Shown: piece by piece, positions 1 to 64,000 of the stretch
How positions within the stretch are numbered: the stretch's first letter is position 1
Layout of the letters: each line of letters begins with the position of its first letter
DNA from: Chitinophagaceae bacterium
GTDB taxonomy: Bacteria > Bacteroidota > Bacteroidia > Chitinophagales > JADJOU01
Reading direction: 5' to 3'
Length of the DNA: 64,000 bases
Assembly (NCBI GenBank): GCA_017495115.1
Contig: JAFEIJ010000015.1
Location: 3,553 to 67,552, forward strand
Program-made: the position numbers and the translations under genes
The notes under the pieces: model-generated
What the model was told of the DNA's origin: nothing
The model's input: only the letters and a program-made list of their open reading frames with translations
Databases searched by the model: none

Positions 1-2
1 TT

Positions 3-596
3 ATTGAACAAGATGGTATTGTTTTGGATCAACCACTATTAATAAAATATCCAACGTTTAAGGGCGATCTTCAATATCGTTTTAAAATTGACTCTAACTT
101 ATGGAAATCAACCGTAGCAATTGAAACTAATATTGATTATATTCAAAAAATATCCATAAAATATCCACAAAACATAGCGCAATCTTTTGATTTATTTAAA
201 GATGAAGAGTTGATCAAAGTAGCTTCTGTATTAGAACCTAATAAACCAAAATCAAACTTAAATAAAAGTAATGTTGTTGCTTTCCTACTTGCATTAGAAA
301 ATCTTCATTTTGAGCGATTTATTTATGATTCAAGTATTCAAGATTTTATTAAAACAGCGCCGAAATATGCTACCATTGAATTAGTAGAAATTGATGGTAA
401 AAAACAACAAGTTTGGTTGTATCGAATTCCAAGTGACCCGCTAAATCCATATCTTGATGTAAAAGGGCAACCTATTCCTTACAATGTTGATAAATTTTAT
501 GCCTATCTACCACTGAAAAAAGTATTTGCAACCGCTCAGTTTTACAATTTTGGTCCTGTTTTAAAAGATTATAACTTTTTTTATAATCCACAATAG
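3..596 (+). CDS. hypothetical protein, C-terminal part (5' end outside window)
   Basis: ORF track 24..596. The same frame stays open back to nt 3, so the TTG at 24 is probably internal. No family motif recognised. Confidence 0.45.
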   Translation: MEQDGIVLDQPLLIKYPTFKGDLQYRFKIDSNLWKSTVAIETNIDYIQKISIKYPQNIAQSFDLFKDEELIKVASVLEPNKPKSNLNKSNVVAFLLALENLHFERFIYDSSIQDFIKTAPKYATIELVEIDGKKQQVWLYRIPSDPLNPYLDVKGQPIPYNVDKFYAYLPLKKVFATAQFYNFGPVLKDYNFFYNPQ

Positions 597-631
597 TTTA
601 AAACACAAACAAACACTAAACTTTTTTTTCA

Positions 632-639
632 TAAATTTG
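632..639 (+). promoter_or_regulatory. Bacteroidota -7 box TAAATTTG (pruA)
   Basis: Matches the TAnnTTTG consensus. 22 nt before ATG 662. Confidence 0.55.
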
Positions 640-661
640 TAACTTAAATAATTAAAACAAT

Positions 662-2290
662 ATGTCAATAGGATTTTACAACGTGCCGAGAGCTAAAAAT
701 GAGCCCGTTAAACAATTTGCTAAAGGAAGTATCGAAAGACAAAAATTAGAGCAAGTGCTTAAAGAATTAAAAAGTCAAACACTTGATATTCCGATGATAA
801 TTAACGGGAAAGAAGTTCGATCTGAAGCTTCTATTACGCTTAAATCACCTCACGAATTAAAAACCATTTTAGGCCATGCGCACAAAGGAACTAAAGAACA
901 TGTAGAAATGGCAATTGATGCAGCTTTAAATGCAAAAGAAGCTTGGTCAAATTTATCTTGGGAACATCGAGCTTCCATTTTTTTGAAAGCAGCTGATTTA
1001 TTAAGAGACAAATACCGTTATCAAATTCTTGCGGCAACGATGTTGGCTCAAAGTAAAAATGCATATCAAGCTGAAATTGATGCCGCATGTGAATTTATTG
1101 ATTTTTTAAACTTTAACATTCAATTTGCAACTGAAATTTATTCGGAGCAACCAATTAGTCCCGAAGGTATGTGGAATCGAATGGAATATAGACCATTAGA
1201 AGGATTTGTTTTGGCCGTAACACCATTTAATTTTACAGCAATTGCCGGCAATTTACCAACAAGTGCCGCAATGATGGGAAATACTGTCGTTTGGAAATGT
1301 GCTAATTCACAAATTTACTCTGCCTATTTTTTAATGAAATTATTTGAAGAAGCGGGAGTACCGGCTGGAGTAATCAACTTAATTTATTCTAGCGGAAAAG
1401 ATGTAGGAGAAGTTTGCTTTAGCCATAGAGACTTTGCAGGTGTTCATTTTACAGGATCAACAGGCGTATTTAACTCGATGTGGAAATCCATTGGAGAAAA
1501 CATGAATAAATACCGTTCATATCCTCGAATTGTTGGAGAAACAGGAGGAAAAGACTTTGTCTTTGCACATCCAAATTGTGATATAAAAGCCCTTGCTACA
1601 GCCTTATCAAGAGGTGCTTTTGAATATCAAGGTCAAAAATGTAGTGCGGCATCAAGAGCATACATTCCATCTTCTGTTTGGAGCGACGTTAAGCAGTTTT
1701 TATTGGAAGATATAAAAAGCTTTAAAATGGGTATTGTTGACGATTTTGGCAATTTTATTAATGCTGTAATTGATAAAGGTGCTTTTGATAGCATTAAAAA
1801 TTATATTGATTTTGCTAAAAATGCTTCGGATGCTGAAATTTTAATAGGTGGAAATTGTGACGATAGCAATGGCTATTTTGTAGAGCCGACGGTTATTTTA
1901 GCCAAAACGCCAAAATTCAAAACCATGTGTGAAGAGATTTTTGGTCCAGTACTGACCATTTATGTTTATGAAGATGCAAAATGGGAAGAAACAGCTAAGA
2001 TATTAGACGAAACATCGGATTATGCATTAACAGGTGCTATTTTTAGTCAAGACCGTTATGTGATTGAAAAATTGACTAAAATTTTAAGAAATGCGGCGGG
2101 TAACTTTTATATCAACGACAAACCAACAGGAGCCGTTGTAGGTCAGCAGCCATTTGGAGGCGCTAGAGCAAGTGGTACCAATGATAAGGCAGGTTCAAAA
2201 CTGAATTTACTGCGTTGGGTAAGTATGCGAACGATTAAAGAAACTTTTAATCCGCCTTTAGATTATAAATATCCTTTCCTAGAAAGTTAA
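662..2290 (+). CDS. pruA: L-glutamate gamma-semialdehyde (1-pyrroline-5-carboxylate) dehydrogenase
   Basis: 542-aa aldehyde dehydrogenase fold. GETGGKDF and EYQGQKCSAASR (catalytic Cys) motifs are typical of stand-alone P5C dehydrogenases. A -7 box lies 22 nt upstream. Confidence 0.85.
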   Translation: MSIGFYNVPRAKNEPVKQFAKGSIERQKLEQVLKELKSQTLDIPMIINGKEVRSEASITLKSPHELKTILGHAHKGTKEHVEMAIDAALNAKEAWSNLSWEHRASIFLKAADLLRDKYRYQILAATMLAQSKNAYQAEIDAACEFIDFLNFNIQFATEIYSEQPISPEGMWNRMEYRPLEGFVLAVTPFNFTAIAGNLPTSAAMMGNTVVWKCANSQIYSAYFLMKLFEEAGVPAGVINLIYSSGKDVGEVCFSHRDFAGVHFTGSTGVFNSMWKSIGENMNKYRSYPRIVGETGGKDFVFAHPNCDIKALATALSRGAFEYQGQKCSAASRAYIPSSVWSDVKQFLLEDIKSFKMGIVDDFGNFINAVIDKGAFDSIKNYIDFAKNASDAEILIGGNCDDSNGYFVEPTVILAKTPKFKTMCEEIFGPVLTIYVYEDAKWEETAKILDETSDYALTGAIFSQDRYVIEKLTKILRNAAGNFYINDKPTGAVVGQQPFGGARASGTNDKAGSKLNLLRWVSMRTIKETFNPPLDYKYPFLES

Positions 2291-2293
2291 CAT

Positions 2294-2326
2294 AAAAAAA
2301 GCATCGATTAAATCGATGCTTTTTTT
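2294..2326. terminator. bidirectional rho-independent terminator between convergent pruA and pspC-domain gene
   Basis: A7 run, GCATCGAT (2301-2308) / ATCGATGC (2312-2319) stem, T7 run. Confidence 0.8.
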
Positions 2327-2333
2327 GTATATT

Positions 2334-3878
2334 TTAAAGCGGTTTTAATCCCTCATTGGTCATTATCAAGTCTATATCTGTTGAATATTGACTTTTTTTA
2401 TCTTTCATTTCAATAGCGTCATCATCTATATTTAAAAAGTAGTTTAAATCTAATAACGTATTATTTAAATTCACTTTATACCCAATTGGTATATTTAAAT
2501 TATAAATAACTTTTTGATTTCTAAATTTAGAAAATGGTTTGGAAATTTGAAAGAAATTTTCAAAAAACAATGTGTCATTTTTTATATTGTATTTAGCGTC
2601 TATTAAGTCCACATTTTTTTGAGCGAAAACTTCATTTTTGCCTTTCGAACTTTTTACTTGAACCATAGTAAGATTAGATTCATTAGATGGGTTTACATTA
2701 AATTCTACAAATGGAAGTGCTAATTGTCCTTTTTCCAAAACTTTATTATTCAAAATAATATGATTGTCAATCAATTCAAATGTGAGTGAGTCATTGGTTT
2801 TAATATAAAATGTTTTATCTTTAGAATTCGTCGTATAGATTATTTCTTCTTTTTGTCCTATATATTTAAATTCTTTAAATAAGTCGTATATTAAAAAAAT
2901 ACTGATTAAAAATAATATTATGGATAATCCATTTAGAACATATTTAAACTTATTATTAATAAGACTCGACTTAAATAATATTTTAACTATAAAATTGATA
3001 ATTAATGTCAAAACAATAAAAAAATCTAGAAAAATACAACCAACTAAAACTAAAGATTTTATATTATTTTCAAAAAAATAATTCAAAAAAGAAAATTGAT
3101 TTATTTGAATCGAATTAATAGTTAAATCATCAAACATAAAACCAAGAAACATAAAAACAATTAGTATCAAAATAAAAATCGTTATGATTCCAATAAATAC
3201 CTGAATTGACTTAGCTATAAACCTTAAAATGGAATGTAATTTTTGATGTGTATTTTCACTATTTAACTCATTTCTTACACTTTCAAAACTATTTTGAATG
3301 GATTTTATATCTAGGGACTCCCCTTTCAACTTTCTAAAATCATTTGAATTTTTAGCTTCTGGAATTATGATTAATCCAATAAGATATGCAATAAGAGTCA
3401 TTCCTCCTGATAGAAAGAATAATAAAATAAATAAAAGACGCATCCAAATTGGATCATAAATGCCCAAATACATACTTAAACCCGAACATATCCCACCTAT
3501 AATTTTATCGTTGGGATATCTATATAATTTTTTATAGTGTTTTTCATTTTCATTATTTTCAAAATCGTTTTCCCTATCACGATTACTTTGGTTTTTTTCA
3601 GGCATTTCATCGGAACCTGAAATGACATTTGGGTCTCCTAATAATTTGACTACCTTTTCAACTTCATGTTCTGTTATAGCAATTTTTGAATGATTTTTTA
3701 ATTCCAAACTAAAAATTTCTGCTATCCGATACTCAATATCCGAAATAATTTCATTTTGCTCATCGAGATTTTTAAACTGATATTTGATATCATTCAAATA
3801 TTTTTCTAATAATTTGTAGGCATTTTCACTTATTTGAAAGGAATTTCCGCCAATTTGAATTAAGATATTTTTTTCCAT
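2334..3878 (-). CDS. PspC domain-containing membrane protein
   Basis: KLYRYPNDKIIGGICSGLSMYLGIYDPIWMRLLFILLFF matches the PspC domain signature. Several TM segments follow. It lies directly downstream of a PadR regulator, which is the usual PadR-PspC pairing. Confidence 0.75.
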   Translation of the reverse strand: MEKNILIQIGGNSFQISENAYKLLEKYLNDIKYQFKNLDEQNEIISDIEYRIAEIFSLELKNHSKIAITEHEVEKVVKLLGDPNVISGSDEMPEKNQSNRDRENDFENNENEKHYKKLYRYPNDKIIGGICSGLSMYLGIYDPIWMRLLFILLFFLSGGMTLIAYLIGLIIIPEAKNSNDFRKLKGESLDIKSIQNSFESVRNELNSENTHQKLHSILRFIAKSIQVFIGIITIFILILIVFMFLGFMFDDLTINSIQINQFSFLNYFFENNIKSLVLVGCIFLDFFIVLTLIINFIVKILFKSSLINNKFKYVLNGLSIILFLISIFLIYDLFKEFKYIGQKEEIIYTTNSKDKTFYIKTNDSLTFELIDNHIILNNKVLEKGQLALPFVEFNVNPSNESNLTMVQVKSSKGKNEVFAQKNVDLIDAKYNIKNDTLFFENFFQISKPFSKFRNQKVIYNLNIPIGYKVNLNNTLLDLNYFLNIDDDAIEMKDKKSQYSTDIDLIMTNEGLKPL

Positions 3879-3888
3879 AATTAAAGAT

Positions 3889-4215
3889 TTAATAATTTAT
3901 AATTTGTTTTACTGATTTTTCTATGTCGCTCCAAATTTCATCCAATTGATTTAAGAATAATAGTCCTTCTGGAGTTATTTTATAGTATTTTCTTGGTGGT
4001 CCTTGATTCGACTCTTGCCAATAATAACTTAAATAAGATGCATTTTTAAGTCTTGTCAAAATAGGATATATTGTCCCTTCAACAATATCAAACTTCGTTT
4101 TAGAAAATATTTCGATAATTTCCGAAGCATACTTATCCTCATTTCTAATTAATGACAAAATACAATATTCAAAAATCCCTTTAGACATTTGTGTTTTAGT
4201 ATTTTCAATATTCAT
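3889..4215 (-). CDS. PadR family transcriptional regulator
   Basis: SKGIFEYCILSLI...YASEIIE...EGTIYPILTRL...YWQES...RKYYKITPEG is a PadR winged-helix pattern. I moved the start to ATG 4213-4215 because a CAAAGATA (-7 box) at 4235-4242 lies inside the longer ORF-track version. Confidence 0.8.
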   Translation of the reverse strand: MNIENTKTQMSKGIFEYCILSLIRNEDKYASEIIEIFSKTKFDIVEGTIYPILTRLKNASYLSYYWQESNQGPPRKYYKITPEGLLFLNQLDEIWSDIEKSVKQIINY

Positions 4216-4234
4216 AATGTTTAAATTTACAATG

Positions 4235-4242
4235 CAAAGATA
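4235..4242 (-). promoter_or_regulatory. -7 box TATCTTTG (PadR-PspC operon)
   Basis: CAAAGATA on the plus strand. 19 nt upstream of ATG 4215. Confidence 0.55.
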
Positions 4243-4339
4243 TATACATTTTATAGTACTATGTAATACAAAGTACCAAACATTAACAATCTTTAACATT
4301 TTTAGAGGTAAGTAAATGATTTGTTCTCTGAAAACGCGT

Positions 4340-4347
4340 TATATTTG
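4340..4347 (+). promoter_or_regulatory. -7 box TATATTTG (DUF808 gene)
   Basis: 11 nt before ATG 4359. Confidence 0.55.
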
Positions 4348-4358
4348 CGCTAAAAAAA

Positions 4359-5201
4359 ATGGCTTCAGGTATATTTCTTATTTTAGATGATATTGCATTA
4401 TTAATGGATGATGTAGCGAGTATGAGTAAATTGGCTACAAAAAAAACAGCTGGAATCCTTGGCGATGATCTTGCCGTAAATGCAGAAAAAGCAACAGGTT
4501 TTGTTTCATCAAGAGAATTACCCGTTTTATGGAAAATTACAAAAGGGTCATTTTTTAATAAGATCATTATTTTACCTGCCGTTTTTTTATTAAATTACTT
4601 TTTACCGCAAGCAATTACTATTATTTTAGTATTAGGAGGTATCTTTCTAGCATATGAAGGCGCCATAAAAATTATTGAAACACTATTCTTGAAAAGTAAT
4701 GCAATTAATGAAAATAAAAATTCTCAAGACGAGGCAACTAAAATTAAATCCGCTATCACTATTGACTTTATACTTTCATTAGAAATTGTTATTATCGCTT
4801 TGTCTACCGTACTTGAAAAATCGTTATTAATTCAAATTTTAAGTGTCAGTGTTGTTGCTCTTATTGCTACAGTTGGCGTTTATGGCTTAGTTGCGATCTT
4901 AGTTCGTATGGACGATTTTGGATTATATTTAATTCAAAAATCTACTGAAAATTCTTTTATTAACAAAATAGGTGTTTTACTCACAAAAGCTTTACCTTGG
5001 ATAATTAAAACTCTAAGTATATTAGGAACTATTGCATTACTTTTGGTTTCCGGAGGAATTTTTGTTCATAAAAGCTTGTGGCTTCAAGAAGTCTTGCCTT
5101 TTTTACCGAGTATTTTAAAAGAGTTTTTTACAGGTCTAATTGTCGGTTCCTTGGTATCATTAATTGTACTTTTTTCAAAAAATATCAGGAAAAAACTATA
5201 A
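4359..5201 (+). CDS. DUF808 (YedI-like) inner-membrane protein
   Basis: The N-terminus ILDDIALLMDDVASMSKLATKKTAGILGDDLAVNAEKATGF is characteristic of DUF808, followed by multiple TM helices. Confidence 0.75.
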   Translation: MASGIFLILDDIALLMDDVASMSKLATKKTAGILGDDLAVNAEKATGFVSSRELPVLWKITKGSFFNKIIILPAVFLLNYFLPQAITIILVLGGIFLAYEGAIKIIETLFLKSNAINENKNSQDEATKIKSAITIDFILSLEIVIIALSTVLEKSLLIQILSVSVVALIATVGVYGLVAILVRMDDFGLYLIQKSTENSFINKIGVLLTKALPWIIKTLSILGTIALLLVSGGIFVHKSLWLQEVLPFLPSILKEFFTGLIVGSLVSLIVLFSKNIRKKL

Positions 5202-6062
5202 CTCAATCCAACGATCCTCTTTATTAAATTTTTTAAACCATGTAATTTGTCGTTTGGCATAATTGCGAGAATGTTGTTTTATTTTTTCTACAACATCGTC
5301 TTTAGTAGCTTTACCTTCATAGAAAGGTTGCCACTCCTTGTAACCAACGGTATTAAGACTCTGCAGGTTAAAATATGGTTTTAAAGAAGCTACTTCAATT
5401 TCCAATCCTTCTTCAAGCATCAAGTCAACTCTTTGATTAATTCGTTGGTACAACTCTTCACGAGAGCGATTTAAAACATAAACTTCAAATTCAAAAGAAC
5501 GTTTTTTATGATATCCACTTCTAAATTTTTGAATAGATTGTCCCGTTTGAAAATAAACTTCTAGAATCCTTTGCACTCGATGAAGATTATTCGTATCAAT
5601 CTGCATTTTTAAATTAAAATCAATCGTATTTAAAAGATTTAAAATCTCTTGATTTGTATTATTTTCAATAAAATCAACGGCTTTTTCTCTATTTTCTAGG
5701 GAAATTTGCGGGATTTCATCTAAACCAAATCGAATCGCATTCAAAAAAAGTCCTGTTCCACCACATAAAATGACGACATCTTTAGTTTCAAAAATATGAT
5801 GAATACACGCTAAACTTTCTTTTTCAAAATCAGCAACATTTAATGGATTTATAATAGAATGTGAAGCAATAAAATGATGCTTAACTGTATTTAACTCCAA
5901 ATCAGTTGGACGAGCCACACCAATCTTTAATTCTTTATAAATTTGACGTGAATCAAATGAAATAATTTCTGTATTATGCTGCAAAGCCAAGTCAATTGCA
6001 AATGCTGTTTTTCCAACGCCAGTTGGCCCCGCTATCGCAATTACTTTTTTGGTTGAAGACAT
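5196..6062 (-). CDS. miaA: tRNA dimethylallyltransferase
   Basis: P-loop AGPTGVGKTAFAIDLA, then FDSRQIYKEL.IG.A.P, GGTGLF and RNYAKRQITWFKK motifs of MiaA. Confidence 0.9.
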   Translation of the reverse strand: MSSTKKVIAIAGPTGVGKTAFAIDLALQHNTEIISFDSRQIYKELKIGVARPTDLELNTVKHHFIASHSIINPLNVADFEKESLACIHHIFETKDVVILCGGTGLFLNAIRFGLDEIPQISLENREKAVDFIENNTNQEILNLLNTIDFNLKMQIDTNNLHRVQRILEVYFQTGQSIQKFRSGYHKKRSFEFEVYVLNRSREELYQRINQRVDLMLEEGLEIEVASLKPYFNLQSLNTVGYKEWQPFYEGKATKDDVVEKIKQHSRNYAKRQITWFKKFNKEDRWIEL

Positions 6063-6064
6063 TT

Positions 6065-7867
6065 TTAACTATTCAAAAAGCCACCTTTTTGTTTAATTTC
6101 TTGAATATCTCCTTTAGGGATTGCCGCTATAAGTCTTTGAGTATATTCTGTTTGAGGATTATTGTAGATATCATCCGCATAGCCTAATTCTTCTAATTTA
6201 CCTTTATTCATAACTGCTATACGGTCGCTTATAAATTTAACTACCGATAAATCGTGGGAAATAAAGATATAACTAAATTTAAACTCTTCACGAAGGCTAA
6301 TTAATAAATTAAGTACTTGAGCCTGAACAGAAACATCTAATGCCGAAACGGATTCATCGCATATTATAAACTTAGGATTTAAAGCTAAAGCACGCGCAAT
6401 ACAAATACGCTGTCTTTGACCACCTGAAAATTCATGTGGATATCTAAAAAATTGTTCTGGTAGTAAGTTTACTTTAGACAATAATTCTAAGGCTTTGTCC
6501 TTTCTTTCTTTATCATTAGCTAAGATTCCGTGAACCATCATTGGCTCCATAATGGCGTCTCCAACCGTCATTCTTGGGTTTAATGAAGAGTAAGGATCTT
6601 GGAAAATAATTTGCATTTCTCTTCGCATATCTTTCATATCAGATTTTGAAAGCGAAAGAATATCTCTACCTTTATAGATTATTTCTCCATCTGTAGCGGG
6701 ATTTAATCTCAAAATCGTTTTACCCATAGTTGTTTTACCACAACCACTCTCCCCAACTAAACCAAGCGTTTCGCCTTCTTTCATTGTGATTGAAACGTCA
6801 TCCACAGCTTTAACATATTCAATTGGATTTCCAAAAAAGTTTAATTTACTTGGGAACCAAACTTTTAAATTTTTAATTTCAAGCAAATTTGGGGCTTTTT
6901 CAAGCTGCGCTCTTCGTTCAATCGTTTCCTGTTCGGTTACAATAACTTGTTCAATTTTTTCTTTAATGGATGCGCCGCCTTCTAATTCAATCATTTGACC
7001 ATTTTCGTCAATTTTCATAAAATCTAAAACCGTCGGAAGAATTTTTAATCTTTTATCCAAAGGAGGACGACAAGCCAATAATCCTTTTGTATAAGGATGT
7101 TTTGGATTTTCAAAAATATCTACAACCGATCCTTCTTCTACAATAACACCTTTGTGCATTACAATCACTCGATCTGCAATTTCAGCAATAACTCCCAAAT
7201 CATGCGTAATAAAGATGATTGAAGTTTCAATCTCTTTCTTCAAATCCGACATTAACTGCAAAATTGTTTTTTGAACCGTTACATCTAAAGCGGTAGTAGG
7301 TTCATCTGCAATTAAAATACCAGGCTTACAACTTAATGCCATAGCAATCATTACTCGTTGCTTTTGTCCACCCGAAAGCTGGTGTGGATAAGCGTTTAAT
7401 ATACGACTCGGATTAGGTAATTTTACTTTTTCAAATAGTTCTAAAGTCATTTTTTCAGCTTCGGCTTTAGACTTTTTTTGATGAAGAATAATGGCTTCAG
7501 CAACCTGACTTCCACACGTATATACTGGATTTAAAGAAGTCATTGGCTCTTGGAAAATCATCGAAATTTCATTTCCTCTAATAATACGCATTTCTTCTTC
7601 TTGAAGTTTTGTAATATCAATAACTTTACCTTCATCAGTATGATATAATATTTCGCCACTAATAATTTTGCCTGGAGGATAAGGAATTAAACGCATTATT
7701 GCAAGTGAAGTAACAGACTTGCCACTCCCCGATTCTCCTACAATACCAATAGTTTCACCACGATATAACGTAAAGCTAATACTTTTAATAGCTTCAACCA
7801 TTCCTTCGTCAGAACGAAATCCAACGACAAGATTTTTAACTTCTAATAATATTTTTTTTTCAGACAT
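6065..7867 (-). CDS. ABC transporter ATP-binding protein with duplicated ATPase domains (peptide/nickel type, YejF/GsiA-like)
   Basis: Two Walker A motifs ([16 protein letters not shown]), two LSGGQ-type signatures ([16 protein letters not shown]) and oligopeptide-type C-terminal tails ([18 protein letters not shown]). No permease gene is adjacent. Confidence 0.85.
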
Positions 7868-7973
7868 TGTATAAAACAGATTAATACAAATTAAATTTAA
7901 ATATGATGTGTAAAATTAGTAGATTATTTTTAATTTTAAGTAAAAATATTAACCAATTGTGTTTTTTAACAAC

Positions 7974-9071
7974 CTAATTTTCCTGCATTTTCTTCCATAA
8001 CAGAAATCCAATTAGTATAAAAATTAAATTGGGAATCCAAACAGAAATAATTGGATTTAAATGCGCTTTGATAGCAAAAGATATAGCAAATTTTTGAAAT
8101 ACTTCAAAAATAGAACATAACGCAATCCCTGCCATAAGATGCAATCCCATGCCACCACGAATTTTCTTTGAAGCAATTATTGCTCCTAGAACTGTTAAAA
8201 TAATGATTCCAAAACAATTAGCCGTTCTTCGATGATGTTCACATTCAAATTCAGCGGTATTTTCGACACCTTGACTTTTTAAGTCCGCAATTTTATCAAG
8301 TATTTCAGGTCGCGTCAACTCTTCAATATAGGTCCATCGCTTTACAAAAATCGTTGGATCCAATTCAAAATCCATTTTTAGTTTTTCCCCTTTTTCAATT
8401 TTATCCAATGAATCATTTAAAATTTCACGTTTATAATAATTTTGAAATTCCCAAGTACCGGTTGCCGTATCCCAGAGCGCGCGCTCAGCAAGATATTTGT
8501 GTTTTAATTTACCATCAATAATTTTTTCTAAAGAAACATTGATTGCAGTTTTAGATACATTGTCGTAAATTCGAAAATATAAAAACGTGGAGTCATTAAT
8601 TTTTCTATGTATATGATCGCTCGAATGCGTGGGCTGATAAGCGATATACTTATTTTCAAATTGAAGCCTTTTTTTATTCGTTTCTGGAACGATATAATTA
8701 TTTGAAAACCATAAAAAAATAGCAATTAATAAACTTGAAAAAATGTATGGGAATAAAAACCTTTTAAAACTCACTCCTGAATTAAAAATAGCAATAATTT
8801 CGGAACGGCTTGCCATTTGTGATGTAAAAAAAATAACGGTAATACAAACAAAATAAGGACCTAATAAAGCAATTATATACGGGATAAAATTGATGTAAAA
8901 TTCAGAAATTACATACTTTACAGATAATTTATGAATTACAAATTTATCGATATGCTCTCCTAAATCAATTGTTATTGCAATCGAAATAATTAAAATAAGT
9001 GTAAACGAAAATCCAAAAAGGAATTGTCTTATGATATATCGATCAATTAATCCAAAAAAAGAATATATCAT
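7974..9071 (-). CDS. LptF/LptG family permease (YjgP/YjgQ)
   Basis: 365 aa. N-terminal IIDRYIIRQF motif, 3 + 3 TM helices around a periplasmic insert, which is the LptF/G architecture. Confidence 0.75.
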   Translation of the reverse strand: MIYSFFGLIDRYIIRQFLFGFSFTLILIISIAITIDLGEHIDKFVIHKLSVKYVISEFYINFIPYIIALLGPYFVCITVIFFTSQMASRSEIIAIFNSGVSFKRFLFPYIFSSLLIAIFLWFSNNYIVPETNKKRLQFENKYIAYQPTHSSDHIHRKINDSTFLYFRIYDNVSKTAINVSLEKIIDGKLKHKYLAERALWDTATGTWEFQNYYKREILNDSLDKIEKGEKLKMDFELDPTIFVKRWTYIEELTRPEILDKIADLKSQGVENTAEFECEHHRRTANCFGIIILTVLGAIIASKKIRGGMGLHLMAGIALCSIFEVFQKFAISFAIKAHLNPIISVWIPNLIFILIGFLLWKKMQEN

Positions 9072-9079
9072 AAAAAATA

Positions 9080-9958
9080 TTATATTTGAATCATAGCTTT
9101 TTTAATACGCTCTCTTAGTGTAGCCGATCCTTTTACTAAAGGTAATCGAACCGAATCCAAGCAAATATTTTGTAGATTTAATGCCGTTTTTATTCCAACA
9201 GGATTACCTTCTTCAAAAATCAAATCAATGATTTCCAATAATTTAAGTTGTGTTAATCGAGCGGCATCATATTCATTATTTAAACATTGGTGAATCATTT
9301 TAGAAAATTCTTCGGGAAATAAATTTCCAATAACCGAAATACATCCCTCTACACCAATTGCCATTTGAGACACCACCAAATTATCATCGCCACTTAAAAC
9401 AATGAATTCTTTTGGTTTATTTTTTACCAACTTCATACATTGGTCAATATTCCCACTTGCCTCTTTTATAGCAACGATATTGTCTATTTCACGAGCCAAT
9501 TTAAGAGTTGTTTCTGGCAACATATTCGACCCCGTTCTTCCTGGTACGTTATATAAAATAATTGGAAGTGGTGATTCTTTAGCAATTGTTTTATAATGTT
9601 GATAGATTCCTTCTTGATTGGGTTTGTTATAATAAGGACTTGCACTTAATATATAACTATAACCATTGGTATCAAATGATTTTAAATCTTCGATGATTTC
9701 AAGTGTATTATTGCCTCCAAAACCTGCAACTAAAGGTACTGAGCCTTCATTATACTCTACAACAGCCTTTAAAATCTCTTTTTTTTCTTCTTTTGTTAAT
9801 GTTGGTGTTTCTCCAGTCGTTCCTAAAACAACCAAATAATTTGCTCCACCTTTTATACATTTTTTCACAAGTTTTTGCAAACTTGAAAAATCTACCGATC
9901 CATCTTTTTCAAAAGGAGTGATTAACGCAACGCCTAAACCTTTTAACTCTGATACCAT
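9080..9958 (-). CDS. dapA: 4-hydroxy-tetrahydrodipicolinate synthase
   Basis: GVALITPF..DGSVDF...LGTTGE...YNVPGRTG...AIKEASGN motifs of DapA. Confidence 0.9.
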   Translation of the reverse strand: MVSELKGLGVALITPFEKDGSVDFSSLQKLVKKCIKGGANYLVVLGTTGETPTLTKEEKKEILKAVVEYNEGSVPLVAGFGGNNTLEIIEDLKSFDTNGYSYILSASPYYNKPNQEGIYQHYKTIAKESPLPIILYNVPGRTGSNMLPETTLKLAREIDNIVAIKEASGNIDQCMKLVKNKPKEFIVLSGDDNLVVSQMAIGVEGCISVIGNLFPEEFSKMIHQCLNNEYDAARLTQLKLLEIIDLIFEEGNPVGIKTALNLQNICLDSVRLPLVKGSATLRERIKKAMIQI

Positions 9959-9971
9959 GTTTAATTTTGTT

Positions 9972-10499
9972 TTAATTTTTAGAATTTATTGTTTTTAAAA
10001 AATTGAAAATTATCTCTAAAGATTTCATCTGATTATTTGGATGATCTACTTGAACGACAATATCTAATAATGTAATGTTTTTTATCGAATCAATTCCTAT
10101 TCTTAACTTTGATTTAGTTAATGATAAAACCGATAAAAGAGGGGAATTAGATTCTGGAAAAACCGCAATTAAAACATCAAAAGATTTATCTGCAAATGCA
10201 AAAGCGGAATTCTTAATAGGATATCCATACCAATTTAAATCATTTTTTGACATTAAATAAGACTCTGCTACTATTTGATCTTGTTTGGTATATCCATAAA
10301 TATCTATTTGTTTGTCTAAATCTTTAAACTTCTTTTTGAATTCTATAATATCTTGAGTTATGTTTTGACTTGTAGCGTCAAATAAAATCCCAATAGAACG
10401 CAAATTATTAAAATTCTGAATAAAATTTGGTGAAATTATATTCAAAGAATTTTGTTTTAATCTATAGTTAAAGAAAAAAGTTTTAATTTGATCGATCAT
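9972..10499 (-). CDS. hypothetical protein
   Basis: 175-aa ORF tightly packed between accA and dapA on the same strand. No motif recognised. Confidence 0.4.
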   Translation of the reverse strand: MIDQIKTFFFNYRLKQNSLNIISPNFIQNFNNLRSIGILFDATSQNITQDIIEFKKKFKDLDKQIDIYGYTKQDQIVAESYLMSKNDLNWYGYPIKNSAFAFADKSFDVLIAVFPESNSPLLSVLSLTKSKLRIGIDSIKNITLLDIVVQVDHPNNQMKSLEIIFNFLKTINSKN

Positions 10500-10508
10500 T
10501 CTTTCATT

Positions 10509-11489
10509 TTACAACTCAATAGAAGTCGTCATTTTACTATACTTTTCAATTCGAGCCTGAATACGTTCTTCAGCCGTCATTTTTTCTAATGGCTTTAATT
10601 CATCTAAAATATGTTTTTTAAGCGTTTGAGCCATTTCTTTTGGTTGAAAATGAGCACCACCGCATGGTTCTTTAACGATTCCATCTATAATTTTATTGTT
10701 TAAATTATCATCAGGAGTCAACTTTAATGCTTCTGCAGCCTTTTCTTTATGTTCCCAACTTCTCCATAAAATACTACTACAAGATTCTGGAGATATTACG
10801 GTAAACCACGTATTCTGAAGCATAAAGGTTTTATCTCCTACGCCTATTCCTAAAGCGCCTCCCGATGCACCTTCTCCAATCACATAACATAAAATTGGAA
10901 CGGTAAGTTGAGCCATTTCATATAAATTACGAGCAATTGCTTCCGCTTGACCACGATCTTCAGCTTCAATACCAGGGAAGGCACCAGGTGTATCAATTAA
11001 TGTAACAACTGGGATATTGAATTTTTCAGCCATTTTCATCATACGCAATGCTTTTCGATAGCCTTCAGGATTAGGCATTCCAAAATTACGATATTGACGC
11101 ATTTTGGTATTAATTCCTTTTTGATGACCAATAATCATAACCGATTTACCTTCAATTTTTGCCATATAGCAAACAATTGCTTTATCATCTTTTACATTAC
11201 GATCTCCATGAAGTTCAATAAACTCATCTGCAATTTGATTGACATAAAAAATAGAATACGGGCGATTTGGGTGTCTCGAAAGTTGAACTTTTTGCCAAGT
11301 TGTTAAGTTTTGAGTAATCTCAACTTTAGTTTCTTCAATTTTCTGTTCAATTTCTTTTATCTTATCATCCATAGGTAGCTTAGATTTAGCTTCCATGGAT
11401 TTCAACTGTTCAATTTGTTCATAAAGCGCTTTGATAGGCTCTTCAAACTCTAAAAATTGTAATGGCATACTTTCGTTGCTATTTTCCAT
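10509..11489 (-). CDS. accA: acetyl-CoA carboxylase carboxyltransferase subunit alpha
   Basis: LSRHPNRPY...[23 protein letters not shown]...[16 protein letters not shown] are AccA motifs. I moved the start to ATG 11487-11489 because the ORF-track TTG start (11511-11513) sits inside a CAAATATA -7 box. Confidence 0.9.
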
Positions 11490-11510
11490 AACTTTTATTT
11501 TTGAGGGATG

Positions 11511-11518
11511 CAAATATA
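11511..11518 (-). promoter_or_regulatory. -7 box TATATTTG (accA)
   Basis: CAAATATA on the plus strand. 21 nt upstream of ATG 11489. Confidence 0.55.
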
Positions 11519-11592
11519 AGCAAAAAATACAGACTTATAGATATAAATCAAAATTTCAACTTAAAAATATGGTTCAATTAGAAAACGTTTTG

Positions 11593-12777
11593 TTAAAAAT
11601 TTTCCAACTTCCAAGCATCTGAAACAGCCTTAGATACTAACTTTACGATATTTTTATCAAATGGATTTGGTAAAATATTGTCTTTTGTAGGATTTTCGAT
11701 GGTCTCTGCTAATGCAAGCGCTGCAGCTAATTTCATACGCGGTGTAATTCGTGTGGCTTTTGCATCAAGGGCACCTTTAAAAATACCCGGAAATGCCAAA
11801 ACATTATTCACTTGATTGGCAAAATCACTTCTTCCTGTCCCCACAATAGCTGCACCTCCTTTATAAGCCTCTTCGGGCATGATTTCAGGTATTGGATTGG
11901 CCATAGCAAATACAAATGCATCTTTATTCATTGTCTTAATATCTTCAGACGTCAATAAATTTCCGCTACTAACACCAATAAAAACATCTGCGTTTTTTAT
12001 TGCGTCTTTTAAAGTACCTTGTAAATTAGAAAAATTGGAGTGTTTTAATAACTCTCGTTTGCTTTCATTTAAATCTGTTCGAGTTTTTGAAATAATTCCA
12101 CGCGTATCACACATTAATATTTCGGCAACCGAAGTACAATAATTTTTATCAAAATCGATACATTTTAAAAGCTTCATAATCGCAACACCTGCGGCGCCCG
12201 ATCCATTGATAACCACTTTTAAATCTGCCATATTTTTACCTGTAATTTTACAAGCATTTATCATAGCAGCTAATAAAACAATCGCAGTTCCATGCTGATC
12301 ATCATGAAAAACAGGAATACCTATTTCTTGTAATTTTTCTTCAATTTCAAAACATTTTGGTGCCGCAATATCTTCAAGATTAATACCTCCAAAAACAGGA
12401 GCAATATTCTTAATTATAAAAATTAGCTCGTCTTTATCTTGTGTTTTTAAACAAATCGGAAATGCGTCAATATCTGCAAATTCTTTAAACAAAATAGCCT
12501 TTCCTTCCATAACTGGAATTGAAGCCTCTGCGCCAATATTTCCTAGACCTAAAACCGCACTACCGTCTGAAACAATAGCAACAGTATTGGATTTTATCGT
12601 CATTGTTTTAGCTAATTCTATATTTTTACTAATCTCTATACAAGGCTGAGCAACCCCTGGCGAATAAACCGTTGCTAAATCATCCTTATCTTCTACTTTT
12701 ACTTTTGAAACTATGCCTAACTTTCCCTTTTTTTCTAAATGCAATTTAACGCTATCTTCAAAATAATTTTTTGACAT
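11593..12777 (-). CDS. NAD(P)-dependent malic enzyme (short form)
   Basis: VYSPGVA.PC..I, VSDGSAVLGLGNIG, FGGINLEDI and GSGAAGVA (Rossmann) motifs of the malic enzyme family. Confidence 0.85.
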   Translation of the reverse strand: MSKNYFEDSVKLHLEKKGKLGIVSKVKVEDKDDLATVYSPGVAQPCIEISKNIELAKTMTIKSNTVAIVSDGSAVLGLGNIGAEASIPVMEGKAILFKEFADIDAFPICLKTQDKDELIFIIKNIAPVFGGINLEDIAAPKCFEIEEKLQEIGIPVFHDDQHGTAIVLLAAMINACKITGKNMADLKVVINGSGAAGVAIMKLLKCIDFDKNYCTSVAEILMCDTRGIISKTRTDLNESKRELLKHSNFSNLQGTLKDAIKNADVFIGVSSGNLLTSEDIKTMNKDAFVFAMANPIPEIMPEEAYKGGAAIVGTGRSDFANQVNNVLAFPGIFKGALDAKATRITPRMKLAAALALAETIENPTKDNILPNPFDKNIVKLVSKAVSDAWKLENF

Positions 12778-12804
12778 ACTTAAATCTTTACTTGTTTTTT
12801 TTAT

Positions 12805-13935
12805 TTATACAAAGATATGTGGAATTATTTTTTTAACATTGCTTAAATTTGAATAATTTTCATCTAAATATGATGTTCGATATTCAATCTCCTTTATATC
12901 AATAGGTTGATGCCATTTTAATTTAATCTGATGAATAAGCTCCTCAGGGGTATTTGCTATTTGACATAATGATTCCAAGCCTGAATTAGCAACAATTTTA
13001 TCATTGACTATTACATGTTTTGAATTGTACAAAGCATTTAAAACTTTTTGTTTTAATCCCGTTGATTGAAAAGAAATCAAAACATTGGCTTGCGCTTTTT
13101 GAATTAAAGATTTCATTTCTTCTTTTGATACATTTGATTTTAAAGAAATATGTGGATAATTTTTAATTAATTTCACTAAACTTTCTTTTGGGTTTTTACC
13201 TGCAATGATAACTTTATAGGGCAACTTACTAAAAACGGTAGAGATTAACCAAACTATAGCTTGATTATTTTCAACCACATCCAAACTGCCATGATATAAA
13301 ATATAATCTTCGGATTCATTTATAATATCGACCGTTTCATTAAGATGAAATAAAGGAACAAACATGGTGTTTTTGCAATATTTGGTCATATACTCCGCAT
13401 CTTTTTGATTTACACAAAAAATATTTTGAGCCGCATATAAAACATTTTCATACTTCTTTAGCTTTTTACTTTCGACACTAAAGTGTATTTTATGAATAAA
13501 ATTTTTATCGGCTTTACTTAAATTTTGATAGTAATCCGATTCAATATTGTGCATCCAAACGGATTTATTTCTTAAGGCCAATTCCGGATGATCCAGATAA
13601 AAACAAGTATGAAGTCCCTCAAAAAGAATTGGAGCATTATCCTTTTTTAAGTTATTTAAAAGCTCAAGATTACTGCGCGAAGAGACAATATAGGGCATCC
13701 AGTTAAAAAAAACTTGATAGATTTTTTTCCTTTGATAATAATATACATTTTTGCACATGGATTCGAGCGCATCACTATGTTCTTTACCTTTATAATCAAA
13801 ACAATGTAAATCAATTTCATAACCGAGCTCAAATAGTGTTTTAATTTTATAAAACACATCTATTATTCCACCATAATTTGGAGGATACGGAATATCAAAG
13901 GAAACTATATGAATTTTTTTATTTTGGTCGTTCAT
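12805..13935 (-). CDS. glycosyltransferase (GT-B, family 1/4-like)
   Basis: 376 aa. The N-terminal IHIVSFDIPYPPNYGGIIDVF is typical of Bacteroidota GT1-like mannosyltransferases. A TAGCTTTG box lies 30 nt upstream. Confidence 0.6.
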   Translation of the reverse strand: MNDQNKKIHIVSFDIPYPPNYGGIIDVFYKIKTLFELGYEIDLHCFDYKGKEHSDALESMCKNVYYYQRKKIYQVFFNWMPYIVSSRSNLELLNNLKKDNAPILFEGLHTCFYLDHPELALRNKSVWMHNIESDYYQNLSKADKNFIHKIHFSVESKKLKKYENVLYAAQNIFCVNQKDAEYMTKYCKNTMFVPLFHLNETVDIINESEDYILYHGSLDVVENNQAIVWLISTVFSKLPYKVIIAGKNPKESLVKLIKNYPHISLKSNVSKEEMKSLIQKAQANVLISFQSTGLKQKVLNALYNSKHVIVNDKIVANSGLESLCQIANTPEELIHQIKLKWHQPIDIKEIEYRTSYLDENYSNLSNVKKIIPHIFV

Positions 13936-13965
13936 TATTTTTATAGATTTCAGATAAATTGTTTA

Positions 13966-13973
13966 CAAAGCTA
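13966..13973 (-). promoter_or_regulatory. -7 box TAGCTTTG (glycosyltransferase)
   Basis: CAAAGCTA on the plus strand. 30 nt upstream of ATG 13935. Confidence 0.45.
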
Positions 13974-14044
13974 TATAGATATAAATGAAACAAGGTTGTT
14001 TTTTTATTAAAAAATTTTGTTTTATAATTAAATATTATAAGATA

Positions 14045-15172
14045 TCACTTGAAAATACTTCGTGGGCTCCAATTTTTTGGTTTTAAACGACTTAAGAAAA
14101 AAGGTGTTAAAATATTTAAAAAAATATTAGTGATTTTTAAAAAACTAAATACTCTAATTGGCTGCGCCCCAACAGAACTTTTAATTTCTTGAGCCGTTCG
14201 GCTCATACATACCTCAATCTTATTTTCATGGATACCGAGTTCAATCATTTTATACAACATTAAATTATATAACTTATTGGTTTGATTATAGTTATAATTT
14301 AATCCAATATAATGCACTTCAATTTCTTGATTGATTTCAAAGTAAGAAACAAAACCAAGTAAAGTCTCATTTTCTCTAAAACCAATTAACTTAAAAGTTA
14401 GAGATTGTTCTTCAAGGAATACTTTAAAATAATCTTTATTTAAATCTAATAACTTAAACTTACTTTTTTCGATGACATTATTAAATAAATTTTGAATTTC
14501 ATTTTGATACATTTCAAAATTGAAAGCGTCAATTTCAAAAAATTCAATATTTTTATTAAGTTGAAAGATTTTATTTTTTCGAACTCGATATTTTGAAATT
14601 AATTTATCATCATATTCTGAAAAATTTGAAAATAAATGACTTTTAAAAACCATTTTATTTTCGACTTCAAACAAATGAAACCCTTGACATTTATAGGATT
14701 GATGCTGACGAATTCCAGAGGCTTCATTGATCATGATTCCAATAGTCTTTTTGGAAATTTGCTTCCGTGCTATTCGAATCATTTCAAAAAGTATTTTATC
14801 GCGGTGTGGCTCGGAGAATAATGGATCGAAATACCATCCTGTTTCACAAGTAAATATTAAATTTCCTAAAACCAATAATTTACTTTTGATAACGTCAAGT
14901 CCTTTATTTAAAATAAATTTAACTACAAAGTTGGTGTCGGGCATATATTTCCGTAATGCATCTCCATTAAAATCCACAACTTGAAAACTAGCTAATCCTT
15001 TTAAAATATTATTTTTATAATATAAAACATATATATAATCTAACTCTGGGCTTGATTTTTCAAGCGTAGAAAGATAAGGATACGATAAAAAATATCTTGA
15101 ATCTGGAACAAAATGTATCCATTCATTCTCAGGAATTTCATGAATACTCTTATATACTTTAAATGAATTCAA
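14045..15172 (-). CDS. hypothetical protein, possibly a FemAB/GNAT-like acyltransferase
   Basis: 375-aa ORF next to the glycosyltransferase. The call rests only on size and context. No catalytic motif identified. Confidence 0.35.
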   Translation of the reverse strand: MNSFKVYKSIHEIPENEWIHFVPDSRYFLSYPYLSTLEKSSPELDYIYVLYYKNNILKGLASFQVVDFNGDALRKYMPDTNFVVKFILNKGLDVIKSKLLVLGNLIFTCETGWYFDPLFSEPHRDKILFEMIRIARKQISKKTIGIMINEASGIRQHQSYKCQGFHLFEVENKMVFKSHLFSNFSEYDDKLISKYRVRKNKIFQLNKNIEFFEIDAFNFEMYQNEIQNLFNNVIEKSKFKLLDLNKDYFKVFLEEQSLTFKLIGFRENETLLGFVSYFEINQEIEVHYIGLNYNYNQTNKLYNLMLYKMIELGIHENKIEVCMSRTAQEIKSSVGAQPIRVFSFLKITNIFLNILTPFFLSRLKPKNWSPRSIFK

Positions 15173-15260
15173 ATTATAAAATTATAAAAAAAATGAACAA
15201 AATTATTAAATTTTAAGTTCATTTTTAAATATGAAATTTCAATATTAAATGCTAAATCAA

Positions 15261-17144
15261 TTAATATGCCCTACCCGATTTATTTTCTACATAATTGATA
15301 AATGCCGCATTAGCTACTTTATTACCACCAATAGTAGCATAATTTCCACTAAAATACCAATCGCCACGATGCTCAGGACAAGCTTTTTGTAGATTATCTA
15401 AAGGTTGGAACACCAATTCTACTTCAAATGTTATATGTGAAGGAGTTACTAATTGAGCTGCTTTTTTACTTAATTCTTCTTCTGTAAATTGTGCATAAAA
15501 TGTCGTAACTTGATTTTGAATTTCATGACGTGGTTTTTGATTTTCTTCAATGCATTTTTTATAAATTTCTTGAATAAAATCAGATTGACCTCGATCTTTT
15601 AACAACTCAACTGCGGCTCTAAAAATTAATAAATCTCCCATATTACTCATATCAATGCCATAGCAATCAGGATAACGAATTTGGGGCGCCGAAGAAATTA
15701 CAATGAGTTTTTTTGGCTTTAAGCGTCCTAAAATATTAATAATACTTTGCTTCAGCGTAGTGCCTCGTACAATAGAATCATCTAAAATACAAAGTGTATC
15801 CGTATTGGGTTTGATTGAATTGTAAGTGATATCATAAACGTGAGAAACTAAATCATTTCGAGAATTATCGTTTGTTATAAACGTTCTAAGTTTTACATCT
15901 TTTACAATAACTTTTTCAGCTCTAACGCGGTCTTCTACTAATAAATTAATAATTTCGCTTGGCGTAGCATCTTTAAGTCCATTTGTAATTTGACTTCTAT
16001 AAATCTGCTCCAATCCTTTTATCAATCCATAATAAGCGGTTTCAGAAGTATTTGGAATATAACTAAAAACTGTATTTTTAAAATCGCCATTGATTTTTTG
16101 GAAAATAGAAGGCGCCAATAATTTACCCAATTGTTTTCTTTCATTATAAATTTCAGAATCCGTGCCACGAGCAAAATAAATGCGTTCAAAACTACAAGAT
16201 TTCTTTTCTTTTGGTTCCTGAATCATTGTTAGCTGAGGCGCTTTATTATTTTTTAGAATTAAAGCTTGCGCAGGTAATAATTCGACAATATCGGAATAAT
16301 CGACATCAAAAACCGTTTGGATTGCGGGTCTTTCGCTTGCTACTACAGTAAATTCATCACAATGGTAATAAAAACATGGACGAATTCCATTTGGATCTCT
16401 AAAAACAAAAGAATCTCCATGTCCAATAACACCTGTCATAACATAACCTCCATCAAATCCTCTTACGGCCTTACTTAATATTTTTTCAATTTCAAGCTGT
16501 TCCGAAATTAAATTTGAAATCTCTACATTATCTAAACCATCTTTTTTGAACTTTTCAAACATTTCTTGAACTTCGGCATCTAAAAAATGACCAATTTTTT
16601 CAAGAACCAAAACGGTATCCGCTTTTTGTCTCGGATGTTGCCCCAAGCTAATAAGATGCTCTAAAAGCTCATCGACATTCGTTAGATTAAAATTGCCTGC
16701 CAAAACTAAATTACGCGTAATCCAATTTGATTTACGATAAAACGGGTGGCAAATTTTTTCAGATAAATCGCCATGTGTACCATATCTCAAGTGACCTAAA
16801 AAAACATTTCCGAAAACATCACAATGTTGTTTTAGATATGACGCATCTTTCATTTTATCTTCCGGAATCTTATTATATGTTGCGTAACAGTTTTCAAATA
16901 TCTTTTGTAAAGAATTTGATGCTGCACTTCGTTCTCTATAAATAAAATCCGTTCCAATTTCCGTATCTTGTTTGATAACCGCAATTCCAGAACCATCCTG
17001 GCCTCTATTGCGTTGTTTTTCCATCAATAAATACATTTTATCAAGCCCAAAAGAAGGCTTTTGATATTTATCAATATAATATTGAAGCGGCTTATGTAGT
17101 TTTAAAAGAGCAATTCCACATTCGTGTTTGATAGCGTCGGACAT
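15261..17144 (-). CDS. purF: amidophosphoribosyltransferase (long Bacteroidota form)
   Basis: N-terminal HECGI (Ntn Cys), RGQDGSGI, and the PRTase motif LDDSIVRGTT. 627 aa, as in flavobacterial PurF. Confidence 0.9.
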   Translation of the reverse strand: MSDAIKHECGIALLKLHKPLQYYIDKYQKPSFGLDKMYLLMEKQRNRGQDGSGIAVIKQDTEIGTDFIYRERSAASNSLQKIFENCYATYNKIPEDKMKDASYLKQHCDVFGNVFLGHLRYGTHGDLSEKICHPFYRKSNWITRNLVLAGNFNLTNVDELLEHLISLGQHPRQKADTVLVLEKIGHFLDAEVQEMFEKFKKDGLDNVEISNLISEQLEIEKILSKAVRGFDGGYVMTGVIGHGDSFVFRDPNGIRPCFYYHCDEFTVVASERPAIQTVFDVDYSDIVELLPAQALILKNNKAPQLTMIQEPKEKKSCSFERIYFARGTDSEIYNERKQLGKLLAPSIFQKINGDFKNTVFSYIPNTSETAYYGLIKGLEQIYRSQITNGLKDATPSEIINLLVEDRVRAEKVIVKDVKLRTFITNDNSRNDLVSHVYDITYNSIKPNTDTLCILDDSIVRGTTLKQSIINILGRLKPKKLIVISSAPQIRYPDCYGIDMSNMGDLLIFRAAVELLKDRGQSDFIQEIYKKCIEENQKPRHEIQNQVTTFYAQFTEEELSKKAAQLVTPSHITFEVELVFQPLDNLQKACPEHRGDWYFSGNYATIGGNKVANAAFINYVENKSGRAY

Positions 17145-17166
17145 AAAAAAAAATCAAAAATATAAA

Positions 17167-17583
17167 TTAATCAATCGTTGCAATACATTTTAACTCAATT
17201 GAAATCGAGCTTGGCAAAGAAGAAACCTCAACAGTAGTTCTACAAGGCATCGCATCTTTAAAATACTCGGCATATAGTTTATTATAAATATGAAAATCGC
17301 GTTTCATATTTACTAAAAATACAGTTACGTCTACTAAATTTTCCCATTTAGAACCACTTTCTTCTAAAACTGTTTTTACATTTTCAAAAACAGAACGACA
17401 TTGCGCTTCAAAATCAAAAGTGATGTAATTGCCATACTTATCAAGCGTTAAGCCAGGAATTTCATCCGTTCCGGCTTTTCGTGGTCCAATGCCACTTAAA
17501 AATAGTAACTGGCCAACTTTTCTTGAATGTGGATACAAACCTAATGGTTTAGCTGCTTTGTCGGTTAAAAGCGGTGAAGACAT
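17167..17583 (-). CDS. RidA/YjgF family protein
   Basis: 138 aa. LFLSGIGP...VDVTVFL...PCRTTVEV..LP is the YjgF-fold pattern. Confidence 0.8.
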   Translation of the reverse strand: MSSPLLTDKAAKPLGLYPHSRKVGQLLFLSGIGPRKAGTDEIPGLTLDKYGNYITFDFEAQCRSVFENVKTVLEESGSKWENLVDVTVFLVNMKRDFHIYNKLYAEYFKDAMPCRTTVEVSSLPSSISIELKCIATID

Positions 17584-17602
17584 TTTTTATAATTTTAGGA
17601 AA

Positions 17603-17610
17603 CAAATATA
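17603..17610 (-). promoter_or_regulatory. -7 box TATATTTG (RidA-family gene / purF operon)
   Basis: CAAATATA on the plus strand. 19 nt upstream of ATG 17583. Confidence 0.55.
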
Positions 17611-17753
17611 ATGATTTTAAATTATTCCAATCTTACTTATAATGAGTATTAATTTTTCAATGATTCCCGATATTTTTGTTTTACCCTTATTGTTTTACTT
17701 TTAAGGGATATGTTGCAAAAATTCGAGCAAGACTTAGAATTTAGTCTATAAAC

Positions 17754-17782
17754 AAAAAAATCCACTTCACAAGGAAGTGGAT
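17754..17782 (-). terminator. rho-independent terminator of rplS
   Basis: Stem ATCCACTTC / GAAGTGGAT (17760-17768 / 17774-17782). It is followed on the minus strand by a U-run (A7 at 17754-17760 on the plus strand), 27 nt after the rplS stop. Confidence 0.75.
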
Positions 17783-17808
17783 TTAAAATATTCATGAAGA
17801 AAAAATAA

Positions 17809-18162
17809 TTAAGAAACTCTTTTTTCTTTAATACGCATTGCTTTTCCTTTAAGATCACGAATGTAATAGATTTTAGATCTTCTAACACGACCCATTTTAT
17901 TAACTTCGATTTTGTCAATCATTGGTGAATGCATTGGGAAAATACGTTCTACACCTACGCCATTGCTTAATTTTCTAACGCAAAAACGTTTTTGTAAACC
18001 TTGACCATTGATATAAATAACATCACCACGATAAATCTGAATTCGCTCTTTAGCTCCTTCGATGATTTTGTAATGAACGCTTACGTTGTCTCCAGTGTTG
18101 AAAGTTGGAACATTTTTATCTGCTATTAATAGCTGATTGATTTCGTGTACTATATTGCTCAT
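17809..18162 (-). CDS. rplS: 50S ribosomal protein L19
   Basis: FNTGDNVSVHYKIIEG.KERIQ.YRGDVI...G....F.VRK...GVGVERIFP.HSP is canonical L19. A terminator lies downstream and a -7 box upstream. Confidence 0.95.
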   Translation of the reverse strand: MSNIVHEINQLLIADKNVPTFNTGDNVSVHYKIIEGAKERIQIYRGDVIYINGQGLQKRFCVRKLSNGVGVERIFPMHSPMIDKIEVNKMGRVRRSKIYYIRDLKGKAMRIKEKRVS

Positions 18163-18187
18163 ATTATTGATTTTTCTAAAAGGAGTG

Positions 18188-18195
18188 CAAATATA
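18188..18195 (-). promoter_or_regulatory. -7 box TATATTTG (rplS)
   Basis: CAAATATA on the plus strand. 25 nt upstream of ATG 18162. Confidence 0.55.
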
Positions 18196-18292
18196 AAATA
18201 TTTTTTTTTATCGAGTGTTTTTTTTATTGAATAATTAATTTCCAAAATAATAAAAAGGCAATTTCTTAATCACAATGAATTCAAAATTACTT

Positions 18293-18736
18293 TCATTTAC
18301 TATCTAAAACAATCGTTACAGGGCCATCATTGATTAATTCTATTTGCATCGAAGCACCAAATATTCCAGTAGGAATAGACTTGCCAAGCGCCTCCTCCAT
18401 TTTTTTGACAAAACGAAGATACATTTCATTGGCTTTTTGAGGTGGGGCGGCCTCAATAAATGAAGGCCTATTCCCTTTTTTACAATCGGCAAACAAAGTA
18501 AACTGACTCACCACCATACAATCTAATTGGGTGTCGAGCAGCGAGCGATTCATTTTTTGTTCTTCATCTTCAAAAATACGCAAATTGGTAATTTTGCGCA
18601 CTAAATAATCCATATCGTCTTCCGAATCATGATGCCCTACGCCCAATAATATCAAAAAGCCATTATCTATCTGCCCCACTATTTTTTGATCTACCGTTAC
18701 TTTAGCTTTTTGAACTCTTTGTATAACAACCCGCAT
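18293..18736 (-). CDS. dtd: D-aminoacyl-tRNA deacylase
   Basis: MRVVIQRV..A.V.V......G.I..G.L.LLGV...D, SQFTL.ADCKKGNRPSF and NDGPVT motifs. Confidence 0.9.
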   Translation of the reverse strand: MRVVIQRVQKAKVTVDQKIVGQIDNGFLILLGVGHHDSEDDMDYLVRKITNLRIFEDEEQKMNRSLLDTQLDCMVVSQFTLFADCKKGNRPSFIEAAPPQKANEMYLRFVKKMEEALGKSIPTGIFGASMQIELINDGPVTIVLDSK

Positions 18737-18799
18737 TTAAAATATTATTTTGTTCTGACAAAAATAGGTAATTCTTATCTTTGTAAAGATATTTAAAAA

Positions 18800-19153
18800 A
18801 TGAATGAAAAAGAAGTCTGCTTATTTGTACAAAATAAGGCTAAAAATGATTTTAATATTCTTAAAAAATGGACGGACTACAGCTTAAAAAAAGAAAGTGA
18901 ATCCACATTTTACGAAGAACTTGAGCGTTTAATACAAAAACATATTCAAGAAAAGTTAGATAATGACTTTAATGGATTGCTGCGTTTTTTATATCAAGAA
19001 GATATTTCTGAAAAAAAAATCAAGGCTGTTTTTGATGGAAGTTTTTCGGATGAGGTAGCTCAAAAAATAACTAAATTATATATCGAACGTTGTCAAGAGA
19101 AATATAATACCCGAAAAGCTTTTGAAAATAAAGATGAAATTGGAGACTGGTAA
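18800..19153 (+). CDS. hypothetical protein
   Basis: 117-aa ORF with an ATG start. No motif recognised. Confidence 0.4.
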   Translation: MNEKEVCLFVQNKAKNDFNILKKWTDYSLKKESESTFYEELERLIQKHIQEKLDNDFNGLLRFLYQEDISEKKIKAVFDGSFSDEVAQKITKLYIERCQEKYNTRKAFENKDEIGDW

Positions 19154-19157
19154 AAGA

Positions 19158-20369
19158 CTATTCGTCAGTGCCTTGATCTTCTTCGTGGCTATTAAAGTTA
19201 TCTAGAATGTTAAACATTTCTTTAGCCTTATGATAAACAATTGGATTTAAACGATTGCTTAAAATAATCACACAACTGTTGTCGGACTCTCTTCGATGAA
19301 AAGCAGTTCGATAACCGTGCCACCAACCATTATGATAAATAATTTTTTGCTTATTCTGATCCACTCTCAAACGAAATCCTAGCCCATATTGTTTATTCGA
19401 ACTTGATTCCCACACGTGGTTACTAAAGGCTAAATCTAAAGTCGTTTTTTTCAATAAAACATCAGGATATAACGCTCTATCAAAACGATACATATCTTCT
19501 ATTGTACTATATGCGCCTTTATCGCCAAATACGCCATCGAATTTATCAATAGGATGAATTTGGTTATTCGGGTATAAACCAAAGGTTCTATTTTCCATGT
19601 TCCAAATTTGATCAGGATATGCAAAATAACTATTTTTCATACCCAAAGGTTCAAAAATATACTTCTTGGCATAATCTTGAAAAGACATGCCACTTAATTT
19701 TTCAACCAACAAGCCCAAAAGCATGTAATTAGAATTATTATACTTAAACCTTGCATTTGCATTAAATTCACGTCCTGCTTTTGCCGAACAAAGCGCATTA
19801 TAAGCATCTAAATTGGTATAATACATTACCGAGGCAGGGTAATGCCTTTTATCTAATTTAATGTAATCCGGTATACCACTTCGGTGACTTAACAATTGAC
19901 GAACCGTAACATCGGTATAAGGAAAATCAGGAAAATAGGTAGCAACATAATCATCAAGGCCTAAAATTTCTTGTTCGATTAAAAGCAACGTCGCTACAGC
20001 AGTAATGGTTTTAGAAACTGAAGCCAACTGAAATACAGAGTTGTTCATCAAAGGCTCATTGAGCTGCGGATTGGCTTGTCCAAAAGAATTTTTATAAATT
20101 ACTTGACCGTGCTGTGCAACCAATACGCAACCATTAAATTTATTACTATAGGCTAAATTACGAAAGATGGAATCAATTTTATATTCTTTGATGACAATAT
20201 CCGCAACTTTTTTCTTTAGATTTTCATTTCTATAAAAAAGAAGCTTGTTATGAATTTTTTCAGAAGATTCATTTATATTGGCATAACGATTTATGTTATT
20301 CGTATTAAAACTTGTCGATAAAAATCCAACTAAAGGTATAAAAACAAAAATTTTAAAAAATCGAATCAT
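19158..20369 (-). CDS. serine hydrolase (beta-lactamase/PBP4-like family)
   Basis: SxxK motif in FQLASVSKTITA, and YNNSNY (YxN). Signal peptide MIRFFKIFVFIPLVGFLS. Start taken at ATG 20367-20369 rather than the upstream TTG. Confidence 0.75.
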   Translation of the reverse strand: MIRFFKIFVFIPLVGFLSTSFNTNNINRYANINESSEKIHNKLLFYRNENLKKKVADIVIKEYKIDSIFRNLAYSNKFNGCVLVAQHGQVIYKNSFGQANPQLNEPLMNNSVFQLASVSKTITAVATLLLIEQEILGLDDYVATYFPDFPYTDVTVRQLLSHRSGIPDYIKLDKRHYPASVMYYTNLDAYNALCSAKAGREFNANARFKYNNSNYMLLGLLVEKLSGMSFQDYAKKYIFEPLGMKNSYFAYPDQIWNMENRTFGLYPNNQIHPIDKFDGVFGDKGAYSTIEDMYRFDRALYPDVLLKKTTLDLAFSNHVWESSSNKQYGLGFRLRVDQNKQKIIYHNGWWHGYRTAFHRRESDNSCVIILSNRLNPIVYHKAKEMFNILDNFNSHEEDQGTDE

Positions 20370-20452
20370 AAATGTTATAAACTTAAAGTACAAAATTAAA
20401 TCATTTTTTAAACAAACTCAATTTTACTTTCCACAAAAAAAACACTTTTGAC

Positions 20453-20460
20453 TACTTTTG
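20453..20460 (+). promoter_or_regulatory. -7 box TACTTTTG (DUF2520 gene)
   Basis: 43 nt before ATG 20504. Confidence 0.4.
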
Positions 20461-20503
20461 TAATCAAAACACTTGCAAAAGTAATAAAAAATATTAAAAT
20501 TTT

Positions 20504-21256
20504 ATGAAAATAGTCATTATCGGAGCAGGAAATGTTGCTTTTCATCTTATAAAAAGTATCACAAATTCGGGACATCAATTGGTTCAAATATATAACCGAA
20601 CCATTGAAAACATAAATGAAAGCACAAAAAAAATACCCCTATCCGATTCAATTGGAGGCATTTATCCGAATGCAGATATTTATTTGATTTGCGTAAAAGA
20701 TAATGCCATTGAAGAAATTGCAAATCAATTGAATTTAAAAGATAAATTAGTATTGCACACATCGGGAAATCGAACGATGAATATACTAAAAAATAGCTCA
20801 TCGAATTATGGAATCTTTTACCCAATACAATCATTCACCAAAGAAATTCCTTTAGAATTCAAAAAAGTGCCTATTATTATAGAAGCAAATAGCGCTGAGG
20901 CTTATGAAAAATTAAAATCTTTTGCGGAAAGCATTTCAGAGCGGGTTATTGAAATGAATTTAGAAAAACGCCAGAAATTAAATATAGCAGGAGTTTTTGT
21001 AAATAATTTCACCAATCATATTTATCATTTAATGCATGATTATCTTGACAAAGAATCTATAGATTTTTCAATATTGCATCCAATTATTCAGAATACGGTG
21101 GATAAAATAAAAATTAAAAATCCAAAGACTTGTCAAACCGGCCCCGCAATTCGAAATGACTTCGAAACAATTAACAATCAAAAAAAGATTTTAGAAAATG
21201 AAGAAGATTTATTAAAAATTTACATAGAATTTACTCAAGAAATTATGGAAAAATAA
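20504..21256 (+). CDS. Rossmann-fold / DUF2520 domain protein (ProC-like)
   Basis: N-terminal MKIVIIGAGNVA dinucleotide-binding motif. A C-terminal GPA.R.D motif and a 250-aa size fit the DUF2520 family. Confidence 0.65.
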   Translation: MKIVIIGAGNVAFHLIKSITNSGHQLVQIYNRTIENINESTKKIPLSDSIGGIYPNADIYLICVKDNAIEEIANQLNLKDKLVLHTSGNRTMNILKNSSSNYGIFYPIQSFTKEIPLEFKKVPIIIEANSAEAYEKLKSFAESISERVIEMNLEKRQKLNIAGVFVNNFTNHIYHLMHDYLDKESIDFSILHPIIQNTVDKIKIKNPKTCQTGPAIRNDFETINNQKKILENEEDLLKIYIEFTQEIMEK

Positions 21257-24200
21257 CTATTTAATCAAAGTTATATTTCCCTTTCCGATATAAGTTTCCC
21301 CACCTATACATTTCACATCCAAATAATACGAAAAAACGGAAGGCTCCATAGCTTTTCCTTTAAAAGTACCATCCCAGCCCACTTTTTGATTCTTAGTATC
21401 AAAAACTTTCTGCCCCCAACGGTCATAAATTGCAAAGTACATCGCTTCGATATTATTTCCTCTAACATACAAAATATCATTAACCGCATTTAAATTTGGT
21501 GTAAACCCAGAAGGAACAAAAATTTCGGGAGGTCCACAAAATTCATAAAAAACAGGTAGCGATATGGTATCGGTGCGTTTACATCCATAAATATCTTTGA
21601 GCGTTACACTGTATCTGGTTGTGGTATCTGGAAATGCAAGAGGATTAGGAACTCTAAAATTACTTAACGAATTTCTTGGACTCCATTCATAACTCACTGC
21701 CGAAGGCGCACCAAGAGCAAACAACTGAGCGGTATCGCCATACTCTAATTTTTCGGGCTGCACTTCTAATTTTAAATTATCTAAAATTCTACTGTGATCA
21801 ATCGAAATTGTATCTGAATAACTACATTTAGCAAAACCTCCGGTTAAATTTATTTTACAAATATATTCGGTTTGGGCTTTTAATATATATTTTACAAGCG
21901 TATCCCGATTTTCGACCCAATTAGTTGGACTCCAAACATATTGATAATTTGGATTATAATTGGCTTTAATAACCACCGTATCCCCAAGACAAGCTATAGG
22001 ATTTGCGGATAAATTAATAGAATTCGTATCTTTAACTATAAATATTGAATCAACCACTTGGCATCCTTTTAATGGCAAACGAGCCGTTACATAAAACATC
22101 GTAGATTTATTAGTAAAAGCTGAAATCGAATCCGTTCCTTGACCTTCAATTATTACATTTTGTGGCTGCCAGTTATATGTTACTAATGGTAAATAAATAG
22201 CTTTTATGCCTAAAGTATCTCTACTACAACTTATAGTATCCGTTGTTGAAATATTAAAACTATTTGAATTTAAAACATTTACTTTAAACGTATCAAAAAT
22301 ACTACATCCAATATTTAAGCGAACCTCAAGAAAATTCCTAAACGAATTTGCTCCTTTTACTACTACCGAAGAACCGCCATTGGCACTTACAAATGTACCT
22401 TCGGAACTCCAAATATATTGTGCTCCATTAATTGCAGAGGCATTTATAAAGGCATCCTCATTTTCACATACTGTAGAATCTCCAGACAATTTAAGTAAAT
22501 CTTGTGGAATTCGTACAAAGACAGAATCGAAATAAATACAACCTTTACCATCATTTAAAGTTAAATAAAAATATCTTGAAGTATCGGTTTTAAATGACGC
22601 TGTGGTATCGTTGGCTTGAATAAGAAGATTTTGCGGAGACCAAGAATATGAAAATCCTGGAATTCTGTTAGCGAATATCCTACTGATGCTATCTTTACAT
22701 TTTAAAGTATCGGCCACCAATTTAAGATAATCTTTAATATACCATATTTTTATAGAATCTATCGAAGCACATTGCGGTCGATTAATCAAATTTGAAAATA
22801 TATAAATCGTATTTGAATTATTTTTAAAATCAAACTGAGCAGGATTAGAACCTTGATTGGAAACTAAAAATTGCTGCGGTTGCCACTGAAAAGTCCATCG
22901 ATTTGATGTATTTATATTTGCTAGGGCTACTTGATCATTACATAAAAATGGAAATGCGTTCAGATTAACGGCGTCATTAAGAATTTTAGTTTTAAGCGTA
23001 TCAGTAGCGCGGCATCTTGGATTAACCGTGTATTGTACTACATAATTCTGAGTAGAATCAAAACGATGTTTTGAAGTAGTATTTAAATTTTGAATCAATA
23101 AATTATTTGGAATAAATAAAAATGAGCCTCCTTTTGGGGCATATTGATGGGAAATATTTATCGTATCGCCTTTGCAAAATATAGAATCCGAAACTAATTT
23201 TAGCGAAGCATTATTTATGATATTTAACGACAAGGAATCCTTTGAAAGACAATTAAATTCGGATACATAATCCAAATAAATTTTAGTTGGATTTGTTGTT
23301 ATAAAAAAAGTAACCGTATCTCGATTTTCAAAAACTAAATTGGAAGCTGGGCGCCAATTGTATGTCCCCGAATCGTATTTATTGGCTGAAAGACCGCGTT
23401 GCATTTGTAAACAAACCGTTGCATCTCCGTTAATTTTAAGTGGCAATTTTGACCCTATTTTTATTGGAAAAATAAAGGTGTCTTGGCAACCATTTTTTGT
23501 AATTATAGCTTGATAAGTCCTTGAAACCGATGGATTAATTATGGGATAAAAACGATCTATTGAAATATTCAATTCGGTCGTCGGTGACCATACAATTTGC
23601 GAAGTACTATCTTTAATATTTTGAAAGCCAATATTTTTAGTTTCAAATTGACAAGACTTCAACGTATCTTGAATATGTTTTTTATTACTCAAAACCAAAA
23701 CGTCTTTTTCAACGCTATCAAGGATACGACAATTGAGACTATCAAAAGCGATTAGCATAATTTTATATACTCCAGAATTGGCAAAAGTATGTGTTGGGTT
23801 TTTTTGAGAGCTTGTCGTTCCATCACCAAAATTCCAAGTATATTTGGTGAATGCCGTTTGATTTAAGGTTTTATTTGTAAATAAAATTGGACTCAAAATA
23901 CATCTAATTTCATTATCAAAATCCGCCGTTAATAATTGAGAACTATCTACTAAATTGACATAAACACTATCTAAAACAAAACAAGCATTCGAATCGATAA
24001 TTTGAACATAAATCCATTGTGTATTTTTTACTCGAAGTTTAGCTAAAGACTGATTAGCGCCCGAAATAATATCTACTGCCGGGAACCATTGATATGTTGC
24101 TTTTGCTATTGCCGTTGTTTGTAAATCGACGGTATCGCCAAAACAATAAAAACTATCCGTTTTGGTTTGAATCAAATTATTAAATACTTGAGCAAAAAAG

Positions 24201-27200
24201 GAATCTCTAACGACACATCCCGAATTATCCGTAATGGTTAAAAAGTAAAAACGAGACGTATCCGCTCTAAAATTAACTTTTTCACGATTTTGACTTACAA
24301 TTTTATTAGAAGGCGTCCAACTGTAGTTGACATTACTAAATGGAAAAGATTCGAGGCGTACCAAACTATCTTTACATTGAATCGGATTTCCTTTGATTTT
24401 GATATGATTATTAATATATCTAACAAAAGCAGAATCTGAAAATTGACATGAAGGTCTTGATTTTAAAGTGGCCTGAACTTTTACAAACTGATCGGTATTT
24501 TGTAAATCAAAAACCGCATTTGCCGTATTCTGTCCCGAAACCAATCGAAGATTGGGTTGCCAATTGATATTATAAGCAGATGCATTTAAAACAGTAGCAG
24601 TAACTTGGTTATTAAAACAAATCGACGAATCAATATTCCAATTAAAGTGATCTTTTACCAAAGTTACGCGAATTGAATCTTGGGCTTCGCAAAGACCACC
24701 TAATGAAACTTTAATTTTAAAAAATCGCGTCGTATCAATTTTTACATTAAAATTATTCCCTGTATTGCTCAAAACTAAATTTGATGGGCTAAGTTGAAAT
24801 GTAGGATTAGACACATTTGTCGTTACGTTAAAAACTAGATTTTCGTCTAAACATGCCAATGTATCCGCAGATAATTTTACTTGAGGATTTAGTATTTTTA
24901 AGTTTTTTATAGCCGAACTGATACATCCACCAGCACTGGTATAAACTACTGAAATCGATGTATTTTGGGAAATTAAAAATACAGCCGTATCTCTATTTGA
25001 CGAAATTAAGGCATTTGACGGTTGCCAAGAATAATTACCTGCAGTATATTTAGTAGCAAAAAACGAATTATTGGTACCTGCACAAACCGAATCAGGGCCA
25101 TTAATTGTAAGTGGAAATGGCGTTTGAACAACCACTCTTTGAATAAATGTATCAATACAATTTCCTTTTATAATAATGGCCCTATACAATGTGGTTGTAT
25201 TGGGAGAAGCATATGGCGCCAAAATATTAGGGTCATCAATTGTGGCAGTTGGTGTCCAAGCAATTGAAATATTTGGATCCGTTACATTTGTAAATCCGAT
25301 TCGTACGGAATTGCCATTACATACAAATTTATCAGGTAACGTATCTTTTGAAAATCCGAGAACTAATACATTTTTGATAACCGTATCCGAAAAATTACAC
25401 GATGTTGAATCTGTTACAATCAAGCGAACCGTGTATTGCCCAGGATTATTATAAAAATTTGTTGGATTTTTAAGATTCGACGTATTTCCATTTCCAAAAT
25501 TCCATTGATACGTCGGATTACTCCCAACGGTATGGCTAAGATTGGTAAACTGAATATTACCAGGAGCACAATCGGTATTTGATGCAAAATTGGCTTTTAC
25601 GGGTAATCCAAAATCAAATTTAAAGACACCTAAATTACAATTTGGGTTAGCGGTTCCTATCGTTCCATTTGTAGGGCCTACGACATTAGCAGGAGTAATC
25701 GGGAAATTATTTTGCCCACCACAACCAGCACAAACCGCATGATAAACGATTCCATTTTTATCAAATCGGCTTGTTCCGCCGTCTACATGTTCTCTGGATT
25801 GAATGGTAGTTCCACCAAAAAACGTTCCATAGTGCAATTGACTTAAATCGCCCTCAAGAATCATCATATAGAATCCTGAATTATTGGCCGTTGTCGCTTG
25901 AAACGCATTTGCAGTTGTAGGAAGTCCTGCCACACTGAGCGCAAATTGACTACTGCCTGCGCCCAAATTACTTCCCCATCCAGTTATAAAAATTTTATTA
26001 CAATAATCTACTAAAAAAGCAGTTGGCGAAATATCGGGATTTTGATTTCCAGCACCAAAAGTAGTCGAACGAATCTTAGACGTCGCATTTTGATTTAAAA
26101 CCGATATAAATTGTCCTTGATTAGGATTTGAAAACGTGGCATTAAGCAAATAATAATTCGAACCCGTGTGGGAAGTTTGACCAAATAGATTAATTTGATT
26201 GGAATCATTCAATTCCACAAAATAAATTTGATCATAATCTGATGTGCCATAATACGAAGCAAATAAGCGCGTTGACATTGCGTTGTTAAATCCGACTATA
26301 AATCCATCCGTATTGCCACTATAACTTGGATTAACTGCACCTGAAGTGGTGCTCAAATTCGAAGACATCGTCCCTCCTACTGCTACAATATTGTAATTAT
26401 TATCTAAACTAATATCATAAATCGCATCGTCATTCGTACCTCCAAAATAAGTACAAAACAATAAATTAGAAAGATTTGTATTAAATTTAGCTATCAATCC
26501 GTCAGACAATCCCGAAACATTTTGCTGAAAAGATGAGGTTGTTGTTGGAATATTTACAGAGGTTGTTGTTGAAGCGATATAAACATTATCCAATGAATCC
26601 ACTAAAATTTCACCACGTATTCCATCGCCATAATTAACGACCAAACCCGAAACGCCAATCCCATCCGTTCCCGATCCTCCAAAAAATGTAGAACCTATCA
26701 ATACATTTCCGGCTGCGTTAAACTTTGTAATGGCTATATCCGCACCATTAGGGTAAGCGATTCCAAGACCTTGGAGCGATGGAATTCCAGTAAGTGGAAC
26801 GCCACCATTAAATGTTCGATCATAGCCTAAAGTTGTGGTTGGATAATTTGTCGAACTGGTTGAAGCCAGCATTAAAAGTCGATTATTTTGATCTACAATT
26901 AAACTATGCGGAATATCATAACTCGAACCACCAATATACGTGGAGTAAATACGCGACGTACCATTTTGATTAAATTTAGTAATTCCGATATCCGAACTTC
27001 CTAAAAAAGCAGATTGATACGCGCCAAGTGTAATTGGATAACCGACACCAAAAACCATTCCCGCACCATATAAATTCCCTAAATAATCATACGTAGCCGT
27101 AGTTCCAAAATTATCGCCCAATGAACCGCTAAACGTACTAAAAATAATTTCTGGATCAATCTCCAAAACTTGATCAGGCTCTAATCGATAATCTGCAATG

Positions 27201-27865
27201 TTAAATGAAATCAAATTGTCGTTTAAAACATAACTCGAAGGAATGTCCAATTTTTGTGCATTTGATTTTATAAACGAAACGGGTTTTAAATCTGTGCTGT
27301 AGCCTATTTTTAAGCGACTCAACAAATTTCCAGCAGGATCTAATTGTAGATGATCAATCCCTACATATTCCAATTGAATATCTTCTACGTGAGCACCTGG
27401 CTTTAGAATAAAAGCATATTTAGGCCTACCGGCATAAGATTCAAGACGCAGATCGATATTCGGATAAATATTGAAATAGGTAATCACCTCAAACGCCTTA
27501 CAATCGCCTTTCCATTTGGTAGAATCATCCCCAATAAAATAGTTGTAATAATTAGGGAAAACACCGCTCGATTTTACTACCGAATTTGGATTAGCATTTT
27601 TAAAAACAATTTGATAGGCGTGTCCTTTTAATGTTTGATTTTGATTAGAAAACTGATGACGATCGGGGGATTTTATCAAATGAAACGTAAAACGGTCTTT
27701 CTCTATAAAAAAAGCACCATCACTTAACGTCGCTTTATAAAGTACCTGAGGCTCCCATTGACCTTTATTTTGGATATACTCCAAATCTTGATGATTCAAA
27801 TGTCCATATATTGAAATTTGAGAAATCCATAAAAATAAAAAGATTGTCATCCATCTATATGACAT
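21257..27865 (-). CDS. giant T9SS-secreted surface protein (SBBP beta-propeller repeats + PKD + Ig-like repeats + type B sorting domain)
   Basis: 2202 aa with a signal peptide. The N-terminal third has repeated Y/F.GG...D motifs (SBBP repeats). There are two PKD-like modules (W.FG.G.TS..KNPT..F...G.Y.V.L) and more than 15 Ig-like modules with the Y.W.P motif. The C-terminal FTPN...ND.......I......IYDRWGQKVF...GWDG is the gliding-motility-associated / T9SS type B CTD. Confidence 0.85.
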   Translation of the reverse strand: MSYRWMTIFLFLWISQISIYGHLNHQDLEYIQNKGQWEPQVLYKATLSDGAFFIEKDRFTFHLIKSPDRHQFSNQNQTLKGHAYQIVFKNANPNSVVKSSGVFPNYYNYFIGDDSTKWKGDCKAFEVITYFNIYPNIDLRLESYAGRPKYAFILKPGAHVEDIQLEYVGIDHLQLDPAGNLLSRLKIGYSTDLKPVSFIKSNAQKLDIPSSYVLNDNLISFNIADYRLEPDQVLEIDPEIIFSTFSGSLGDNFGTTATYDYLGNLYGAGMVFGVGYPITLGAYQSAFLGSSDIGITKFNQNGTSRIYSTYIGGSSYDIPHSLIVDQNNRLLMLASTSSTNYPTTTLGYDRTFNGGVPLTGIPSLQGLGIAYPNGADIAITKFNAAGNVLIGSTFFGGSGTDGIGVSGLVVNYGDGIRGEILVDSLDNVYIASTTTSVNIPTTTSSFQQNVSGLSDGLIAKFNTNLSNLLFCTYFGGTNDDAIYDISLDNNYNIVAVGGTMSSNLSTTSGAVNPSYSGNTDGFIVGFNNAMSTRLFASYYGTSDYDQIYFVELNDSNQINLFGQTSHTGSNYYLLNATFSNPNQGQFISVLNQNATSKIRSTTFGAGNQNPDISPTAFLVDYCNKIFITGWGSNLGAGSSQFALSVAGLPTTANAFQATTANNSGFYMMILEGDLSQLHYGTFFGGTTIQSREHVDGGTSRFDKNGIVYHAVCAGCGGQNNFPITPANVVGPTNGTIGTANPNCNLGVFKFDFGLPVKANFASNTDCAPGNIQFTNLSHTVGSNPTYQWNFGNGNTSNLKNPTNFYNNPGQYTVRLIVTDSTSCNFSDTVIKNVLVLGFSKDTLPDKFVCNGNSVRIGFTNVTDPNISIAWTPTATIDDPNILAPYASPNTTTLYRAIIIKGNCIDTFIQRVVVQTPFPLTINGPDSVCAGTNNSFFATKYTAGNYSWQPSNALISSNRDTAVFLISQNTSISVVYTSAGGCISSAIKNLKILNPQVKLSADTLACLDENLVFNVTTNVSNPTFQLSPSNLVLSNTGNNFNVKIDTTRFFKIKVSLGGLCEAQDSIRVTLVKDHFNWNIDSSICFNNQVTATVLNASAYNINWQPNLRLVSGQNTANAVFDLQNTDQFVKVQATLKSRPSCQFSDSAFVRYINNHIKIKGNPIQCKDSLVRLESFPFSNVNYSWTPSNKIVSQNREKVNFRADTSRFYFLTITDNSGCVVRDSFFAQVFNNLIQTKTDSFYCFGDTVDLQTTAIAKATYQWFPAVDIISGANQSLAKLRVKNTQWIYVQIIDSNACFVLDSVYVNLVDSSQLLTADFDNEIRCILSPILFTNKTLNQTAFTKYTWNFGDGTTSSQKNPTHTFANSGVYKIMLIAFDSLNCRILDSVEKDVLVLSNKKHIQDTLKSCQFETKNIGFQNIKDSTSQIVWSPTTELNISIDRFYPIINPSVSRTYQAIITKNGCQDTFIFPIKIGSKLPLKINGDATVCLQMQRGLSANKYDSGTYNWRPASNLVFENRDTVTFFITTNPTKIYLDYVSEFNCLSKDSLSLNIINNASLKLVSDSIFCKGDTINISHQYAPKGGSFLFIPNNLLIQNLNTTSKHRFDSTQNYVVQYTVNPRCRATDTLKTKILNDAVNLNAFPFLCNDQVALANINTSNRWTFQWQPQQFLVSNQGSNPAQFDFKNNSNTIYIFSNLINRPQCASIDSIKIWYIKDYLKLVADTLKCKDSISRIFANRIPGFSYSWSPQNLLIQANDTTASFKTDTSRYFYLTLNDGKGCIYFDSVFVRIPQDLLKLSGDSTVCENEDAFINASAINGAQYIWSSEGTFVSANGGSSVVVKGANSFRNFLEVRLNIGCSIFDTFKVNVLNSNSFNISTTDTISCSRDTLGIKAIYLPLVTYNWQPQNVIIEGQGTDSISAFTNKSTMFYVTARLPLKGCQVVDSIFIVKDTNSINLSANPIACLGDTVVIKANYNPNYQYVWSPTNWVENRDTLVKYILKAQTEYICKINLTGGFAKCSYSDTISIDHSRILDNLKLEVQPEKLEYGDTAQLFALGAPSAVSYEWSPRNSLSNFRVPNPLAFPDTTTRYSVTLKDIYGCKRTDTISLPVFYEFCGPPEIFVPSGFTPNLNAVNDILYVRGNNIEAMYFAIYDRWGQKVFDTKNQKVGWDGTFKGKAMEPSVFSYYLDVKCIGGETYIGKGNITLIK

Positions 27866-27979
27866 ATATCATCTTGTATTTCAATAAAGTGCCAACAAAT
27901 ATACAAAAAAACAATTATCAATAAACTAAATTCTTTAAAGTTCTCAACCTAGACTTAGTATGTCGTCTTTTCGTTGTAA

Positions 27980-28042
27980 TTAAACCCAAATTACGCATTA
28001 GATTAATATGAAGTAATAAAATAAGGCGTTAGTTGGGTTTAA
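27980..28042. repeat. imperfect inverted repeat (17-nt arms, 29-nt spacer) upstream of the giant adhesin gene
   Basis: TTAAACCCAAATTACGC (27980-27996) pairs with GCGTTAGTTGGGTTTAA (28026-28042) at 15 of 17 positions. Confidence 0.7.
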
Positions 28043-28101
28043 CCCCGTAAATGGATTGTTTCAGTCAATGTTAAATTGATTGAATTACAAGACATTATAC
28101 G

Positions 28102-28124
28102 ATTAATCATTTTAAATGATTAAT
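28102..28124. repeat. perfect 23-bp palindrome ATTAATCATTT-T-AAATGATTAAT
   Basis: 11-nt arms around a single central T, read directly from the sequence. Confidence 0.8.
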
Positions 28125-28149
28125 TTGGGATAAAATTATTGTTATTTTT

Positions 28150-28236
28150 GGGCGTGCCCCAATGGGTCGGGCTATTCGCTTCTACGCCTCGCTCCACGGC
28201 GTTTCGCTGCGGGGTATCCGCTGCTATCCCTCACGC
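28150..28236 (+). repeat. GC-rich intergenic repeat element (two related half-units GGGCTATTCGCTTCTA / GGGTATCCGCTGCTATCCCTCACGC)
   Basis: About 87 nt at roughly 65% G+C in a ~30% G+C genome. The ...GGrTaTCCGCTnCTATCCCTCACGC end resembles dispersed intergenic repeats I recall from flavobacterial genomes. There is only one copy in this window. Confidence 0.5.
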
Positions 28237-28272
28237 AAATTTTATGCATGGTAATTGAAAAAAGTTTTTGAA

Positions 28273-28313
28273 CATCCTCGTTACCGCTTACGCTAAAACG
28301 AGGACGAGGGGGG
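28273..28313 (-). repeat. GC-rich hairpin element D1 (CATCCTCGT..ACGAGGACGAG + G6)
   Basis: Stem TCCTCGT/ACGAGGA. About 30 of 36 nt are identical to the reverse complement of 46023-46057. It lies ~20 nt downstream (minus strand) of the 164-aa ORF stop. Confidence 0.7.
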
Positions 28314-28332
28314 TGTTTAAATCAATACTCTT

Positions 28333-28827
28333 TTATTTTCTACAACAAGGAAAGTAAAGACTATAATCGGAAGCTCCCGAACTTTTCTTGTCACAGTAGT
28401 TGTAACTTAAAATTGTAGTATGTCTTCTGCGGGAACAATTATATTTTTCTTGAACATTAATTTTAATTGTATCACAATTGAAATTTCCTAATTTCTCCTT
28501 TACACATATTTTGAATTTCTTTGAATAAATTACATATATAAAATAGGAAGTATCTAATTCCAATTTATTTTTTAATAAAATGCTTAATTCATTCATTCTC
28601 TCATTATTTAAATTGTAGACTATAATAGAATCAATTTTCGCCTCTTTGTTTCTGTATTTTAAAGTCCAATTTTGTGAATTTAATTTATTAATGAATATAC
28701 AAAATGAAAGTAATAATATTAAAAAATTAGCTACTTTCCCCTTTAGCGCAAGAATGCTAGTGCTGTTATTTAAATCTAAAAATAAAGATTTTAAAGCCAT
28801 TTGTTTTATTTTCGTGTTTAATGACAA
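28333..28827 (-). CDS. hypothetical secreted / membrane-anchored Cys-rich protein
   Basis: 164-aa ORF with a hydrophobic segment VANFLILLLSFCIFI. The C-terminal 50 aa carry 6 Cys and end in FPCCRK. No family recognised, and the start is uncertain (M1 or M11). Confidence 0.35.
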   Translation of the reverse strand: MSLNTKIKQMALKSLFLDLNNSTSILALKGKVANFLILLLSFCIFINKLNSQNWTLKYRNKEAKIDSIIVYNLNNERMNELSILLKNKLELDTSYFIYVIYSKKFKICVKEKLGNFNCDTIKINVQEKYNCSRRRHTTILSYNYCDKKSSGASDYSLYFPCCRK

Positions 28828-29018
28828 AGATAAGGAAATTTAAGGATTGAGTTATAAATTTTTAATAAGTCAAAAGCAACGTTTATACTTCGCTAATGCT
28901 AGCGGCAAGTGGAGAGGAAACGAAGATTGGACTATTTGCTTTTGTGAACGATTAGTGCACTGCATCAATTCCAATTTAGAAAATACTAAAAAAAAGTAGT
29001 GTTTTATATTTCAATTCG

Positions 29019-29026
29019 TATTTTTG
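29019..29026 (+). promoter_or_regulatory. -7 box TATTTTTG (toxin-antitoxin operon)
   Basis: 21 nt before ATG 29048. Confidence 0.5.
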
Positions 29027-29047
29027 TAAAACTAAATCTGTTTCAAT

Positions 29048-29299
29048 ATGGATATTCATACAGAAAAATGTTCTATTATCAAACAAATATCTCAAATTGA
29101 GGACATTAACTCTTTAAAAGAGTTGAGATTTTTACTTTCTAGTTTTAAAATCACCTCGGAAGAAAATGAAACTTTGGAGGTACCCGAATGGCAAAAAGAA
29201 ATTGTTAGAAATCGATTAAAAGATGATCAAGATTCTTATTTAAATGCAAGTGAAGTACTTTTAAAATTAAGAAAAAAATATTCCGTTGACACATTATAA
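29048..29299 (+). CDS. type II antitoxin (addiction-module component, Unstab_antitox-like)
   Basis: 83 aa. The C-terminal EVPEWQKEIVRNRLKD......ASEVLLKLRKKY matches the pattern of addiction-module antitoxins paired with ParE/RelE toxins. It overlaps the toxin ORF by 14 nt. A TATTTTTG box lies 21 nt upstream. Confidence 0.6.
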   Translation: MDIHTEKCSIIKQISQIEDINSLKELRFLLSSFKITSEENETLEVPEWQKEIVRNRLKDDQDSYLNASEVLLKLRKKYSVDTL

Positions 29300-29582
29300 A
29301 ATCAAAGTAAAGTCAAGTGTTTTTAATGATTTAGACTTAATTTGTGAATATTACAATTCTTTAAACATTATTGGATTGACCCAGCGGTTTTTAGACGATT
29401 ATAGCGAAACCGTTGACATTTTAAGCATTTTTCCAAAATTTGAAATAAAATACGACAATATTCGTTTACTAAAATTTTCAAAATTCCCCTATCATATTCA
29501 TTTTCAAGTTGATGAGTCAATAAAAACCGTATTTATAATTGCTATAACTCATAGTTTTAAAGATTTAAAAATAAATCACTAA
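29286..29582 (+). CDS. type II toxin, RelE/ParE family
   Basis: 98 aa. Y.I......DL..I.EYY, then F...PY.I.F.VDE....V.I.AI.H, fits the ParE/RelE fold signature. The start codon is TTG, and it is translationally coupled to the antitoxin. Confidence 0.65.
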   Translation: MTHYKIKVKSSVFNDLDLICEYYNSLNIIGLTQRFLDDYSETVDILSIFPKFEIKYDNIRLLKFSKFPYHIHFQVDESIKTVFIIAITHSFKDLKINH

Positions 29583-29707
29583 GATAAATATTTAAGTAGC
29601 ATAAAGTCGATATTGTTTTATAATATCTAATCAAAATTAACATTTATCGAAACCGTTATAATGATTTCTTTGTTTTATAAACTCAAACTAACTAAAATTC
29701 CTCAAAA

Positions 29708-29782
29708 CTCCTCTCACGCTTCAAGCAAAGCGAGGGCGGTGTCCTTTCGCTTCAGACTTCGGAAAGAGTGAGGGGGGGGTGA
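29708..29782 (+). repeat. GC-rich structured element (closing stem CTCCTCTCAC / GTGAGGGGGG, two inner hairpins, G8 tract 29772-29779)
   Basis: The inner hairpin CCTCTCACGCTTCAAGCAAAGCGAGGG resembles D1. It shares the 3' end GAGGGGGG(GG)TG with 28304-28316. Confidence 0.6.
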
Positions 29783-29794
29783 AATTTAGATAAT

Positions 29795-29890
29795 AATACC
29801 TAAATTATCTTATATCTCAAATCTATTATCTCTTATCTTAGATATCATATCTATTATCCATTACCTCCTTTCCTCTTAGCTTTTTTTTTA
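29795..29890 (+). repeat. degenerate heptad tandem repeat (consensus CTnTTAT, ~10 units) running into a polypyrimidine tract
   Basis: In phase from 29809 the units read cttatat ctcaaat ctattat ctcttat cttagat atcatat ctattat ccattac ctccttt cctctta. ATCTATTATC occurs exactly twice (29821-29830, 29849-29858). By eye the plus strand here has only about three G in ~90 nt. Confidence 0.75.
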
Positions 29891-29959
29891 ATAAAGCCGA
29901 TTTCTTAAAAATTTGGGATGAGTTAATTACAAAAAAGTTTTCAATGATAAATTTGGTTT

Positions 29960-29967
29960 TATATTTG
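29960..29967 (+). promoter_or_regulatory. -7 box TATATTTG (DinB-family gene)
   Basis: 14 nt before ATG 29982. Confidence 0.55.
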
Positions 29968-29981
29968 CTAAAAATAAAAAA

Positions 29982-30440
29982 ATGAATTTACATAGACAAT
30001 GTCGAGAAAATATTTTGAATATTATTAAAAGCAACGATTTAGATTTTGTTAATCAAATTCCAAAAGGATTTAATAACAATTTACTTTGGCACGCTGGGCA
30101 TATTATTTGTGTGTTTGATATTTTAGCCGTTCAATTTGGGCATCAAAAAAGTATACTTTCTGATACTTTTATTAATGATTTTAAAAAAGGTAGTGTTCCA
30201 AAAAAGTACTCTATTGAAGATAAAAATTTTATTGAAAAATTGTTAATCGAACAACTAAATCAATTTGAATTATCAAATGATACCAATAATTACCAAACGT
30301 ATACAACCAGTTTTGGAAATACTATACAAAATCAAGAAGAAGCGCTTTCTTTTATTCTAATTCACGAAGGAATTCATTTTGGTTATGTATTAAATATTTT
30401 AAGATTTTTAAATTTAAACCATGATCACAGCAATTCATAA
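29982..30440 (+). CDS. DinB/YfiT-like metal-dependent hydrolase superfamily protein
   Basis: LLWHAGHI and LIHEGIHFGY are the His triad motifs of the DinB_2 family. Confidence 0.7.
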   Translation: MNLHRQCRENILNIIKSNDLDFVNQIPKGFNNNLLWHAGHIICVFDILAVQFGHQKSILSDTFINDFKKGSVPKKYSIEDKNFIEKLLIEQLNQFELSNDTNNYQTYTTSFGNTIQNQEEALSFILIHEGIHFGYVLNILRFLNLNHDHSNS

Positions 30441-31164
30441 TCATCAATTTGATCTCTCGAATCCATTAGACATTTCCATTCCATTTCACAGTGGATTTGG
30501 GCAAGTGAATGCATTTCATGCGCCACCCGTTCGCATTTCGCCTGTAAAAGAAGGCGATTTTGTTGGGAGCACGAAATTAGGAGGCGTGGTTAATTTTATG
30601 AATTTTCAATGTAATCCACACGGAAACGGCACGCATACCGAATGTGTAGGACATATTTCAAAAGAAACGTACAACGTCAATACCTGTATTGAAGATGCGT
30701 TTTATATTTCAGAATTGATTTCTATTTTCCCCAATATGACTCCAAACGGCGATAAAGTGATTGAGCGTTTTCATCTTGAACAGTTTGCCACTTTAGATAA
30801 AAATATTGATGCTTTAATTATCCGAACGTTATCCAATGAATTGGAAAAACAAAGCAGAAATTATTCTGGAAGCAATCCGGTTTACCTGACGCCTGACGCT
30901 ATGGAATGGATTGTAGAGCAAGGATATAAGCATCTTCTTGTTGATATGCCAAGTGTTGATCGTGAAGAAGATGGCGGCGCATTGGCTTGCCACAAAATTT
31001 TCTGGAATTACCCTGAATTGCCTCAAACTCAAAAATCAATTACCGAATTAATTTTTGTACCGAATGAAATTAAAGACGGAATTTATTTATTAAAATTAAA
31101 TTTCATGAATCTCACGATGGATGCGGCACCTAGCAAGCCAACACTTTATTTAAAAATTAAGTAA
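30421..31164 (+). CDS. cyclase family protein (arylformamidase-like)
   Basis: GTHTECVGH and LLVDMPSVDRE.DGG motifs of the putative cyclase / kynurenine formamidase family. Confidence 0.7.
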   Translation: MITAIHNHQFDLSNPLDISIPFHSGFGQVNAFHAPPVRISPVKEGDFVGSTKLGGVVNFMNFQCNPHGNGTHTECVGHISKETYNVNTCIEDAFYISELISIFPNMTPNGDKVIERFHLEQFATLDKNIDALIIRTLSNELEKQSRNYSGSNPVYLTPDAMEWIVEQGYKHLLVDMPSVDREEDGGALACHKIFWNYPELPQTQKSITELIFVPNEIKDGIYLLKLNFMNLTMDAAPSKPTLYLKIK

Positions 31165-31166
31165 AC

Positions 31167-31958
31167 ATGAAAAAAGTTACGATTGTACAAGCAAGAATGA
31201 GTTCCACTCGATTTCCGGGCAAAGTACTTAAAGATATTTTAGGAAAACCTCTACTAATTCGAATGGTAGAACGGTTGCAAATGTCAAAATTATGCGGAAA
31301 AGTAATTGTAGCCCTTTCAGATAATCCTAATGACGATCCATTAGAAAAACTATTAAAGGAAAATGAAATCCCTTTTTTCAGAGGTAATGAAAATGATTTG
31401 CTTGAAAGGCATTATTTATGTGCAAAAGAAGAAAAAGCCGATATTGTTTCAAAAATCCCTTCGGACTGTCCGCTGATTTGCCCAAAGGTTATCGACAAGG
31501 TGTTTTTGGCATTTGAAAATGGGACGTATGACTATTATAGCAACTTACATCCGGCAACGTATCCCGATGGAAATGATGTTGAAATATTTACATTTTCAGC
31601 TCTAGAAAAAGCCTTTAATGAAGCCAAAAGGCCTTTGGAAAGAGAACATACAACCCCTTATTTTTGGGAAAATCCGAATTTGTTTAAAATAGGGAATTAT
31701 GCTTGGGAATCGGGAAAAGACTTTTCGATGTCGCATCGATTTACCATTGATTATAAAGAAGATTATGATTTTATAAAATGTGTTTATGAAGCGCTTTATC
31801 CTCAAAAGAATCATTTTGATCTCGAAGATATTTTAAATTTGCTTGAATCGCGACCTGATATTTTTGAAATCAATCAAAATTATGCAGGAGTCAATTGGTA
31901 TCGAAATCATTTAGATGAACTGACAACCATTGCACCCAATCAAACAAAAAAAATATAA
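31167..31958 (+). CDS. cytidylyltransferase family protein (SpsF/NeuA-like)
   Basis: N-terminal IVQARMSSTRFPGKVLKDILGKPLL is typical of SpsF-type acylneuraminate cytidylyltransferase-fold enzymes. Confidence 0.7.
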   Translation: MKKVTIVQARMSSTRFPGKVLKDILGKPLLIRMVERLQMSKLCGKVIVALSDNPNDDPLEKLLKENEIPFFRGNENDLLERHYLCAKEEKADIVSKIPSDCPLICPKVIDKVFLAFENGTYDYYSNLHPATYPDGNDVEIFTFSALEKAFNEAKRPLEREHTTPYFWENPNLFKIGNYAWESGKDFSMSHRFTIDYKEDYDFIKCVYEALYPQKNHFDLEDILNLLESRPDIFEINQNYAGVNWYRNHLDELTTIAPNQTKKI

Positions 31959-32018
31959 GAATGCGTTTCGTTTAATATGCGTTTCAAGTTTTTATATTCC
32001 GTTTTGATTAAATTAAGC

Positions 32019-32026
32019 TATTTTTG
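32019..32026 (+). promoter_or_regulatory. -7 box TATTTTTG (der)
   Basis: 27 nt before GTG 32054. It overlaps the ORF-track TTG start. Confidence 0.5.
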
Positions 32027-32053
32027 CGCTTTTTGAATTTAATACCAAATAAA

Positions 32054-33442
32054 GTGAATAGAACGGTAGCGATTGTTGGAAGACCCAATGTGGGTAAATC
32101 TACATTTTTTAATAGAATGATTGGCCAACGAAAAGCAATAATTGATGATATTAGTGGCGTAACAAGAGATCGTATATACGGAGAAGTAGATTGGAATGGC
32201 GTTCATTTTGATTTAATTGATACTGGCGGATATGTGAGTCATACGGATGATGTTTTTGAAAAGGCGATTAAAGAGCAAGTAAAAATTGCGATTGATGAAG
32301 CTCAGGTAATCTTATTTTTAGTAGATGTAACCACAGGAATTACAGATTTAGATGATAGTGTAGCCGATTTACTTCGTAAATCTAAAAAAGAAGTTTTGGT
32401 TGTTGTAAATAAAGTCGATAATATTTCCCGTTCCCATGAAGCCATGGAATTTTACAGTTTAGGTTTTGCGGAAATTTTCCCTGTAAGTTCGTTAAGTGGA
32501 AGTGGAACAGGAGAAATCCTTGATGCAGTAGTAGAAAGATTGCCTAAAGATGAGGATGAATTTATAAAAAATAATGAAGAAATTGAAAATATTCATTGGA
32601 AAGAGGATTTAACGGTTGATGATGAAGATGAAGATGCGGAAACAACAATTAATACGGTCCCAAAAATTGCGATTATTGGGCAACCAAACGTAGGAAAAAG
32701 CTCCATGGTAAATGCTTTGATGGGTGAACAACGAAATATTGTAACCGATGTCGCTGGAACGACTAGAGATAGTATTCATTCGCATTTTAATAAATTTGGA
32801 AAAGAATTTGTTTTAGTTGATACTGCCGGTATTCGTAAGAAAACCAAAGTACATGAGAATTTAGAATTTTACAGTGTTATTCGAGCGATACGAGCAGTAG
32901 AAGAATCGGATATTGTAATGATTATGATCGATGCCAAATTCGGGCTAGAAGCTCAAGATATGGCTTTGTTCAAATTGGTACAACGACGAAAAAAAGGTAT
33001 TTTACTCGTTGTAAATAAATGGGACTTAATCGAAAAAGAAACCAATACACTCAGAGATTATGAAGCGGCTTTAAGAACTAAATTAGCGCCACATAATGAT
33101 ATTCCAATTTTATTTACTTCGGTGCTAGAAAAACAACGTATTTATAACATACTTGAACTAATCAGTGAAATTCATACGAATATGAATAAACGAATTAGCA
33201 CGAGAGTTTTAAACGATGTGATGCTTAAAATTATTGAAAAATCACCACCTCCACCATATCGTGCTAGCTCAATTAAAATCAAATACATTACGCAATTACA
33301 TTCAAAAAATCCAACTTTTGCATTTTTCTGTAACCATCCAAAATATTTACCCGAAAATTACAAAAGCTTTTTGAAAAACAAATTACGCGAGCAATTTGAT
33401 TTTAAAGGCGTTAGTATCAACATGATTTTTAAAGAAAAATAA
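32054..33442 (+). CDS. der: ribosome biogenesis GTPase Der (EngA)
   Basis: Two GTPase domains (GRPNVGKST, DTGG, NKVD; GQPNVGKSS, DTAG, NKWD) plus a KH-like C-terminus. I start it at GTG 32054 because the ORF-track TTG (32024) lies inside the TATTTTTG -7 box at 32019-32026. Confidence 0.9.
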   Translation: MNRTVAIVGRPNVGKSTFFNRMIGQRKAIIDDISGVTRDRIYGEVDWNGVHFDLIDTGGYVSHTDDVFEKAIKEQVKIAIDEAQVILFLVDVTTGITDLDDSVADLLRKSKKEVLVVVNKVDNISRSHEAMEFYSLGFAEIFPVSSLSGSGTGEILDAVVERLPKDEDEFIKNNEEIENIHWKEDLTVDDEDEDAETTINTVPKIAIIGQPNVGKSSMVNALMGEQRNIVTDVAGTTRDSIHSHFNKFGKEFVLVDTAGIRKKTKVHENLEFYSVIRAIRAVEESDIVMIMIDAKFGLEAQDMALFKLVQRRKKGILLVVNKWDLIEKETNTLRDYEAALRTKLAPHNDIPILFTSVLEKQRIYNILELISEIHTNMNKRISTRVLNDVMLKIIEKSPPPPYRASSIKIKYITQLHSKNPTFAFFCNHPKYLPENYKSFLKNKLREQFDFKGVSINMIFKEK

Positions 33443-33498
33443 AAAGGAACGTCATTTTTTGACATATCAGATTTCTATTTTTGTATCAAAATTCAAAA

Positions 33499-33705
33499 AT
33501 GAGAAATTTAAAGTTCCTATTTCATACAAAGCAAAGTTGGCTTTATTTATTGATTTGCATCGTGTTTTTAGTTATTCTAATCATTTATAGTAATATTGGA
33601 ATTGATTTTGAATTATACAAAAACAAAAACTATGACATTTTAGGTGTTTTATTCCTTATATTTTTATCTTACTATATGGTCATTTTAAATTTTGATGAAA
33701 CATAA
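33499..33705 (+). CDS. small membrane protein (hypothetical)
   Basis: 68 aa from ATG 33499, with two hydrophobic helices. No family recognised. Confidence 0.3.
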   Translation: MRNLKFLFHTKQSWLYLLICIVFLVILIIYSNIGIDFELYKNKNYDILGVLFLIFLSYYMVILNFDET

Positions 33706-33749
33706 ATTCTTTTTTTTATTTTTTTAAACTTCAATTGGACAAAATTCTT

Positions 33750-33757
33750 TATCTTTG
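33750..33757 (+). promoter_or_regulatory. -7 box TATCTTTG (bamD-rpoZ-coaC-mutS2 cluster)
   Basis: 15 nt before ATG 33773. Confidence 0.55.
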
Positions 33758-33772
33758 CCAATTGTGAAAAAA

Positions 33773-34882
33773 ATGTATATATTTTATCTTATTGGCTTAA
33801 TTGCATTGTTATCGGGTTGTATTGATTCTCAAAAAGTCATTAAAAGTTCCGATCGTGCCTACAAATATAAAATGGCTAGCCAATGGTTTCAACAAGGGAA
33901 ATATATCCATGCCGTTCCAGTGATTGAAGACTTAATGGTAATATACAAAGGAACCGATACGGCACCGAAGTTATATTTTATGCTGGCCGAAAGTTATTAT
34001 TTGAATAAAGAATATACCGTTGCTGCGTATCACTATAAAACATACAAATATTTGTATGGGAAAACACCAAATGCTGAAATTGCAACTTATAAATTAGCGG
34101 ATTGTTATGCAAAACAAGTTGCTCCAGTTGAATTAGATCAAGTAGATACTAAAAAAGCTATTGACTATTTTAAAGTATTTTTATCTGAATATCCTTACAG
34201 TGGAAAAAACAATGAAGCGCAAAAGCAAATTGAACAGTTAAAAAGAAATTTAGAAGTAAAAGCCTTGATGTCGGCGGATTTGTATTACAAAACACAAAAT
34301 TATAGAGCGGCTTCGTATACCTACAAAAATGTCATTAATCAGTTTCCTGAGATTAGAGAATTTGAAGAAATTTATTATAAAATTGTAGTTTCAAATTATA
34401 ATTTTGCCAAAAAAAGTATTCTAAAAAAACAACCCGAACGTTTTGAAACTACAATTAATGAAGCGCAATCTTTTTTAAGTCGTTTTCAAAAAAGTAAACA
34501 TCGTAAAGAAATTGCCGAAATTATAGAAAATTCAAATGTTGAACTATTAAAATCTTCTTTAAAATTTGCACAAACTACGTATCCTGTTGAAGATAGACCT
34601 ATTTATTTTACAGAAGCTATTAGTGCTTTTCAATCTTTTGAAAAAGAAATAAAAGATAAGCCAAATTTTTTAAATTCGTATCTTGATGATTGCTATTACG
34701 GCATTTTGAATAGTAGTTATATTATCGTAGATCAAACAAAAGAACAAGCGTTAAAAGAAAAGCATTTTACGTTATTTCTTGAAAACTATAATAAATACAA
34801 ATATTCTTACACTAAAGACTCAAAAGCTTCAAAACAAGCGGATGAACTTTATAAAAAAATACATAAACTCGTTAACTTATAA
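33773..34882 (+). CDS. bamD: outer membrane protein assembly factor BamD-like TPR lipoprotein
   Basis: Lipobox LLSGC. TPR-like helical repeats. The bamD-rpoZ-coaBC order is typical of Flavobacteriia. ATG 33773 lies 15 nt after the TATCTTTG box. Confidence 0.6.
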   Translation: MYIFYLIGLIALLSGCIDSQKVIKSSDRAYKYKMASQWFQQGKYIHAVPVIEDLMVIYKGTDTAPKLYFMLAESYYLNKEYTVAAYHYKTYKYLYGKTPNAEIATYKLADCYAKQVAPVELDQVDTKKAIDYFKVFLSEYPYSGKNNEAQKQIEQLKRNLEVKALMSADLYYKTQNYRAASYTYKNVINQFPEIREFEEIYYKIVVSNYNFAKKSILKKQPERFETTINEAQSFLSRFQKSKHRKEIAEIIENSNVELLKSSLKFAQTTYPVEDRPIYFTEAISAFQSFEKEIKDKPNFLNSYLDDCYYGILNSSYIIVDQTKEQALKEKHFTLFLENYNKYKYSYTKDSKASKQADELYKKIHKLVNL

Positions 34883-34897
34883 TTTAAAATTTATTAT

Positions 34898-35236
34898 ATG
34901 AGCAAAATAAATGAATATTTAGCTTTCTCTACAGAAAATTACATCAACACTCAAAATCTCGATGAGATTTTTGAAAACACTGGTAATTTATACCAATCTA
35001 TTGTTATTATCGCAAAAAGAGCGAATCAAATTGCTTCTGAGTTGAAAAATGAATTACATTTCAAACTTGAAGATATGCGAAAAATTACAGATGAAATTGA
35101 TGAAATAACGGAAAGTAGAGAGCAAATCGAACTTTCTAAACATTATGAAAAGTTGGCTCATCCTACGTTAATTGCAACTAAAGAATTTTTAGAAAACCGT
35201 TTGGAGTTCCGCGCGCTTCAAGATTCTTCTAACTAG
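34898..35236 (+). CDS. rpoZ: DNA-directed RNA polymerase subunit omega
   Basis: 112 aa. NLYQSIVIIAKRANQI resembles the omega/Rpb6 core helix. Conserved position between bamD and coaC. Confidence 0.6.
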   Translation: MSKINEYLAFSTENYINTQNLDEIFENTGNLYQSIVIIAKRANQIASELKNELHFKLEDMRKITDEIDEITESREQIELSKHYEKLAHPTLIATKEFLENRLEFRALQDSSN

Positions 35237-35256
35237 AATTCGTTTAAAGACGTATC

Positions 35257-35781
35257 ATGGCTTCCAAAAAAATCATCTTAGGAGTAACTGGAAGTATTGC
35301 TGCATATAAATCGGCCCTTTTAATTCGTTTATTAGTTAAAAATGGGCATGAAGTGCAATGTGTAGCCACAGAAGATGCACTCCAATTTATTGGTGGAATT
35401 ACTCTTAGTACGTTGTCAAAAAAAAGTTTGATTACCTCTTTAAAAAAGGACAATGATTGGACAAATCATGTATCAAATGCTTTGTGGGCCGATTTAATGC
35501 TTATTGCGCCCGCAACGCTAAATACCATAGGAAAAGCCGCAAATGGCATTTGTGACAATGCGCTTTTAGCGATGTATTTTTCTGCTAAATGCCCTGTTTA
35601 TTGGGCGCCAGCAATGGATTTAGATATGTATAAACATCCGTCAAATCAAAAAAATATCCATTCACTTATTGAAATCGGCAATCAACTTATTTTTCCCGAA
35701 GAAGGTGAACTCGCTAGTGGTTTATATGGCGTCGGGCGAATGGCGGAACCTGAAAATATTCTGAGTTTTTTAAATCTATAA
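35257..35781 (+). CDS. coaC: phosphopantothenoylcysteine decarboxylase (flavoprotein, CoaC domain only)
   Basis: ILGVTGSIAAYK, PATLNTIGK.ANGICDN and PAMD..M motifs of the CoaC flavoprotein domain. The ORF stops after 174 aa, and no CoaB (synthetase) domain follows. Confidence 0.75.
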   Translation: MASKKIILGVTGSIAAYKSALLIRLLVKNGHEVQCVATEDALQFIGGITLSTLSKKSLITSLKKDNDWTNHVSNALWADLMLIAPATLNTIGKAANGICDNALLAMYFSAKCPVYWAPAMDLDMYKHPSNQKNIHSLIEIGNQLIFPEEGELASGLYGVGRMAEPENILSFLNL

Positions 35782-35788
35782 TTTTTTC

Positions 35789-38155
35789 ATGACAAAATGG
35801 TCTTCATTAGAAAACTTTATCCATGAGATTGAATTTGATAAAGTTGTAGATATTATTTCGCAATTTTGTAGCCTAGAAAGCGGAATCCAAAAAATTAAAT
35901 CCTCAATCCTTTATACTCAGTTTAATGAGTTGCAAAATGTACATGATATCCATTTTGAATTTGCAAATATTATTCGAAATCAAATGGAATTTGGAAGTCG
36001 AAGAAATGATATTCTGCATTTATTAGAACATGTAGAAGTTGAAAACTTTTATTTAGAAGCTTCTGAAATTTTACAAATAAAAAAAACAATAGAAAATATT
36101 GGAGCCTGTAAAGCTTTTTTTGAAAAAACAGAAAACGCGAATAATTTCCCAAAACTGCACCAATATTTTATCAAAATATTTCACGACAAATCTTTAACGA
36201 ATTTAATTTCAAAACAAATTGACGAAAAAGGAATTGTTAAAGACGATGCATCGCCTAAGTTGCTTGAAATTAGAAACTTACAAAAACGTATTTTTAAAGA
36301 TATCGACCAAGTTTTTAGAAAACAAGTCAGTAGCTATAACGAAATGGGCTTTTTGGCCGAAACCGTAGAAAGTATCCGAAATGGACGACGCGTATTGGCT
36401 GTAAAAGCCGAAAAAAAGAGAAGTATTAAAGGAATCATTCATGATGAATCCGAGTCGGGAAGTATTGTATATATTGAACCCAATGCGCTGATTGAGCTTC
36501 ATAACGATGCGTTAAATATTGAAAATGAAGAAAAAAGAGAAATTATTAGAATTCTTAGGGTACTTACAAATCAAATCGGTACGCATAAAAAGTTACTTTT
36601 AATCTATCAAGAAGCCAATACCAATTTGGATATTTGGAACGCCAAAGCACAATGGGCAATAAAAATGGAATGTAGTCCGGTTGAAATTGCAATACAAAAT
36701 CAAATCAAACTCGTTAAAGCTTTTCATCCATTACTAAAATATAAAAATTCAAACGAAGGTAAAAAAACAATTTCTTTTGATGTAGACTTAAATCAAAATC
36801 AAAAAATGTTGATGATTTCGGGGCCTAACGCCGGAGGAAAATCTATAACGCTCAAATCTATCGGTTTACTCGTTTTGATGCATCAAATGGGCTTTCCCGT
36901 TCCTGTAGAATCTGGAAGCAAATTGCCTTTATTAAAAAAATACTTTTGCGACCTAAGTGATAATCAATCGATTGCAGATGAACTGAGTACGTATTCTTCT
37001 AAAATTGTAAGATGGAAACAAATACTCAATGAAGCTCAATCCGAAACTTTAATTTTAATGGATGAAATGGGTTCGGGAACCGATCCCAGCTTTGGAGCCG
37101 CAGTGGCTCAAGTGATTTTAGAATCTTGTATCGAAAAAAATAGTTTTATTGTTTGCACCACGCATTTTGGTACGCTTAAAAAATGGGCAGATCAAAATAA
37201 AAATATCATCAACGCTTCGATGCTTTTTGATGAAGAAAAATTGGAACCTTTATATATTTTAAAATTAGGAAAACCTGGAAGTAGTTATACCTTTCATATT
37301 GCAAAAAAAATGGGACTTCCTCATGAACTCATCAATAAAGCCGAAAAACTTTCGAATACAAAACAAGTAGAATACGACCGCATGTTGATGAATTTGGAGT
37401 TGAGAGAAAAGGAACTGATGAAACAAAAGGAAGCCTTAGAGCAAAATGAAAATGAAGCAAAAAAACAAATCAAAGATTGGAAAAAGATTTCAAACGAACT
37501 CGATTTATTGAGAAATAAAGTGAAGTTTGAACGTATGGTGTTTTTGAATGAAAAAGAAATTGAAAAACAAAAAATCATTAAAAAATATCACGAAGAATTA
37601 AAGCAAAAAGAGAAAAAAGAAGATTTGAAAACCATTGAAAAGGAAGTGATTAAAACCATTCAATCGAATCAAGAAAAAATAAAAGAAACCTATAAAGAAA
37701 TTCATAAAATACCCGAAAAACAAGAATTTAAACCCGGCGATTTTGTGCAATATATTCAAACCAATGCCATTGGCAAAATAGAAAAGATTGAGAAAAATAA
37801 AGCTATCGTTATTTTTGATCATCTCAAATCAAGTGTACCGATTTCTGATTTGATAAAGCTCAATGCAAATCCTCAAAAAAGTATAAAAGCCAAACAAAAA
37901 ATTGATGTTTCGAACACCAAAATTGATAATGTGTTGGATATTAGAGGCTTATTTTTGTCTGAAGCGATCGAAGAGGTTGAAAAATTTGTAAATGACAGTA
38001 TCATTCAAAATAAATTTCAAGTAAAAATCATTCACGGACGCGGCACGCTTCGCAATGAAATATTGAAATTATTAAATAAAACAAGTGTCATCGAAAAAAT
38101 AGAGTCTGCCAATGCATCCGATGGTGGCGAAGGCGCAAGTTGGATTACGTTTTAG
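35789..38155 (+). CDS. mutS2: endonuclease MutS2
   Basis: 788 aa. Walker A GPNAGGKS, MDE.GSGTDP, a coiled-coil linker, and a C-terminal Smr domain (LDIRG......V.IIHGRGTL). Confidence 0.9.
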   Translation: MTKWSSLENFIHEIEFDKVVDIISQFCSLESGIQKIKSSILYTQFNELQNVHDIHFEFANIIRNQMEFGSRRNDILHLLEHVEVENFYLEASEILQIKKTIENIGACKAFFEKTENANNFPKLHQYFIKIFHDKSLTNLISKQIDEKGIVKDDASPKLLEIRNLQKRIFKDIDQVFRKQVSSYNEMGFLAETVESIRNGRRVLAVKAEKKRSIKGIIHDESESGSIVYIEPNALIELHNDALNIENEEKREIIRILRVLTNQIGTHKKLLLIYQEANTNLDIWNAKAQWAIKMECSPVEIAIQNQIKLVKAFHPLLKYKNSNEGKKTISFDVDLNQNQKMLMISGPNAGGKSITLKSIGLLVLMHQMGFPVPVESGSKLPLLKKYFCDLSDNQSIADELSTYSSKIVRWKQILNEAQSETLILMDEMGSGTDPSFGAAVAQVILESCIEKNSFIVCTTHFGTLKKWADQNKNIINASMLFDEEKLEPLYILKLGKPGSSYTFHIAKKMGLPHELINKAEKLSNTKQVEYDRMLMNLELREKELMKQKEALEQNENEAKKQIKDWKKISNELDLLRNKVKFERMVFLNEKEIEKQKIIKKYHEELKQKEKKEDLKTIEKEVIKTIQSNQEKIKETYKEIHKIPEKQEFKPGDFVQYIQTNAIGKIEKIEKNKAIVIFDHLKSSVPISDLIKLNANPQKSIKAKQKIDVSNTKIDNVLDIRGLFLSEAIEEVEKFVNDSIIQNKFQVKIIHGRGTLRNEILKLLNKTSVIEKIESANASDGGEGASWITF

Positions 38156-38445
38156 GAATTTAAATCCATCGTTTTATTTTTTTGTTTAATAGCAATGATA
38201 AGAAAATTTATTGATTTTTTTTTGGATATTTTTATTTCCATCTATTCTCAGGCTGTGGGTTGCATAGACTTAATAAGGTAAAATGAATACGAATGGTTCG
38301 AAGCACTAATTATCAAAGATAAATATATTAAAAATACGAAATAATGGAATATAGCTATACCCTATGTAAATACTCTAAAAATGTTAATTATTTATAAAAA
38401 TTTTAATATTTGTAAAAATTATTTTATAATTGCATATATTAACGA

Positions 38446-38454
38446 GTTAGCGGT
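38446..38454 (+). repeat. GTTAGCGGT half-site, exact reverse complement of the ACCGCTAAC start of elements A and C
   Basis: 67 nt upstream of the GmrSD-like ATG. It pairs conceptually with 40361-40369. Confidence 0.5.
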
Positions 38455-38521
38455 CATTTTAGGAGAACCACACAAATCCAACAAACGACAAGTCTACAAA
38501 AAACAAAAGACAGTAAAAAAT

Positions 38522-40351
38522 ATGGCAAAAAACATTGAACCAACTCTGAAATTAATAAGCAAATTCCTTAAACTCGACAAATCCGAAAACTTTGTAATTC
38601 CTGAATATCAGCGTGGTTACTCTTGGGACATAGCTCAATGTGATAAATTATGGCAAGATATTGAAGCGTTTATTGCTTCTAACGCAAGCGATCCGTATTT
38701 TTTCGGTACAATCATTGTAGATTGTTCAGAAACTCACAAATTCAGCTTAATTGACGGACAACAACGCACAACGACTTTTTTGTTATTACTTAAAGCTTTG
38801 TTAATACAATTAAATGAAGCGATTCCAAAAGTTTCTGACGATGAGGAATCAGAAGCACTTAAAGCAGGACTAAAAGCCAACAGAAATAAAATTATGGCGA
38901 TTTTGTATAAAGCAGAAGATGAAGACATTCCTTCAATGCTAAAAGATTATGCTAAAACGCAAAACATTTTGATAATAGAAAATAAATCAATAAACGAATT
39001 ATTTCCAAATGAAGTAAAAACAATTATTGAAGCCGCAGACTTCATTTCATCTGAACAGAACGTCTATAAAATTCCACGAAAACAAAAAGACAATAAATAC
39101 ACAAATCACTTTCGCAACTTCAAATATTTTTTTAGCAAATTAGGCGAAAAGCCAGAATCTCAACTAAACCAATTTGCGAAAATATTTTTGGAGAAATGCC
39201 AAGTTATTGAAATTCGCAGTTGGCAAATTGAGCAAGCGATTACTATGTTTAATTCGCTAAACTCTACTGGTATGCCACTTTCTGATGCCGACATAATTTC
39301 TGCACAACTATACTCAAATGCTGGGGATGACAAAAAGGTGTTTAATGACCAATGGGAAAGTATCAATAAATTAGCAAATGAACTAAGTAACCGAAAAATC
39401 ATAGATATTGATGCTGTTTTGCAACAATTTATGTATATCAACCGTGCCATTAACAAGGAATATATAAGTATAAACAAAGAAGGAAATGAATCAGTTGATG
39501 TAACAACACCAGGTTTAAGAAGATATTATACTGACATTAAAAAAGAATTATTGAATGAACCATTGATGTTGTGTAATGACTTAGCTAAAATCACAACTAT
39601 TTGGAACAACATTAAAGATTATCCGACCGTAAAATTGCTTTTAAAATGTAACGAAAATGCTAAGTTATTTTTGTCAGCATATTTACATCGTTACGAAATC
39701 ACAGAAATCACAGAAGAAATTATTTTAGACTTGTGTGAGTGTTTACTAAGATTATTTACAATTTTAGAATTGAGTGATGCTGGTTATTCAAGTTCTAAAT
39801 TTAAGACGTTTTTGTTTGGTGAGAACATTAAATTAGTTGACAAAAATGTTTCAATTGACACTATCAAAAATAATTTCAATGAACATATTTCAAACAATTG
39901 GAAAGAAGACACAATTTCAGATGCAATTATTGAATATGATAAAAATTTACTTGTTTTTATTAACGAATATCTTTACTCTAAAACCAAAGGAACAAAGTTT
40001 GACTTTACAGAAAATGTAAACATTGAACATATAATGCCTTCAAGTGGTCGCAATATAACGACAATACAACAAGACGCAAATATTGCTACCAAAGAAGAGT
40101 TTAATAGTGTAGTAAACAAACTTGGAAACAAAATATTACTTGAAGAAGACATAAATAAGTCAATTGGACGAGAATGGTTCAAGACAAAAAAGCAAAATTC
40201 AATTGATAACAAATCTGGTTTCAAGGATAGTAAATATAGTATTGCTTTGGCATTAACATCATATCCAAAAGAAACTTGGACAAAAGACGATATTGACACT
40301 GCAACATTAAAAGCTACAGAACGAATAGTGGAATTTATATTTAACAAATAG
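38522..40351 (+). CDS. GmrSD-like DUF262 / DUF1524 domain protein (putative modification-dependent or NTP-dependent nuclease)
   Basis: N-terminal FVIPEYQRGYSW and IDGQQRTTT (DUF262, ParB-like NTPase). C-terminal NIEHIMP...NKLGNKILLEEDINKS (DUF1524 His-Me finger). ATG 38522 (MAKNIEP) is preferred to the ORF-track start 38381, whose extension is low-complexity. Confidence 0.8.
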   Translation: MAKNIEPTLKLISKFLKLDKSENFVIPEYQRGYSWDIAQCDKLWQDIEAFIASNASDPYFFGTIIVDCSETHKFSLIDGQQRTTTFLLLLKALLIQLNEAIPKVSDDEESEALKAGLKANRNKIMAILYKAEDEDIPSMLKDYAKTQNILIIENKSINELFPNEVKTIIEAADFISSEQNVYKIPRKQKDNKYTNHFRNFKYFFSKLGEKPESQLNQFAKIFLEKCQVIEIRSWQIEQAITMFNSLNSTGMPLSDADIISAQLYSNAGDDKKVFNDQWESINKLANELSNRKIIDIDAVLQQFMYINRAINKEYISINKEGNESVDVTTPGLRRYYTDIKKELLNEPLMLCNDLAKITTIWNNIKDYPTVKLLLKCNENAKLFLSAYLHRYEITEITEEIILDLCECLLRLFTILELSDAGYSSSKFKTFLFGENIKLVDKNVSIDTIKNNFNEHISNNWKEDTISDAIIEYDKNLLVFINEYLYSKTKGTKFDFTENVNIEHIMPSSGRNITTIQQDANIATKEEFNSVVNKLGNKILLEEDINKSIGREWFKTKKQNSIDNKSGFKDSKYSIALALTSYPKETWTKDDIDTATLKATERIVEFIFNK

Positions 40352-40460
40352 AAACACCGAACCGCTAACAGCAGTTTGGCATAATGGCGGGTTCAGTGCT
40401 AAATTGAAAGTAAGTGCTTCTAAATCCGCCACTTCTCCAAGCTGCAAAACGGTTGGCGGT
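40352..40460 (+). repeat. element A: 109-nt GC-rich imperfect palindrome (attC-like) after the GmrSD-like gene
   Basis: Three stem segments read by hand: ACCGCTAAC (40361-69) / GTTGGCGGT (40452-60); GCAGTTTGG (40371-79) / CCAAGCTGC (40437-45); TGGCGG (40385-90) / CCGCCA (40426-31). There is a 6-nt one-sided bulge AAAACG. It starts 1 nt after the stop codon. Confidence 0.75.
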
Positions 40461-40491
40461 AATGCTAAATAACATTGTGTAAAAATAAACT

Positions 40492-42009
40492 ATGGCAAAA
40501 AAGAAAAGCAGGATTAGACAAACTAGAACAAGTTTTCAGAAAGTTTTCGATAATTATCCTGATATGATACGACCATTTTCTTGGTCAGATAGATTGCCTG
40601 AATTTTTACATATATCTATTGCTCTAATAGATAATGACTATGAGGTTGTTAAGGAAGATTTTCATAAGATTGCAGACCTAGTAAATGGGAAATTTCATTA
40701 CGATAGAAAGTTTCATTTTAATCTTTCACATACTTTAAAATTAATTGTAGAAGATAATAGCATTCTAGACGAAATATTAAAAACATCATTTAAAACTGCA
40801 TTTCAACAAATAATTTTATTCTATAATAATTTGTTTCGTGATTTATTAAATTTAAAGGTGAATATTAATAGTGAGCCAGATCGTCGGAATATTTTTTTAG
40901 GATATAAATCAATACTAAATGGTAGATCTGATACATCAATATTATGCAAATACATGATGTTGCAATATACACAAACTGGTAATCCAGATCCATTTAATTT
41001 ATTCAACTGGGATACCACAGAAATCATACTTAACAAATTGAATGTTTCCAAAGTTATGTCTGCTTTTTCTCCATCTATTGGACTTTCAGAATATTTAGAT
41101 TTAGAACTTTGTGAAAACATATGGTTATATAATTATTACCTCTCTCCTCCTATGCCAAAACCTGATGATACTACGATTGAAGAACTACATTATAAAGAAT
41201 TAAAAATGAAGGAATTCACAGATAATTTTATTGATTTATTTGCGGAAATAAAAAAAATTAATCTTTTAGAATTTTATACCCCTTTTATAGCAGAAGTCAA
41301 TATGGGATTCATCGCTAGGATAGGCAATTTAACTATAGATACTGTCGACCTAGTAAAAATTCATAAAGGAGAAATTGCAGAAATGGTATTTAGAGTAACA
41401 TTAGAAACATTTATTGTTGGTTCATGGTTATTAACAAAACAGGACATAGAATTACATAAAAGATTTAGAGATTTTAGTACTGGGAGACAACGATTTTTTG
41501 GTGAGCAAGTTCTTCAAAAAGCGACAAGTGATAGAATGAAAAATGAGGCGAAAAGTATTATTGATGATGCTATAGAAGATTCTGGCAGAAGACACATTGA
41601 CGTTGCTACTGAGAAAGGAGATGTTTTTGACATAAATATAATGCAAATGTCCAACGAAGTATGGGGTGAAGAAAATATCTATTATTTTTTATACAAAAGG
41701 TCATCAGAAGTTACACATGGTCGATGGGAAATAATCGCAAAATATCATTTAGCAAAAAGCTACAATCCAACACACAATGGATTATATTTTTACAATGAAA
41801 ATCCTAACCGATTTGCTGGACTAATTCCAGCGTTCGGAAGTCTTATTTTAGCTACTGATTTTTTGATTAGAATAATTAATGATATCAATGACGAAAGATA
41901 TAATGAACTTACTGAAAAATTAAATAACTATTATTATAGATTATATGAGCAATATATGGTTTACTATAATGATTATGTATTAAACGATAATAAAAATAAA
42001 GCAGAATAA
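40492..42009 (+). CDS. hypothetical protein, family unknown; C-terminal half HEPN-like (DUF5677/AbiV-like?)
   Basis: 505-aa ORF with a clean ATG and no overlap. The only motifs I can point to are FRVTLE (R301..E305) and YKRSSEVTH (R403-x5-H409), which together resemble the helix-1 R..E and Rx4-6H signatures of HEPN-type Abi proteins. Nothing is recognised in the N-terminal 250 aa. Confidence 0.6.
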   Translation: MAKKKSRIRQTRTSFQKVFDNYPDMIRPFSWSDRLPEFLHISIALIDNDYEVVKEDFHKIADLVNGKFHYDRKFHFNLSHTLKLIVEDNSILDEILKTSFKTAFQQIILFYNNLFRDLLNLKVNINSEPDRRNIFLGYKSILNGRSDTSILCKYMMLQYTQTGNPDPFNLFNWDTTEIILNKLNVSKVMSAFSPSIGLSEYLDLELCENIWLYNYYLSPPMPKPDDTTIEELHYKELKMKEFTDNFIDLFAEIKKINLLEFYTPFIAEVNMGFIARIGNLTIDTVDLVKIHKGEIAEMVFRVTLETFIVGSWLLTKQDIELHKRFRDFSTGRQRFFGEQVLQKATSDRMKNEAKSIIDDAIEDSGRRHIDVATEKGDVFDINIMQMSNEVWGEENIYYFLYKRSSEVTHGRWEIIAKYHLAKSYNPTHNGLYFYNENPNRFAGLIPAFGSLILATDFLIRIINDINDERYNELTEKLNNYYYRLYEQYMVYYNDYVLNDNKNKAE

Positions 42010-42010
42010 A

Positions 42011-42180
42011 AGCACTAAAGCACTACCTCCAACACAGGTTTTGCAAGATTGCGACTTCTGGACTTAATTTGAAGTTGGTTTTGTATCTTTGAATTCAGTG
42101 TTTAACCGAAAGGTTCGGTTTCATTAGTCCGCAACCTCGCAAAGCCTGGGGACGTATAGCGAACCGCAGAAACCGACCGA
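42011..42180 (+). repeat. element B: divergent member of the same family after the 505-aa gene
   Basis: It shares ..CCAACAcaGGTTTTGCAAgA...CTTAATTtGAAG with elements A and C. Segmented stem 42035-42064 / 42126-42148 (CAGG/CCTG, TTTTGC/GCAAAG, TTGC/GCAA, GGACT/AGTCC). Inner perfect hairpin AACCGAA-AGG-TTCGGTT (42104-42120). Confidence 0.6.
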
Positions 42181-42210
42181 AAATTCAGCAAAAAAAAGAA
42201 ATTAAAATCG

Positions 42211-42235
42211 TAAATTTGCGACTTATATAAATTTG
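42211..42235 (+). promoter_or_regulatory. two tandem -7-like boxes TAAATTTG (42211-42218 and 42228-42235) upstream of the methyltransferase gene
   Basis: Both match TAnnTTTG. The proximal box is 12 nt before ATG 42248. They lie just after repeat element B. Confidence 0.5.
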
Positions 42236-42247
42236 ACAATTTAAAGA

Positions 42248-44404
42248 ATGAATTTAATAGATACGGGAATAGAAAAAGGACTAATTTGTTTTGACGAAGA
42301 CAAGAACTTTATCACTTACATACACCAAAATAAGAAAAGGAATTACAACAATCCCGAAGAAAAAGTACAAGCTGAAACTTTTTTGACTTTGGTGCTTATT
42401 TACGGCTACCCTGTAAACAGAATTAAACAATTTCTTTCTGTTCAAATGGGTTCAGAAACGAAAGAAGCCGACATTGCAGTTTATTCAGACGATGATTGCC
42501 ACGACACTTATATTTTAGTAGAGTGCAAAAAAGAAGATTTAACCGACCAACAATTTAACATAGCTGTTGACCAAGCATACAGTTATGCAGTTGCAGAAGG
42601 TGCAAAATATGTTTGGACAACTTCACGAATTAAAAACCAGTATTACGAAGTACCCGACAAGAAGCCAAAAAGCAGAATTGAAATTCCAGATATTCCACAA
42701 TTTGGAATTGACAAATTGGCGAAATACAAATATGTAAAAGGCGGTATTTCTCAAACTGACACAGATGCAAAACCAACCAATATTGTAAGTGAACCCGACC
42801 CAAATGTAACGCAGAAATTTTTTGAGTTGCAAGTGGTTAGCGAAAGCGAACTAACAAAAATATTTATCCAATCACACCAAGCACTTTGGGGCGGTGGTCA
42901 ACGAAACCCAAGTGTTGCATTTGACGAATTAGATAAACTCATTTTTTGTAAAATTTGGGATGAAAAACACCCAAGAAAAAACGGAGAACCCTATGATTTT
43001 CAAATTTTTAGAGACGAAGACCCCGAAGATTTATTAGACAGAGTAAAGAAAATTTATGCAGTTGGCGAAAAAGAAGCACCCGAAGTTTTCAAAGACGGTA
43101 TTACACTTACAGCACAAGAAACGCTGACGATTGTAAAATATTTTCAACGGATAAACCTTAATAAAACTGACCTTGACAGCAAAGGAAAAGCCTTTGAAAC
43201 CTTTATGGGCAGTTATTTTCGTGGCGACTTTGGACAATATTTCACACCAAGACCAATCGTAAAATTTATAGTTGACAGTTTGCCCATTACCCACAAAGCA
43301 AGGGTTTTAGATACCAGTTGTGGTAGCGGTGGTTTTTTGCTTTACGCATTAGACAAAGTAAGAGAGCAAGCCAACGAATTTTACGATATTAAAACCGAAC
43401 CAGTGGAGCATAAAGCACATTGGCATAACTTTGCCGAAAAAAATCTTTTTGGCATTGAAATAAACGACCAAATAGCCCGAACTGCCAAAATGAATATGAT
43501 TATTCACGATGACGGACACACCAATGTAATTGCTTCTGATGGACTTTTGAGTGATGTAGAAATGCAAGTAAAATCGGGTAACAAAGAATTTAAGTACAAT
43601 TCGTTTGACTACATAATTACCAATCCACCTTTTGGCAGTAGCATAAAACAAACCGAAAAAGCCTATTTGCACCAATACAATTTGGGTAAAAAAGACGAAG
43701 ATTGGTTGGCTGTAAAAGCACTTAAAGAAACTACAAGAGATAGCCAAAGTACCGAAGTATTATTTTTGGAGCAATGTCATAAGTTTTTGGTAGAGTTTGG
43801 AATGATGGCTGTGGTAATACCTGACGGAATTTTAACTAATAGCAGTTTGCAATATGTACGAGACAATTTGGAAGAAATGTACCGTATTGTAGCCGTTGTA
43901 TCTATGCCACAAACAGCCTTTAGTGCCACAGGTGCAGGTGTAAAAAGTTCGGTTTTGTTTTTGCGTAAACATAAAACCAAACAAACCGAAAAAATAAGCA
44001 ACCAAAAAGCCAAACTAAAATTAGACGTAAAAACCGACAATAAATATATTGCAACGGTAGAAAAATGGGATAAGGAAAAAGCACAAGCCATAAAAAAATT
44101 GGAAGACGAAGCCAAAACCAAAAACCCAAAGGCAACAAAAAAAGAAATTACAGAAATGATACAAGCCGACAAGTCGGCTGTACAATCTGCATTTACCGAC
44201 AAAGTAAATTTGTTTAAAGAAGAACTAACCGAAAAGTATTTTCTTGCCAAGCAAACTGCCCTTGACGATTACCCTATATTTATGGCAATAGCCGAAGATA
44301 TTGGTTACGATGCCACAGGTAGAAACACCAATAATAATGAACTAATAGAAATAGGTAAAGAACTACAAAAGTTTATTGCTCATATAAACAAGACCGAAAA
44401 GTAA
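42248..44404 (+). CDS. hsdM: N6-adenine DNA methyltransferase (HsdM/gamma-class) with an N-terminal HSDR_N-like PD-(D/E)xK domain
   Basis: Motif I is LDTSCGSGGFL and motif IV is ITNPPFGS. The N-terminal ~135 aa carry EAD(75)IAVY...YILVE(92)CK(94), a PD-(D/E)xK-like pattern as in the type I R-protein N-terminal domain. A Lys-rich coiled-coil insert lies near the C-terminus. It ends 1 nt before hsdS. Confidence 0.85.
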   Translation: MNLIDTGIEKGLICFDEDKNFITYIHQNKKRNYNNPEEKVQAETFLTLVLIYGYPVNRIKQFLSVQMGSETKEADIAVYSDDDCHDTYILVECKKEDLTDQQFNIAVDQAYSYAVAEGAKYVWTTSRIKNQYYEVPDKKPKSRIEIPDIPQFGIDKLAKYKYVKGGISQTDTDAKPTNIVSEPDPNVTQKFFELQVVSESELTKIFIQSHQALWGGGQRNPSVAFDELDKLIFCKIWDEKHPRKNGEPYDFQIFRDEDPEDLLDRVKKIYAVGEKEAPEVFKDGITLTAQETLTIVKYFQRINLNKTDLDSKGKAFETFMGSYFRGDFGQYFTPRPIVKFIVDSLPITHKARVLDTSCGSGGFLLYALDKVREQANEFYDIKTEPVEHKAHWHNFAEKNLFGIEINDQIARTAKMNMIIHDDGHTNVIASDGLLSDVEMQVKSGNKEFKYNSFDYIITNPPFGSSIKQTEKAYLHQYNLGKKDEDWLAVKALKETTRDSQSTEVLFLEQCHKFLVEFGMMAVVIPDGILTNSSLQYVRDNLEEMYRIVAVVSMPQTAFSATGAGVKSSVLFLRKHKTKQTEKISNQKAKLKLDVKTDNKYIATVEKWDKEKAQAIKKLEDEAKTKNPKATKKEITEMIQADKSAVQSAFTDKVNLFKEELTEKYFLAKQTALDDYPIFMAIAEDIGYDATGRNTNNNELIEIGKELQKFIAHINKTEK

Positions 44405-44405
44405 T

Positions 44406-45851
44406 ATGAGCAGTTACACAATTTCTAACCCAGCACTCAACCCAAAACGAGTTTTTATTTTGCAAAAAAGCGAATTGGAAAAACGATGGGACTCATACTT
44501 TTATTTGCCACAATTCAAAATCTTAGAAGATAAATTAAAGAAAAAAAATGTAAAGTGTATTTCACAAATAGCTGAAAGAGTGTTTTCAGGTTCTACCCCT
44601 TTAAGTAAAGGAGATTCATATACTGAAGACAAGATAAATGGTATACCGTTTGTAAGAAGTGGCGACTTTACAATTGAAGGCTCAATTGATTTTAATAATT
44701 TAGTATATTTAAAATCAGAAATTCATACAACACAATTAAAATCTTCTCAACTAAAAGAAAATGATTTACTTTTTGCAATTGTTGGTGCTACAATTGGGAA
44801 AGTAGGAGTTTATAAAAGTGATAGACCTGCAAATATCAATCAAGCAATTTGTGCAGTAAGAATAAAATCAAATTATAATATTGATTATCTAAACGCATAC
44901 TTTCAAACGAAATTAGGTCAAAGTCTAATTGACAGAATTAAAAGACCAGTAGCAAGAGCAAATGTAAATCTTGACGAAATTTCCACATTACCTATAATTT
45001 TACCAGATGAGGTTATACAGCAAAAAGTAATTTCTATATTCAATAGTTCATTATCCCAAAAACAAACCAACGAAGCCGAAGCCGAAAAACTATTGGCAAG
45101 TATTGATGATTATTTATTAGGCGAGTTGGGTATTACTTTGCCGACACCACCCGAAAATACGTTGAAGAGTAGGATGTTTATTGCAAACAGTAAAGACATT
45201 TTGGGAAGTAGATTTGACCCACATTTTAATAAAACTTTCTACAATGAAGTTTTCAATTCCTTTTCAAAAAGCAAATTCAAGGTTTTAAAAATTAAAGATG
45301 TTTTAGAAAACATCAAAACAGGAACAACACCAAATCAAAAGTTAGAACCTTATGCAGACGAAAACGGAATTGTATTTTTAAGAAACACTAATCTTAAAAA
45401 ATACAACATTGATTTATCCGACACAAAATTTATAAAAACTGAGTTAGCAAAAGAATTGACATATTCAGTAAAAGACGAAGTAATTATGTGTATTGCAGGA
45501 ACAGTCGGACTTTCAGCAGTAAATAAAATAGATAAGCCATTTTCAATCAATCAAAATGTTTCGGCATTAAAGTTTTTTGACAATCATATAAACCCTGACT
45601 TCGCTTCATATTGGTTTAATACGGATATTTTTCTAGAACTAACAAAAAGGGCTTGTTCTGTGGCGACAATTTTTTATTTAAATAACGACAATTTAAAACT
45701 TTTACCAATCCCTGTTCCACCCATTAACAAACAAAAAGAAATAGCCGAGCATATAACCAATATAAGAAACCAAGCCCAAGCACTAAAAGACCAAACCAAA
45801 GACTTGCTCAAAAAAGCTAGTGAAGAAATAGAAGAAATATTACTAGACTAA
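44406..45851 (+). CDS. hsdS: restriction-modification specificity subunit (HsdS, two target-recognition domains)
   Basis: 481 aa. Duplicated TRD architecture with two conserved helical spacers (NEAEAEKLLASIDDYLLGELGI and IRNQAQALKDQTKDLLKKASEEIEEILL). Translationally coupled to the methyltransferase. Confidence 0.85.
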   Translation: MSSYTISNPALNPKRVFILQKSELEKRWDSYFYLPQFKILEDKLKKKNVKCISQIAERVFSGSTPLSKGDSYTEDKINGIPFVRSGDFTIEGSIDFNNLVYLKSEIHTTQLKSSQLKENDLLFAIVGATIGKVGVYKSDRPANINQAICAVRIKSNYNIDYLNAYFQTKLGQSLIDRIKRPVARANVNLDEISTLPIILPDEVIQQKVISIFNSSLSQKQTNEAEAEKLLASIDDYLLGELGITLPTPPENTLKSRMFIANSKDILGSRFDPHFNKTFYNEVFNSFSKSKFKVLKIKDVLENIKTGTTPNQKLEPYADENGIVFLRNTNLKKYNIDLSDTKFIKTELAKELTYSVKDEVIMCIAGTVGLSAVNKIDKPFSINQNVSALKFFDNHINPDFASYWFNTDIFLELTKRACSVATIFYLNNDNLKLLPIPVPPINKQKEIAEHITNIRNQAQALKDQTKDLLKKASEEIEEILLD

Positions 45852-45873
45852 ATAGACAAACGACACGAAGAAA

Positions 45874-46014
45874 AAACACCGAACCGCTAACAGCCGTTTT
45901 GCAAAAGCTGGGGTTTAGTGCTTAATTGAAGCTTTGTGCTTCGAATCAAGTTCAGTGCTGGCAGACAGTTTTGTGCTTCGAAAACCGCTTCTTCGCCAAG
46001 CGCCGAAACGTTAT
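45874..46014 (+). repeat. element C: ~140-nt member of the same family after hsdS
   Basis: Its first 21 nt, AAACACCGAACCGCTAACAGC (45874-45894), are identical to 40352-40372. The central unit GTTyAGTGCT..TTTGTGCTTCGAA is duplicated (TTTGTGCTTCGAA at 45933-45945 and 45970-45982). It ends ...CCGAAACGTTAT. Confidence 0.75.
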
Positions 46015-46022
46015 TTGCTCTA

Positions 46023-46057
46023 CTCGTCCTCGTCTTAGCGAAGTGATGACGAGGATG
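46023..46057 (+). repeat. GC-rich hairpin element D2 (inverted copy of D1)
   Basis: CTCGTCCTCGTCTTAGCGAAGTGATGACGAGGATG, with stem TCCTCGTC/GACGAGGA. It directly abuts element C. Confidence 0.7.
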
Positions 46058-46139
46058 CATAAGTGTGAAATGAAATTTAAAGGATTAAATTAAAAGTTTT
46101 TTATTTCATAAACATATTTATTGCATTTTCAAAAACTTA

Positions 46140-46541
46140 CTATTTCTTTTTCTTCAGTTGATTCCATCTTAAGCTAACGCCTACTCCAATATTCCATTGA
46201 CCATTTTGTGTTGCCGTTTTTGGGTTATAATACAAAGGAATTTGAAATGCTACGGCACGATACGAATAGGTGAGTCCAATGCCTAAAGTTGGCGTTACAA
46301 AAGCATTTTTTGTAGTTCCTTGATCTTCTTTAAAACGAAGTGAAGGCAACATACTTAACATTACTTTGGAGTCATTTAAATTAGCGGTTATGCTTGGTCC
46401 TGCAAAATTTAAATATCCACCTTGATTCACATAACCAACAACTAAAACACCATCGAAGGGTAATAAATTGATTTTAGTATCTTGAGCATATAGCCAAGAA
46501 CTAACTATTAATAGAAAAACGGTAAAATATTGTTTTTTCAT
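46140..46541 (-). CDS. small secreted / outer-membrane beta-strand protein (hypothetical)
   Basis: Signal peptide MKKQYFTVFLLIVSSWLYAQ. Alternating hydrophobic pattern. A CAAAAATA box lies 14 nt upstream. Confidence 0.45.
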   Translation of the reverse strand: MKKQYFTVFLLIVSSWLYAQDTKINLLPFDGVLVVGYVNQGGYLNFAGPSITANLNDSKVMLSMLPSLRFKEDQGTTKNAFVTPTLGIGLTYSYRAVAFQIPLYYNPKTATQNGQWNIGVGVSLRWNQLKKKK

Positions 46542-46555
46542 TTTTAAATTTTCAT

Positions 46556-46563
46556 CAAAAATA
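46556..46563 (-). promoter_or_regulatory. -7 box TATTTTTG (small OMP gene)
   Basis: CAAAAATA on the plus strand. 14 nt upstream of ATG 46541. Confidence 0.5.
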
Positions 46564-46654
46564 ATTCGTTTTTACAAATAAACTAAAATTTGTTAATTTT
46601 TTGATTAAAAATTTGCGTTATCTACATTAACATATTTAATAACAAAAAAAATAA

Positions 46655-46662
46655 TACCTTTG
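46655..46662 (+). promoter_or_regulatory. -7 box TACCTTTG (serS)
   Basis: 18 nt before ATG 46681. Confidence 0.55.
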
Positions 46663-46680
46663 CATAAATAAACATATAAA

Positions 46681-47952
46681 ATGATTCCAATTCATAAAAT
46701 TAAGCAAAATCAAGAAGCCGTAATCGAAGCATTAACGAAGAAACATTTTAAAGATATTTCATTAATTGATACCTTAATTGAAAAAGATGAAGCGCGTAAA
46801 AATGTTCAAAAAAAATTAGATGATGTTTTATTTGAAGTCAATTCCATTTCGAAAGAAGTTGGAAATTTATTTAAACAAGGAAAAGCCGAAGAAGCCGAAG
46901 TTTTAAAAAACAAATCTTCTGAACTAAAATCGACCACGGAAAATCTTTCTCAATCTTTAAAAAGTATTGAAAATGAAATTCATGACATTCATATTCAATT
47001 CCCTAATATTCCACACGAGAGTGTACCTAAAGGTAAAACCGCGGAAGATAATACGACAGTAAGAAGCTGGGGTACACGACCTATTTTAGCAAAAAATGCG
47101 GTTCCACATTGGGATTTAGCTTCAAAATATGATTTATTTGATTTAGATTTAGGTTCTAAACTTACAGGTGCGGGATTCCCGGTATTTAAAGGAAAGGGTG
47201 CCAAATTACAAAGAGCGTTGGCTCAGTTTTTTTTAGATGAAAATACGGCCGCAGGTTACCAAGAAATTATTCCTCCTTTGATGGTTAATGAAGCGTCTGC
47301 TTATGCTACAGGGCAATTGCCCGACAAAGAAGGTCAAATGTATATCATCAATGAAGAGCGACCTTTTTATATGATTCCTACCGCGGAGGTCCCTGTAACC
47401 AATATTTATCGTGATAAAGTGTTGTCATTGCAAGATTTACCTGTTAAACTTACCGCATTTTCGCAATGTTTCCGAAGAGAAGCAGGAAGTTATGGAAAAG
47501 ATGTACGAGGATTAAACCGAGTACATCAGTTTGATAAAGTGGAAATTGTACAATTAGTAAACCCTGAAAACTCATACCAAATTTTAGAAGAAATGACGGC
47601 TCATGTTGAGGGAATTTTACAAAAATTAGGTTTAGAATATCGCGTATTACTTTTATGTGGCGGGGACATGAGTTTTGCATCCGCTAAAACGTATGATTTA
47701 GAAGTGTATAGTGCCGCGCAAGAAAAATGGCTTGAAGTCAGTTCGGTTTCTAATTTTGAAGATTTTCAGACCAATCGATTAAAAGCAAGATATAAAGACG
47801 AGGAAGGAAAAACAAAACTTTGTCATTCTTTAAATGGTAGTGCCTTGGCTTTACCTCGTATTTATGCCGCTATTTTAGAAAATTATCAGACGGAAGATGG
47901 TATCAAAATTCCAGATGTTTTAGTTCCTTACACTGGATTTAATAAAATATAA
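46681..47952 (+). CDS. serS: serine--tRNA ligase
   Basis: N-terminal coiled-coil arm. Class II motifs FRRE.GS.G.D.RGL.RVHQF.KVE and GSALA.PR. Confidence 0.95.
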   Translation: MIPIHKIKQNQEAVIEALTKKHFKDISLIDTLIEKDEARKNVQKKLDDVLFEVNSISKEVGNLFKQGKAEEAEVLKNKSSELKSTTENLSQSLKSIENEIHDIHIQFPNIPHESVPKGKTAEDNTTVRSWGTRPILAKNAVPHWDLASKYDLFDLDLGSKLTGAGFPVFKGKGAKLQRALAQFFLDENTAAGYQEIIPPLMVNEASAYATGQLPDKEGQMYIINEERPFYMIPTAEVPVTNIYRDKVLSLQDLPVKLTAFSQCFRREAGSYGKDVRGLNRVHQFDKVEIVQLVNPENSYQILEEMTAHVEGILQKLGLEYRVLLLCGGDMSFASAKTYDLEVYSAAQEKWLEVSSVSNFEDFQTNRLKARYKDEEGKTKLCHSLNGSALALPRIYAAILENYQTEDGIKIPDVLVPYTGFNKI

Positions 47953-47954
47953 GG

Positions 47955-48818
47955 ATGCGCTTTATTTTACTTTTTTTTGTTTTATGTTCATCTCATCTCA
48001 ATGCTCAAAATTGGGACAAATCTGTTTTTGAGTTCGACAAGTCGAACTTTGAATATATTCAAAAAAATAAATTTAATGATGGTCTTTACTTATCTTATTA
48101 TGATTTATTAAATGAAGTCAACGGCATTCAGCCTTTTTTTTATTTCAATAAAATTGTCGATACCACTTTAGTGGATGAAAAAATAGCACTTTTTGAAATC
48201 AATCAAGATTTTTTAGCTTACGAAGCGTTAGAAAAATATCTTTATGTGGTTAAAAATGGTGTTTTTTATTTTCAATTTTTTAGAGACCCAAAACAAAAAC
48301 GAATTATATATATTTCTGTTTCAAAAGATGAGCCATATCAATATATTTGTAGTGCTATTCCGGTTAAAATTTTTAAAAAATTAAGTAAAAAGCCATTAAA
48401 CGAAAACAATGATGAACAATTTTTTGAACATACATTTGCTAGTGATAGTATTTTAAATCAAAAGCCTTTTTTGAATTTAAGAAATGCTAAAAATGATTAT
48501 TATTTAGATTATTACAATTTCCTTAAAAACAAATGTCAAATCCGCTTTGATCAATGGAGCAACCAATTTATAGATTCGAAAAATGAAGTTTGGATATCAG
48601 GAAATTTTATTGTTTCGCTCAGCTTAGGTAAAATTTTTGATGCATCGTATTTAACCTCAGGTTATATTTTATCACAAAAACCAGAAATTACTCGAAAATT
48701 GGATTCAAAAGTTATGATTACAGTGGACAACAACCTAAATTATTATCAATTTGAGTATAAAAGGAGTACTATAAATAAACTAATTAATTTATTAAATCAA
48801 GAGCTTTACCAACCTTAA
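47955..48818 (+). CDS. hypothetical secreted protein
   Basis: Signal peptide MRFILLFFVLCSSHLNAQ. No family recognised. Confidence 0.4.
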   Translation: MRFILLFFVLCSSHLNAQNWDKSVFEFDKSNFEYIQKNKFNDGLYLSYYDLLNEVNGIQPFFYFNKIVDTTLVDEKIALFEINQDFLAYEALEKYLYVVKNGVFYFQFFRDPKQKRIIYISVSKDEPYQYICSAIPVKIFKKLSKKPLNENNDEQFFEHTFASDSILNQKPFLNLRNAKNDYYLDYYNFLKNKCQIRFDQWSNQFIDSKNEVWISGNFIVSLSLGKIFDASYLTSGYILSQKPEITRKLDSKVMITVDNNLNYYQFEYKRSTINKLINLLNQELYQP

Positions 48819-48827
48819 TCTATAAAA

Positions 48828-49205
48828 ATGAAAAAAATAATCAATACATCAAATGCACCAAAAGCCATTGGACCTTATAGTCAAGCGGTTTGGGCTGGTG
48901 ATTTACTTTTTTTGAGTGGTCAAATTGCACTTTGCCCAGAAACTGGAGCGTTTTTAAATAGTTCGCTAGAAGAAGAATCGCACCAAGTAATGAAAAATAT
49001 CAAGAGTATTTTGAATGCGGCAGAGATGGATTATCAAAATATTATCAAATCTAGTATTTTCCTAAAAGATATGAATGATTTTGCCGAAGTAAATCAAATT
49101 TATGCGTCATATCTTTCTGAGCCATTTCCTGCGAGAGAAACTGTTGAAGTAGCACGATTACCCAAAGATGCTCGTATTGAAATTAGCATTATTGCTAAAA
49201 AGTAA
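48828..49205 (+). CDS. ridA: RidA family reactive-intermediate deaminase
   Basis: 125 aa. APKAIGPYSQAV....L.LSGQI...P.TG and PARE.VEVA.LPK.A.IEI motifs of canonical RidA/TdcF. Confidence 0.85.
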   Translation: MKKIINTSNAPKAIGPYSQAVWAGDLLFLSGQIALCPETGAFLNSSLEEESHQVMKNIKSILNAAEMDYQNIIKSSIFLKDMNDFAEVNQIYASYLSEPFPARETVEVARLPKDARIEISIIAKK

Positions 49206-49213
49206 AAATTATT

Positions 49214-50887
49214 CTAAAAATAATTTTCTCTTTTTCTAAAATTCAAACGTAAACCAGCACTTAATCCAAAGGAGTTATTTGACGGCAAAACACTATTAAA
49301 ACTCGAATTTCTGTAAAAAACATCAAAATCTATAAAGAGATTATGCCACAACATATATTGTGTTTGTAAACTTAATATATGAATTGTATTTGCAACTCCT
49401 TGATTTTGAGTAACACCAAAAGTATTCGGGATATTATTTCCTGGTATACTAGCAAAAATATCCGAACCAAATTTTGCGTTAGCGGTATCCGCACCTCTTT
49501 GTATTAAAAAATATTTTGCTTCTAGTAATAATCTTGGAATAGGTTGATAATTTAATCTAAAAATCCATTCTGTAAAATTTGCACCTAAAGGATGCGCTAA
49601 CGTTTGATTATAATGTGTGTAATTTGACAACGTATCTCCTTTATAATCAATATTATAATGCGAATAGGTATATGGTCTAACCATATTAAATTCGACTTGG
49701 CCATCCAAATTTTTAACACCACCCATATTTAAATATTTACCTCCAAGTTGTAATGCATATTTGTTGCCCCACCAACCACTTTGTTTTATCAACTCATTGA
49801 TTTTGAGATCATCAATCAACAATTGAGAATATACTTGAAATTGATTTTGAATATTCCATTTAAACTGAAAACCCATTAATGAATTATCAGCACTTCCCAA
49901 TGTATGCTCCAAAGAACGATAAAACATAAGCGGATTGAGATATTGAATGTCAAATCCATTATTTCTATTAAAAACAATGGATTCAAAGAAAGAAAGTTCT
50001 ATTTTTGAAGAAGGTTTGAAAGTTAATAAATGCGTTGCTGCATATTTTCTCAATAAATTTCGATCGGCTCCTCGTTGATATTGATTGACTAATTCATTAA
50101 ATAAAACTTGATAATTCAACTTCCAAAAACGAATTTGTGATTTTAAAAATAATGCCGGTGCCGCTTGATCACTCAAAAATAAGGAACGATAACCGTGACC
50201 ATAAAAATGCCGATCGTGTCCAAAAGTAATACTAAAATACTTTGGAAAACTATAATCAATATATCCAATCGAGTTCGAAAAGTCAATAGCATTTGAATTG
50301 CCATCTTTCCAATAAGTGTATTGAGGAATAGATGCATATTTATTTGACAAACTGTATTGATTAACAAAATCTGGATGTCGCATTTGATTTTCGGTAACTT
50401 GAAAATAAAAGCTAAAACGACGCTGAATATTTCCATGAATTTCAAGACCACGCGTATTTTGAAATAAATTTGCTTCTTGACCAGAAACGTTACCTGCAGT
50501 TAAAGCTAAAATGGGATTGATACGGATAAAAAAATCTTGGTTTTTATACGCATAAAAACTGGCTTGATTTTTATAAAAAGTATTCCATAGATTTAAAGAT
50601 TTAAGCGAATCAGATTTTAAAGAATCTTGAAAATCAATAAGTTCTTGATTTAGAAAACTTATATTAAAATTATCTATTTTTGAAAAATTCCATTCTTTTT
50701 TTTGAATCAAATCATATACATCATTTCTTCTATAATTTTTAAATCCCGCATAAAATTGCGCATTAGAATCTAAAATTTCGAGACGATTTACAATAAATTC
50801 CGCAAAGTTATTGTTACTAAAAGTACTTCCTTGGGAAAATAATTCAATACTGAACGTGATGGATAAAACTAAAATTATTATTTTCAT
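49214..50887 (-). CDS. outer-membrane beta-barrel protein (possibly Wzi-like)
   Basis: Signal peptide. 557 aa rich in aromatic/Gly beta-strand patterns. C-terminal ...NYF, an aromatic terminal residue typical of OMPs. It overlaps the upstream permease gene by 4 nt. Confidence 0.4.
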   Translation of the reverse strand: MKIIILVLSITFSIELFSQGSTFSNNNFAEFIVNRLEILDSNAQFYAGFKNYRRNDVYDLIQKKEWNFSKIDNFNISFLNQELIDFQDSLKSDSLKSLNLWNTFYKNQASFYAYKNQDFFIRINPILALTAGNVSGQEANLFQNTRGLEIHGNIQRRFSFYFQVTENQMRHPDFVNQYSLSNKYASIPQYTYWKDGNSNAIDFSNSIGYIDYSFPKYFSITFGHDRHFYGHGYRSLFLSDQAAPALFLKSQIRFWKLNYQVLFNELVNQYQRGADRNLLRKYAATHLLTFKPSSKIELSFFESIVFNRNNGFDIQYLNPLMFYRSLEHTLGSADNSLMGFQFKWNIQNQFQVYSQLLIDDLKINELIKQSGWWGNKYALQLGGKYLNMGGVKNLDGQVEFNMVRPYTYSHYNIDYKGDTLSNYTHYNQTLAHPLGANFTEWIFRLNYQPIPRLLLEAKYFLIQRGADTANAKFGSDIFASIPGNNIPNTFGVTQNQGVANTIHILSLQTQYMLWHNLFIDFDVFYRNSSFNSVLPSNNSFGLSAGLRLNFRKRENYF

Positions 50888-52554
50888 TTAACTTCATTTA
50901 AAATTTGGTGGTGTTTCTTGCTATTTCCATAACCGTACATAGCATAAATCATAATTCCTAATGCCATCCAACCTAAAAATCCATACCAACCCACAGCAGG
51001 AATTTCTATCATTAGATACATACAGCAAATGGCTCCTAGAATTGGAATCGCATTATACTTTTTATAAACAGCTAAAAAAATTATTAAATTGAATACCAAA
51101 GAAAATAAAAGAAATAAAAATTCTTCGAATAATAAATGATTGATACGATTGCAATACATAATAAATTTTGGCAACATAAAATACCAATATGCAATAGCAA
51201 CAAAGGGTAAAATCCATCTGGAATTAACATAAGGAATTTTAAATTGCTTATTTTGTTTCGTGATTTTTGGAAGTGCTAAAACGCCTAAACAAACTAAAAC
51301 AAAAGCAAATAAAGTTCCGATACTTGTTAAATCGGTCATAATCGATGCGGGTACAATAAGAGCTGGAATTCCTACTAATATTCCGGTTAATAAAGTCGAA
51401 AATGCAGGAGTTTTATATTTTGGATGAATATTAGAAAATCGTTTTGGGAGTAAATGATCACGACTCATGCTCATCCAAATTCGCGGCTGACCAATTTGAA
51501 ATACCAATAATACCGAAGCCGTAGCAATTACCGCACTAATTGAAATGATATATCCAATCCAATTTAAACCTACTTTTTGAAAAACAAAAGCAAGTGGATC
51601 TTCGACTTTAAGAAAACTAAAATGCACCATTCCAGTTAAAACCAATGCAATTAAAACATAAAGTATTGTACAAATAATGAGCGCATACATCATTCCTCTT
51701 GGTAAATCTCTTTGCGGATTTTTACATTCTTCGGCCGTAGTTGATATGGCATCAAAACCAATATAAGCAAAAAATACTGCAGAAACGCCTGCTAATACTC
51801 CAGAAAAACCATTAGGTAGAAAAGGGACATAATTTTGAGGATTAATATAAAAAAAACCAACACCAATGACCAAACCAATTACTGCAATTTTAATAAATAC
51901 CATTAAATTTGATACTTTCTTTGTTTCTTTAATTCCTATATAGGCAATGAATGTAATTATTGCAACAATAAAAAAGGCAGGAATATTTAGCATTATTTTA
52001 TATCCAAAAATAGATGGTGCATTTTCAAATCCAACAATATATTCATATAATTGTGGCGAAATTTTTTCACCTTGCATTATTAAATCTTGAGCATATGCAT
52101 AATTATCTATAGCCGCGTAATAACCTACGGAAAGCCAATATGGAAAATGAATACCAATTCCTTTAAGTAAATTCAAAAAATAACCACTCCAGCTAATGGC
52201 CACCACAATATTACCAATTGCATATTCCAAAATTAGTGCCCAACCAATAATCCATCCAAAAATTTCACCAAAGGAAACATATGCATAGGTATAAGCGCTA
52301 CCACTTTGAGGTATTCTTGAAGCAAACTCGGCATAGCAAAGTGCCGAAAATCCGCACGTAACCGCAACAATAAGAAAAAGAAAAACAACGCCTGGTCCTC
52401 CTTGAAATGATGCCATACCGATAGTAGAAAAAATTCCAGCTCCTATAATAGCTGCAATTCCCATTAAAGTTAAATCAAAAGTGGTTAACGTTTTATTTAG
52501 TTCGCTTTTGTTTTCGCTTAAGTCTATATTTTTTTTCTTAAAAATGTGTTTCAT
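50884..52554 (-). CDS. amino acid permease (APC superfamily, cationic amino acid transporter-like)
   Basis: About 14 TM helices. GAGIF, YAEF....P.SGSAY.Y and FFAYIGFD motifs of the APC family. Confidence 0.85.
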   Translation of the reverse strand: MKHIFKKKNIDLSENKSELNKTLTTFDLTLMGIAAIIGAGIFSTIGMASFQGGPGVVFLFLIVAVTCGFSALCYAEFASRIPQSGSAYTYAYVSFGEIFGWIIGWALILEYAIGNIVVAISWSGYFLNLLKGIGIHFPYWLSVGYYAAIDNYAYAQDLIMQGEKISPQLYEYIVGFENAPSIFGYKIMLNIPAFFIVAIITFIAYIGIKETKKVSNLMVFIKIAVIGLVIGVGFFYINPQNYVPFLPNGFSGVLAGVSAVFFAYIGFDAISTTAEECKNPQRDLPRGMMYALIICTILYVLIALVLTGMVHFSFLKVEDPLAFVFQKVGLNWIGYIISISAVIATASVLLVFQIGQPRIWMSMSRDHLLPKRFSNIHPKYKTPAFSTLLTGILVGIPALIVPASIMTDLTSIGTLFAFVLVCLGVLALPKITKQNKQFKIPYVNSRWILPFVAIAYWYFMLPKFIMYCNRINHLLFEEFLFLLFSLVFNLIIFLAVYKKYNAIPILGAICCMYLMIEIPAVGWYGFLGWMALGIMIYAMYGYGNSKKHHQILNEVK

Positions 52555-52571
52555 TTATTCACTTAAAATTA

Positions 52572-53951
52572 TTATTTGATAATCCATTTTTTGATAAATT
52601 CAATTCCTTTATATGGTATATATTTCATAGGAATATCAATAAAAGTTGGCGAAATCATCACGGCTTTTGAATTTGAAAACACTTTAAAACTCTCTTTACC
52701 ATGATATTTCCCTATACCACTATTCCCTACTCCACCAAAAGGTAAATTATGGTTGGCTACATGAAGCAAAACATCATTTATACAAAAACCTCCAGAACTG
52801 CATGTCATAGACAAATCTTTTCCTATTGATTCATTTCCAAAATAATACATTGCTAATGGCTTTGGATTTTGGTTTATATATTTTGTGCAATCTTCTATTT
52901 TACTAAATGAAATTAAAGGTAATATGGGGCCAAAAACTTCTTGTTCCATTACTTTTTCATTAATATTCGAAGAAACAATAGTTGGTTCAATAAATTTTTG
53001 AGAAGCATTTGTATTTCCACCAAATACTACATTTGAATGTTTAATTAATTCATTGAGACGCGCAAACGCTTGTTCATCAATAATTCGACCGTAAAAATTT
53101 GAATTTTCTGGACTATCCGAATAAAATAATTTTATATACTTTATTAAGTTTTGAATAAACGTTTCTTGAATATCTTCATGAATAAAAATATAATCTGGAG
53201 CAATACAAGTTTGTCCGTTATTCATCCATTTACCCCAAACAATTCTTTTGGCTGTTATTTCCAAATTGGCGTCTTGATCTACAATACATGGACTTTTTCC
53301 ACCAAGTTCAAGTACACAAGGCGTTAGATTTTGGGCCGCAGCTTGCATGACTATTTTGCCAACTATTGGATTTCCAGTAAAGAATATAAAATCAAATGGT
53401 TTTGATAATAAATATTGAGCCGTTTCCGCTTGCCCCAAAACTACTGAAATATAGGAAGCGTCAAAATATTTTGAAATTAAATTTGCAATAAGATTTGACG
53501 TATTTTTGGATTTTTCAGAAGGTTTAATAATCGCACAACAACCTGAAGAAATGGCACCAATTAGGGGCGCTAAAGCCAATTGAAACGGATAATTCCAAGG
53601 TGAAATAATTAAAGAAACGCCTAAAGGTTCATTTTGAATGTAACTCTTGGAAGGCCATAATGTTATTGGCGTAGATACCGATTGGAGTCGCATCCATTTT
53701 TTTAAATTTTTAAGATGATATGAAATTTCAGATTTTAATATTGAAATTTCAGTAAAAAATGCTTCATCTTTATTTTTCTTTAAATCTAAATATAGTGCTT
53801 CATAGATCAAAGATTCATTTTCTTTTATTAATCGCTTTAGTTGCTTTAATTGCTGAATTCTAAAGTCATACGATTTTGTTTGTTGAGCATCAAAAAAAGA
53901 TTTTTGTTTTTCAAATAACAAAGCGATTTCTTCATTAGACGTAATTTCCAT
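52572..53951 (-). CDS. aldehyde dehydrogenase family protein (class 3-like)
   Basis: ELGGKSP, QTCIAPDY (catalytic Cys) and FGG.G.SG.G.YHG motifs. 459 aa. Confidence 0.85.
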   Translation of the reverse strand: MEITSNEEIALLFEKQKSFFDAQQTKSYDFRIQQLKQLKRLIKENESLIYEALYLDLKKNKDEAFFTEISILKSEISYHLKNLKKWMRLQSVSTPITLWPSKSYIQNEPLGVSLIISPWNYPFQLALAPLIGAISSGCCAIIKPSEKSKNTSNLIANLISKYFDASYISVVLGQAETAQYLLSKPFDFIFFTGNPIVGKIVMQAAAQNLTPCVLELGGKSPCIVDQDANLEITAKRIVWGKWMNNGQTCIAPDYIFIHEDIQETFIQNLIKYIKLFYSDSPENSNFYGRIIDEQAFARLNELIKHSNVVFGGNTNASQKFIEPTIVSSNINEKVMEQEVFGPILPLISFSKIEDCTKYINQNPKPLAMYYFGNESIGKDLSMTCSSGGFCINDVLLHVANHNLPFGGVGNSGIGKYHGKESFKVFSNSKAVMISPTFIDIPMKYIPYKGIEFIKKWIIK

Positions 53952-53957
53952 AGTTTT

Positions 53958-54446
53958 CTATTTTATTTTTCTTTGAGGAATTCCTTTTTGACATTTTTCA
54001 TTCGAGCATTTACCATATAGATATAAAGAATGTGAATCAACCGTAACATTTAATATTTCTTCTAAAGATTTTTTGATTTGATGCAAACGTGGGTCACAAA
54101 ATTCAATAATACTTTGGCATTGATTACAAATAAAATGATCATGCTGTTTGTAACCAAAAGACTTCTCGTACAAAGATAAATTTTGTCCAAAATGATGTTT
54201 GACAATAAGACCACATTCCAAAAATAATTCTAAATTATTATAAATTGTCGCTCTACTAATCCTGTATGAAGTATCGGATAAATTTTTAAACAAGGTATCT
54301 ACGTCAAAATGCGTATTTAGTTTATAAATTTCATTAAGAATATAATATCTTTCACTGGTTTTTCGCATCTTTTTCGCATCCATATGATTGGTGAGAATAT
54401 GAAAAATATCCGGAAAATCTTTTAGTAGCTTTTGAGCTTCAGTCAT
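53958..54446 (-). CDS. Fur family transcriptional repressor
   Basis: Winged-helix region (SRATIYNNLELF), HDHFIC..C and C..EKC metal-site motifs. Confidence 0.75.
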   Translation of the reverse strand: MTEAQKLLKDFPDIFHILTNHMDAKKMRKTSERYYILNEIYKLNTHFDVDTLFKNLSDTSYRISRATIYNNLELFLECGLIVKHHFGQNLSLYEKSFGYKQHDHFICNQCQSIIEFCDPRLHQIKKSLEEILNVTVDSHSLYLYGKCSNEKCQKGIPQRKIK

Positions 54447-54452
54447 TTTATT

Positions 54453-55598
54453 TTATTGTTTTACCGTTTTAATCGTCTTAACCAAAATGCCATTTTGATC
54501 ATAGAAATGCGTCAAATAAAGTCCTTTGCTCCATAATTCGCTATCTATTTGTTTCTCTATTGAATTACGATTATTCATTTCTTTTCCTAAAATATCTATT
54601 ATTCGATATGAATGATTATCTGGAAAATTTAGTACTAAATAACGACCATTATAAAAAGCATTAAAATCTTTTAATTTCGAAATAGATTCAATATTCATAA
54701 CTGCCTTTTTATCATACTGAATTGTTGTATAATTAGTTCCTAAAGAATCTAAAGTAGCTAAAACGACCTCTTGATTACCCGAAGATCCATAGAAAGAATG
54801 TGTTTTTACAGATGGCAATAAATCTTCAGATGGCAATGGGAAAAGACCTAAATCATTTAAGTTTAACTTAAGTGGAAGTGGGCCAATTTTAATATGAATG
54901 TATGGAATAAATGAAAAATCAAGAGCGCGTTCTAATCTTAAAACGTCTTTATCGGCAATTGTTGGCGTCGTTATTTTACCAAATGCGTCGCATGAAATTT
55001 TACTACTTAATGAAACTTCAACTGAAATGGAATCAACTTTAGGAGTTACACCTGGAGGAAGACCTGGAATAGAAGCATTTGCAATTAAAGAATCTAAGTT
55101 ACCTACAAGACTTTCAATTACATCTTTTGGTAAAGTAATTGAGGCTTTATCTTGAGAATTCACCGGACCCATATTATATGAAATTGGACTAGTTAAAAAT
55201 TTCAAATTCCCATTAAATCTAAAATCTAAATCAAGAGGCAACGGAATTGCATCTCCTAAGTCTAAACCTCTTATAATGACATCATTTTGAGTTTTTTCTA
55301 AATAAAGCTCAATAGGTGCATCTTCTCCTACAGAAATTCGCATATTGGCTTTAGGAAATTTAGTACCCGAATAGGATCTATAATTTACCGTAGAGCTCAT
55401 TCCATCTGTTAATGATGTATAATCAAACTTTTGATTATTTCCTTTTGGAGCTACTTTATACTCTACATCATTGACATTGTTTACAAATTCAAAAGTGTTT
55501 CCTGGCGATGGAAGAATTGAATTATCTCTTGAAAATTGTGCGTCTAAAGATTTTAATACTATAGAAAAGAACAAGAAAAAGATAAATTTAGATTTCAT
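54453..55598 (-). CDS. T9SS type A sorting domain-containing secreted protein
   Basis: Signal peptide MKSKFIFFLFFSIVL. The C-terminal ~60 aa (YRIIDILGKEM.....I......GLYL.HF.......VKTIK) look like a Por_Secre_tail. Start taken at ATG 55596-55598, 17 nt from the TAAATTTG box. Confidence 0.65.
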   Translation of the reverse strand: MKSKFIFFLFFSIVLKSLDAQFSRDNSILPSPGNTFEFVNNVNDVEYKVAPKGNNQKFDYTSLTDGMSSTVNYRSYSGTKFPKANMRISVGEDAPIELYLEKTQNDVIIRGLDLGDAIPLPLDLDFRFNGNLKFLTSPISYNMGPVNSQDKASITLPKDVIESLVGNLDSLIANASIPGLPPGVTPKVDSISVEVSLSSKISCDAFGKITTPTIADKDVLRLERALDFSFIPYIHIKIGPLPLKLNLNDLGLFPLPSEDLLPSVKTHSFYGSSGNQEVVLATLDSLGTNYTTIQYDKKAVMNIESISKLKDFNAFYNGRYLVLNFPDNHSYRIIDILGKEMNNRNSIEKQIDSELWSKGLYLTHFYDQNGILVKTIKTVKQ

Positions 55599-55615
55599 AA
55601 CTTTTATATTTTTAG

Positions 55616-55623
55616 CAAATTTA
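55616..55623 (-). promoter_or_regulatory. -7 box TAAATTTG (T9SS cargo gene)
   Basis: CAAATTTA on the plus strand. 17 nt upstream of ATG 55598. Confidence 0.55.
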
Positions 55624-55705
55624 AGTGCAAAAAACCAAATAATCGTTTTTTTTTTAATCATATATAAAAAAGACTTTAGATTTGTGAACTTAATGAATAT
55701 TTATA

Positions 55706-57427
55706 ATGAAAAAAATCCTACCTCTTGTAATTTTAATATTTATAGCTTTTTGGGGTTGTAAAAATAAAAGCAACAAAAATAAAAGTGAAATCATCGTTCA
55801 TTTATTATCGGATCCAGATAAATTAAATCCATACACATCCACTACAGCGGATGCAAGTTATATGGAACGATTTTTATTTCAAAAATTGATTGATTGGAAT
55901 TATGAAAAAAATGATTTTGAAGCGGTTTTAGCTGTTTCTAGACCAAAAATTACACCATTTAATAATGGCCTAAAAATTGAGTATGAAATTAAACCCGAAG
56001 CTAAATGGGACAATGGAACAGATATAACAGCTTATGATGTTGCTTTTTCATACAAAGCCGTTTTGAATCCTAAAACTTCTTGTGAGCATATTCGTCCTTA
56101 TTTCAAAAGATGGATACAAAAAATAGAAATTGACAGCACCAATCCTAAAAAATTCACTATCTATTCTAAAGAAAAATATATTTTAGTTGAAGAATATAGT
56201 GGATATTGGGTGATGCCAGAATATATTTATGATGCTGATAAAATTATGCGTCAATTCACTATTGAACAGTTAAATGATACAAATTCTTTAAAAACAAATC
56301 AAGAAATTGTTAAATTTGCGGAACAATTCAATAGCCAAAAATTCATGCGCGAAAAAGGTGGCATTGTAGGTTCGGGGCCATACGAATTTGTAGAATGGAA
56401 TACAGGTAGTTCTGTTGTTTTTAAAAGAAAATCGAACTGGTGGGGAAGAAATTCAAAAGATACTGCATTACAAAATATAGCTTCAATCGAAACCTTAAAA
56501 TTTAAAGTTATCAATGATTGGAGTACAACCACAACGGCTATTAAAGGAGGTGGATTGGATTGCATTCACAGTATTGAGTTTAAATCGTTTAATGAATTAA
56601 AATCGGATTCCAAATTTAATGAGAATTATAATGCGTTTACACCTTCTGCCGATCAATATGTTTATATTGGAATCAATATGAGTAATCCCAAATTAAAAGA
56701 TATTAAAGTTAGACAAGCCATGGCGCATAGCCTTGATAAAAACTTGATTATTGAAACCTTGCTTTACGGTCTTGGTCAGCCTATAGAAAGTATGGTGCAT
56801 CCTTCAAAAAATTATTACAATAAAAACCTTAAGTCTTTTGATTACAATATTGAAATGGCTAATAAAATTCTTGATGAAGCAGGATGGATAGATAAAGATG
56901 GCGATGGCGTTCGTGAAAAAATGATTAATGGACGTTCGGAAGCATTAAAATTAGAATTTAAATATAATTCGGGAAATGAAACTCGAAAAAATATTGGATT
57001 AATCTTCAAAGAAAATTTGAAAAAAATCGGAATAGAGGTCAATATGGTTTCTAAAGAGTTCACTATTTTTATAGATGATCTTAAAAAACACGATTTTGAG
57101 GTGTATTGTGGCGGTTGGGTTGGCGATCCAAATGTAGAAGATCCTACACAATTATGGCATACTGAATCCGCTAAAGGTGGTTCAAATTATGTAAATTATG
57201 GCGATATGGAAAGTGATCGATTAATTGATCAGATTGCTAAAGAATTAAATCCCGAAGTTCGAAATCAGCTTTATATGAAGTTTCAGGAAAAAGTTCATAA
57301 TGAAATTCCATATATTTTCATTTATGCTCCTAATGAAAGAATGGCATTTTCAAAACGATTTACAAATACAAAAGCATATACTGCTCGTCCTGGATTTGAT
57401 CTTAATGCATGGAAATTATCTAAATAA
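55706..57427 (+). CDS. ABC transporter substrate-binding lipoprotein (family 5, peptide/nickel)
   Basis: Lipobox AFWGC. 573 aa with the SBP_bac_5 pattern (GSGPY.F.EW..G..V...). Confidence 0.8.
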   Translation: MKKILPLVILIFIAFWGCKNKSNKNKSEIIVHLLSDPDKLNPYTSTTADASYMERFLFQKLIDWNYEKNDFEAVLAVSRPKITPFNNGLKIEYEIKPEAKWDNGTDITAYDVAFSYKAVLNPKTSCEHIRPYFKRWIQKIEIDSTNPKKFTIYSKEKYILVEEYSGYWVMPEYIYDADKIMRQFTIEQLNDTNSLKTNQEIVKFAEQFNSQKFMREKGGIVGSGPYEFVEWNTGSSVVFKRKSNWWGRNSKDTALQNIASIETLKFKVINDWSTTTTAIKGGGLDCIHSIEFKSFNELKSDSKFNENYNAFTPSADQYVYIGINMSNPKLKDIKVRQAMAHSLDKNLIIETLLYGLGQPIESMVHPSKNYYNKNLKSFDYNIEMANKILDEAGWIDKDGDGVREKMINGRSEALKLEFKYNSGNETRKNIGLIFKENLKKIGIEVNMVSKEFTIFIDDLKKHDFEVYCGGWVGDPNVEDPTQLWHTESAKGGSNYVNYGDMESDRLIDQIAKELNPEVRNQLYMKFQEKVHNEIPYIFIYAPNERMAFSKRFTNTKAYTARPGFDLNAWKLSK

Positions 57428-57434
57428 AACACTA

Positions 57435-57914
57435 ATGAGTTCTAAAAAAATAGCCATAGTAATGGGAAGTGATAGTGATTGGCCAATTATGCAACAAGCG
57501 GCTGATTTTATTGACGCTATGCAAATAGAATATGAAGCAAAAGTAGTATCAGCGCATCGTACGCCTGAATTCATGTTTGAATTTGCAAAAAATGCACATC
57601 AAAATTATGATGTTATTATAGCCGGTGCTGGTGGTGCGGCGCATTTGCCTGGAATGATTGCTTCATTAACGCATTTACCTGTCATTGGAGTTCCTATCAA
57701 ATCAAGTAATTCCATAGATGGTTGGGATAGCTTGCTTTCAATTTTACAAATGCCGAATGGCGTTCCTGTTGCTACTGTGGCTTTAAATGCCGCTAAAAAT
57801 GCAGGAATTCTAGCTTGTCAAATTTTAGCTTTAAATAATACAGCACTTTCAGAAAAATTGATTGCTTATAAAAATGAAATGAAAGCTAGTGTTTTAGAAA
57901 AGAAACTTTCTTAG
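57435..57914 (+). CDS. purE: 5-(carboxyamino)imidazole ribonucleotide mutase
   Basis: IAIVMGSDSDWP.M, VSAHRTP, AGGAAHLPGM and GVPV motifs. The true ATG is at 57435. The ORF-track 57300 extension overlaps the 3' end of the SBP gene. Confidence 0.9.
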   Translation: MSSKKIAIVMGSDSDWPIMQQAADFIDAMQIEYEAKVVSAHRTPEFMFEFAKNAHQNYDVIIAGAGGAAHLPGMIASLTHLPVIGVPIKSSNSIDGWDSLLSILQMPNGVPVATVALNAAKNAGILACQILALNNTALSEKLIAYKNEMKASVLEKKLS

Positions 57915-57923
57915 TATCATAAT

Positions 57924-59096
57924 ATGCAATACCAAAAAGGCAAAAAAGTACTTTTTATTGCAAAAAAAATTCCTTGGTCGAATAATGGTGGTGAATCTAT
58001 TGTAATTCATAAAGATATGGATTTTTTTCATCAAAAAGGTTTCGAAATCTTTTTTTTTGGAATTAATACCAAAAAGCATTTTGTAAAAGATGTTTCTCAC
58101 AATATTCCAAATTATATTAAGTCCTATGAATCTGAATTTATAAATACATTTTCTTTTTTTAGATTAATTTATTTATTCATTTTTAAAAATAAAACTTGGT
58201 ATTTAGATCGCTTTTACTCGTTAAAAATTCACCAAAAACTCAATGAATTTATTTCCATAAACAATTTTGATATCATTGTTTATGAAGGCTTACCATGTAC
58301 ATTGTATCAAAATCATTTTTCTGGAAAGTTGATCTATAGAGCCCATAACGTAGAAAATTTACTATGGAAAACGAAAAAGGATTTTTTATATAATATGTCA
58401 AACCCAATATTAAAAAAAGTATTCTACTTTTTTTATAAAAATATTGAACAGCTTCTAAATAATTATGAAAATACGTATTTAAACAATTTTGATTTAATAG
58501 CTACATTAAGCAACGTAGACGCTAATTACTTTAATAATTATTATCAAAATGTAAAAACATTACCCATTTTTATTGGTGATTCCATTTTAGCAAAACGAAA
58601 CGTGGAACCAAAATTAAAACTTGTTATATTAGGAAGCATGGATTGGCAACCCAATTTAGAAGGCACTAAATGGTTTTTAAAAAATGTTTGGAACGAATTA
58701 AATCATGAACTTTTTGAGTTAACCATAGCTGGAAAAGGAGCATTTAAAATTTTTAAAAATGAGACAACTTTAAATTTTAATGAACATTGGCAAAATTTTG
58801 AAGAAATAAAACGTCAAAATGACATTTTAATTGTTCCTTTATTTTCAGGCGGAGGCATTCGAATTAAAATCCTTGAAGCGATTCAATATCAATTACCAAT
58901 AATTTCTACAAAAAAAGGAATTGAAGGTATAGAAGTGAATACTTCGATTTCAATTGCGGATTCAAAAGATGAATTTAAAGAAATATTAAATACTTTAGAA
59001 CAAAATAGAAATCAACTCATAGAAATACAAGAGAAAATGTTAGATTTACATTTGAATTTTAAAGAAAATAGTTTGAAACTGGAAACATGGATATAA
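57924..59096 (+). CDS. glycosyltransferase (GT4-like)
   Basis: 390-aa GT-B architecture with a C-terminal GGG.R.K.LEA....P..ST..G.EG motif. Confidence 0.65.
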   Translation: MQYQKGKKVLFIAKKIPWSNNGGESIVIHKDMDFFHQKGFEIFFFGINTKKHFVKDVSHNIPNYIKSYESEFINTFSFFRLIYLFIFKNKTWYLDRFYSLKIHQKLNEFISINNFDIIVYEGLPCTLYQNHFSGKLIYRAHNVENLLWKTKKDFLYNMSNPILKKVFYFFYKNIEQLLNNYENTYLNNFDLIATLSNVDANYFNNYYQNVKTLPIFIGDSILAKRNVEPKLKLVILGSMDWQPNLEGTKWFLKNVWNELNHELFELTIAGKGAFKIFKNETTLNFNEHWQNFEEIKRQNDILIVPLFSGGGIRIKILEAIQYQLPIISTKKGIEGIEVNTSISIADSKDEFKEILNTLEQNRNQLIEIQEKMLDLHLNFKENSLKLETWI

Positions 59097-59569
59097 AATT
59101 TAGAGAAATTCAATTAAATGAATTCGATGCGTTATTTGATATAGCTTCAAAAATTTGGCATGATCATTATACTGAAGTGATTGGAAAAGAACAAGTAAAT
59201 TATATGCTTGATACCATCTATGATAAAAAAAGTTTAGAAGATAGTATACATAAAGGACAAGTCTATTTTTTTATTTTACAAAATGACAAAAAAATTGGAT
59301 TCTTCAGTATAACAAATGAAAATGAGTTGTGGTTAAACAAGTTATATGTAAATACAGACTTGCAAGGTCAAGGAATCGGAAAAATAGTTTTGGATTATAT
59401 TAATAACTCGATGCAACCAGACATAATAAAACTTACTGTAAATCGACAAAACTTCAAATCAATTAATTTTTATTTTAAAAATGGTTTTAAAATAGAAAAG
59501 GTTGAAGATTTTGATATTGGAAATGGATACTGGATGAATGATTTTATAATGGTAAAAAAAAATAATTAA
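59087..59569 (+). CDS. GNAT family N-acetyltransferase
   Basis: LYV....QGQGIGK (acetyl-CoA binding Q/RxxGxG/A) and F.YFKNGF motifs. Overlaps the GT gene by 10 nt. Confidence 0.7.
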   Translation: MDIKFREIQLNEFDALFDIASKIWHDHYTEVIGKEQVNYMLDTIYDKKSLEDSIHKGQVYFFILQNDKKIGFFSITNENELWLNKLYVNTDLQGQGIGKIVLDYINNSMQPDIIKLTVNRQNFKSINFYFKNGFKIEKVEDFDIGNGYWMNDFIMVKKNN

Positions 59570-59611
59570 TTCGTTTTTAGAAATAATAAATATTTTTTTT
59601 CAAAAAACAAC

Positions 59612-59619
59612 TAACTTTG
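59612..59619 (+). promoter_or_regulatory. -7 box TAACTTTG (small lipoprotein / korB)
   Basis: 8 nt before ATG 59628, which implies a near-leaderless transcript. Confidence 0.4.
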
Positions 59620-59627
59620 TAACAGAT

Positions 59628-59762
59628 ATGAGATTAAAGAAATTATTAATAGGAATGGTATTAACTACAATTTTATTGTCAAGTTGTAGTGTGTTTCGCA
59701 AAAAATGTAACTGCCCAAAAGTAAGTCAAGAAAAAAAACAAATTGAAAAAGTTTATGGCTAA
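59628..59762 (+). CDS. small lipoprotein candidate (44 aa; not in the ORF track)
   Basis: My own translation is MRLKKLLIGMVLTTILLSSCSVFRKKCNCPKVSQEKKQIEKVYG*. It has a lipobox LLSSC. A TAACTTTG box lies 8 nt upstream. Its stop overlaps the korB start (ATGGCTAA). Confidence 0.35.
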   Translation: MRLKKLLIGMVLTTILLSSCSVFRKKCNCPKVSQEKKQIEKVYG

Positions 59763-60741
59763 TATGCAATACCAAGCAAAAGATTTTTCAAGCGAAGCAG
59801 AGATAAGATGGTGTCCTGGTTGTGGCGACTATATTATTTTAAAACAATTACAAATGGCATTGGCTAAATCAGGTTCTATTCCGCACCAAACTGCTGTTAT
59901 TTCTGGAATTGGATGTTCCTCGAGGTTACCGTATTATATGAATACTTATGGTTTTCATACGATTCATGGACGCGCATTACCCATAGCCACAGGATTAAAA
60001 AAGACAAAACCCGAACTTGAAGTTTGGGTAGCAACTGGCGATGGGGATTCATTATCAATAGGAACGAATCATTTTGTTCATTGCTTGAGAAGAGATATTG
60101 ATATCAATATTATTTTATTTAACAATAAGATTTACGGTTTAACAAAAGGGCAATATTCTCCGACTTCTGATTTGGGACAATATTCAAAATCAACACCACA
60201 AGGTAGTGAAGAAGCTCCGTTAAATGTAATGGAATTAGCATTGGCTTCAGGAGCTAAATTTATTGCTAGAAGTGCGGATCGTTTTGCCAGTCATTTACAA
60301 GAAGTTTTTATAAAAAGTAAAAATCATTATGGAACATCTTTTGTAGAAGTTTTACAAAATTGTCCCATTTTTAATGACGGAATATTTGATATCTATACCC
60401 AAAAAGACCAATCTAAAAATAATATAATTTTCCTAGAAGAAGGAAGTCCAATTGTTTTTGGAGATAACAACGACTTAACGATTGTTATTGAAAACTTAAA
60501 ACCAAAAATAACAAAATTATCCGAAGTTTGTGAAGAAAATTTATGGATTCATGAAAAAGAAAATAAACAAAAAGCATTGATTTTGTCACAATTAGGCTTT
60601 GAAGAATTTTCAAATTTCCCTTTACCTTTTGGCATTATTTTTGAAAAAAATGAAAAAAAATCTAAAATGAGCACAAAAGCTCAACTTAATGATTTTCAAT
60701 TAATTAACGTAATAAAAAGCCGTTCATTTGAAATTTCATAA
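59755..60741 (+). CDS. korB: 2-oxoacid:ferredoxin oxidoreductase subunit beta
   Basis: RWCPGCGDY, GIGCSSR and the GDGD..SIG TPP-binding motif. Start taken at ATG 59755 (MANMQYQ). Confidence 0.85.
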   Translation: MANMQYQAKDFSSEAEIRWCPGCGDYIILKQLQMALAKSGSIPHQTAVISGIGCSSRLPYYMNTYGFHTIHGRALPIATGLKKTKPELEVWVATGDGDSLSIGTNHFVHCLRRDIDINIILFNNKIYGLTKGQYSPTSDLGQYSKSTPQGSEEAPLNVMELALASGAKFIARSADRFASHLQEVFIKSKNHYGTSFVEVLQNCPIFNDGIFDIYTQKDQSKNNIIFLEEGSPIVFGDNNDLTIVIENLKPKITKLSEVCEENLWIHEKENKQKALILSQLGFEEFSNFPLPFGIIFEKNEKKSKMSTKAQLNDFQLINVIKSRSFEIS

Positions 60742-60772
60742 AATTTTTTAATGTGAAATAAATTAAAAAAAG

Positions 60773-60780
60773 TACCTTTG
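60773..60780 (+). promoter_or_regulatory. -7 box TACCTTTG (ompA-family gene)
   Basis: 44 nt before ATG 60825. Confidence 0.45.
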
Positions 60781-60824
60781 CCACTATAATTAATTAAATC
60801 ATTTTAAGTAAATAAATTTTATTT

Positions 60825-62540
60825 ATGAAAAAAACATTATTCTTATTAATCATATCGTTTTCTACGATTTCGATATTTTCACAGAAAAAAGTTGAAGCTC
60901 CAGCTGAAACAGTAAAAAAAGTTGAAGCTCCAGTTGTTTCTAAGCCCATTTCAATCGCTCCAGTAAGTGACGGTATTTTCGCACCAAAAGAATCCAATCC
61001 TTTTGAAATTGGTATTTCTGGTGGATTACATACTATTTGGGGTGATATCAGTTCAAGAGTTGGTCTTAATTTAGATAATTCTACTTTTGGTTTTCATATC
61101 CGTAAAGCACTAAGTCATCATTTTTCAATGAGACTTCAATATAATTATGGAAATGCGACCATGAAACATGAAGCACCAAGATACTCAGGTGTTGGTAATT
61201 TTATTGGTGGATTAGCCAATCCAGGCCAATCATTATGGTTTGCTTCTTCTCAAGCATACTCACATATGTTTGCTTTAGATCAAATCTTTACTTTAGGAAA
61301 CAATTCTGTTTACCGTTCTCATCCTAAAGTTATTTTTGATTTATTTGTTGGTCCTGCGTTAGTGATGTACACCACTAAATTAGATTTAAAAGATGGAAGT
61401 GGCGCACAATACAATTGGTCAGCTGCAGAAAGTATTTTTCAAAGTGCTATAACAAGTGATCCAGTTAATGGATATACAAAAGGAGTTTCTGATGTGTCTC
61501 GATGGATGGATAATACTCTTGATAATAATTATGAAACGTATGCTACAAATAATGGATTTAAAGTTAAATTATTTGATATGGCAGTAATTCCTGCAGTTAC
61601 TTTTGGTGCTGGAGCTGCGGTTCGTATTTCAGACAAGTTTAACTTAGGTATCGAGCAACGTTTTGTATATTTATTTGATGATTACATAGACGGTGAGCGT
61701 TTTAATGGAGGAAGTTCTAGTTCAGGAGATTTATCTCAGAACAATGATATGATTTTAAATACAACGGTTAAGTTAAACTATAATTTAGCTAAAAAAGGTA
61801 CCAATGCATTACCTAAATATTGGAAAAACGAAAATGACTATATTTACAGAAAAGTTGCAGGTGCGGACAATAAAAAAATCCTTAACGAAGCATTTGCTGA
61901 TAGTGACGGAGATGGCGTTCCAAATCGTTTAGATCAAGAAGAAGATAGTAGAACGGGTTGTCCTGTAGATACTAGAGGTGTAATGTTAGATAGCGATAAA
62001 GATGGTATTTTAGACTGTGATGATGTTGAACCATATTCTCCTGCTGGCTACCCAGTAGATAGCAAAGGTAAAGCAATTGTTCCTCCTCCTGCTTGTTGTG
62101 AAGAAATGAAAAACATGGTTCCTAAAGAACAAACAAACACAACAAATCCAGCATGTGCTGAAACATCAATTCCATCAGTAAAATTTGCTAAGAATAAATA
62201 TGGAATTAGTCCTGAAATTGCAAATTCATTAAAAACTATTGGTGAAAAAATGCAAAATTGCCCTGATATGCGCTTGGTTGTTGCTGGAGTTAATGATAGA
62301 AACTCTAACAATGGTAAATTAAACGAACAATTATCATACAATAGAGCGAATGAAGTAGTAAATCATTTAACTGAAAAATTTGGTATTACAAGAGATCGAT
62401 TTATTGTTAAATTTAATCAAGATGGATTAGGTGATAAAGAAGCTGACAGAGCCGTTATGTTTAGACATGCTCAAAATGGAGAGTCGGGCAACAGTAACCC
62501 GCCTTCACCACATCCTGGATTAAATGCAGGTTCAAAATAA
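60825..62540 (+). CDS. OmpA family outer membrane protein with thrombospondin type 3 repeats
   Basis: Signal peptide and beta-barrel region. DSDGDGVPNRLD / DSDKDGILD are TSP3 Ca-binding repeats. C-terminal OmpA-like domain (N..LSYNRANEVVN.L). A terminator follows. Confidence 0.85.
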   Translation: MKKTLFLLIISFSTISIFSQKKVEAPAETVKKVEAPVVSKPISIAPVSDGIFAPKESNPFEIGISGGLHTIWGDISSRVGLNLDNSTFGFHIRKALSHHFSMRLQYNYGNATMKHEAPRYSGVGNFIGGLANPGQSLWFASSQAYSHMFALDQIFTLGNNSVYRSHPKVIFDLFVGPALVMYTTKLDLKDGSGAQYNWSAAESIFQSAITSDPVNGYTKGVSDVSRWMDNTLDNNYETYATNNGFKVKLFDMAVIPAVTFGAGAAVRISDKFNLGIEQRFVYLFDDYIDGERFNGGSSSSGDLSQNNDMILNTTVKLNYNLAKKGTNALPKYWKNENDYIYRKVAGADNKKILNEAFADSDGDGVPNRLDQEEDSRTGCPVDTRGVMLDSDKDGILDCDDVEPYSPAGYPVDSKGKAIVPPPACCEEMKNMVPKEQTNTTNPACAETSIPSVKFAKNKYGISPEIANSLKTIGEKMQNCPDMRLVVAGVNDRNSNNGKLNEQLSYNRANEVVNHLTEKFGITRDRFIVKFNQDGLGDKEADRAVMFRHAQNGESGNSNPPSPHPGLNAGSK

Positions 62541-62549
62541 GATTTAATT

Positions 62550-62583
62550 AAAAAAGACTCAGAATATTCTGAGTCTTTTTTTT
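62550..62583 (+). terminator. rho-independent terminator of the OmpA-family gene
   Basis: Perfect palindrome GACTCAGAAT/ATTCTGAGTC (62556-62575) followed by T8 (62576-62583). Confidence 0.8.
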
Positions 62584-62603
62584 GTCAAAATAAATTCGAT
62601 TTT

Positions 62604-62984
62604 ATGAAGTTTTTTTTAAGCATTGCGGCAATATATGGTTTTTTTGGAATACTATTAGGCGCCGTTGGTGCTCATGCACTTAAAGGGAAAATAAGTCCTA
62701 ATGAATTTAACAATTATAGAATTGGCGTTGAATATTTATTTTTCCATATAGCACCATTACTTTATTTATCCCATCAAAATAAATCATTATTGAAATTACT
62801 TTCCGGAATTTGTTTTTCTATTGGGATTTTATTTTTTAGCGGATCCAATTTTATTTTGCCTTCACAGCCGGTACATTTGTTAAATGTTTCTTTTTTAAAA
62901 CCTATAACTCCTGTAGGTGGTATATTAATGATGGCAGGTTGGTTTTTATTATTTTTTGATTCCTTTAAGAAAGCTTCAAAATAG
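62604..62984 (+). CDS. DUF423 (YgdD/TMEM256) membrane protein
   Basis: 126 aa with 4 TM helices and the GA.GAHALK motif. Confidence 0.7.
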   Translation: MKFFLSIAAIYGFFGILLGAVGAHALKGKISPNEFNNYRIGVEYLFFHIAPLLYLSHQNKSLLKLLSGICFSIGILFFSGSNFILPSQPVHLLNVSFLKPITPVGGILMMAGWFLLFFDSFKKASK

Positions 62985-62986
62985 TT

Positions 62987-63637
62987 TTATTCAAAAAGTA
63001 AACTACCAATACGCACCATATTACTTCCGGATTCAATAGCTAATTGATAATCACCACTCATCCCCATTGATAATACGTTAAGGGACGAATTATTTTTAGA
63101 TAATTGGTCATACAAATGTTTCAGACTTTTAAATTCTTCACGAATTTTACTTTGATCATCTGTAAAACTTGCCATTCCCATGAGCCCTACAATTTTTGAA
63201 TACTTAAGATTTAATTTTTCGATATCAAAAAAAACATTTTCAAAAGAAGTTAAATCAAAACCATATTTTTGTTCTTCATCAGAAATATGAACCTGAAGGA
63301 GAATTGAAATATCTTTATGTATTTTAGCGGCTTGTTTTTCAATTTCTAAGAGTAATTCTAATGAATCTACAGAGTGAATCATATTAACAAAAGGAAGTAA
63401 TTTAGATACTTTATTCTTTTGTAAATGCCCAATCATATGCCATTCTATATTTTCGGGTAACAAAGGTGCTTTTCTTAATATTTCTTGCACTTTATTCTCT
63501 CCCATTTTCCGTTGTCCATAGTTATAAAGTGCATTTACATCTTCGATACTTCTATATTTAGTTACTGCAACTAATTGTGAATTATTTTTTTCAAAATCAG
63601 CAATTAATTGTTTATAAACGTTGTGATTTACTGGCAT
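62987..63637 (-). CDS. yggS: YggS family pyridoxal phosphate homeostasis protein
   Basis: AVTKY (PLP Lys), GENKVQE, WHMIGHLQ.NK, LSMGMSGDY and VRIG motifs. Confidence 0.9.
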   Translation of the reverse strand: MPVNHNVYKQLIADFEKNNSQLVAVTKYRSIEDVNALYNYGQRKMGENKVQEILRKAPLLPENIEWHMIGHLQKNKVSKLLPFVNMIHSVDSLELLLEIEKQAAKIHKDISILLQVHISDEEQKYGFDLTSFENVFFDIEKLNLKYSKIVGLMGMASFTDDQSKIREEFKSLKHLYDQLSKNNSSLNVLSMGMSGDYQLAIESGSNMVRIGSLLFE

Positions 63638-63642
63638 TTTTG

Positions 63643-63650
63643 TACTTTTG
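63643..63650 (+). promoter_or_regulatory. -7 box TACTTTTG (small lipoprotein gene)
   Basis: 15 nt before ATG 63666. Confidence 0.5.
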
Positions 63651-63665
63651 TATTTTAAATAGAAT

Positions 63666-63977
63666 ATGCAAAAATATCTTTTTTTAATTTATATTATTGT
63701 TTTAAATACAAGTTGTAGTAATTCTAAAAACGAAGAAAAAGCGTTTGTTGAAATTCTTTGCAAAATTCATGAATGTGAGGCGTATCAAGAGATAAAACTT
63801 GAAAATAAAGACTCTATTTTTTTATCAAGCTGTATAGAATCAATTTTTGTTGAAAACAAAAAATATGATAAAAATAAATTTGTTGAAATGTTAAAAACCT
63901 ATCAACAAAATGGAAAAGAATATGAAATTATTTATGATTCTTTAATAAATAAACTATCTATTAAAGAAAATTTGTAA
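63666..63977 (+). CDS. small lipoprotein (hypothetical, possibly DUF4296-like)
   Basis: Lipobox LNTSC. 103 aa. A TACTTTTG box lies 15 nt upstream. Confidence 0.4.
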   Translation: MQKYLFLIYIIVLNTSCSNSKNEEKAFVEILCKIHECEAYQEIKLENKDSIFLSSCIESIFVENKKYDKNKFVEMLKTYQQNGKEYEIIYDSLINKLSIKENL

Positions 63978-64000
63978 ATAAATCATAAAGTTAAGCAAAA

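Follow-up and report, generated by a model that had tools for sequence, protein, structure and literature searches.

Between mutS2 and serS, the 64-kb window (the whole stretch of DNA analysed here) contains four co-oriented ORFs on the plus strand. The question raised by this locus is whether the four genes work together, or whether they only share an insertion place. A first-pass annotation, whose description of the ORFs and flanks is confirmed by the ORF list, read them as one composite anti-phage system. Our analysis favors a different answer. The region is probably not a four-gene machine but an array of three cassettes, assembled by a Bacteroidota system for site-specific recombination that resembles integrons. 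The features are as follows.

35789-38155: mutS2, flank of the four-gene region
38231..46625 (no strand): strain-specific segment between the blastn breakpoints
38446..38453 (+): putative left boundary of cassette 1, GTT then AGCGG
38522..40351 (+): gene of putative cassette 1, GmrSD-like type IV (modification-dependent) restriction endonuclease, 609 aa, with Pfam GmrSD_N and GmrSD_C
40360..40461 (+): attC-like site 1, AAC at 40367, GTT at 40452; nhmmer 7.8e-25
40492..42009 (+): gene of putative cassette 2, DUF5677 protein (PF18928), 505 aa, all-alpha
42024..42163 (+): attC-like site 2, AAC at 42031; nhmmer 1.3e-27
42248..44404 (+): first gene of putative cassette 3, RM fusion subunit, 718 aa, N-terminal PD-(D/E)xK nuclease and gamma-class m6A methyltransferase (HSDR_N_2 and N6_Mtase)
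44406..45851 (+): second gene of putative cassette 3, HsdS-like specificity subunit with two target-recognition domains (TRDs), 481 aa (Methylase_S, two stretches)
45882..46019 (+): attC-like site 3, end of the array, AAC at 45889, GTT at 46010; nhmmer 1.4e-33
46140..46541 (-): 133-aa secreted or outer-membrane-like ORF (ORF list), in the strain-specific segment, outside the cassettes
46681-47952: serS, flank of the four-gene region

Comparison of the mutS2-serS junction with relatives by blastn, a check proposed with the first reading, defines breakpoints at 38230/38231 and 46625/46626. In a MAG (L105) and a metagenome contig (L230), both flanks are 96-98% identical to the window, and the same breakpoints enclose 2.7 kb with genes unrelated to those of the window. 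The view that anti-phage genes form a strain-variable segment within housekeeping genes is supported. The 133-aa ORF is also missing from L105 and L230. Upstream of cassette 1, positions 38231-38445 show a G+C content of 0.22 and no match to the attC-like site model in nhmmer. The raised G+C reported for the methyltransferase gene holds in part: its value, 0.357, is high against the mean of the other ORFs (0.308, sd 0.03), but still within their range (maximum 0.357). Clear G+C enrichment is seen in the three intergenic elements, at 0.43-0.47. The reported absence of HsdR and of an integrase is upheld. The ten longest other ORFs (459-2202 aa; all other ORFs of at least 514 aa and one of 459 aa) contain no helicase or ResIII domain, and a profile of array-associated tyrosine recombinases finds no match at E<=10 in any frame of the 64 kb.

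The first gene was annotated as a DUF262/DUF1524 (GmrSD-like) nuclease, and both Pfam domains (GmrSD_N, 8.5e-36; GmrSD_C, 1.3e-10) score above the Pfam cutoffs. The motifs are DGQQR at aa 78, EHIMP at aa 502, and GNKILL at aa 535. The protein thus shares both domains, DGQQR and the C-terminal nuclease motifs with the type IV enzymes GmrSD, BrxU, and SspE; it differs from them in being carried as a putative cassette and in having no NCBIfam equivalog. Relatives in PDB are the DUF262 protein 9jfl and SspE. In PADLOC it matches HEC-06, a stand-alone candidate, at 6.5e-41. A 656-aa reading from 38381 is unlikely, because the extension contains the cassette boundary at 38446.

The 505-aa protein was described as belonging to no recognized family. 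This is inexact: it is a DUF5677 protein (PF18928, 3.6e-12, 47.1 bits against a gathering score of 27.1). It has 79 homologues and no match in NCBIfam. The PADLOC run suggested earlier identified HEC-06, Specificity_I, and a type I methyltransferase in the region, but nothing for this protein. Its AF2 model (pLDDT 85) has no fold match in PDB or BFVD. Homologues at 24 loci occur in varied mobile or defence contexts. Because the neighbours of these relatives include Abi, toxin-antitoxin, and nuclease genes, our best guess is that the protein could be a stand-alone defence or abortive-infection effector. In an Enterococcus faecalis assay, a DUF5677 ORF was outside the set of protective genes (PMC12632615).

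The third and fourth genes form a pair, in which the HsdS-like subunit starts 1 nt past the stop codon of the RM subunit. The domains predicted for both proteins are confirmed: HSDR_N_2 at aa 36-150 and N6_Mtase at aa 310-622 of the RM subunit (Pfam), and two Methylase_S stretches in HsdS (PADLOC Specificity_I, 5.4e-42; PDB 1yf2, 2.7e-23). PADLOC classifies the RM subunit as a type I methyltransferase. Its best PDB match is RM.BsaXI (8w0p; phmmer 1.5e-31, 113 bits, aa 75-693), and the alignment spans the nuclease domain through the methyltransferase. The catalytic residues E105 and K107 of BsaXI align to E92 and K94, and D75, E92, K94, and NPPF are invariant across 65 relatives. Based on this best solved relative and the invariant catalytic residues, the fused nuclease domain is likely the cleavage function, as had been suggested.

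Type I systems are defined by an HsdR with an SF2 helicase/translocase, which is missing here. HsdR is never next to RM in 80 loci, and no conserved helicase accompanies the pair in them. In nearly all of these loci, which come from many phyla, the RM gene is immediately followed by an HsdS homologue, and a single ORF of about 1190 aa with RM and S fused occurs at three loci of cyanobacteria (Microcystis L081 and L082, and the uncultured cyanobacterium L066). An RM fusion polypeptide, an HsdS-like two-TRD subunit, and no translocase are the features of type IIB enzymes. BsaXI and BcgI share with the window pair the N-terminal PD-(D/E)xK domain, the gamma-class m6A methyltransferase, the separate two-TRD S subunit of about 480 aa, the conserved E-x-K, and the occurrence of single-chain RMS variants in the family. 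BsaXI differs in size (RM of 916 aa against 718 aa), and its C-terminal part, including the paddle residues D816 and E823, has no matched counterpart in the window RM. The hallmark of type IIB enzymes is cutting of both strands on either side of a bipartite site; the likeness of the window pair to them is one of sequence. The pair is predicted to be a self-sufficient enzyme of the BcgI/BsaXI (type IIB) design, for which the HsdR motor is unneeded.

How these proteins relate to one another bears on the composite system, in which the GmrSD-like protein and/or the 505-aa protein would give cleavage or abortive functions to an HsdR-less core. The genes are tightly packed as well as co-oriented. 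Their methyltransferase is weakly similar to MAD2 of the multi-gene system MADS (mad1-8), at 285 bits against a cutoff of 720, and the S subunit to MAD5 (94 against 400); the mandatory, MADS-defining mad6-8 (MacSyFinder rule) are absent, as are other mad genes. In 16 of the 80 loci, the RM-S pair has beside or within it a third gene, of about 500 aa and with a DGNHR motif. We take this motif to resemble the ParB/DGQHR type, so a partnership with such proteins is conceivable. The pair has its own conserved nuclease motif, and the solved homologue RM.BsaXI cuts without any partner.

The three modules do not co-occur in 104 related loci. GmrSD and DUF5677 homologues are never present at the 80 methyltransferase loci, and methyltransferase or HsdS genes are never within 10 kb of the DUF5677 homologues at their 24 loci. 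Co-occurrence of the 505-aa homologues with these genes or with GmrSD genes had been proposed as a check, and a loose exception comes from a single locus, where a GmrSD and a DUF5677 gene are 3 kb apart and a transposase separates the two. Unlinked homologues in other genomes were named in advance as evidence that would overturn the composite reading. This is the situation found, because the modules do not co-occur and the sites described below mark out three cassettes that would be separately mobile. With recombination sites between its supposed parts, a single anti-phage system of four genes is very improbable.

These sites are related imperfect palindromes of 102-140 nt, arranged as AAC-stem-centre-stem-GTT, after genes 1, 2, and 4; none is found elsewhere in the window. 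Site 3 has the modal form of 138 nt, and over 72 nt its 5' half shares 81% identity with site 1. Site 1 is a short form, 36 nt under the modal length (DNA fold z = -2.1). The 3' core of site 2 is degenerate, with GTATAGCG in place of GTTAGCG and GTA at 42154. The region has no match in Rfam. The site alignment has 91.5% paired cells, with compensatory changes in 16 of 17 stem pairs. Its covariation score of 0.57 compares with 0.18 for shuffled versions, none of 500 of which attains 0.57, and with at most 0.10 when partner columns are slid.

In 84 of 113 cases, and in 72 of 97 outside the loci used for model building, the 5 nt before AAC (outer R'') pair perfectly with the 5 nt that follow GTT in the preceding site. 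The controls give 8 of 180 (4%) for the site's own GTT and 2.7% all against all. Thus R'' complements the R' tail of the preceding site, as expected for a crossover at G|TT, and this complementarity is the signature of circular cassettes in integrons. Co-oriented cassettes, AAC/GTT palindromes, and covariation, by which integron cassette arrays are recognized, are likewise present. The AGCGG with which cassette 1 begins after GTT complements perfectly the CCGCT preceding AAC in site 1. Since neither a palindromic site nor a recognizable attI is found upstream, this left boundary would be a secondary-site or attI-like junction. The DNA homology of cassette 2 to Flavobacterium bomense begins exactly at the G of GTT, 40452.

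The palindromes could instead be ordinary extragenic repeats, MITEs, or structures of a 3'-UTR or terminator, with the islet brought in by homologous recombination or another mobile element. They are stable hairpins immediately after stop codons, the integrase is missing from the window, and the conservation of the flanks on both sides would permit homologous replacement. A function as RNA or terminator gives no reason to expect R'' to pair with the 5 nt after the preceding GTT (84 of 113 against 4% for the site's own GTT), and the elements have no T-run. Nor does it lead one to expect homology starting exactly at the G of GTT, or array heads that carry both a specific recombinase and a GTT site that matches. 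We consider ordinary elements highly unlikely. The cassette explanation is compatible with replacement of the entire array here by homologous recombination.

Similar arrays appear to be widespread. Co-oriented arrays of attC-like sites are seen in at least 120 Bacteroidota genomes; 56 of the 57 loci with several sites are fully co-oriented, and 192 array ORFs are on the same strand while 10 are on the opposite one. The cassette content is diverse and rich in defence, toxin-antitoxin, and restriction-modification genes. Sites accompany 6 of the 80 RM loci and 8 of the 24 DUF5677 loci, so these genes have other means of spreading too. Of 120 loci, 18 contain a Xer-like tyrosine recombinase; where it and the array can both be placed, it is mostly at the array head, and it is mostly co-oriented with the cassettes. 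The reverse search, started from the recombinase, gave downstream arrays at all three Flavobacterium loci. In these three, a GTT lies about 110 nt after the recombinase stop codon, and the next 5 nt match R'' of the first site at 5 of 5 positions.

Based on these patterns, each cassette would extend from TT of one GTT core to G of the next and would end in an attC-resembling imperfect palindrome of about 138 nt. Cassette 1 would correspond to 38447-40452 and carry the GmrSD-type nuclease, predicted to cut modified phage DNA. Cassette 2 would be 40453-42154 with the DUF5677 protein. Cassette 3 would be 42155-46010, in which the RM polypeptide could act with an HsdS-like subunit reading a bipartite site. 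Judging from its linkage to array heads in other genomes, the Xer-like recombinase would catalyze the exchange, and the sites may act as folded single strands. All the enzymatic and anti-phage activities of the cassette genes are likewise to be read as putative. Several observations count against this explanation: the recombinase is absent in the 64 kb, the core of site 2 is mutated (GTAT), site 1 is shortened, the left boundary has neither a palindromic site nor a recognizable attI, only a minority of the RM and DUF5677 loci show the sites, and the recombinase of the arrays is without the insertion that classical integron integrases need.

Classical integrons, sedentary chromosomal integrons, and CALINs share much with these arrays, namely co-oriented cassettes ending in AAC...GTT imperfect palindromes, the G|TT crossover, a tyrosine recombinase at the array head with an insertion site next to it (putative in these arrays), and diverse cargo rich in defence genes. 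As the window has no integrase, its array resembles the equivalent of a CALIN; a complete integron would have both an integrase and attI. Could it simply be a classical IntI/attC array (CALIN), already detectable by standard tools? The architecture, AAC/GTT cores, bulged stem, strand bias, and diverse cassettes all match. The recombinase scores just below the NCBI cutoff for XerA/integron-integrase (218.5 against 220), although its TIGR02249 score is 200.8 against 265. It lacks the IntI-specific insertion: residues 184-244 of IntI4 have a counterpart of 18 aa. In the sources it is named only XerD or site-specific integrase. IntI with its additional domain is found beside the array neither in the window nor in related arrays, and the recombinase of related arrays is mostly co-oriented with the cassettes. 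The site length is unusually fixed, at 138 nt (or about 200 nt), and the centre consists of four weakly periodic units of about 18.5 nt.

The host phylum also bears on this. Gene modules bounded by sites of Xer-family recombinases are known as dif/pdif modules in Acinetobacter plasmids. These use paired 28-bp XerC/D sites, not long folded AAC/GTT palindromes, and do not form co-oriented arrays. Reviews list Bacteroidota among the integron-bearing phyla, and defence cassettes are reported in integrons (bioRxiv 10.1101/2024.07.02.601686). IntegronFinder surveys of Bacteroidetes found almost nothing: at first In0 alone, and later a single complete integron, in Salinibacter. Yet arrays of one narrow pattern are present in at least 120 species genomes. 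A classical, tool-detectable integron array is thus improbable, if less so than the two explanations considered above. No published description of this integron-like system of Bacteroidota was found. We give about even chances to an undescribed, widespread counterpart of integrons in Bacteroidota, with a Xer-like recombinase lacking the IntI domain, an adjacent GTT insertion site, and attC-like arrays with 138-nt sites and periodic centres that stockpile and exchange defence and accessory cassettes. If true, it would explain the scarcity of integrons in surveys of the phylum.

The RM-S pair, which is type IIB-like, is very common (at least 558 species genomes). Annotations routinely call it a "type I M subunit" in error, and with the type IIB-like reading the "HsdR-less" puzzle dissolves. 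Cassette arrays offer a simple route to mining new defence genes, such as DUF5677. With the sites and the recombinase now defined, the apparent lack of integrons in Bacteroidota and folded-site recombination without an IntI-specific domain both become testable. If the sites work as the sequence patterns indicate, Bacteroidota, including Flavobacterium, Chitinophagales, Cytophagales, and Bacteroidales, would own a cassette-capture platform.

Four co-oriented genes lie between mutS2 and serS, as the first-pass annotation had described, and their ORFs and domains were recovered as follows:

38522–40351, + strand: gene of a protein with GmrSD_N and GmrSD_C domains (domain search)
40492–42009, + strand: gene of a 505-aa protein of Pfam family DUF5677 (domain search)
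42248–44404, + strand: gene of a 718-aa methyltransferase (RM) with an HSDR_N_2 nuclease-type domain and an N6_Mtase domain
44406–45851, + strand: HsdS (S) gene with two TRDs

The 505-aa protein, previously placed in no recognised family, is a DUF5677 member. The absence of an HsdR helicase from the window was borne out: no helicase is encoded among the ten longest other ORFs (459–2202 aa). The G+C content of the RM gene, noted before as raised, is high (0.357 versus 0.308 ± 0.03 in the other ORFs) but still within their range. The window contains no tRNA genes, and the sole match in an Rfam search of the region is a chance hit to a lncRNA.

The genes and their location were described correctly, but the recombination sites between them were missed. 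A 72-nt direct repeat, with no other copy in the window, is found 3′ of the stop codons of the GmrSD and HsdS genes, and the DUF5677 gene is likewise followed by a related element, revealed by alignment. These three attC-like imperfect palindromes are site 1 (40360–40461, after GmrSD), site 2 (42024–42163, after DUF5677), and site 3 (45882–46019, after HsdS). An exact 16-mer search with the flanking repeat gave no match in the first 109 database loci, and a profile search was needed. With a profile built from the three elements, further copies turn up in other Bacteroidota loci; they directly follow ORFs, always in the coding orientation, and are often arranged in series. One locus (L007) contains at least 10 sites in 16 kb.

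The sites are built alike: ..YYAAC-A is followed by a bulged stem of 17 bp, a ~74-nt centre, and the return arm, after which come an A-rich spacer and GTT. The length between the fixed end points is mostly 137–140 nt. A second class of ~200 nt is due to an extra central hairpin, and site 1 of the window is 102 nt long. Compensatory double changes are seen in 16 of the 17 stem pairs, and 91.5% of cells are paired. Covariation scores 0.57 versus 0.18 in shuffles, none of 500 reaching 0.57, and the score is 0.10 or less when the partner columns are slid.

The 74-nt centre (45914–45987 in site 3, for example) shows weak periodicity of 18–19 nt and 37 nt, with GTGC-like motifs ~18.5 nt apart; this is a statistical signal only, and Tandem Repeats Finder made no call. 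Site 1 falls 36 nt short of the modal 138 nt, a difference of roughly two units of ~18.5 nt. The central units may be protein-binding units.

AAC and GTT are invariant, and positions outside these cores pair about half the time within a single element. This is a prediction of the integron model, in which crossover at G|TT gives the tail of R′, the arm with GTT, to the next cassette. In 11 of the 16 consecutive pairs among the first 21 sites, the 5 nt in front of AAC form a perfect complement to the 5 nt that follow GTT in the preceding site. The same neighbour complementarity is seen in 84 of 113 pairs over all arrays, and in 72 of 97 outside the model-building loci. In the controls, 8 of 180 sites match their own GTT, and the all-against-all rate is 2.7%. 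In the window, CCGCT-AAC of site 1 matches GTT-AGCGG at 38446–38453, 5′ of the GmrSD gene. CCTCC-AAC of site 2 matches the preceding GTT-GGCGG at 4 of 5 positions, and site 3 matches the preceding core with one inserted A allowed (GTATAGCG). Through its mutated core, site 2 may lock cassette 2 (DUF5677) and cassette 3 (RM and HsdS) together. Between the DUF5677 cassettes of the window and Flavobacterium bomense, DNA homology starts precisely at G of GTT in both (40452 and 9960, respectively).

With one narrow 5′-arm pattern, sites were found in at least 120 species genomes, nearly all of Bacteroidota. The profile gives 301 hits over all loci, and 56 of 57 multi-site loci are fully co-oriented. 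The median length of 147 cassettes is 1094 bp, and ORFs of at least 80 aa number 192 on the site strand and 10 on the opposite strand. The cargo is diverse (112 Pfam families in 146 ORFs) and includes C5 and N6 methyltransferases, SacI, GmrSD_N, AbiEii-like ATPases, ParE, NOV_C, HEPN, transporters, and redox enzymes. Group II intron reverse transcriptase genes (RVT_1 and GIIM) are also seen inside or beside arrays (L232:14422–15612 and 20101–21044, both on the opposite strand just after a site; L020:6626–7855 and 13913–15142). This is reminiscent of classical integrons, in which group IIC introns target attC sites.

Of 120 loci, 18 encode a tyrosine recombinase of ~350 aa (Phage_int_SAM_4 and Phage_integrase). 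In the loci that allow its placement relative to the array, it mostly heads the array and is usually co-oriented with it; no integrase is seen within 10 kb of the arrays in L007 or L049. In the reverse direction, each of three Flavobacterium recombinase genes is directly followed by an array on its own strand (1, 5, and at least 10 sites). In each of these loci, GTT is located ~110 nt after the recombinase stop codon, and the next 5 nt match R″, the outer arm before AAC, of the first site at 5/5. The recombinase scores 218.5 on the NCBI XerA/integron-integrase model, under its cutoff of 220, and is also under the cutoff of TIGR02249. It can be aligned end to end with archaeal XerA, whereas its alignment with VchIntIA breaks at the position of the IntI-specific insertion, where VchIntIA has 61 residues and the recombinase 18. 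Public sources call it only XerD or site-specific integrase. Two Flavobacterium species (L231 and L232) have common genes upstream of the recombinase, for an ECF sigma factor, FecR, and a TonB-dependent receptor, which suggests a sedentary chromosomal platform. IS91/Y2 transposases are the partners of 263-aa recombinases (L020:11156–13091 and 15877–17521) that are close kin (267 bits) of the array-associated family, and the recombinase family therefore also serves other elements.

The recombinase profile has no match in any frame of the 64-kb window, and neither an integrase nor a recognisable attI is found at the window array, the first GTT of which is preceded by 214 bp of A+T-rich sequence. 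The window array corresponds to a CALIN, a cassette array without integrase. The mutS2–serS junction in relatives, a comparison proposed earlier, delimits the insertion to between 38230 and 46626. Two relatives, the Lake Mendota Chitinophagales MAG L105 and the metagenome contig L230, match the window at 96–98% identity in both flanks. Between the breakpoints, they carry an outer-membrane-like gene and a gene of a 516-aa lipoprotein-like protein, and no attC-like sites. Because these genes differ between near-identical flanks, the array is strain-specific. It could have been placed at a secondary site, or carried in by homologous exchange of the flanks. A metagenome scan for other alleles found a single contig, of the L105 type. 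In this alternative allele (L105:12567–15052, also in L230), the outer-membrane-like protein is 303 aa long. The strain-specific segment of the window also contains, outside the cassettes, a 133-aa ORF with a signal-peptide-like start (46140–46541, − strand).

The four genes had been suggested to form one composite HsdR-less system. This reading is largely wrong, as the modules are not linked in 24 DUF5677 loci and 80 methyltransferase loci. Full-length relatives of the DUF5677 protein number 79 and come mostly from Bacteroidota. Co-occurrence of its homologues with RM and HsdS or with GmrSD, a check proposed earlier, was not seen: within 10 kb of the DUF5677 gene, none of the 24 loci contains homologues of the window's methyltransferase, HsdS, or GmrSD, except one Zobellia locus, where a GmrSD gene is 3 kb away with a transposase in between. 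Around the DUF5677 gene, these loci carry integrases and insertion sequences, toxin systems (RES-Xre and PemK), and AbiTii/putAbiC genes; several also have a NOV_C nuclease. Relatives of the methyltransferase are known from at least 558 species genomes of many phyla, and none of the 80 loci examined contains GmrSD or DUF5677 homologues. The region is a three-cassette array of independent candidate defence modules.

HsdS is directly 3′ of the RM gene in almost all of the 80 loci. In three cyanobacterial loci (Microcystis, L081:10001–13558 and L082:10001–13573; uncultured cyanobacterium, L066:4083–7649), RM and S are joined in one ORF of ~1190 aa, like single-chain RMS type IIB enzymes. Among solved structures, the closest relative is RM.BsaXI (8w0p; E 1.5e-31), with an alignment that takes in the nuclease domain and extends through the methyltransferase. 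The type IIB enzyme BsaXI combines an RM fusion with an S subunit of 476 aa, needs no translocase (PMC11997821), and has the catalytic residues E105 and K107. These align to E92 and K94 of the window RM; D75, E92, K94, and the NPPF motif show no variation among 65 family members (57–99% identity). The match to this known architecture accounts for the absence of HsdR. By architecture, the window pair would be type IIB-like and may cleave on both sides of its site. A classical type I assignment was rejected, with no HsdR or helicase among those ten window ORFs and no helicase conserved near RM-S in the 80 loci. MADS was also rejected: similarity to MAD2 and MAD5 is far under the cutoffs, and the MADS-defining genes are missing.

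The only recurrent extra genes in the 80 loci are those inserted between RM and S, namely RhuM (7 loci), Bro-N (5), or an IS200 transposase (4) (for example, L032:12163–13164, L038:5003–5845, and L033:12169–12627), and that of an unannotated protein of ~500 aa. The latter is conserved in 16 loci, after HsdS or between RM and HsdS, and has no Pfam family (L087:5995–7497; also L064, L070, L077, L079, L080, L083, L088, L091, L093, L094, L097, L100, and L102–L104). Its DGNHR motif presumably resembles the ParB/DGQHR type, and it could be a third component of its RM-S subfamily. The RM subunit shows 75–99% protein identity across different Bacteroidota orders (L025–L061, among other database hits) and in MAGs labelled Ignavibacteria, Nitrospirae, and Deltaproteobacteria; HsdS is variable instead. 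This pattern points to frequent horizontal transfer.

The four genes are new representatives of already known kinds. The DUF5677 protein has no PADLOC or NCBIfam match and no sequence-profile match in PDB, and Foldseek searches of its confident AlphaFold model against PDB and BFVD gave nothing significant. In several genomes, its gene is paired with that of a 423-aa NOV_C nuclease-family protein (L003:9989–12825; L020:8001–10840; L021), and in L003 the pair is inside one cassette. Such pairs hint at a module of two genes, only the first of which is present in the window.

Reviews list Bacteroidota among the phyla with detected integrons, and for this phylum IntegronFinder surveys report only isolated integrases and one complete integron (Salinibacter). 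In an incomplete set of literature on Bacteroidota integrons, integron-like cassettes, and DUF5677, neither these sites nor this recombinase were found described as a cassette system, which is no proof of novelty. Integron cassettes that carry defence systems have been described before, in Vibrio chromosomal integrons and in mobile integrons. What is of interest here is the carrier: a platform resembling integrons, with distinctive sites and a Xer-like recombinase.

Follow-up and report, generated by a model that had tools for sequence, protein, structure and literature searches.

Integrons are the best-known gene-capture system of bacteria, and the extrahelical bases of their attC recombination sites are held by a domain specific to the integrase IntI. 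To our knowledge, surveys have found integrons to be rare or absent across most of Bacteroidota. Vibrio integrons carry defense and toxin–antitoxin cargo (bioRxiv 10.1101/2024.07.02.601686), and both group IIC introns and insertion sequences have been described at integron attC sites (PMC3001079). Among complete genomes surveyed with IntegronFinder 2.0, Salinibacter ruber is the sole Bacteroidetes named with a complete integron (PMC9024848).

Here, we analyzed a 64-kb stretch of DNA (hereafter, the window) in which three repeats, A, B, and C, punctuate a short run of genes. The initial annotation had read them as an attC-like array without an integrase, a reading supported by covariation in the site stem, by the co-orientation of copies in related arrays, and by the complementarity of boxes across GTT boundaries. 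We consider it highly probable that positions 38446-46012 form a three-cassette array of an integron-like system widespread in Bacteroidota, with this copy probably a decaying, CALIN-like remnant. By their sequence features, the three repeats are recombination-site-like hairpins bounding three putatively mobile cassettes of phage-defense genes. The family as a whole apparently behaves like integron attC sites and would be served by a different, simpler recombinase; canonical integron status is not proven, the recombinase lacking the IntI-specific insertion and the sites having mismatches instead of bulges.

Organization and cargo of the array

The array occupies a strain-variable gap between mutS2 and serS. 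As initially described, its units are co-oriented, with three + strand cassettes encoding GmrSD, DUF5677, and HsdM–HsdS and one site 3' of each (Table 1); they are large, at 1.7-3.9 kb. Pfam recovered GmrSD_N and GmrSD_C in the cassette 1 gene, which PADLOC matched to HEC-06, Orf5, and SspE-like. Read from 38522, the GmrSD product comprises 609 aa, and an exact look-up left it unmatched on record because the gene caller had chosen a 656-aa start.

HsdM of cassette 3 is at least 86% identical across many Bacteroidota classes; in one related locus (L143) it lies within an attC-like array, and in another (L142) it is found 3' of a junction of the form ...C followed directly by GTTAGCGGT. The 5' leader of this cassette is shorter in the window than in copies elsewhere, homology in the window beginning only at 42202. 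A tblastn search of the window cargo proteins against the 118 listed loci gave no useful match, and in a Zobellia locus (L133), where GmrSD and DUF5677 genes are both present, the site-profile search had no match. No recombinase gene, including integrase/Phage_integrase, was found by Pfam among 28 of the larger ORFs of the window, the matches being to housekeeping genes.

Table 1. Coordinates of the putative cassettes, their genes, and the attC-like sites in the window.
Feature	Position	Strand	Description
Left array junction	38431..38454	+	TGCATATATTAACGA followed directly by GTTAGCGGT; first GTT core 38446-38448
Putative cassette 1	38447..40452	+	GmrSD-type (DUF262/DUF1524) type IV restriction enzyme gene 38522-40351, and site A
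attC-like site A	40356..40461	+	Family covariance model 86.6 bits, E 1.3e-17; variable loop short
Site A boxes	40362-40369; 40452-40459	+	R'' CCGCTAAC; R' GTTGGCGG
Putative cassette 2	40453..42154	+	DUF5677 protein gene 40492-42009 (Pfam DUF5677), and site B
attC-like site B	42020..42163	+	Family covariance model 84.0 bits, E 4.8e-17
Site B boxes	42026-42033; 42154-42156	+	R'' CCTCCAAC; 3' core mutated to GTA
Putative cassette 3	42155..46010	+	Two-gene restriction-modification module, and site C
hsdM	42248-44404	+	N-terminal HSDR_N_2 nuclease-like domain (Pfam, PADLOC)
hsdS	44406-45851	+	Pfam, PADLOC
attC-like site C	45878..46019	+	Family covariance model 121.8 bits, E 1.7e-25
Site C boxes	45884-45891; 46010-46012	+	R'' CCGCTAAC; R' core GTT

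Three homologous sites in the window

Sites A, B, and C were scored with a covariance model trained solely on copies from other genomes; the best remaining match in the window after these reaches 13 bits, and searches of the 64 kb with the 21-mer, the exact motif, and the covariance model recovered no further family copies. Their proposed homology is borne out: pairwise alignments succeed among all three, the 21-mer common to A and C, AAACACCGAACCGCTAACAGC, has exactly two occurrences in the window, on the + strand at 40352 and at 45874 (0/100 shuffles had any match), and exact matches to the shared motif AACANNNGTTTKGCA are confined to A, B, and C. Over 72 nt, A and C are 81% identical. GTTAGCGGT indeed sits at 38446-38454, 67 nt 5' of the ATG at 38522, and the fold sketched for A was recovered: CCGCTAAC and GTTGGCGG pair over 8 bp, the spacer AAAACG follows on one side only, and helices of 9 bp and 6 bp come next.

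Other parts of the initial description stood only in part. Folding gave long imperfect hairpins for A and B (z-scores from -2.0 to -3.5 against shuffles; A alone, -2.0 to -2.4), with B the best folder of the three at -3.55 on its bottom strand, but C folds no better than shuffled sequence (+0.4 to +1.1) and has four non-standard pairs in its stem despite its high covariance-model score. Both the AAC and the GTT boxes are present in A and C, but B combines AAC with GTA. The 3' end of B, formerly given as 42180, lies at about 42163, and the "GC-rich" elements, at 44-48% GC against a background of ~30%, are rich only in relative terms. Site C looks like a hybrid, since its 5' and 3' stem arms derive from different subtypes; its loop is 90% identical to that of one attC-like site in L143.

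Distribution and structure of the site family

A single 20-mer scan matched at least 118 genome blocks of 8 kb, at least 115 of them with full elements. Among the matches listed, host lineages include Flavobacterium, Pedobacter, Chitinophagaceae, Saprospiraceae, Cytophagales, and Bacteroidales, and one family locus (L032) comes from an Ignavibacteria MAG. Two or more copies were found in at least 58 of these listed loci and four or more in at least 19; the densest listed arrays hold up to 9 copies per 8 kb, and copies are co-oriented within every listed locus. The initially noted pattern of co-oriented ORFs with one site each extends to related arrays, where the longest ORF shares the orientation of the site in 113/121 units, with a median unit of 1.05 kb and a stop codon at a median of 12 nt 5' of the site. 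Several cultured type strains hold large arrays, isolates with arrays include Flavobacterium terrae DSM 18829, Pedobacter sandarakinus, and Kaistella jeonii DSM 17048, and the site sequence is conserved over the whole phylum. Rfam (release 15) returned no match to the elements, whether for the whole window at gathering thresholds or for 38000-46500 at E up to 10, and a full-text literature search found no paper describing this attC-like site family.

The sites are ~105-145 nt in length (typically ~130 nt), and in 192 full-length copies the AAC and GTT boxes occupy aligned positions in 185 and 168, respectively. Each site comprises an 8-bp outer helix in which CCGCTAAC is paired with GTTAGCGG, an unpaired asymmetric spacer (a single nucleotide in the 5' arm, 5-6 nt in the 3' arm), and an inner helix of ~17-20 bp with conserved non-Watson-Crick positions, followed by a variable loop. 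Double-sided changes occur in 17/17 stem pairs and total 349 versus 121 in shuffles, the observed value being reached in 0/500; stem cells are paired in 87.5% of cases versus 64% in shuffles, and in 35-44% under a slid-register control. The bottom strand is more stable in 65/97 copies. A check for extrahelical bases recovered the asymmetric spacer but no conserved single-base bulges in the consensus; the stem carries conserved mismatches, T.G in 73/97 and A.C in 87/97 copies.

Placed beside integron attC sites (such as the Vibrio cholerae repeats of sedentary chromosomal integrons), the family is similar in being composed of 100-145 nt imperfect palindromes with AAC and GTT boxes, in conserving structure more than sequence, in forming co-oriented arrays with one site per ORF or small gene group, in a predicted crossover between the G and the TT of the core, and in the high similarity of sites within a lineage; its defense and toxin–antitoxin cargo also resembles that of Vibrio integrons. 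It differs in its outer box (CCGCTAAC/GTTAGCGG, not RYYYAAC/GTTRRRY), in the strong asymmetry of its spacer, in a consensus that has conserved T.G and A.C positions instead of bulged extrahelical bases, and in its phylum-wide sequence conservation and the large size of the window cassettes.

Crossover point and cassette boundaries

In the family alignment, sequence conservation ends directly after GTT. Across 29 informative neighbor pairs, the 7 nt after the GTT of one site agree at 5.3/7 positions with the reverse-complemented 7 nt that precede the AAC of the next, versus 2.7/7 for the site's own box and 3.25/7 for random pairs. In the window, GTTAGCGGT at the start of cassette 1 complements ACCGCTAAC of site A at every base (9/9), the R'' box of site B complements the R' box of site A, GTTGGCGGT, at 8/9 bases, and the third junction is complementary at 7/8 bases when one inserted base is allowed. 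A crossover between G and TT assigns the 3' half of each box to the next cassette, and by these alignments each predicted cassette opens with the TT of one GTT core and closes with the G of the following core.

Homology between genomes ends 2-7 nt past the G of GTT in both genomes in 8 of 20 blocks. A copy of the DUF5677 cassette, 82% identical, lies between two attC-like sites in Flavobacterium bomense (L132) with other neighbors, and the first homologous base (window 40452-42017 = L132 9960-11518) is exactly the G of the GTT that lies upstream. At the level of sequence, the pairing of the bases after GTT with the AAC box of the next site, combined with homology breaks at GTT, is the signature of integron cassettes.

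The expectation that boundaries in genome comparisons fall at GTT holds for the F. bomense homology but not for a related strain (L128, ~97% identity), whose variable segment ends off the sites. This strain, the only close comparison, has a different 2.7-kb insert without sites between mutS2 and serS; homology breaks at window positions 38230 and 46626, and the variable segment (38231-46625) exceeds the array. The difference is a replacement and not a clean insertion at sites, and because the breaks lie off the sites it neither supports nor refutes such insertion. Exact-protein look-ups for a clean empty site matched the same strain only, with contigs broken at the array.

The candidate recombinase and the attI-like region

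No counterpart of intI was found among the window ORFs examined with Pfam; an Xer/IntI-like gene without the IntI-specific insertion lies at the heads of related arrays. Only one tyrosine-recombinase family, of this short form, is present among the 115 listed loci. Eight loci hold it, on the upstream side of the array in 8/8, and the gap that separates the recombinase gene from the first cassette shows a GTTAGCGG-type junction in 6/8; L092 has weaker junction candidates only, and in L089 the recombinase has an IS91 transposase gene as its partner, next to a site that is truncated. The junction in this position, ...ATATA..A followed directly by GTTAGCGG, was recorded in L054, L058, L076, L014, L116, L068, and L132.

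Set against IntI (VchIntIA, PDB 2A3V) and archaeal XerA (PDB 5HXY), the recombinase matches the NCBIfam 'XerA/integron integrase' model at 187-239 bits; it also scores 175-238 bits with TIGR02249 'integron integrase', above the XerC/XerD models and below the cut-off of 265. Like IntI, it has a C-terminal SP(L/F)D tail; unlike IntI, it aligns only with VchIntIA residues 13-179 and 242-318, and its 19 residues where IntI has 62, a shortfall of ~43 residues in the IntI-specific region, indicate that the IntI-specific domain is missing. Some members have an extra N-terminal domain of 70-110 residues. We regard this Xer/IntI-like protein of related array heads as the likeliest recombinase, with somewhat better than an even chance. 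A 280-aa Bacteroidales member is so conserved that it could be a housekeeping Xer; in a reciprocal search from it, sites were near three of four distinct contexts and near none of the fourth. An attI-like site without an adjoining recombinase gene was seen in at least four arrays.

This attI-like region, conserved over ~100 nt in related loci and lying upstream of the first attC-like site at a distance of one cassette, consists of a hairpin plus the ATATA-type junction. A whole-window search with its profile gave no match; restricted to the left flank, the profile gave a short junction match at 38431-38457 (10.5 bits), and the window retains only the last, junction-proximal ~27 nt of the region. 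The copy in the window is probably a sedentary, decaying, CALIN-like remnant, as no recombinase gene was found within the 64 kb, the structured part of the attI-like region is missing, the core of B is mutated, and C looks like a hybrid. With three sites (two or more) in a 64-kb window in which no integrase was found, it resembles a CALIN only insofar as the sites count as attC; CALINs are by definition recognized with the attC model of IntegronFinder, whereas the sites here are recognized by a family-specific model.

An ordinary integron remnant, with canonical attC sites and a canonical IntI elsewhere in the genome or lost, would account for the architectural features of attC arrays, all of which are found here, and integrons are known in wide-sense Bacteroidota (Chlorobi, Ignavibacteria, and Salinibacter; PMC9024848), the Ignavibacteria MAG locus being in keeping with this. 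However, the 115 listed array-bearing 8-kb blocks have no long-insertion IntI and only the short-form recombinase, the site consensus has no bulged bases, and, as an indirect argument, the IntegronFinder 2.0 survey names a complete integron in a single Bacteroidetes (PMC9024848), although Flavobacterium and its relatives commonly carry the present family. We regard such a remnant as improbable.

Other explanations for the hairpins

The hairpins might instead be ends or preferred targets of another mobile element whose machinery, and not an integrase-like reaction, would move the cassettes. A rolling-circle transposon of IS91 type that carries an accessory tyrosine recombinase is the candidate, since pairs of tyrosine recombinase and IS91 Y2 transposase genes directly adjoin sites truncated at the 5' end, once in L089 and twice in L134. 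Most arrays, however, have no Y2 transposase, the recombinase in L054, L058, L116, and L068 is flanked by housekeeping genes with no transposase, and the truncated sites beside the pairs fit insertion into a site and not a site serving as an element end, all of which leaves this explanation very unlikely. GC-richer hairpins just 3' of stop codons in an AT-rich genome would suit intergenic repeats of REP/MITE type or transcription terminators that play no part in gene mobility, and a folded site may slow transcription, but the other 56 kb of the window has no copies, array copies are co-oriented throughout the listed loci, the elements are ~130 nt long with no T-run required, and the neighbor-box complementarity and homology breaks at GTT, predicted by neither, contradict this alternative, which fails and retains a negligible likelihood.

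Proposed mechanism and implications

For an integron-like cassette system, the site would fold as single-stranded DNA, and a tyrosine recombinase would cut inside the AAC/GTT core; the cassette would leave as a circle, which would then enter at the attI-like junction or at another attC-like site. We give even weight to a broader proposal that Bacteroidota-wide integron-like capture platforms exist, with their own attC class (CCGCTAAC...GTTAGCGG, without extrahelical bases), a structured attI-like site, and an Xer/IntI-like recombinase without the IntI domain that is taken to define integron integrases, and whose arrays would bank defense and toxin–antitoxin genes moving between classes. Such platforms could be an independent invention or a form near the integron ancestor.

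If the arrays are active, the bacteria of a phylum that is major in soil, water, and gut would have a cassette system of their own, one that would probably escape standard tools, given the requirement of these for the IntI-specific domain. Single-strand-type cassette recombination would then not need that domain, which would bear on the evolution of IntI from Xer recombinases, and the spread of defense genes between classes at ~90% identity, as for the HsdM–HsdS module, would be explained. The family site also offers a simple sequence handle for new defense genes in Bacteroidota.

As at integron attC sites, group II intron reverse-transcriptase genes and insertion sequences lie in or beside sites of this family; unlike attC-targeting insertion sequences, those found here are IS91-type with an accessory tyrosine recombinase.

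A defence islet punctuated by three attC-like sites

Between mutS2 and serS lies an array of three defence cassettes that belongs to an integron-like system, lacks a recombinase gene and is partly decayed. Four genes, all in one orientation, occupy this gap, and the three attC-like elements A, B and C that the initial annotation had described from the sequence are all present and mutually alignable. The 21-mer reported at the start of A and C occurs exactly twice in the window, with no match in shuffled sequences, and these two sites have 72 nt in common at 81% identity. GTTAGCGGT was likewise located as described, with the first ATG 67 nt downstream. Hairpin folding was good for A and B, but C folded no better than shuffled sequence. 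No further copies were detected elsewhere in the 64 kb window, Rfam returned no match to the elements, and the larger window ORFs included no integrase gene. Just 3' of C lies a 10-bp inverted repeat (TCGTCCTCGT ... ACGAGGATGCA) with the look of a terminator-type hairpin, outside the consensus of the site family described below.

Features of the array and its flanks (window coordinates)
Feature	Position	Strand	Remark
mutS2	35789-38155		left neighbour of the array
GTTAGCGGT	38446-38454		upstream of first gene
GmrSD-type enzyme gene	38522-40351
Site A	40356-40461	+	intact, loop short
DUF5677 protein gene	40492-42009
Site B	42020-42163	+	GTA replaces GTT
HsdM gene	42248-44404		N-terminal HSDR_N_2 nuclease-like domain
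HsdS gene	44406-45851
Site C	45878-46019	+	four non-standard pairs; arms from two subtypes combined
Inverted repeat	46021-46056
133-aa ORF	46140-46541	-
serS	46681-47952		right neighbour of the array

A site family arranged in co-oriented arrays across Bacteroidota

Scanning one genome per species, with 20 nt of the A and C 5' end as the pattern, yielded at least 118 blocks, each up to 8 kb, with full-length elements in at least 115 of the blocks listed. Among the matches listed, the hosts are almost all Bacteroidota and include many Flavobacterium species, Pedobacter, Kaistella, Chryseobacterium, Chitinophagaceae, Saprospiraceae, Cytophagales, Bacteroidales and one Ignavibacteria MAG. Five element-bearing contigs binned as Caulobacter, Limnohabitans, Sphingomonadales and Bifidobacteriaceae MAGs (L015, L034, L036, L073 and L074) are probably mis-binned Bacteroidota, because their GC content is only 29-45% (29-41% for contigs assigned to Limnohabitans, Caulobacter or Bifidobacteriaceae). 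The family consensus opens with CCGCTAAC and a single base; a ~20-nt stem arm, a ~70-nt loop and the second arm follow, then AAAAC and GTT, and conservation drops abruptly right after the GTT.

A profile of the family recovered 244 copies in the listed loci. Among the matches listed, 58 loci carry at least two copies and 19 at least four, with a maximum of nine per 8 kb, and within each locus all copies lie on one strand. Large arrays include those of Flavobacterium terrae DSM 18829 (NZ_FQZI01000010.1, 8 sites in 8 kb), Pedobacter sandarakinus (NZ_JAPIVG010000004.1, 9 sites) and Kaistella jeonii DSM 17048 (NZ_JSYL01000002.1, 6 sites). For 113 of 121 pairs of neighbouring copies, the longest ORF in between runs in the direction of the sites; the unit between copies has a median of 1.05 kb, and the ORF stop codon precedes its site by a median of 12 nt, being the TAA within CTAAC in 13 cases. 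The cargo is highly varied: across the 549 ORFs of the listed loci, the biggest homology group has eight members.

Site structure and cassette boundaries

The long stem is supported by covariation, with compensatory changes at all 17 predicted pairs. Of the stem cells, 87.5% are paired against 64% in shuffled alignments, double-sided changes number 349 against 121 (none of 500 shuffles reached as high), and registers shifted by 1-3 columns fall to 35-44% paired. The consensus fold has no conserved single-base bulges; it contains conserved non-Watson-Crick positions (among 97 copies, T.G in 73, A.C in 87 and a second A.C in 59) and an asymmetric spacer between outer and inner helix. With DNA parameters, stability favoured the bottom strand in 65 of 97 copies.

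Integron crossover takes place between the G and the TT of the GTT core, so the bases that follow GTT belong to the next cassette and complement its own AAC box. Across 29 neighbour pairs with differing AAC boxes, the 7 nt after one GTT matched the reverse complement of the heptanucleotide preceding the next AAC at 5.3 of 7 positions, reaching at least 6/7 in 19 pairs, against 2.7/7 for the site's own box and 3.25/7 for random pairs. The window follows the same next-box complementarity rule as the related arrays. At its first junction, GTTAGCGGT at 38446 is complementary to ACCGCTAAC of site A at 9/9 bases; at the second, GTTGGCGGT of site A pairs with ACCTCCAAC of site B at 8/9; at the third, GTATAGCG of site B is complementary to the C box only when one extra base is permitted. 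Between genomes, 8 of 20 long blocks of homology end 2-7 nt past the G of GTT in both partners.

Window cassettes recur in other genomes. An 82% identical copy of the DUF5677 gene lies in Flavobacterium bomense (L132; RYDJ01000016.1), between two family sites of a four-site array with other neighbours and at another chromosomal place; window 40452-42017 corresponds to L132 9960-11518, the first homologous base being the G of the upstream GTT. HsdM is 86-96% identical in Flavobacterium, Saprospiraceae, Chitinophagaceae, Cytophagales, Sphingobacteriales and Ignavibacteria, and such identity across classes points to recent horizontal spread of the module. In a Chitinophagaceae genome it sits inside an array of the same sites, and in a Saprospiraceae genome after a ...C/GTTAGCGGT junction. 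The window HsdM leader is ~220 nt shorter than in these two copies, a loss that fits the damaged core of site B.

A candidate recombinase and an attI-like region

The 115 loci listed contain tyrosine recombinases of one family only; 8 loci carry one, in each case upstream of the array. They are divergent from the cassettes in three loci, as is the integrase gene of classical integrons, and co-oriented in four; in the eighth, L089, the gene is also divergent. They match NCBIfam 'XerA/integron integrase' best, followed by TIGR02249 'integron integrase', with XerC and XerD behind; the scores are under the TIGR02249 cut-off. Against VchIntIA (2A3V), residues 13-179 and 242-318 align, with 19 residues where IntI has 62, so the IntI-specific domain is absent from the recombinase. 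That domain holds the bulged bases of attC; a bulge-free site and an enzyme without the bulge-holding domain would fit each other.

The identity of this putative recombinase is the weakest link of the integron-like reading. The 280-aa form in Bacteroidales, which is highly conserved, may be a housekeeping Xer, and this weakens the assignment, as does a search from recombinase homologues that placed sites near three of four distinct contexts. It is further weakened by L089 and L134, where the recombinase is paired with an IS91-type Y2 transposase gene beside truncated sites. These pairs lie right beside attC-like sites with the 5' end missing (L089 2978-5261; L134 13156-15391 and 17877-20112), which suggests an IS91-like element inserting into attC-like sites. 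In L139 (4470-9777; Bacteroides heparinolyticus), a conserved 281-aa recombinase adjoins a divergent block of four genes (a 48-aa gene, a trypsin-TPR gene, a reverse-transcriptase gene and a 390-aa gene) ending in a weak partial match to the site profile; this block may be a large defence cassette.

In 6 of the 8 recombinase loci, a junction of the type ...ATATA..A/GTTAGCGG is evident before the first cassette; L092 has weaker candidates only, and L089 a truncated site in that place. The order recombinase, attI-like site, cassette is seen in F. saccharophilum DSM 1811 and F. myungsuense CECT 7649. In several loci a conserved hairpin, whose loop is CTACCCATAATTTGGTGTATA, comes before the junction, and in L014 (4683-4799), L068 (4939-5057) and L132 (8937-9054) the attI-like region itself forms a hairpin whose loop is conserved. 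The attI-like profile matches further loci, each time preceding the first site by one cassette. At least four of these loci have a housekeeping gene as upstream neighbour and no adjacent recombinase. The region starts with TATATTTG, pointing into the cassettes. The Bacteroidota -7 promoter consensus is TAnnTTTG, which TATATTTG fits, and the attI-like region may be a candidate equivalent of the integron Pc promoter.

Comparison with integrons

The attC-like cassette-array interpretation of the initial annotation is supported by the co-oriented arrays, the AAC/GTT boxes, stem covariation and next-box complementarity, and these features support the family as a probable variant integron-like cassette system, whose cassette mechanism we infer solely from sequence patterns. 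It shares with integron cassettes the layout, boxes, covariation and crossover logic, and differs in its box sequences, asymmetric spacer, absence of bulged bases in the consensus, phylum-wide sequence conservation and structured attI-like site, the chief difference being a recombinase that lacks the IntI domain. Group II intron reverse-transcriptase genes adjoin attC-like sites in L002, L108, L085, L097 and L134; in the first two, an intron-like 5' end (GTGTGC) lies immediately 3' of the 3' stem arm (...CGCCAAG), a placement that recalls the group IIC-attC introns of integrons.

Vibrio integrons are already known to carry defence cargo (bioRxiv 10.1101/2024.07.02.601686). For Bacteroidetes proper, the IntegronFinder 2.0 survey reports only In0 from earlier work and a single complete integron, that of Salinibacter ruber (PMC9024848). 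In a later paper, Bacteroidota appear among the clades in which integrons had not been found before. We found no description of the family in the full-text literature, where journal coverage is partial and an earlier description is possible.

State of the array and its locus

With a family covariance model trained without any window sequence, C scored 121.8, A 86.6 and B 84.0 bits, the next-best match reaching 13 bits. At the left junction, only the last ~27 nt of the attI-like region are retained.

Against the one strain compared (L128, ~97% identical), the gap is variable, with homology breaks at window 38230 and 46626, outside the array. In place of window 38231-46625, L128 (12435-15146) carries genes for a 303-aa outer-membrane-like protein and a 516-aa lipoprotein, unrelated to the array; its mutS2-serS gap has no attC-like sites, and the 133-aa minus-strand ORF is missing. 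The array thus lies in a strain-variable hotspot, and its arrival or replacement probably took place through homologous recombination that involved a longer segment. The window locus gives no sign of recent site-specific activity. Two short-read metagenome contigs of the same strain (L120 and L127) end at window 45954, inside C, and 38433, just before the first GTT, breaks of the kind that repeated sites in that community would be expected to cause.

Follow-up and report, generated by a model that had tools for sequence, protein, structure and literature searches.

What kind of protein does the ORF at positions 40492-42009 (+ strand) encode, does it serve in defence, and as part of which unit does its gene move? 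These questions concern a 64-kb stretch of DNA from a Chitinophagaceae bacterium, called here the window. The ORF starts with ATG, and its translation gives the clean 505-amino acid product described in an earlier sequence-only reading. That reading took the protein for an orphan with a candidate HEPN ribonuclease motif in its carboxyl-terminal half, and proposed that the gene may travel together with a methyltransferase-specificity (MTase-S) pair encoded downstream.

Family assignment and the link to DitA

The 505-amino acid protein has a match to Pfam DUF5677 (PF18928) at residues 271-421 (41302-41754, + strand). The score of 47.1 bits (E 3.6e-12) lies above the gathering cut-off of 27.1 and the match covers model positions 5-161 of 166, so that the passing guess of a DUF5677-like protein was right. 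Full-length homologues number 79, with 34-84% identity, and all those named by a source are Bacteroidota. A second large protein search, run with the profile of the wider family, yielded just 20 close DUF5677 proteins and added no names; no relatives were found in phage and plasmid collections searched by tblastn or in a scan of IMG/VR.

Two profiles were built, A1 from the close family and A2 from the wider, remote family. Their alignment by hhalign has a probability of 100% and E 2.7e-42 over 462 columns (query residues 19-486). The PADLOC DitA model is matched by 94 of 100 remote (A2) relatives, with a best E of 3.2e-40, and the A2 profile matches the verified DitA of S. kuerlensis over its whole available length with 122 bits. 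The latter sequence comes from tables in the preprint by Millman et al. (2022). Of the two proteins of Aditi, a two-gene anti-phage system verified as defence (Millman et al. 2022), DitA is the larger. The PADLOC DitA model does not match the window protein at E <= 0.1, the A1 profile alone does not match verified DitA, and aligning A1 in hhalign with just the one verified DitA sequence gives a probability of 0.5%. The DitA link is therefore transitive, through the intermediate A2 profile. The PF18928 match above threshold and this full-length remote homology to DitA overturn the description of the protein as an orphan of no assignable family.

The AlphaFold2 model of the protein is all-alpha with a mean pLDDT of 90.3. 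Its amino-terminal helical domain (approximately residues 1-255; 40492-41256, + strand) was said to hold no motif. It indeed lacks a Pfam match, but this half is conserved in A1 and homologous to the corresponding half of DitA-type proteins: it carries a conserved basic peptide, RIRQTRTxWQKxFD, and a PExLHIS motif (E37, H40), and it aligns with the amino-terminal half of DitA-like proteins and, via the A2 profile, with verified DitA. Across the wider family the amino terminus is variable, most remote relatives matching just profile positions ~200-425.

The protein and DitA of Aditi (PADLOC PDLC03826) are of similar size (505 versus 483-490 amino acids), are both all-alpha and built in two parts, of which the carboxyl-terminal half contains the DUF5677 region, and both feature RLPE near the amino terminus and R-x3-E in the DUF5677 core. 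They show full-length profile-profile homology via the wider family. They differ in a segment that reads C-x-N-P-L-H-R-x-H in DitA-like proteins and S-Y-N-P-T-H-N-G here, as well as in the missing direct match to the DitA model. Aditi hosts are mostly Firmicutes while the family of the window gene is from Bacteroidota, and the window gene is borne on an integron-type cassette that contains a single ORF and no DitB partner. A search by phmmer with two DitB sequences, covering ORFs of at least 60 amino acids in the window and the fetched loci, found no DitB homologue at E < 10. Relative to Pfam DUF5677, the protein is above the gathering threshold and keeps the conserved family residues; the model spans just residues 271-421 of the 505 and the family has no assigned function. 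No mechanistic work on DUF5677, PF18928 or DitA was found in the literature. The 505-amino acid protein is best described, with confidence a little better than even, as a divergent, stand-alone member of the DitA / DUF5677 family that is probably a self-contained phage-defence or abortive-infection protein.

Conserved residues and the HEPN question

The carboxyl-terminal half contains the sequence FRVTLE, with R301 (nt 41392-41394) and E305 (nt 41404-41406) on a helix modelled at residues 293-316, and the sequence YKRSSEVTHGRW (41698-41718, + strand), with R403 (nt 41698-41700), S405 (nt 41704-41706) and H409 (nt 41716-41718). The two pairs R301/E305 and R403/H409 lie exactly where the sequence-only reading had placed them. 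The conservation figures for these residues come from 93 close and 111 remote relatives. R301 is present in all 109 aligned remote relatives and in 92 of the 93 close ones, position 305 is E or D in remote relatives without exception, and H409 is found in 93/93 close and 110/111 remote sequences. S405 is kept by 104 of the 111 remote relatives. R403 is an arginine in 92/93 close relatives, while the remote ones (n=111) have P in 81 cases, R in 16 and another residue in 14. Judged from these alignments, R403 is conserved in the Bacteroidota clade only and H409 and S405 are family-wide. The residues conserved throughout the family, R276, R301, E/D305, S405, H409, G410 and W412, are all present in the window protein. 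Of the motif residues singled out before, R301, E305 and H409 are thus conserved family-wide, but R403 is mostly replaced by proline in remote relatives.

The HEPN proposal holds that the carboxyl-terminal half is a HEPN domain whose R403-x5-H409 makes up an AbiV-like RNase site that needs no metal, RNA cleavage then aborting infection. It draws on the presence of the Rx5H string and its conservation in the Bacteroidota clade, on the modelling of the domain as an all-alpha bundle, and on a gene context of defence. A helical domain, a defence setting and the string in this clade are indeed what the protein has in common with HEPN RNases (AbiV, PDB 9bj5-9bj7; PF18728). Yet the arginine of the string is lost to proline in those 81 remote members, nearly all of which keep H409 (110/111 overall), so that it is not conserved across the DUF5677 family. 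The protein contains two Rx4-6H matches (R34-H40 and R403-H409), no more than chance would provide (mean of 1.8 in residue shuffles), the probability of an arginine at -5 to -7 from a given histidine being 14%. In HEPN structures the Rx4-6H motif usually lies at the start of a helix, while the modelled R403-H409 occupies the final turns of helix 396-409. R34-x5-H40 was also considered as a second HEPN motif and rejected: R34 varies in the close family, and position 40 is W about as often as H in the few remote relatives aligned there.

Profile and structure searches point the same way. Pfam returns PF18928 above threshold and no HEPN family, DUF5677 being the only match at E <= 0.1 for the protein and at E <= 1 for 100 relatives. 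The HEPN and AbiV models of PADLOC match neither the protein nor the 100 relatives, and the sequences of the AbiV crystal structures (201 amino acids, against 505 here) have no profile match at E <= 10. HHpred likewise found nothing for either Aditi protein (Millman et al. 2022). PDB sequences searched against the A1 profile gave no match; against A2 they gave designed helical repeats only, which are taken as compositional. Foldseek was run on confidently predicted AlphaFold models. The full-length model finds nothing below E 0.2 in PDB and BFVD, and HEPN entries are absent from its top 50. The domain-only model (residues 255-505) finds nothing below E 0.7 in PDB. Three unrelated HEPN/AbiV entries (4nqf, 2hsb and AbiV 9bj5-7) do stand among the top 50 matches of the domain model, but at noise level, with E 2.2-5.2 (4.5-5.2 for AbiV), TM 0.23-0.37 and rmsd 14-17 Å. 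The searches that had been suggested as checks of the HEPN assignment, Pfam profiles and an AlphaFold model with Foldseek, both speak against it, and a HEPN RNase is considered quite improbable here. The fold matches of the full-length and domain models give no hint of chemistry.

The preferred reading, a DitA-like defence protein, allows a provisional picture of how the two halves might work. The more variable amino-terminal helical domain (~residues 1-255) may sense infection or keep the protein inactive, and the conserved carboxyl-terminal DUF5677 helical domain would be the effector. This division is proposed because the amino terminus is variable and because, on predicted helices, the polar residues that are conserved recur at i, i+4 and i+8. 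The effector might act through a putative polar site composed of stripes of conserved residues from three predicted helices (E268-G272-R276; E294 and R301-E305; Y401-S405-H409). With low confidence, this site could cleave or modify nucleic acid. If it is a nuclease site, it is not the canonical HEPN Rx4-6H, R301 and H409 being on different helices ~100 residues apart. The conservation map directs mutagenesis to R276, R301, E/D305, S405 and H409, and not to R403.

A single-gene integron-type cassette

The 21-nt exact direct repeat AAACACCGAACCGCTAACAGC reported previously is present at 40352-40372 and 45874-45894, with a spacing of 5522 nt. These are the only two copies in the 64 kb, where none are expected, and each opens a 72-nt repeat of 81% identity. 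The accompanying claim that the gene is bracketed by repeats A and B is borne out by structured elements at ~40361-40460 and 42025-42162. By their folding, a comparison of boundaries and a stem score that allows gaps, both repeats are recombination sites of attC-like type. Sites of this kind vary in length (~100-205 nt) and are of mixed sequence types.

Site 1 (repeat A; 40361-40460, + strand) lies 3' of a GmrSD gene and was recognised by sequence, folding and homology to an attC of locus L007. Its R'' is ACCGCTAAC (40361-40369) and its R' is GTTGGCGGT (40452-40460), and it folds as an imperfect hairpin (z -2.5). The DUF5677 cassette begins within this R', between G40452 and T40453. Site 2 (repeat B; 42025-42162, + strand) follows the DUF5677 gene on its 3' side. 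It forms a long hairpin with imperfect pairing (z -2.8 for the + strand, -3.8 for the - strand) and shares homology with the attC sites in the array of Flavobacterium bomense (L020). It has R'' ACCTCCAAC (42025-42033) and a degenerate R' GTATAGCGA (42154-42162). Site 3 (45883-46018, + strand), 3' of the specificity (S) gene, is of the same sequence type as site 1, with R'' ACCGCTAAC and R' GTTATTTGC (46010-46018); its stem has decayed, and the site shows no folding beyond that of shuffled sequences (z +1.0 and +0.3). The idea that the 21-nt repeats delimit a single mobile unit of 5.5 kb was rejected, the repeat being the 5' end that two attC-like sites have in common.

The DitA-like gene is a single-gene integron-type cassette of ~1.7 kb (40453-42154). 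The R' GTTGGCGGT is found 40 nt 5' of the ATG and the R'' ACCTCCAAC 16 nt 3' of the stop codon, the R'' of site 2 being the reverse complement of the R' of site 1 at 8/9 positions. The equivalent positions in seven homologous loci (L002, L005, L006, L007, L009, L015 and L020) are perfect 9/9 inverse-complement pairs, at the same distances from start and stop codons as in the window. The R'/R'' rule holds for 9/9 successive cassettes of the L009 array and 8/8 of the L015 array, and the arrays of L020 and L007 obey it as well. Flanking genes differ between genomes, and the cassette keeps its boundary sequences, GTT[AG]GCGGTAATGC and GCACTACCxCxAAC. With the same boundaries in seven other genomes and different neighbours, the cassette moves as its own unit.

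In the window it belongs to a cluster with attC-like sites that is inserted between mutS2 and serS and consists of three units, GmrSD / DitA-like / MTase+S. The upstream unit codes for a GmrSD-type (type IV) restriction enzyme (38381-40351, + strand; Pfam GmrSD_N 1e-35 and GmrSD_C 1.5e-10, PADLOC HEC-06 5.6e-41). Downstream, between sites 2 and 3, Pfam and PADLOC identify a methyltransferase with an amino-terminal HSDR_N_2 nuclease-like domain (42248-44404, + strand) and a specificity subunit (44406-45851, + strand). The NCBIfam MAD2 and MAD5 matches of this pair (42248-45851) are below cut-offs. The suggestion that the DitA-like gene travels with the MTase-S pair fails, a relative of the methyltransferase being found near the homologue in 1 of 23 loci only, at 26% identity. 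An M protein at least 90% identical, together with an S gene, is found elsewhere without the DUF5677 gene, and tblastn of the window neighbour proteins against the homologous loci revealed no shared partner. Neither a tyrosine-recombinase motif nor a tblastn match for an integron integrase is present in the 64 kb, and the best 25 of the 75 Pfam families matched by window ORFs include no integrase; the cluster is therefore of CALIN type.

Defence systems are plentiful in integron cassettes (10.1101/2024.07.02.601686). The window cassette resembles the defence cassettes of sedentary chromosomal integrons described there by Darracq et al. in being a compact unit of one gene with an attC site after it, in the R'/R'' complementarity across the cassette and, in homologous loci, in same-strand arrays. 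It differs in its Bacteroidota host and in the window having no integrase. The survey with IntegronFinder 2.0 in 2022 reported for Bacteroidota In0 elements and one complete integron only (PMC9024848). The locus presents a textbook integron cassette structure in a phylum with almost no integrons in that survey, and GmrSD, the DitA-like gene and the MTase-S pair add defence genes to the Bacteroidota cassette pool.

Gene neighbourhoods and a likely role in defence

The defence context ascribed to the gene recurs in the fetched loci, where homologues often adjoin defence or toxin genes. In at least 9 of 24 loci, which come from unrelated genomes, a known gene of these classes lies directly next to the homologue. 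Neighbours of defence type are GmrSD (window and L019), PD-T4-1 (L003 and L021), Ppl (L011), a Mrr-like enzyme (L002), Xre-RES (L020), PemK with a STAND-like NTPase (L022) and PIN (L023); in L024 and L025 a DitA-like gene is embedded between HmaB and HmaC. From homology and context, it is likely that the DitA-like gene has a phage-defence role. Several homologues are located among ordinary genes (L023), and adjacent cassettes are mostly without known function.

The gene could instead be accessory cassette cargo whose product would be, for instance, a regulator, scaffold or stress-related enzyme, with the defence neighbours reflecting only the general make-up of variable regions and arrays. Most neighbouring cassettes do encode non-defence proteins without known function, and neither fold nor family points to an enzymatic chemistry. 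Of nine candidates tried in E. faecalis against six phages, five gave protection, and a Bacillota DUF5677 ORF was not one of these (PMC12632615), a negative test that would fit a non-immune role. In the Millman et al. 2022 preprint tables the S. kuerlensis Aditi locus is marked 'v' and that of B. simplex 'x', the latter read here as no protection. Homology over the full length to DitA, a component of a verified defence system, the recurrence of defence and toxin genes next to the gene in unrelated genomes, and a relative embedded within a Hma system weigh against cargo without immune function, which is held to be unlikely. Less probable still is that the protein acts only with a partner encoded elsewhere, either an analogue of DitB or the adjacent restriction enzymes, which it would guard as PrrC does EcoprrI. 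Verified Aditi has two genes, L024 and L025 have a DitA-like gene flanked by HmaB and HmaC, and in the window the gene is flanked by GmrSD and the MTase-S pair. Against such dependence, the cassette of the gene holds one ORF, the neighbours are different in every genome, no DitB-like ORF occurs in the window or the loci, and the MTase-S pair exists elsewhere without a DitA-like gene; the probability given to it is very low.

A self-contained DitA-like defence protein, the preferred reading, bears on Aditi itself, a verified defence system whose mechanism is not known and whose proteins have no recognisable domains. The large Bacteroidota branch of DitA-like proteins without DitB, on one-gene cassettes, suggests that DitA is the core and possibly self-sufficient component. 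A broader and more doubtful proposition joins two statements: that DitA/DUF5677 proteins have an all-alpha effector fold that is new and bears no relation to HEPN, with a predicted active site of Arg and Ser/His on different helices, and that in this branch the protein works without DitB; and that large, active arrays of integron-type cassettes exist in Flavobacteriia, Cytophagia and Chitinophagia, where they shuffle single-gene defence modules and have largely escaped standard integron surveys. That both parts hold together is given roughly one chance in four.

Genes embedded in operons akin to restriction-modification systems, such as PrrC in prr and the Hma-embedded candidates of PADLOC, offer a further comparison. 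The DitA-like relative between HmaB and HmaC resembles them, as does the window gene by its position between two restriction-type units; in the window, in contrast to those operons, the adjacency is one of separate cassettes.

A DitA-like DUF5677 protein

The 505-aa ORF at 40492-42009 (plus strand) is real and its product matches Pfam DUF5677 (PF18928) over residues 271-421 with 47.1 bits, above the cut-off of 27.1, as anticipated by a sequence-only reading that called it DUF5677-like. That reading also took the protein for an orphan, which is contradicted by this match, by 79 relatives and by full-length homology to DitA-type proteins. The relatives, found in a search of 5.8 billion proteins, are nearly all ~500 aa long and align end-to-end at 34-84% identity. 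Those with an organism name are Bacteroidota without exception (e.g. Flavobacterium bomense, Zobellia, Gramella/Christiangramia, Cyclobacteriaceae). At E <= 0.001 an exhaustive profile search yielded 588 representative clusters, chiefly proteins of ~500-550 aa that align to profile positions ~200-425 alone.

DitA and DitB are the gene pair of the Aditi system, whose canonical loci are nearly all from Firmicutes; according to its authors, HHpred gave no match for either protein (Millman et al. 2022; preprint supplementary tables). The window protein matches none of the PADLOC models, while 94 of 100 remote relatives match the model DitA (best E 3.2e-40). Comparison by hhalign of the close-family alignment (A1, the Bacteroidota clade) with that of the wider, remote family (A2) gave a probability of 100% and E 2.7e-42 over 462 columns. 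Both protein halves are homologous between the two families because the alignment spans query residues 19-486. The A2 profile matches the verified Saccharibacillus kuerlensis DitA with 122 bits across the entire first 400 residues, the part given in the preprint table and used for the comparison. The A1 profile by itself does not reach the verified DitA, and the relation of the window protein to DitA is therefore remote and transitive. No relative of DitB (372 and 361 aa) was detectable among ORFs of at least 60 aa in the window and the fetched loci. The gene codes for a partner-less, cassette-borne DitA-like protein. Its 90%-identity cluster has 2 members, compared to 30 for SerS, 21 for GmrSD and 15 for the M protein, which fits a rare accessory cassette.

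DitA-like proteins feature a nearly invariant C-x-N-P-L-H-R-x-H segment downstream of an H-G-x-W motif, possibly a metal site, whereas the Bacteroidota clade has S-Y-N-P-T-H-N-G at residues 420-433 (41749-41790), the Cys and the last His being lost. The AlphaFold2 model built with the family alignment is all-alpha and confident (mean pLDDT 90.3). Residues 1-23 (40492-40560) form a basic peptide, K-K-x-(G/S)-R-I-R-Q-T-R-T-x-(W/F)-Q-K-x-F-D, whose conservation within the clade is strong. Its modelling confidence is low (pLDDT 47-73), and the peptide may serve for interaction or autoinhibition.

Conserved residues and the HEPN assignment

The motif residues R301/E305 (41392-41406) and R403/H409 (41698-41718) are found where previously reported, when they were read as signs of a HEPN/AbiV-type protein. 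Conservation was counted in 93 close and 111 remote relatives aligned to the family profile. Among the remote ones H409 is conserved in 110/111, S405 in 104/111, R276 in 100/104 and R301 in all 109 that cover the position, while position 305 is E or D with no exception. Position 403 is Pro in 81 and Arg in just 16, so the motif common to the family reads [YF]-x-[PR]-x-S-x3-H-G-x-W and not Rx4-6H. Two Rx4-6H strings occur in the window protein versus a mean of 1.8 in shuffled sequences, and the one at R34-H40 is unconserved.

No HEPN or AbiV profile of Pfam or PADLOC matches the window protein or 100 relatives, and the A1 and A2 profiles retrieve no HEPN or AbiV chain from the PDB at E <= 10. 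Foldseek found no match below E 0.2 to the full-length model in PDB or BFVD; for a domain model of residues 255-505 (pLDDT 85.8) its top match has E 0.74. HEPN entries (4nqf, 2hsb, AbiV 9bj5-7) come up only at E 2.2-5.2, with TM 0.23-0.37 and an rmsd of 14-17 A; the presence of several of them in this noise-level list is a faint hint at best. The HEPN assignment is not supported, and we regard it as improbable rather than refuted. Three predicted helices carry conserved polar residues at i, i+4 and i+8 (E268-G272-R276; E294, R301-E305; Y401-S405-H409), a pattern that suggests one shared predicted pocket.

attC-like sites and cassette structure

Repeats A (site 1, 40361-40460) and B (site 2, 42025-42162), previously noted on either side of the gene, are attC-like recombination sites. 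In Christiangramia lutea (L009:5787-14185) at least 11 same-strand ORFs are separated by a conserved ~130-nt imperfect palindrome. The R'/R'' rule, the defining trait of integron cassettes, is obeyed there in 9/9 successive cases: the six bases following the GTT 5' of an ORF and the six preceding the AAC 3' of it are reverse complements (52/54 positions). The rule is also obeyed by 8/8 cassettes of a Chitinophagaceae MAG contig (L015:5169-14386) and along the same-strand arrays of F. bomense (L020:9832-15135) and a Flavobacteriaceae MAG (L007:11521-15188). The attC-like palindromes between the ORFs of these four arrays are 100-205 nt long, and no integrase lies within the stretches examined. 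IntegronFinder 2.0 reports almost no integrons in Bacteroidetes (PMC9024848).

Perfect 9/9 core pairs flank the DitA-like gene in seven loci, five of which have GTTAGCGGT as upstream core, 36-93 nt 5' of the ATG. Four of these five have ACCGCTAAC as downstream core, 9-126 nt 3' of the stop. Sequence around both cassette boundaries is shared across genomes while the neighbouring genes vary. The window pair agrees at 8/9 positions (GTTGGCGGT at 40452-40460, ACCTCCAAC at 42025-42033). For sites 1 and 2, folding gives long imperfect hairpins (z -2.5 to -3.8); site 3 (45883-46018) is decayed. The 21-nt exact direct repeat was confirmed at 40352-40372 and 45874-45894 (spacing 5522 nt; two copies only in the window, 0 expected by chance). 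It is the common beginning of sites 1 and 3, both of one sequence type, and starts a longer 72-nt repeat of 81% identity. The 64-kb window has no detectable tyrosine recombinase and therefore carries a three-unit attC-site cluster without integrase, between mutS2 and serS.

In a Gillisia MAG (L005:8343-10003) the DitA-like cassette lies directly 3' of the core gene prmA, with the R'-like core GTTAGCGGT and no recognisable attC upstream, which suggests insertion at a secondary site.

Neighbouring genes and proposed role

The defence context proposed earlier holds. GmrSD adjoins the DitA-like gene in the window and in Zobellia (L019); immediate neighbours elsewhere include PD-T4-1 (L003, L021), a Ppl-like protein (L011), a Mrr-like type IV enzyme (L002), Xre-RES (L020), PemK with a STAND-like NTPase and integrases (L022), and a PIN protein (L023). 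A wider-family gene (P0228) sits between the HmaB methylase (DUF1156, fused to NADAR) and the HmaC ATPase (DUF499) of a Hma system (L024:1217-9370; also L025), like the PADLOC 'Hma-embedded candidates' and like PrrC within the prr locus. Compact defence systems are abundant in integron cassettes (10.1101/2024.07.02.601686). Searches of phage, plasmid and IMG/VR collections returned no relatives.

We infer that the window protein would act in phage defence on its own, the N-terminal domain, far more variable across the family, serving as putative sensor or inhibitor and the DUF5677 domain as effector. A nucleic-acid-directed activity of the effector is proposed tentatively, at a lower confidence than the role in defence. 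Contrary to such a role, a DUF5677 ORF of Bacillota falls outside the set protecting E. faecalis (PMC12632615), and of the two Aditi loci tested one bears an 'x' instead of the 'v' for verified, which we read as no protection (Millman et al. 2022 tables).

The first unit of the cluster is a GmrSD-type enzyme (38381-40351) whose best PADLOC matches are HEC-06 models; no attC-like site is present in 38156-38380, 5' of its gene. Between sites 2 and 3 lie a MTase with an N-terminal HSDR_N_2 (PD-(D/E)xK-like) domain and an S subunit (42248-45851). They have no separate R subunit and may form a self-contained restriction-modification unit. The sequence-only reading suggested that the DitA-like gene may move with this pair. 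It does not: a MTase relative is near a homologue in only 1/23 homologue-bearing loci, at 26% identity, and elsewhere (L031, L032) an S gene accompanies an M protein of >=90% identity without DitA-like gene or attC sites. The sequence-only reading is confirmed in its observations (ORF, motifs, repeat) and partly supported in its interpretation overall. In L031 and L032 M and S adjoin a DUF433-DUF5615 pair.

No further attC was seen between site 3 and serS. This stretch (46019-46680) has a 133-aa minus-strand ORF (46140-46541) with no Pfam or NCBIfam match and a signal-peptide-like N-terminus, and a short GC-rich inverted repeat at ~46023-46056.
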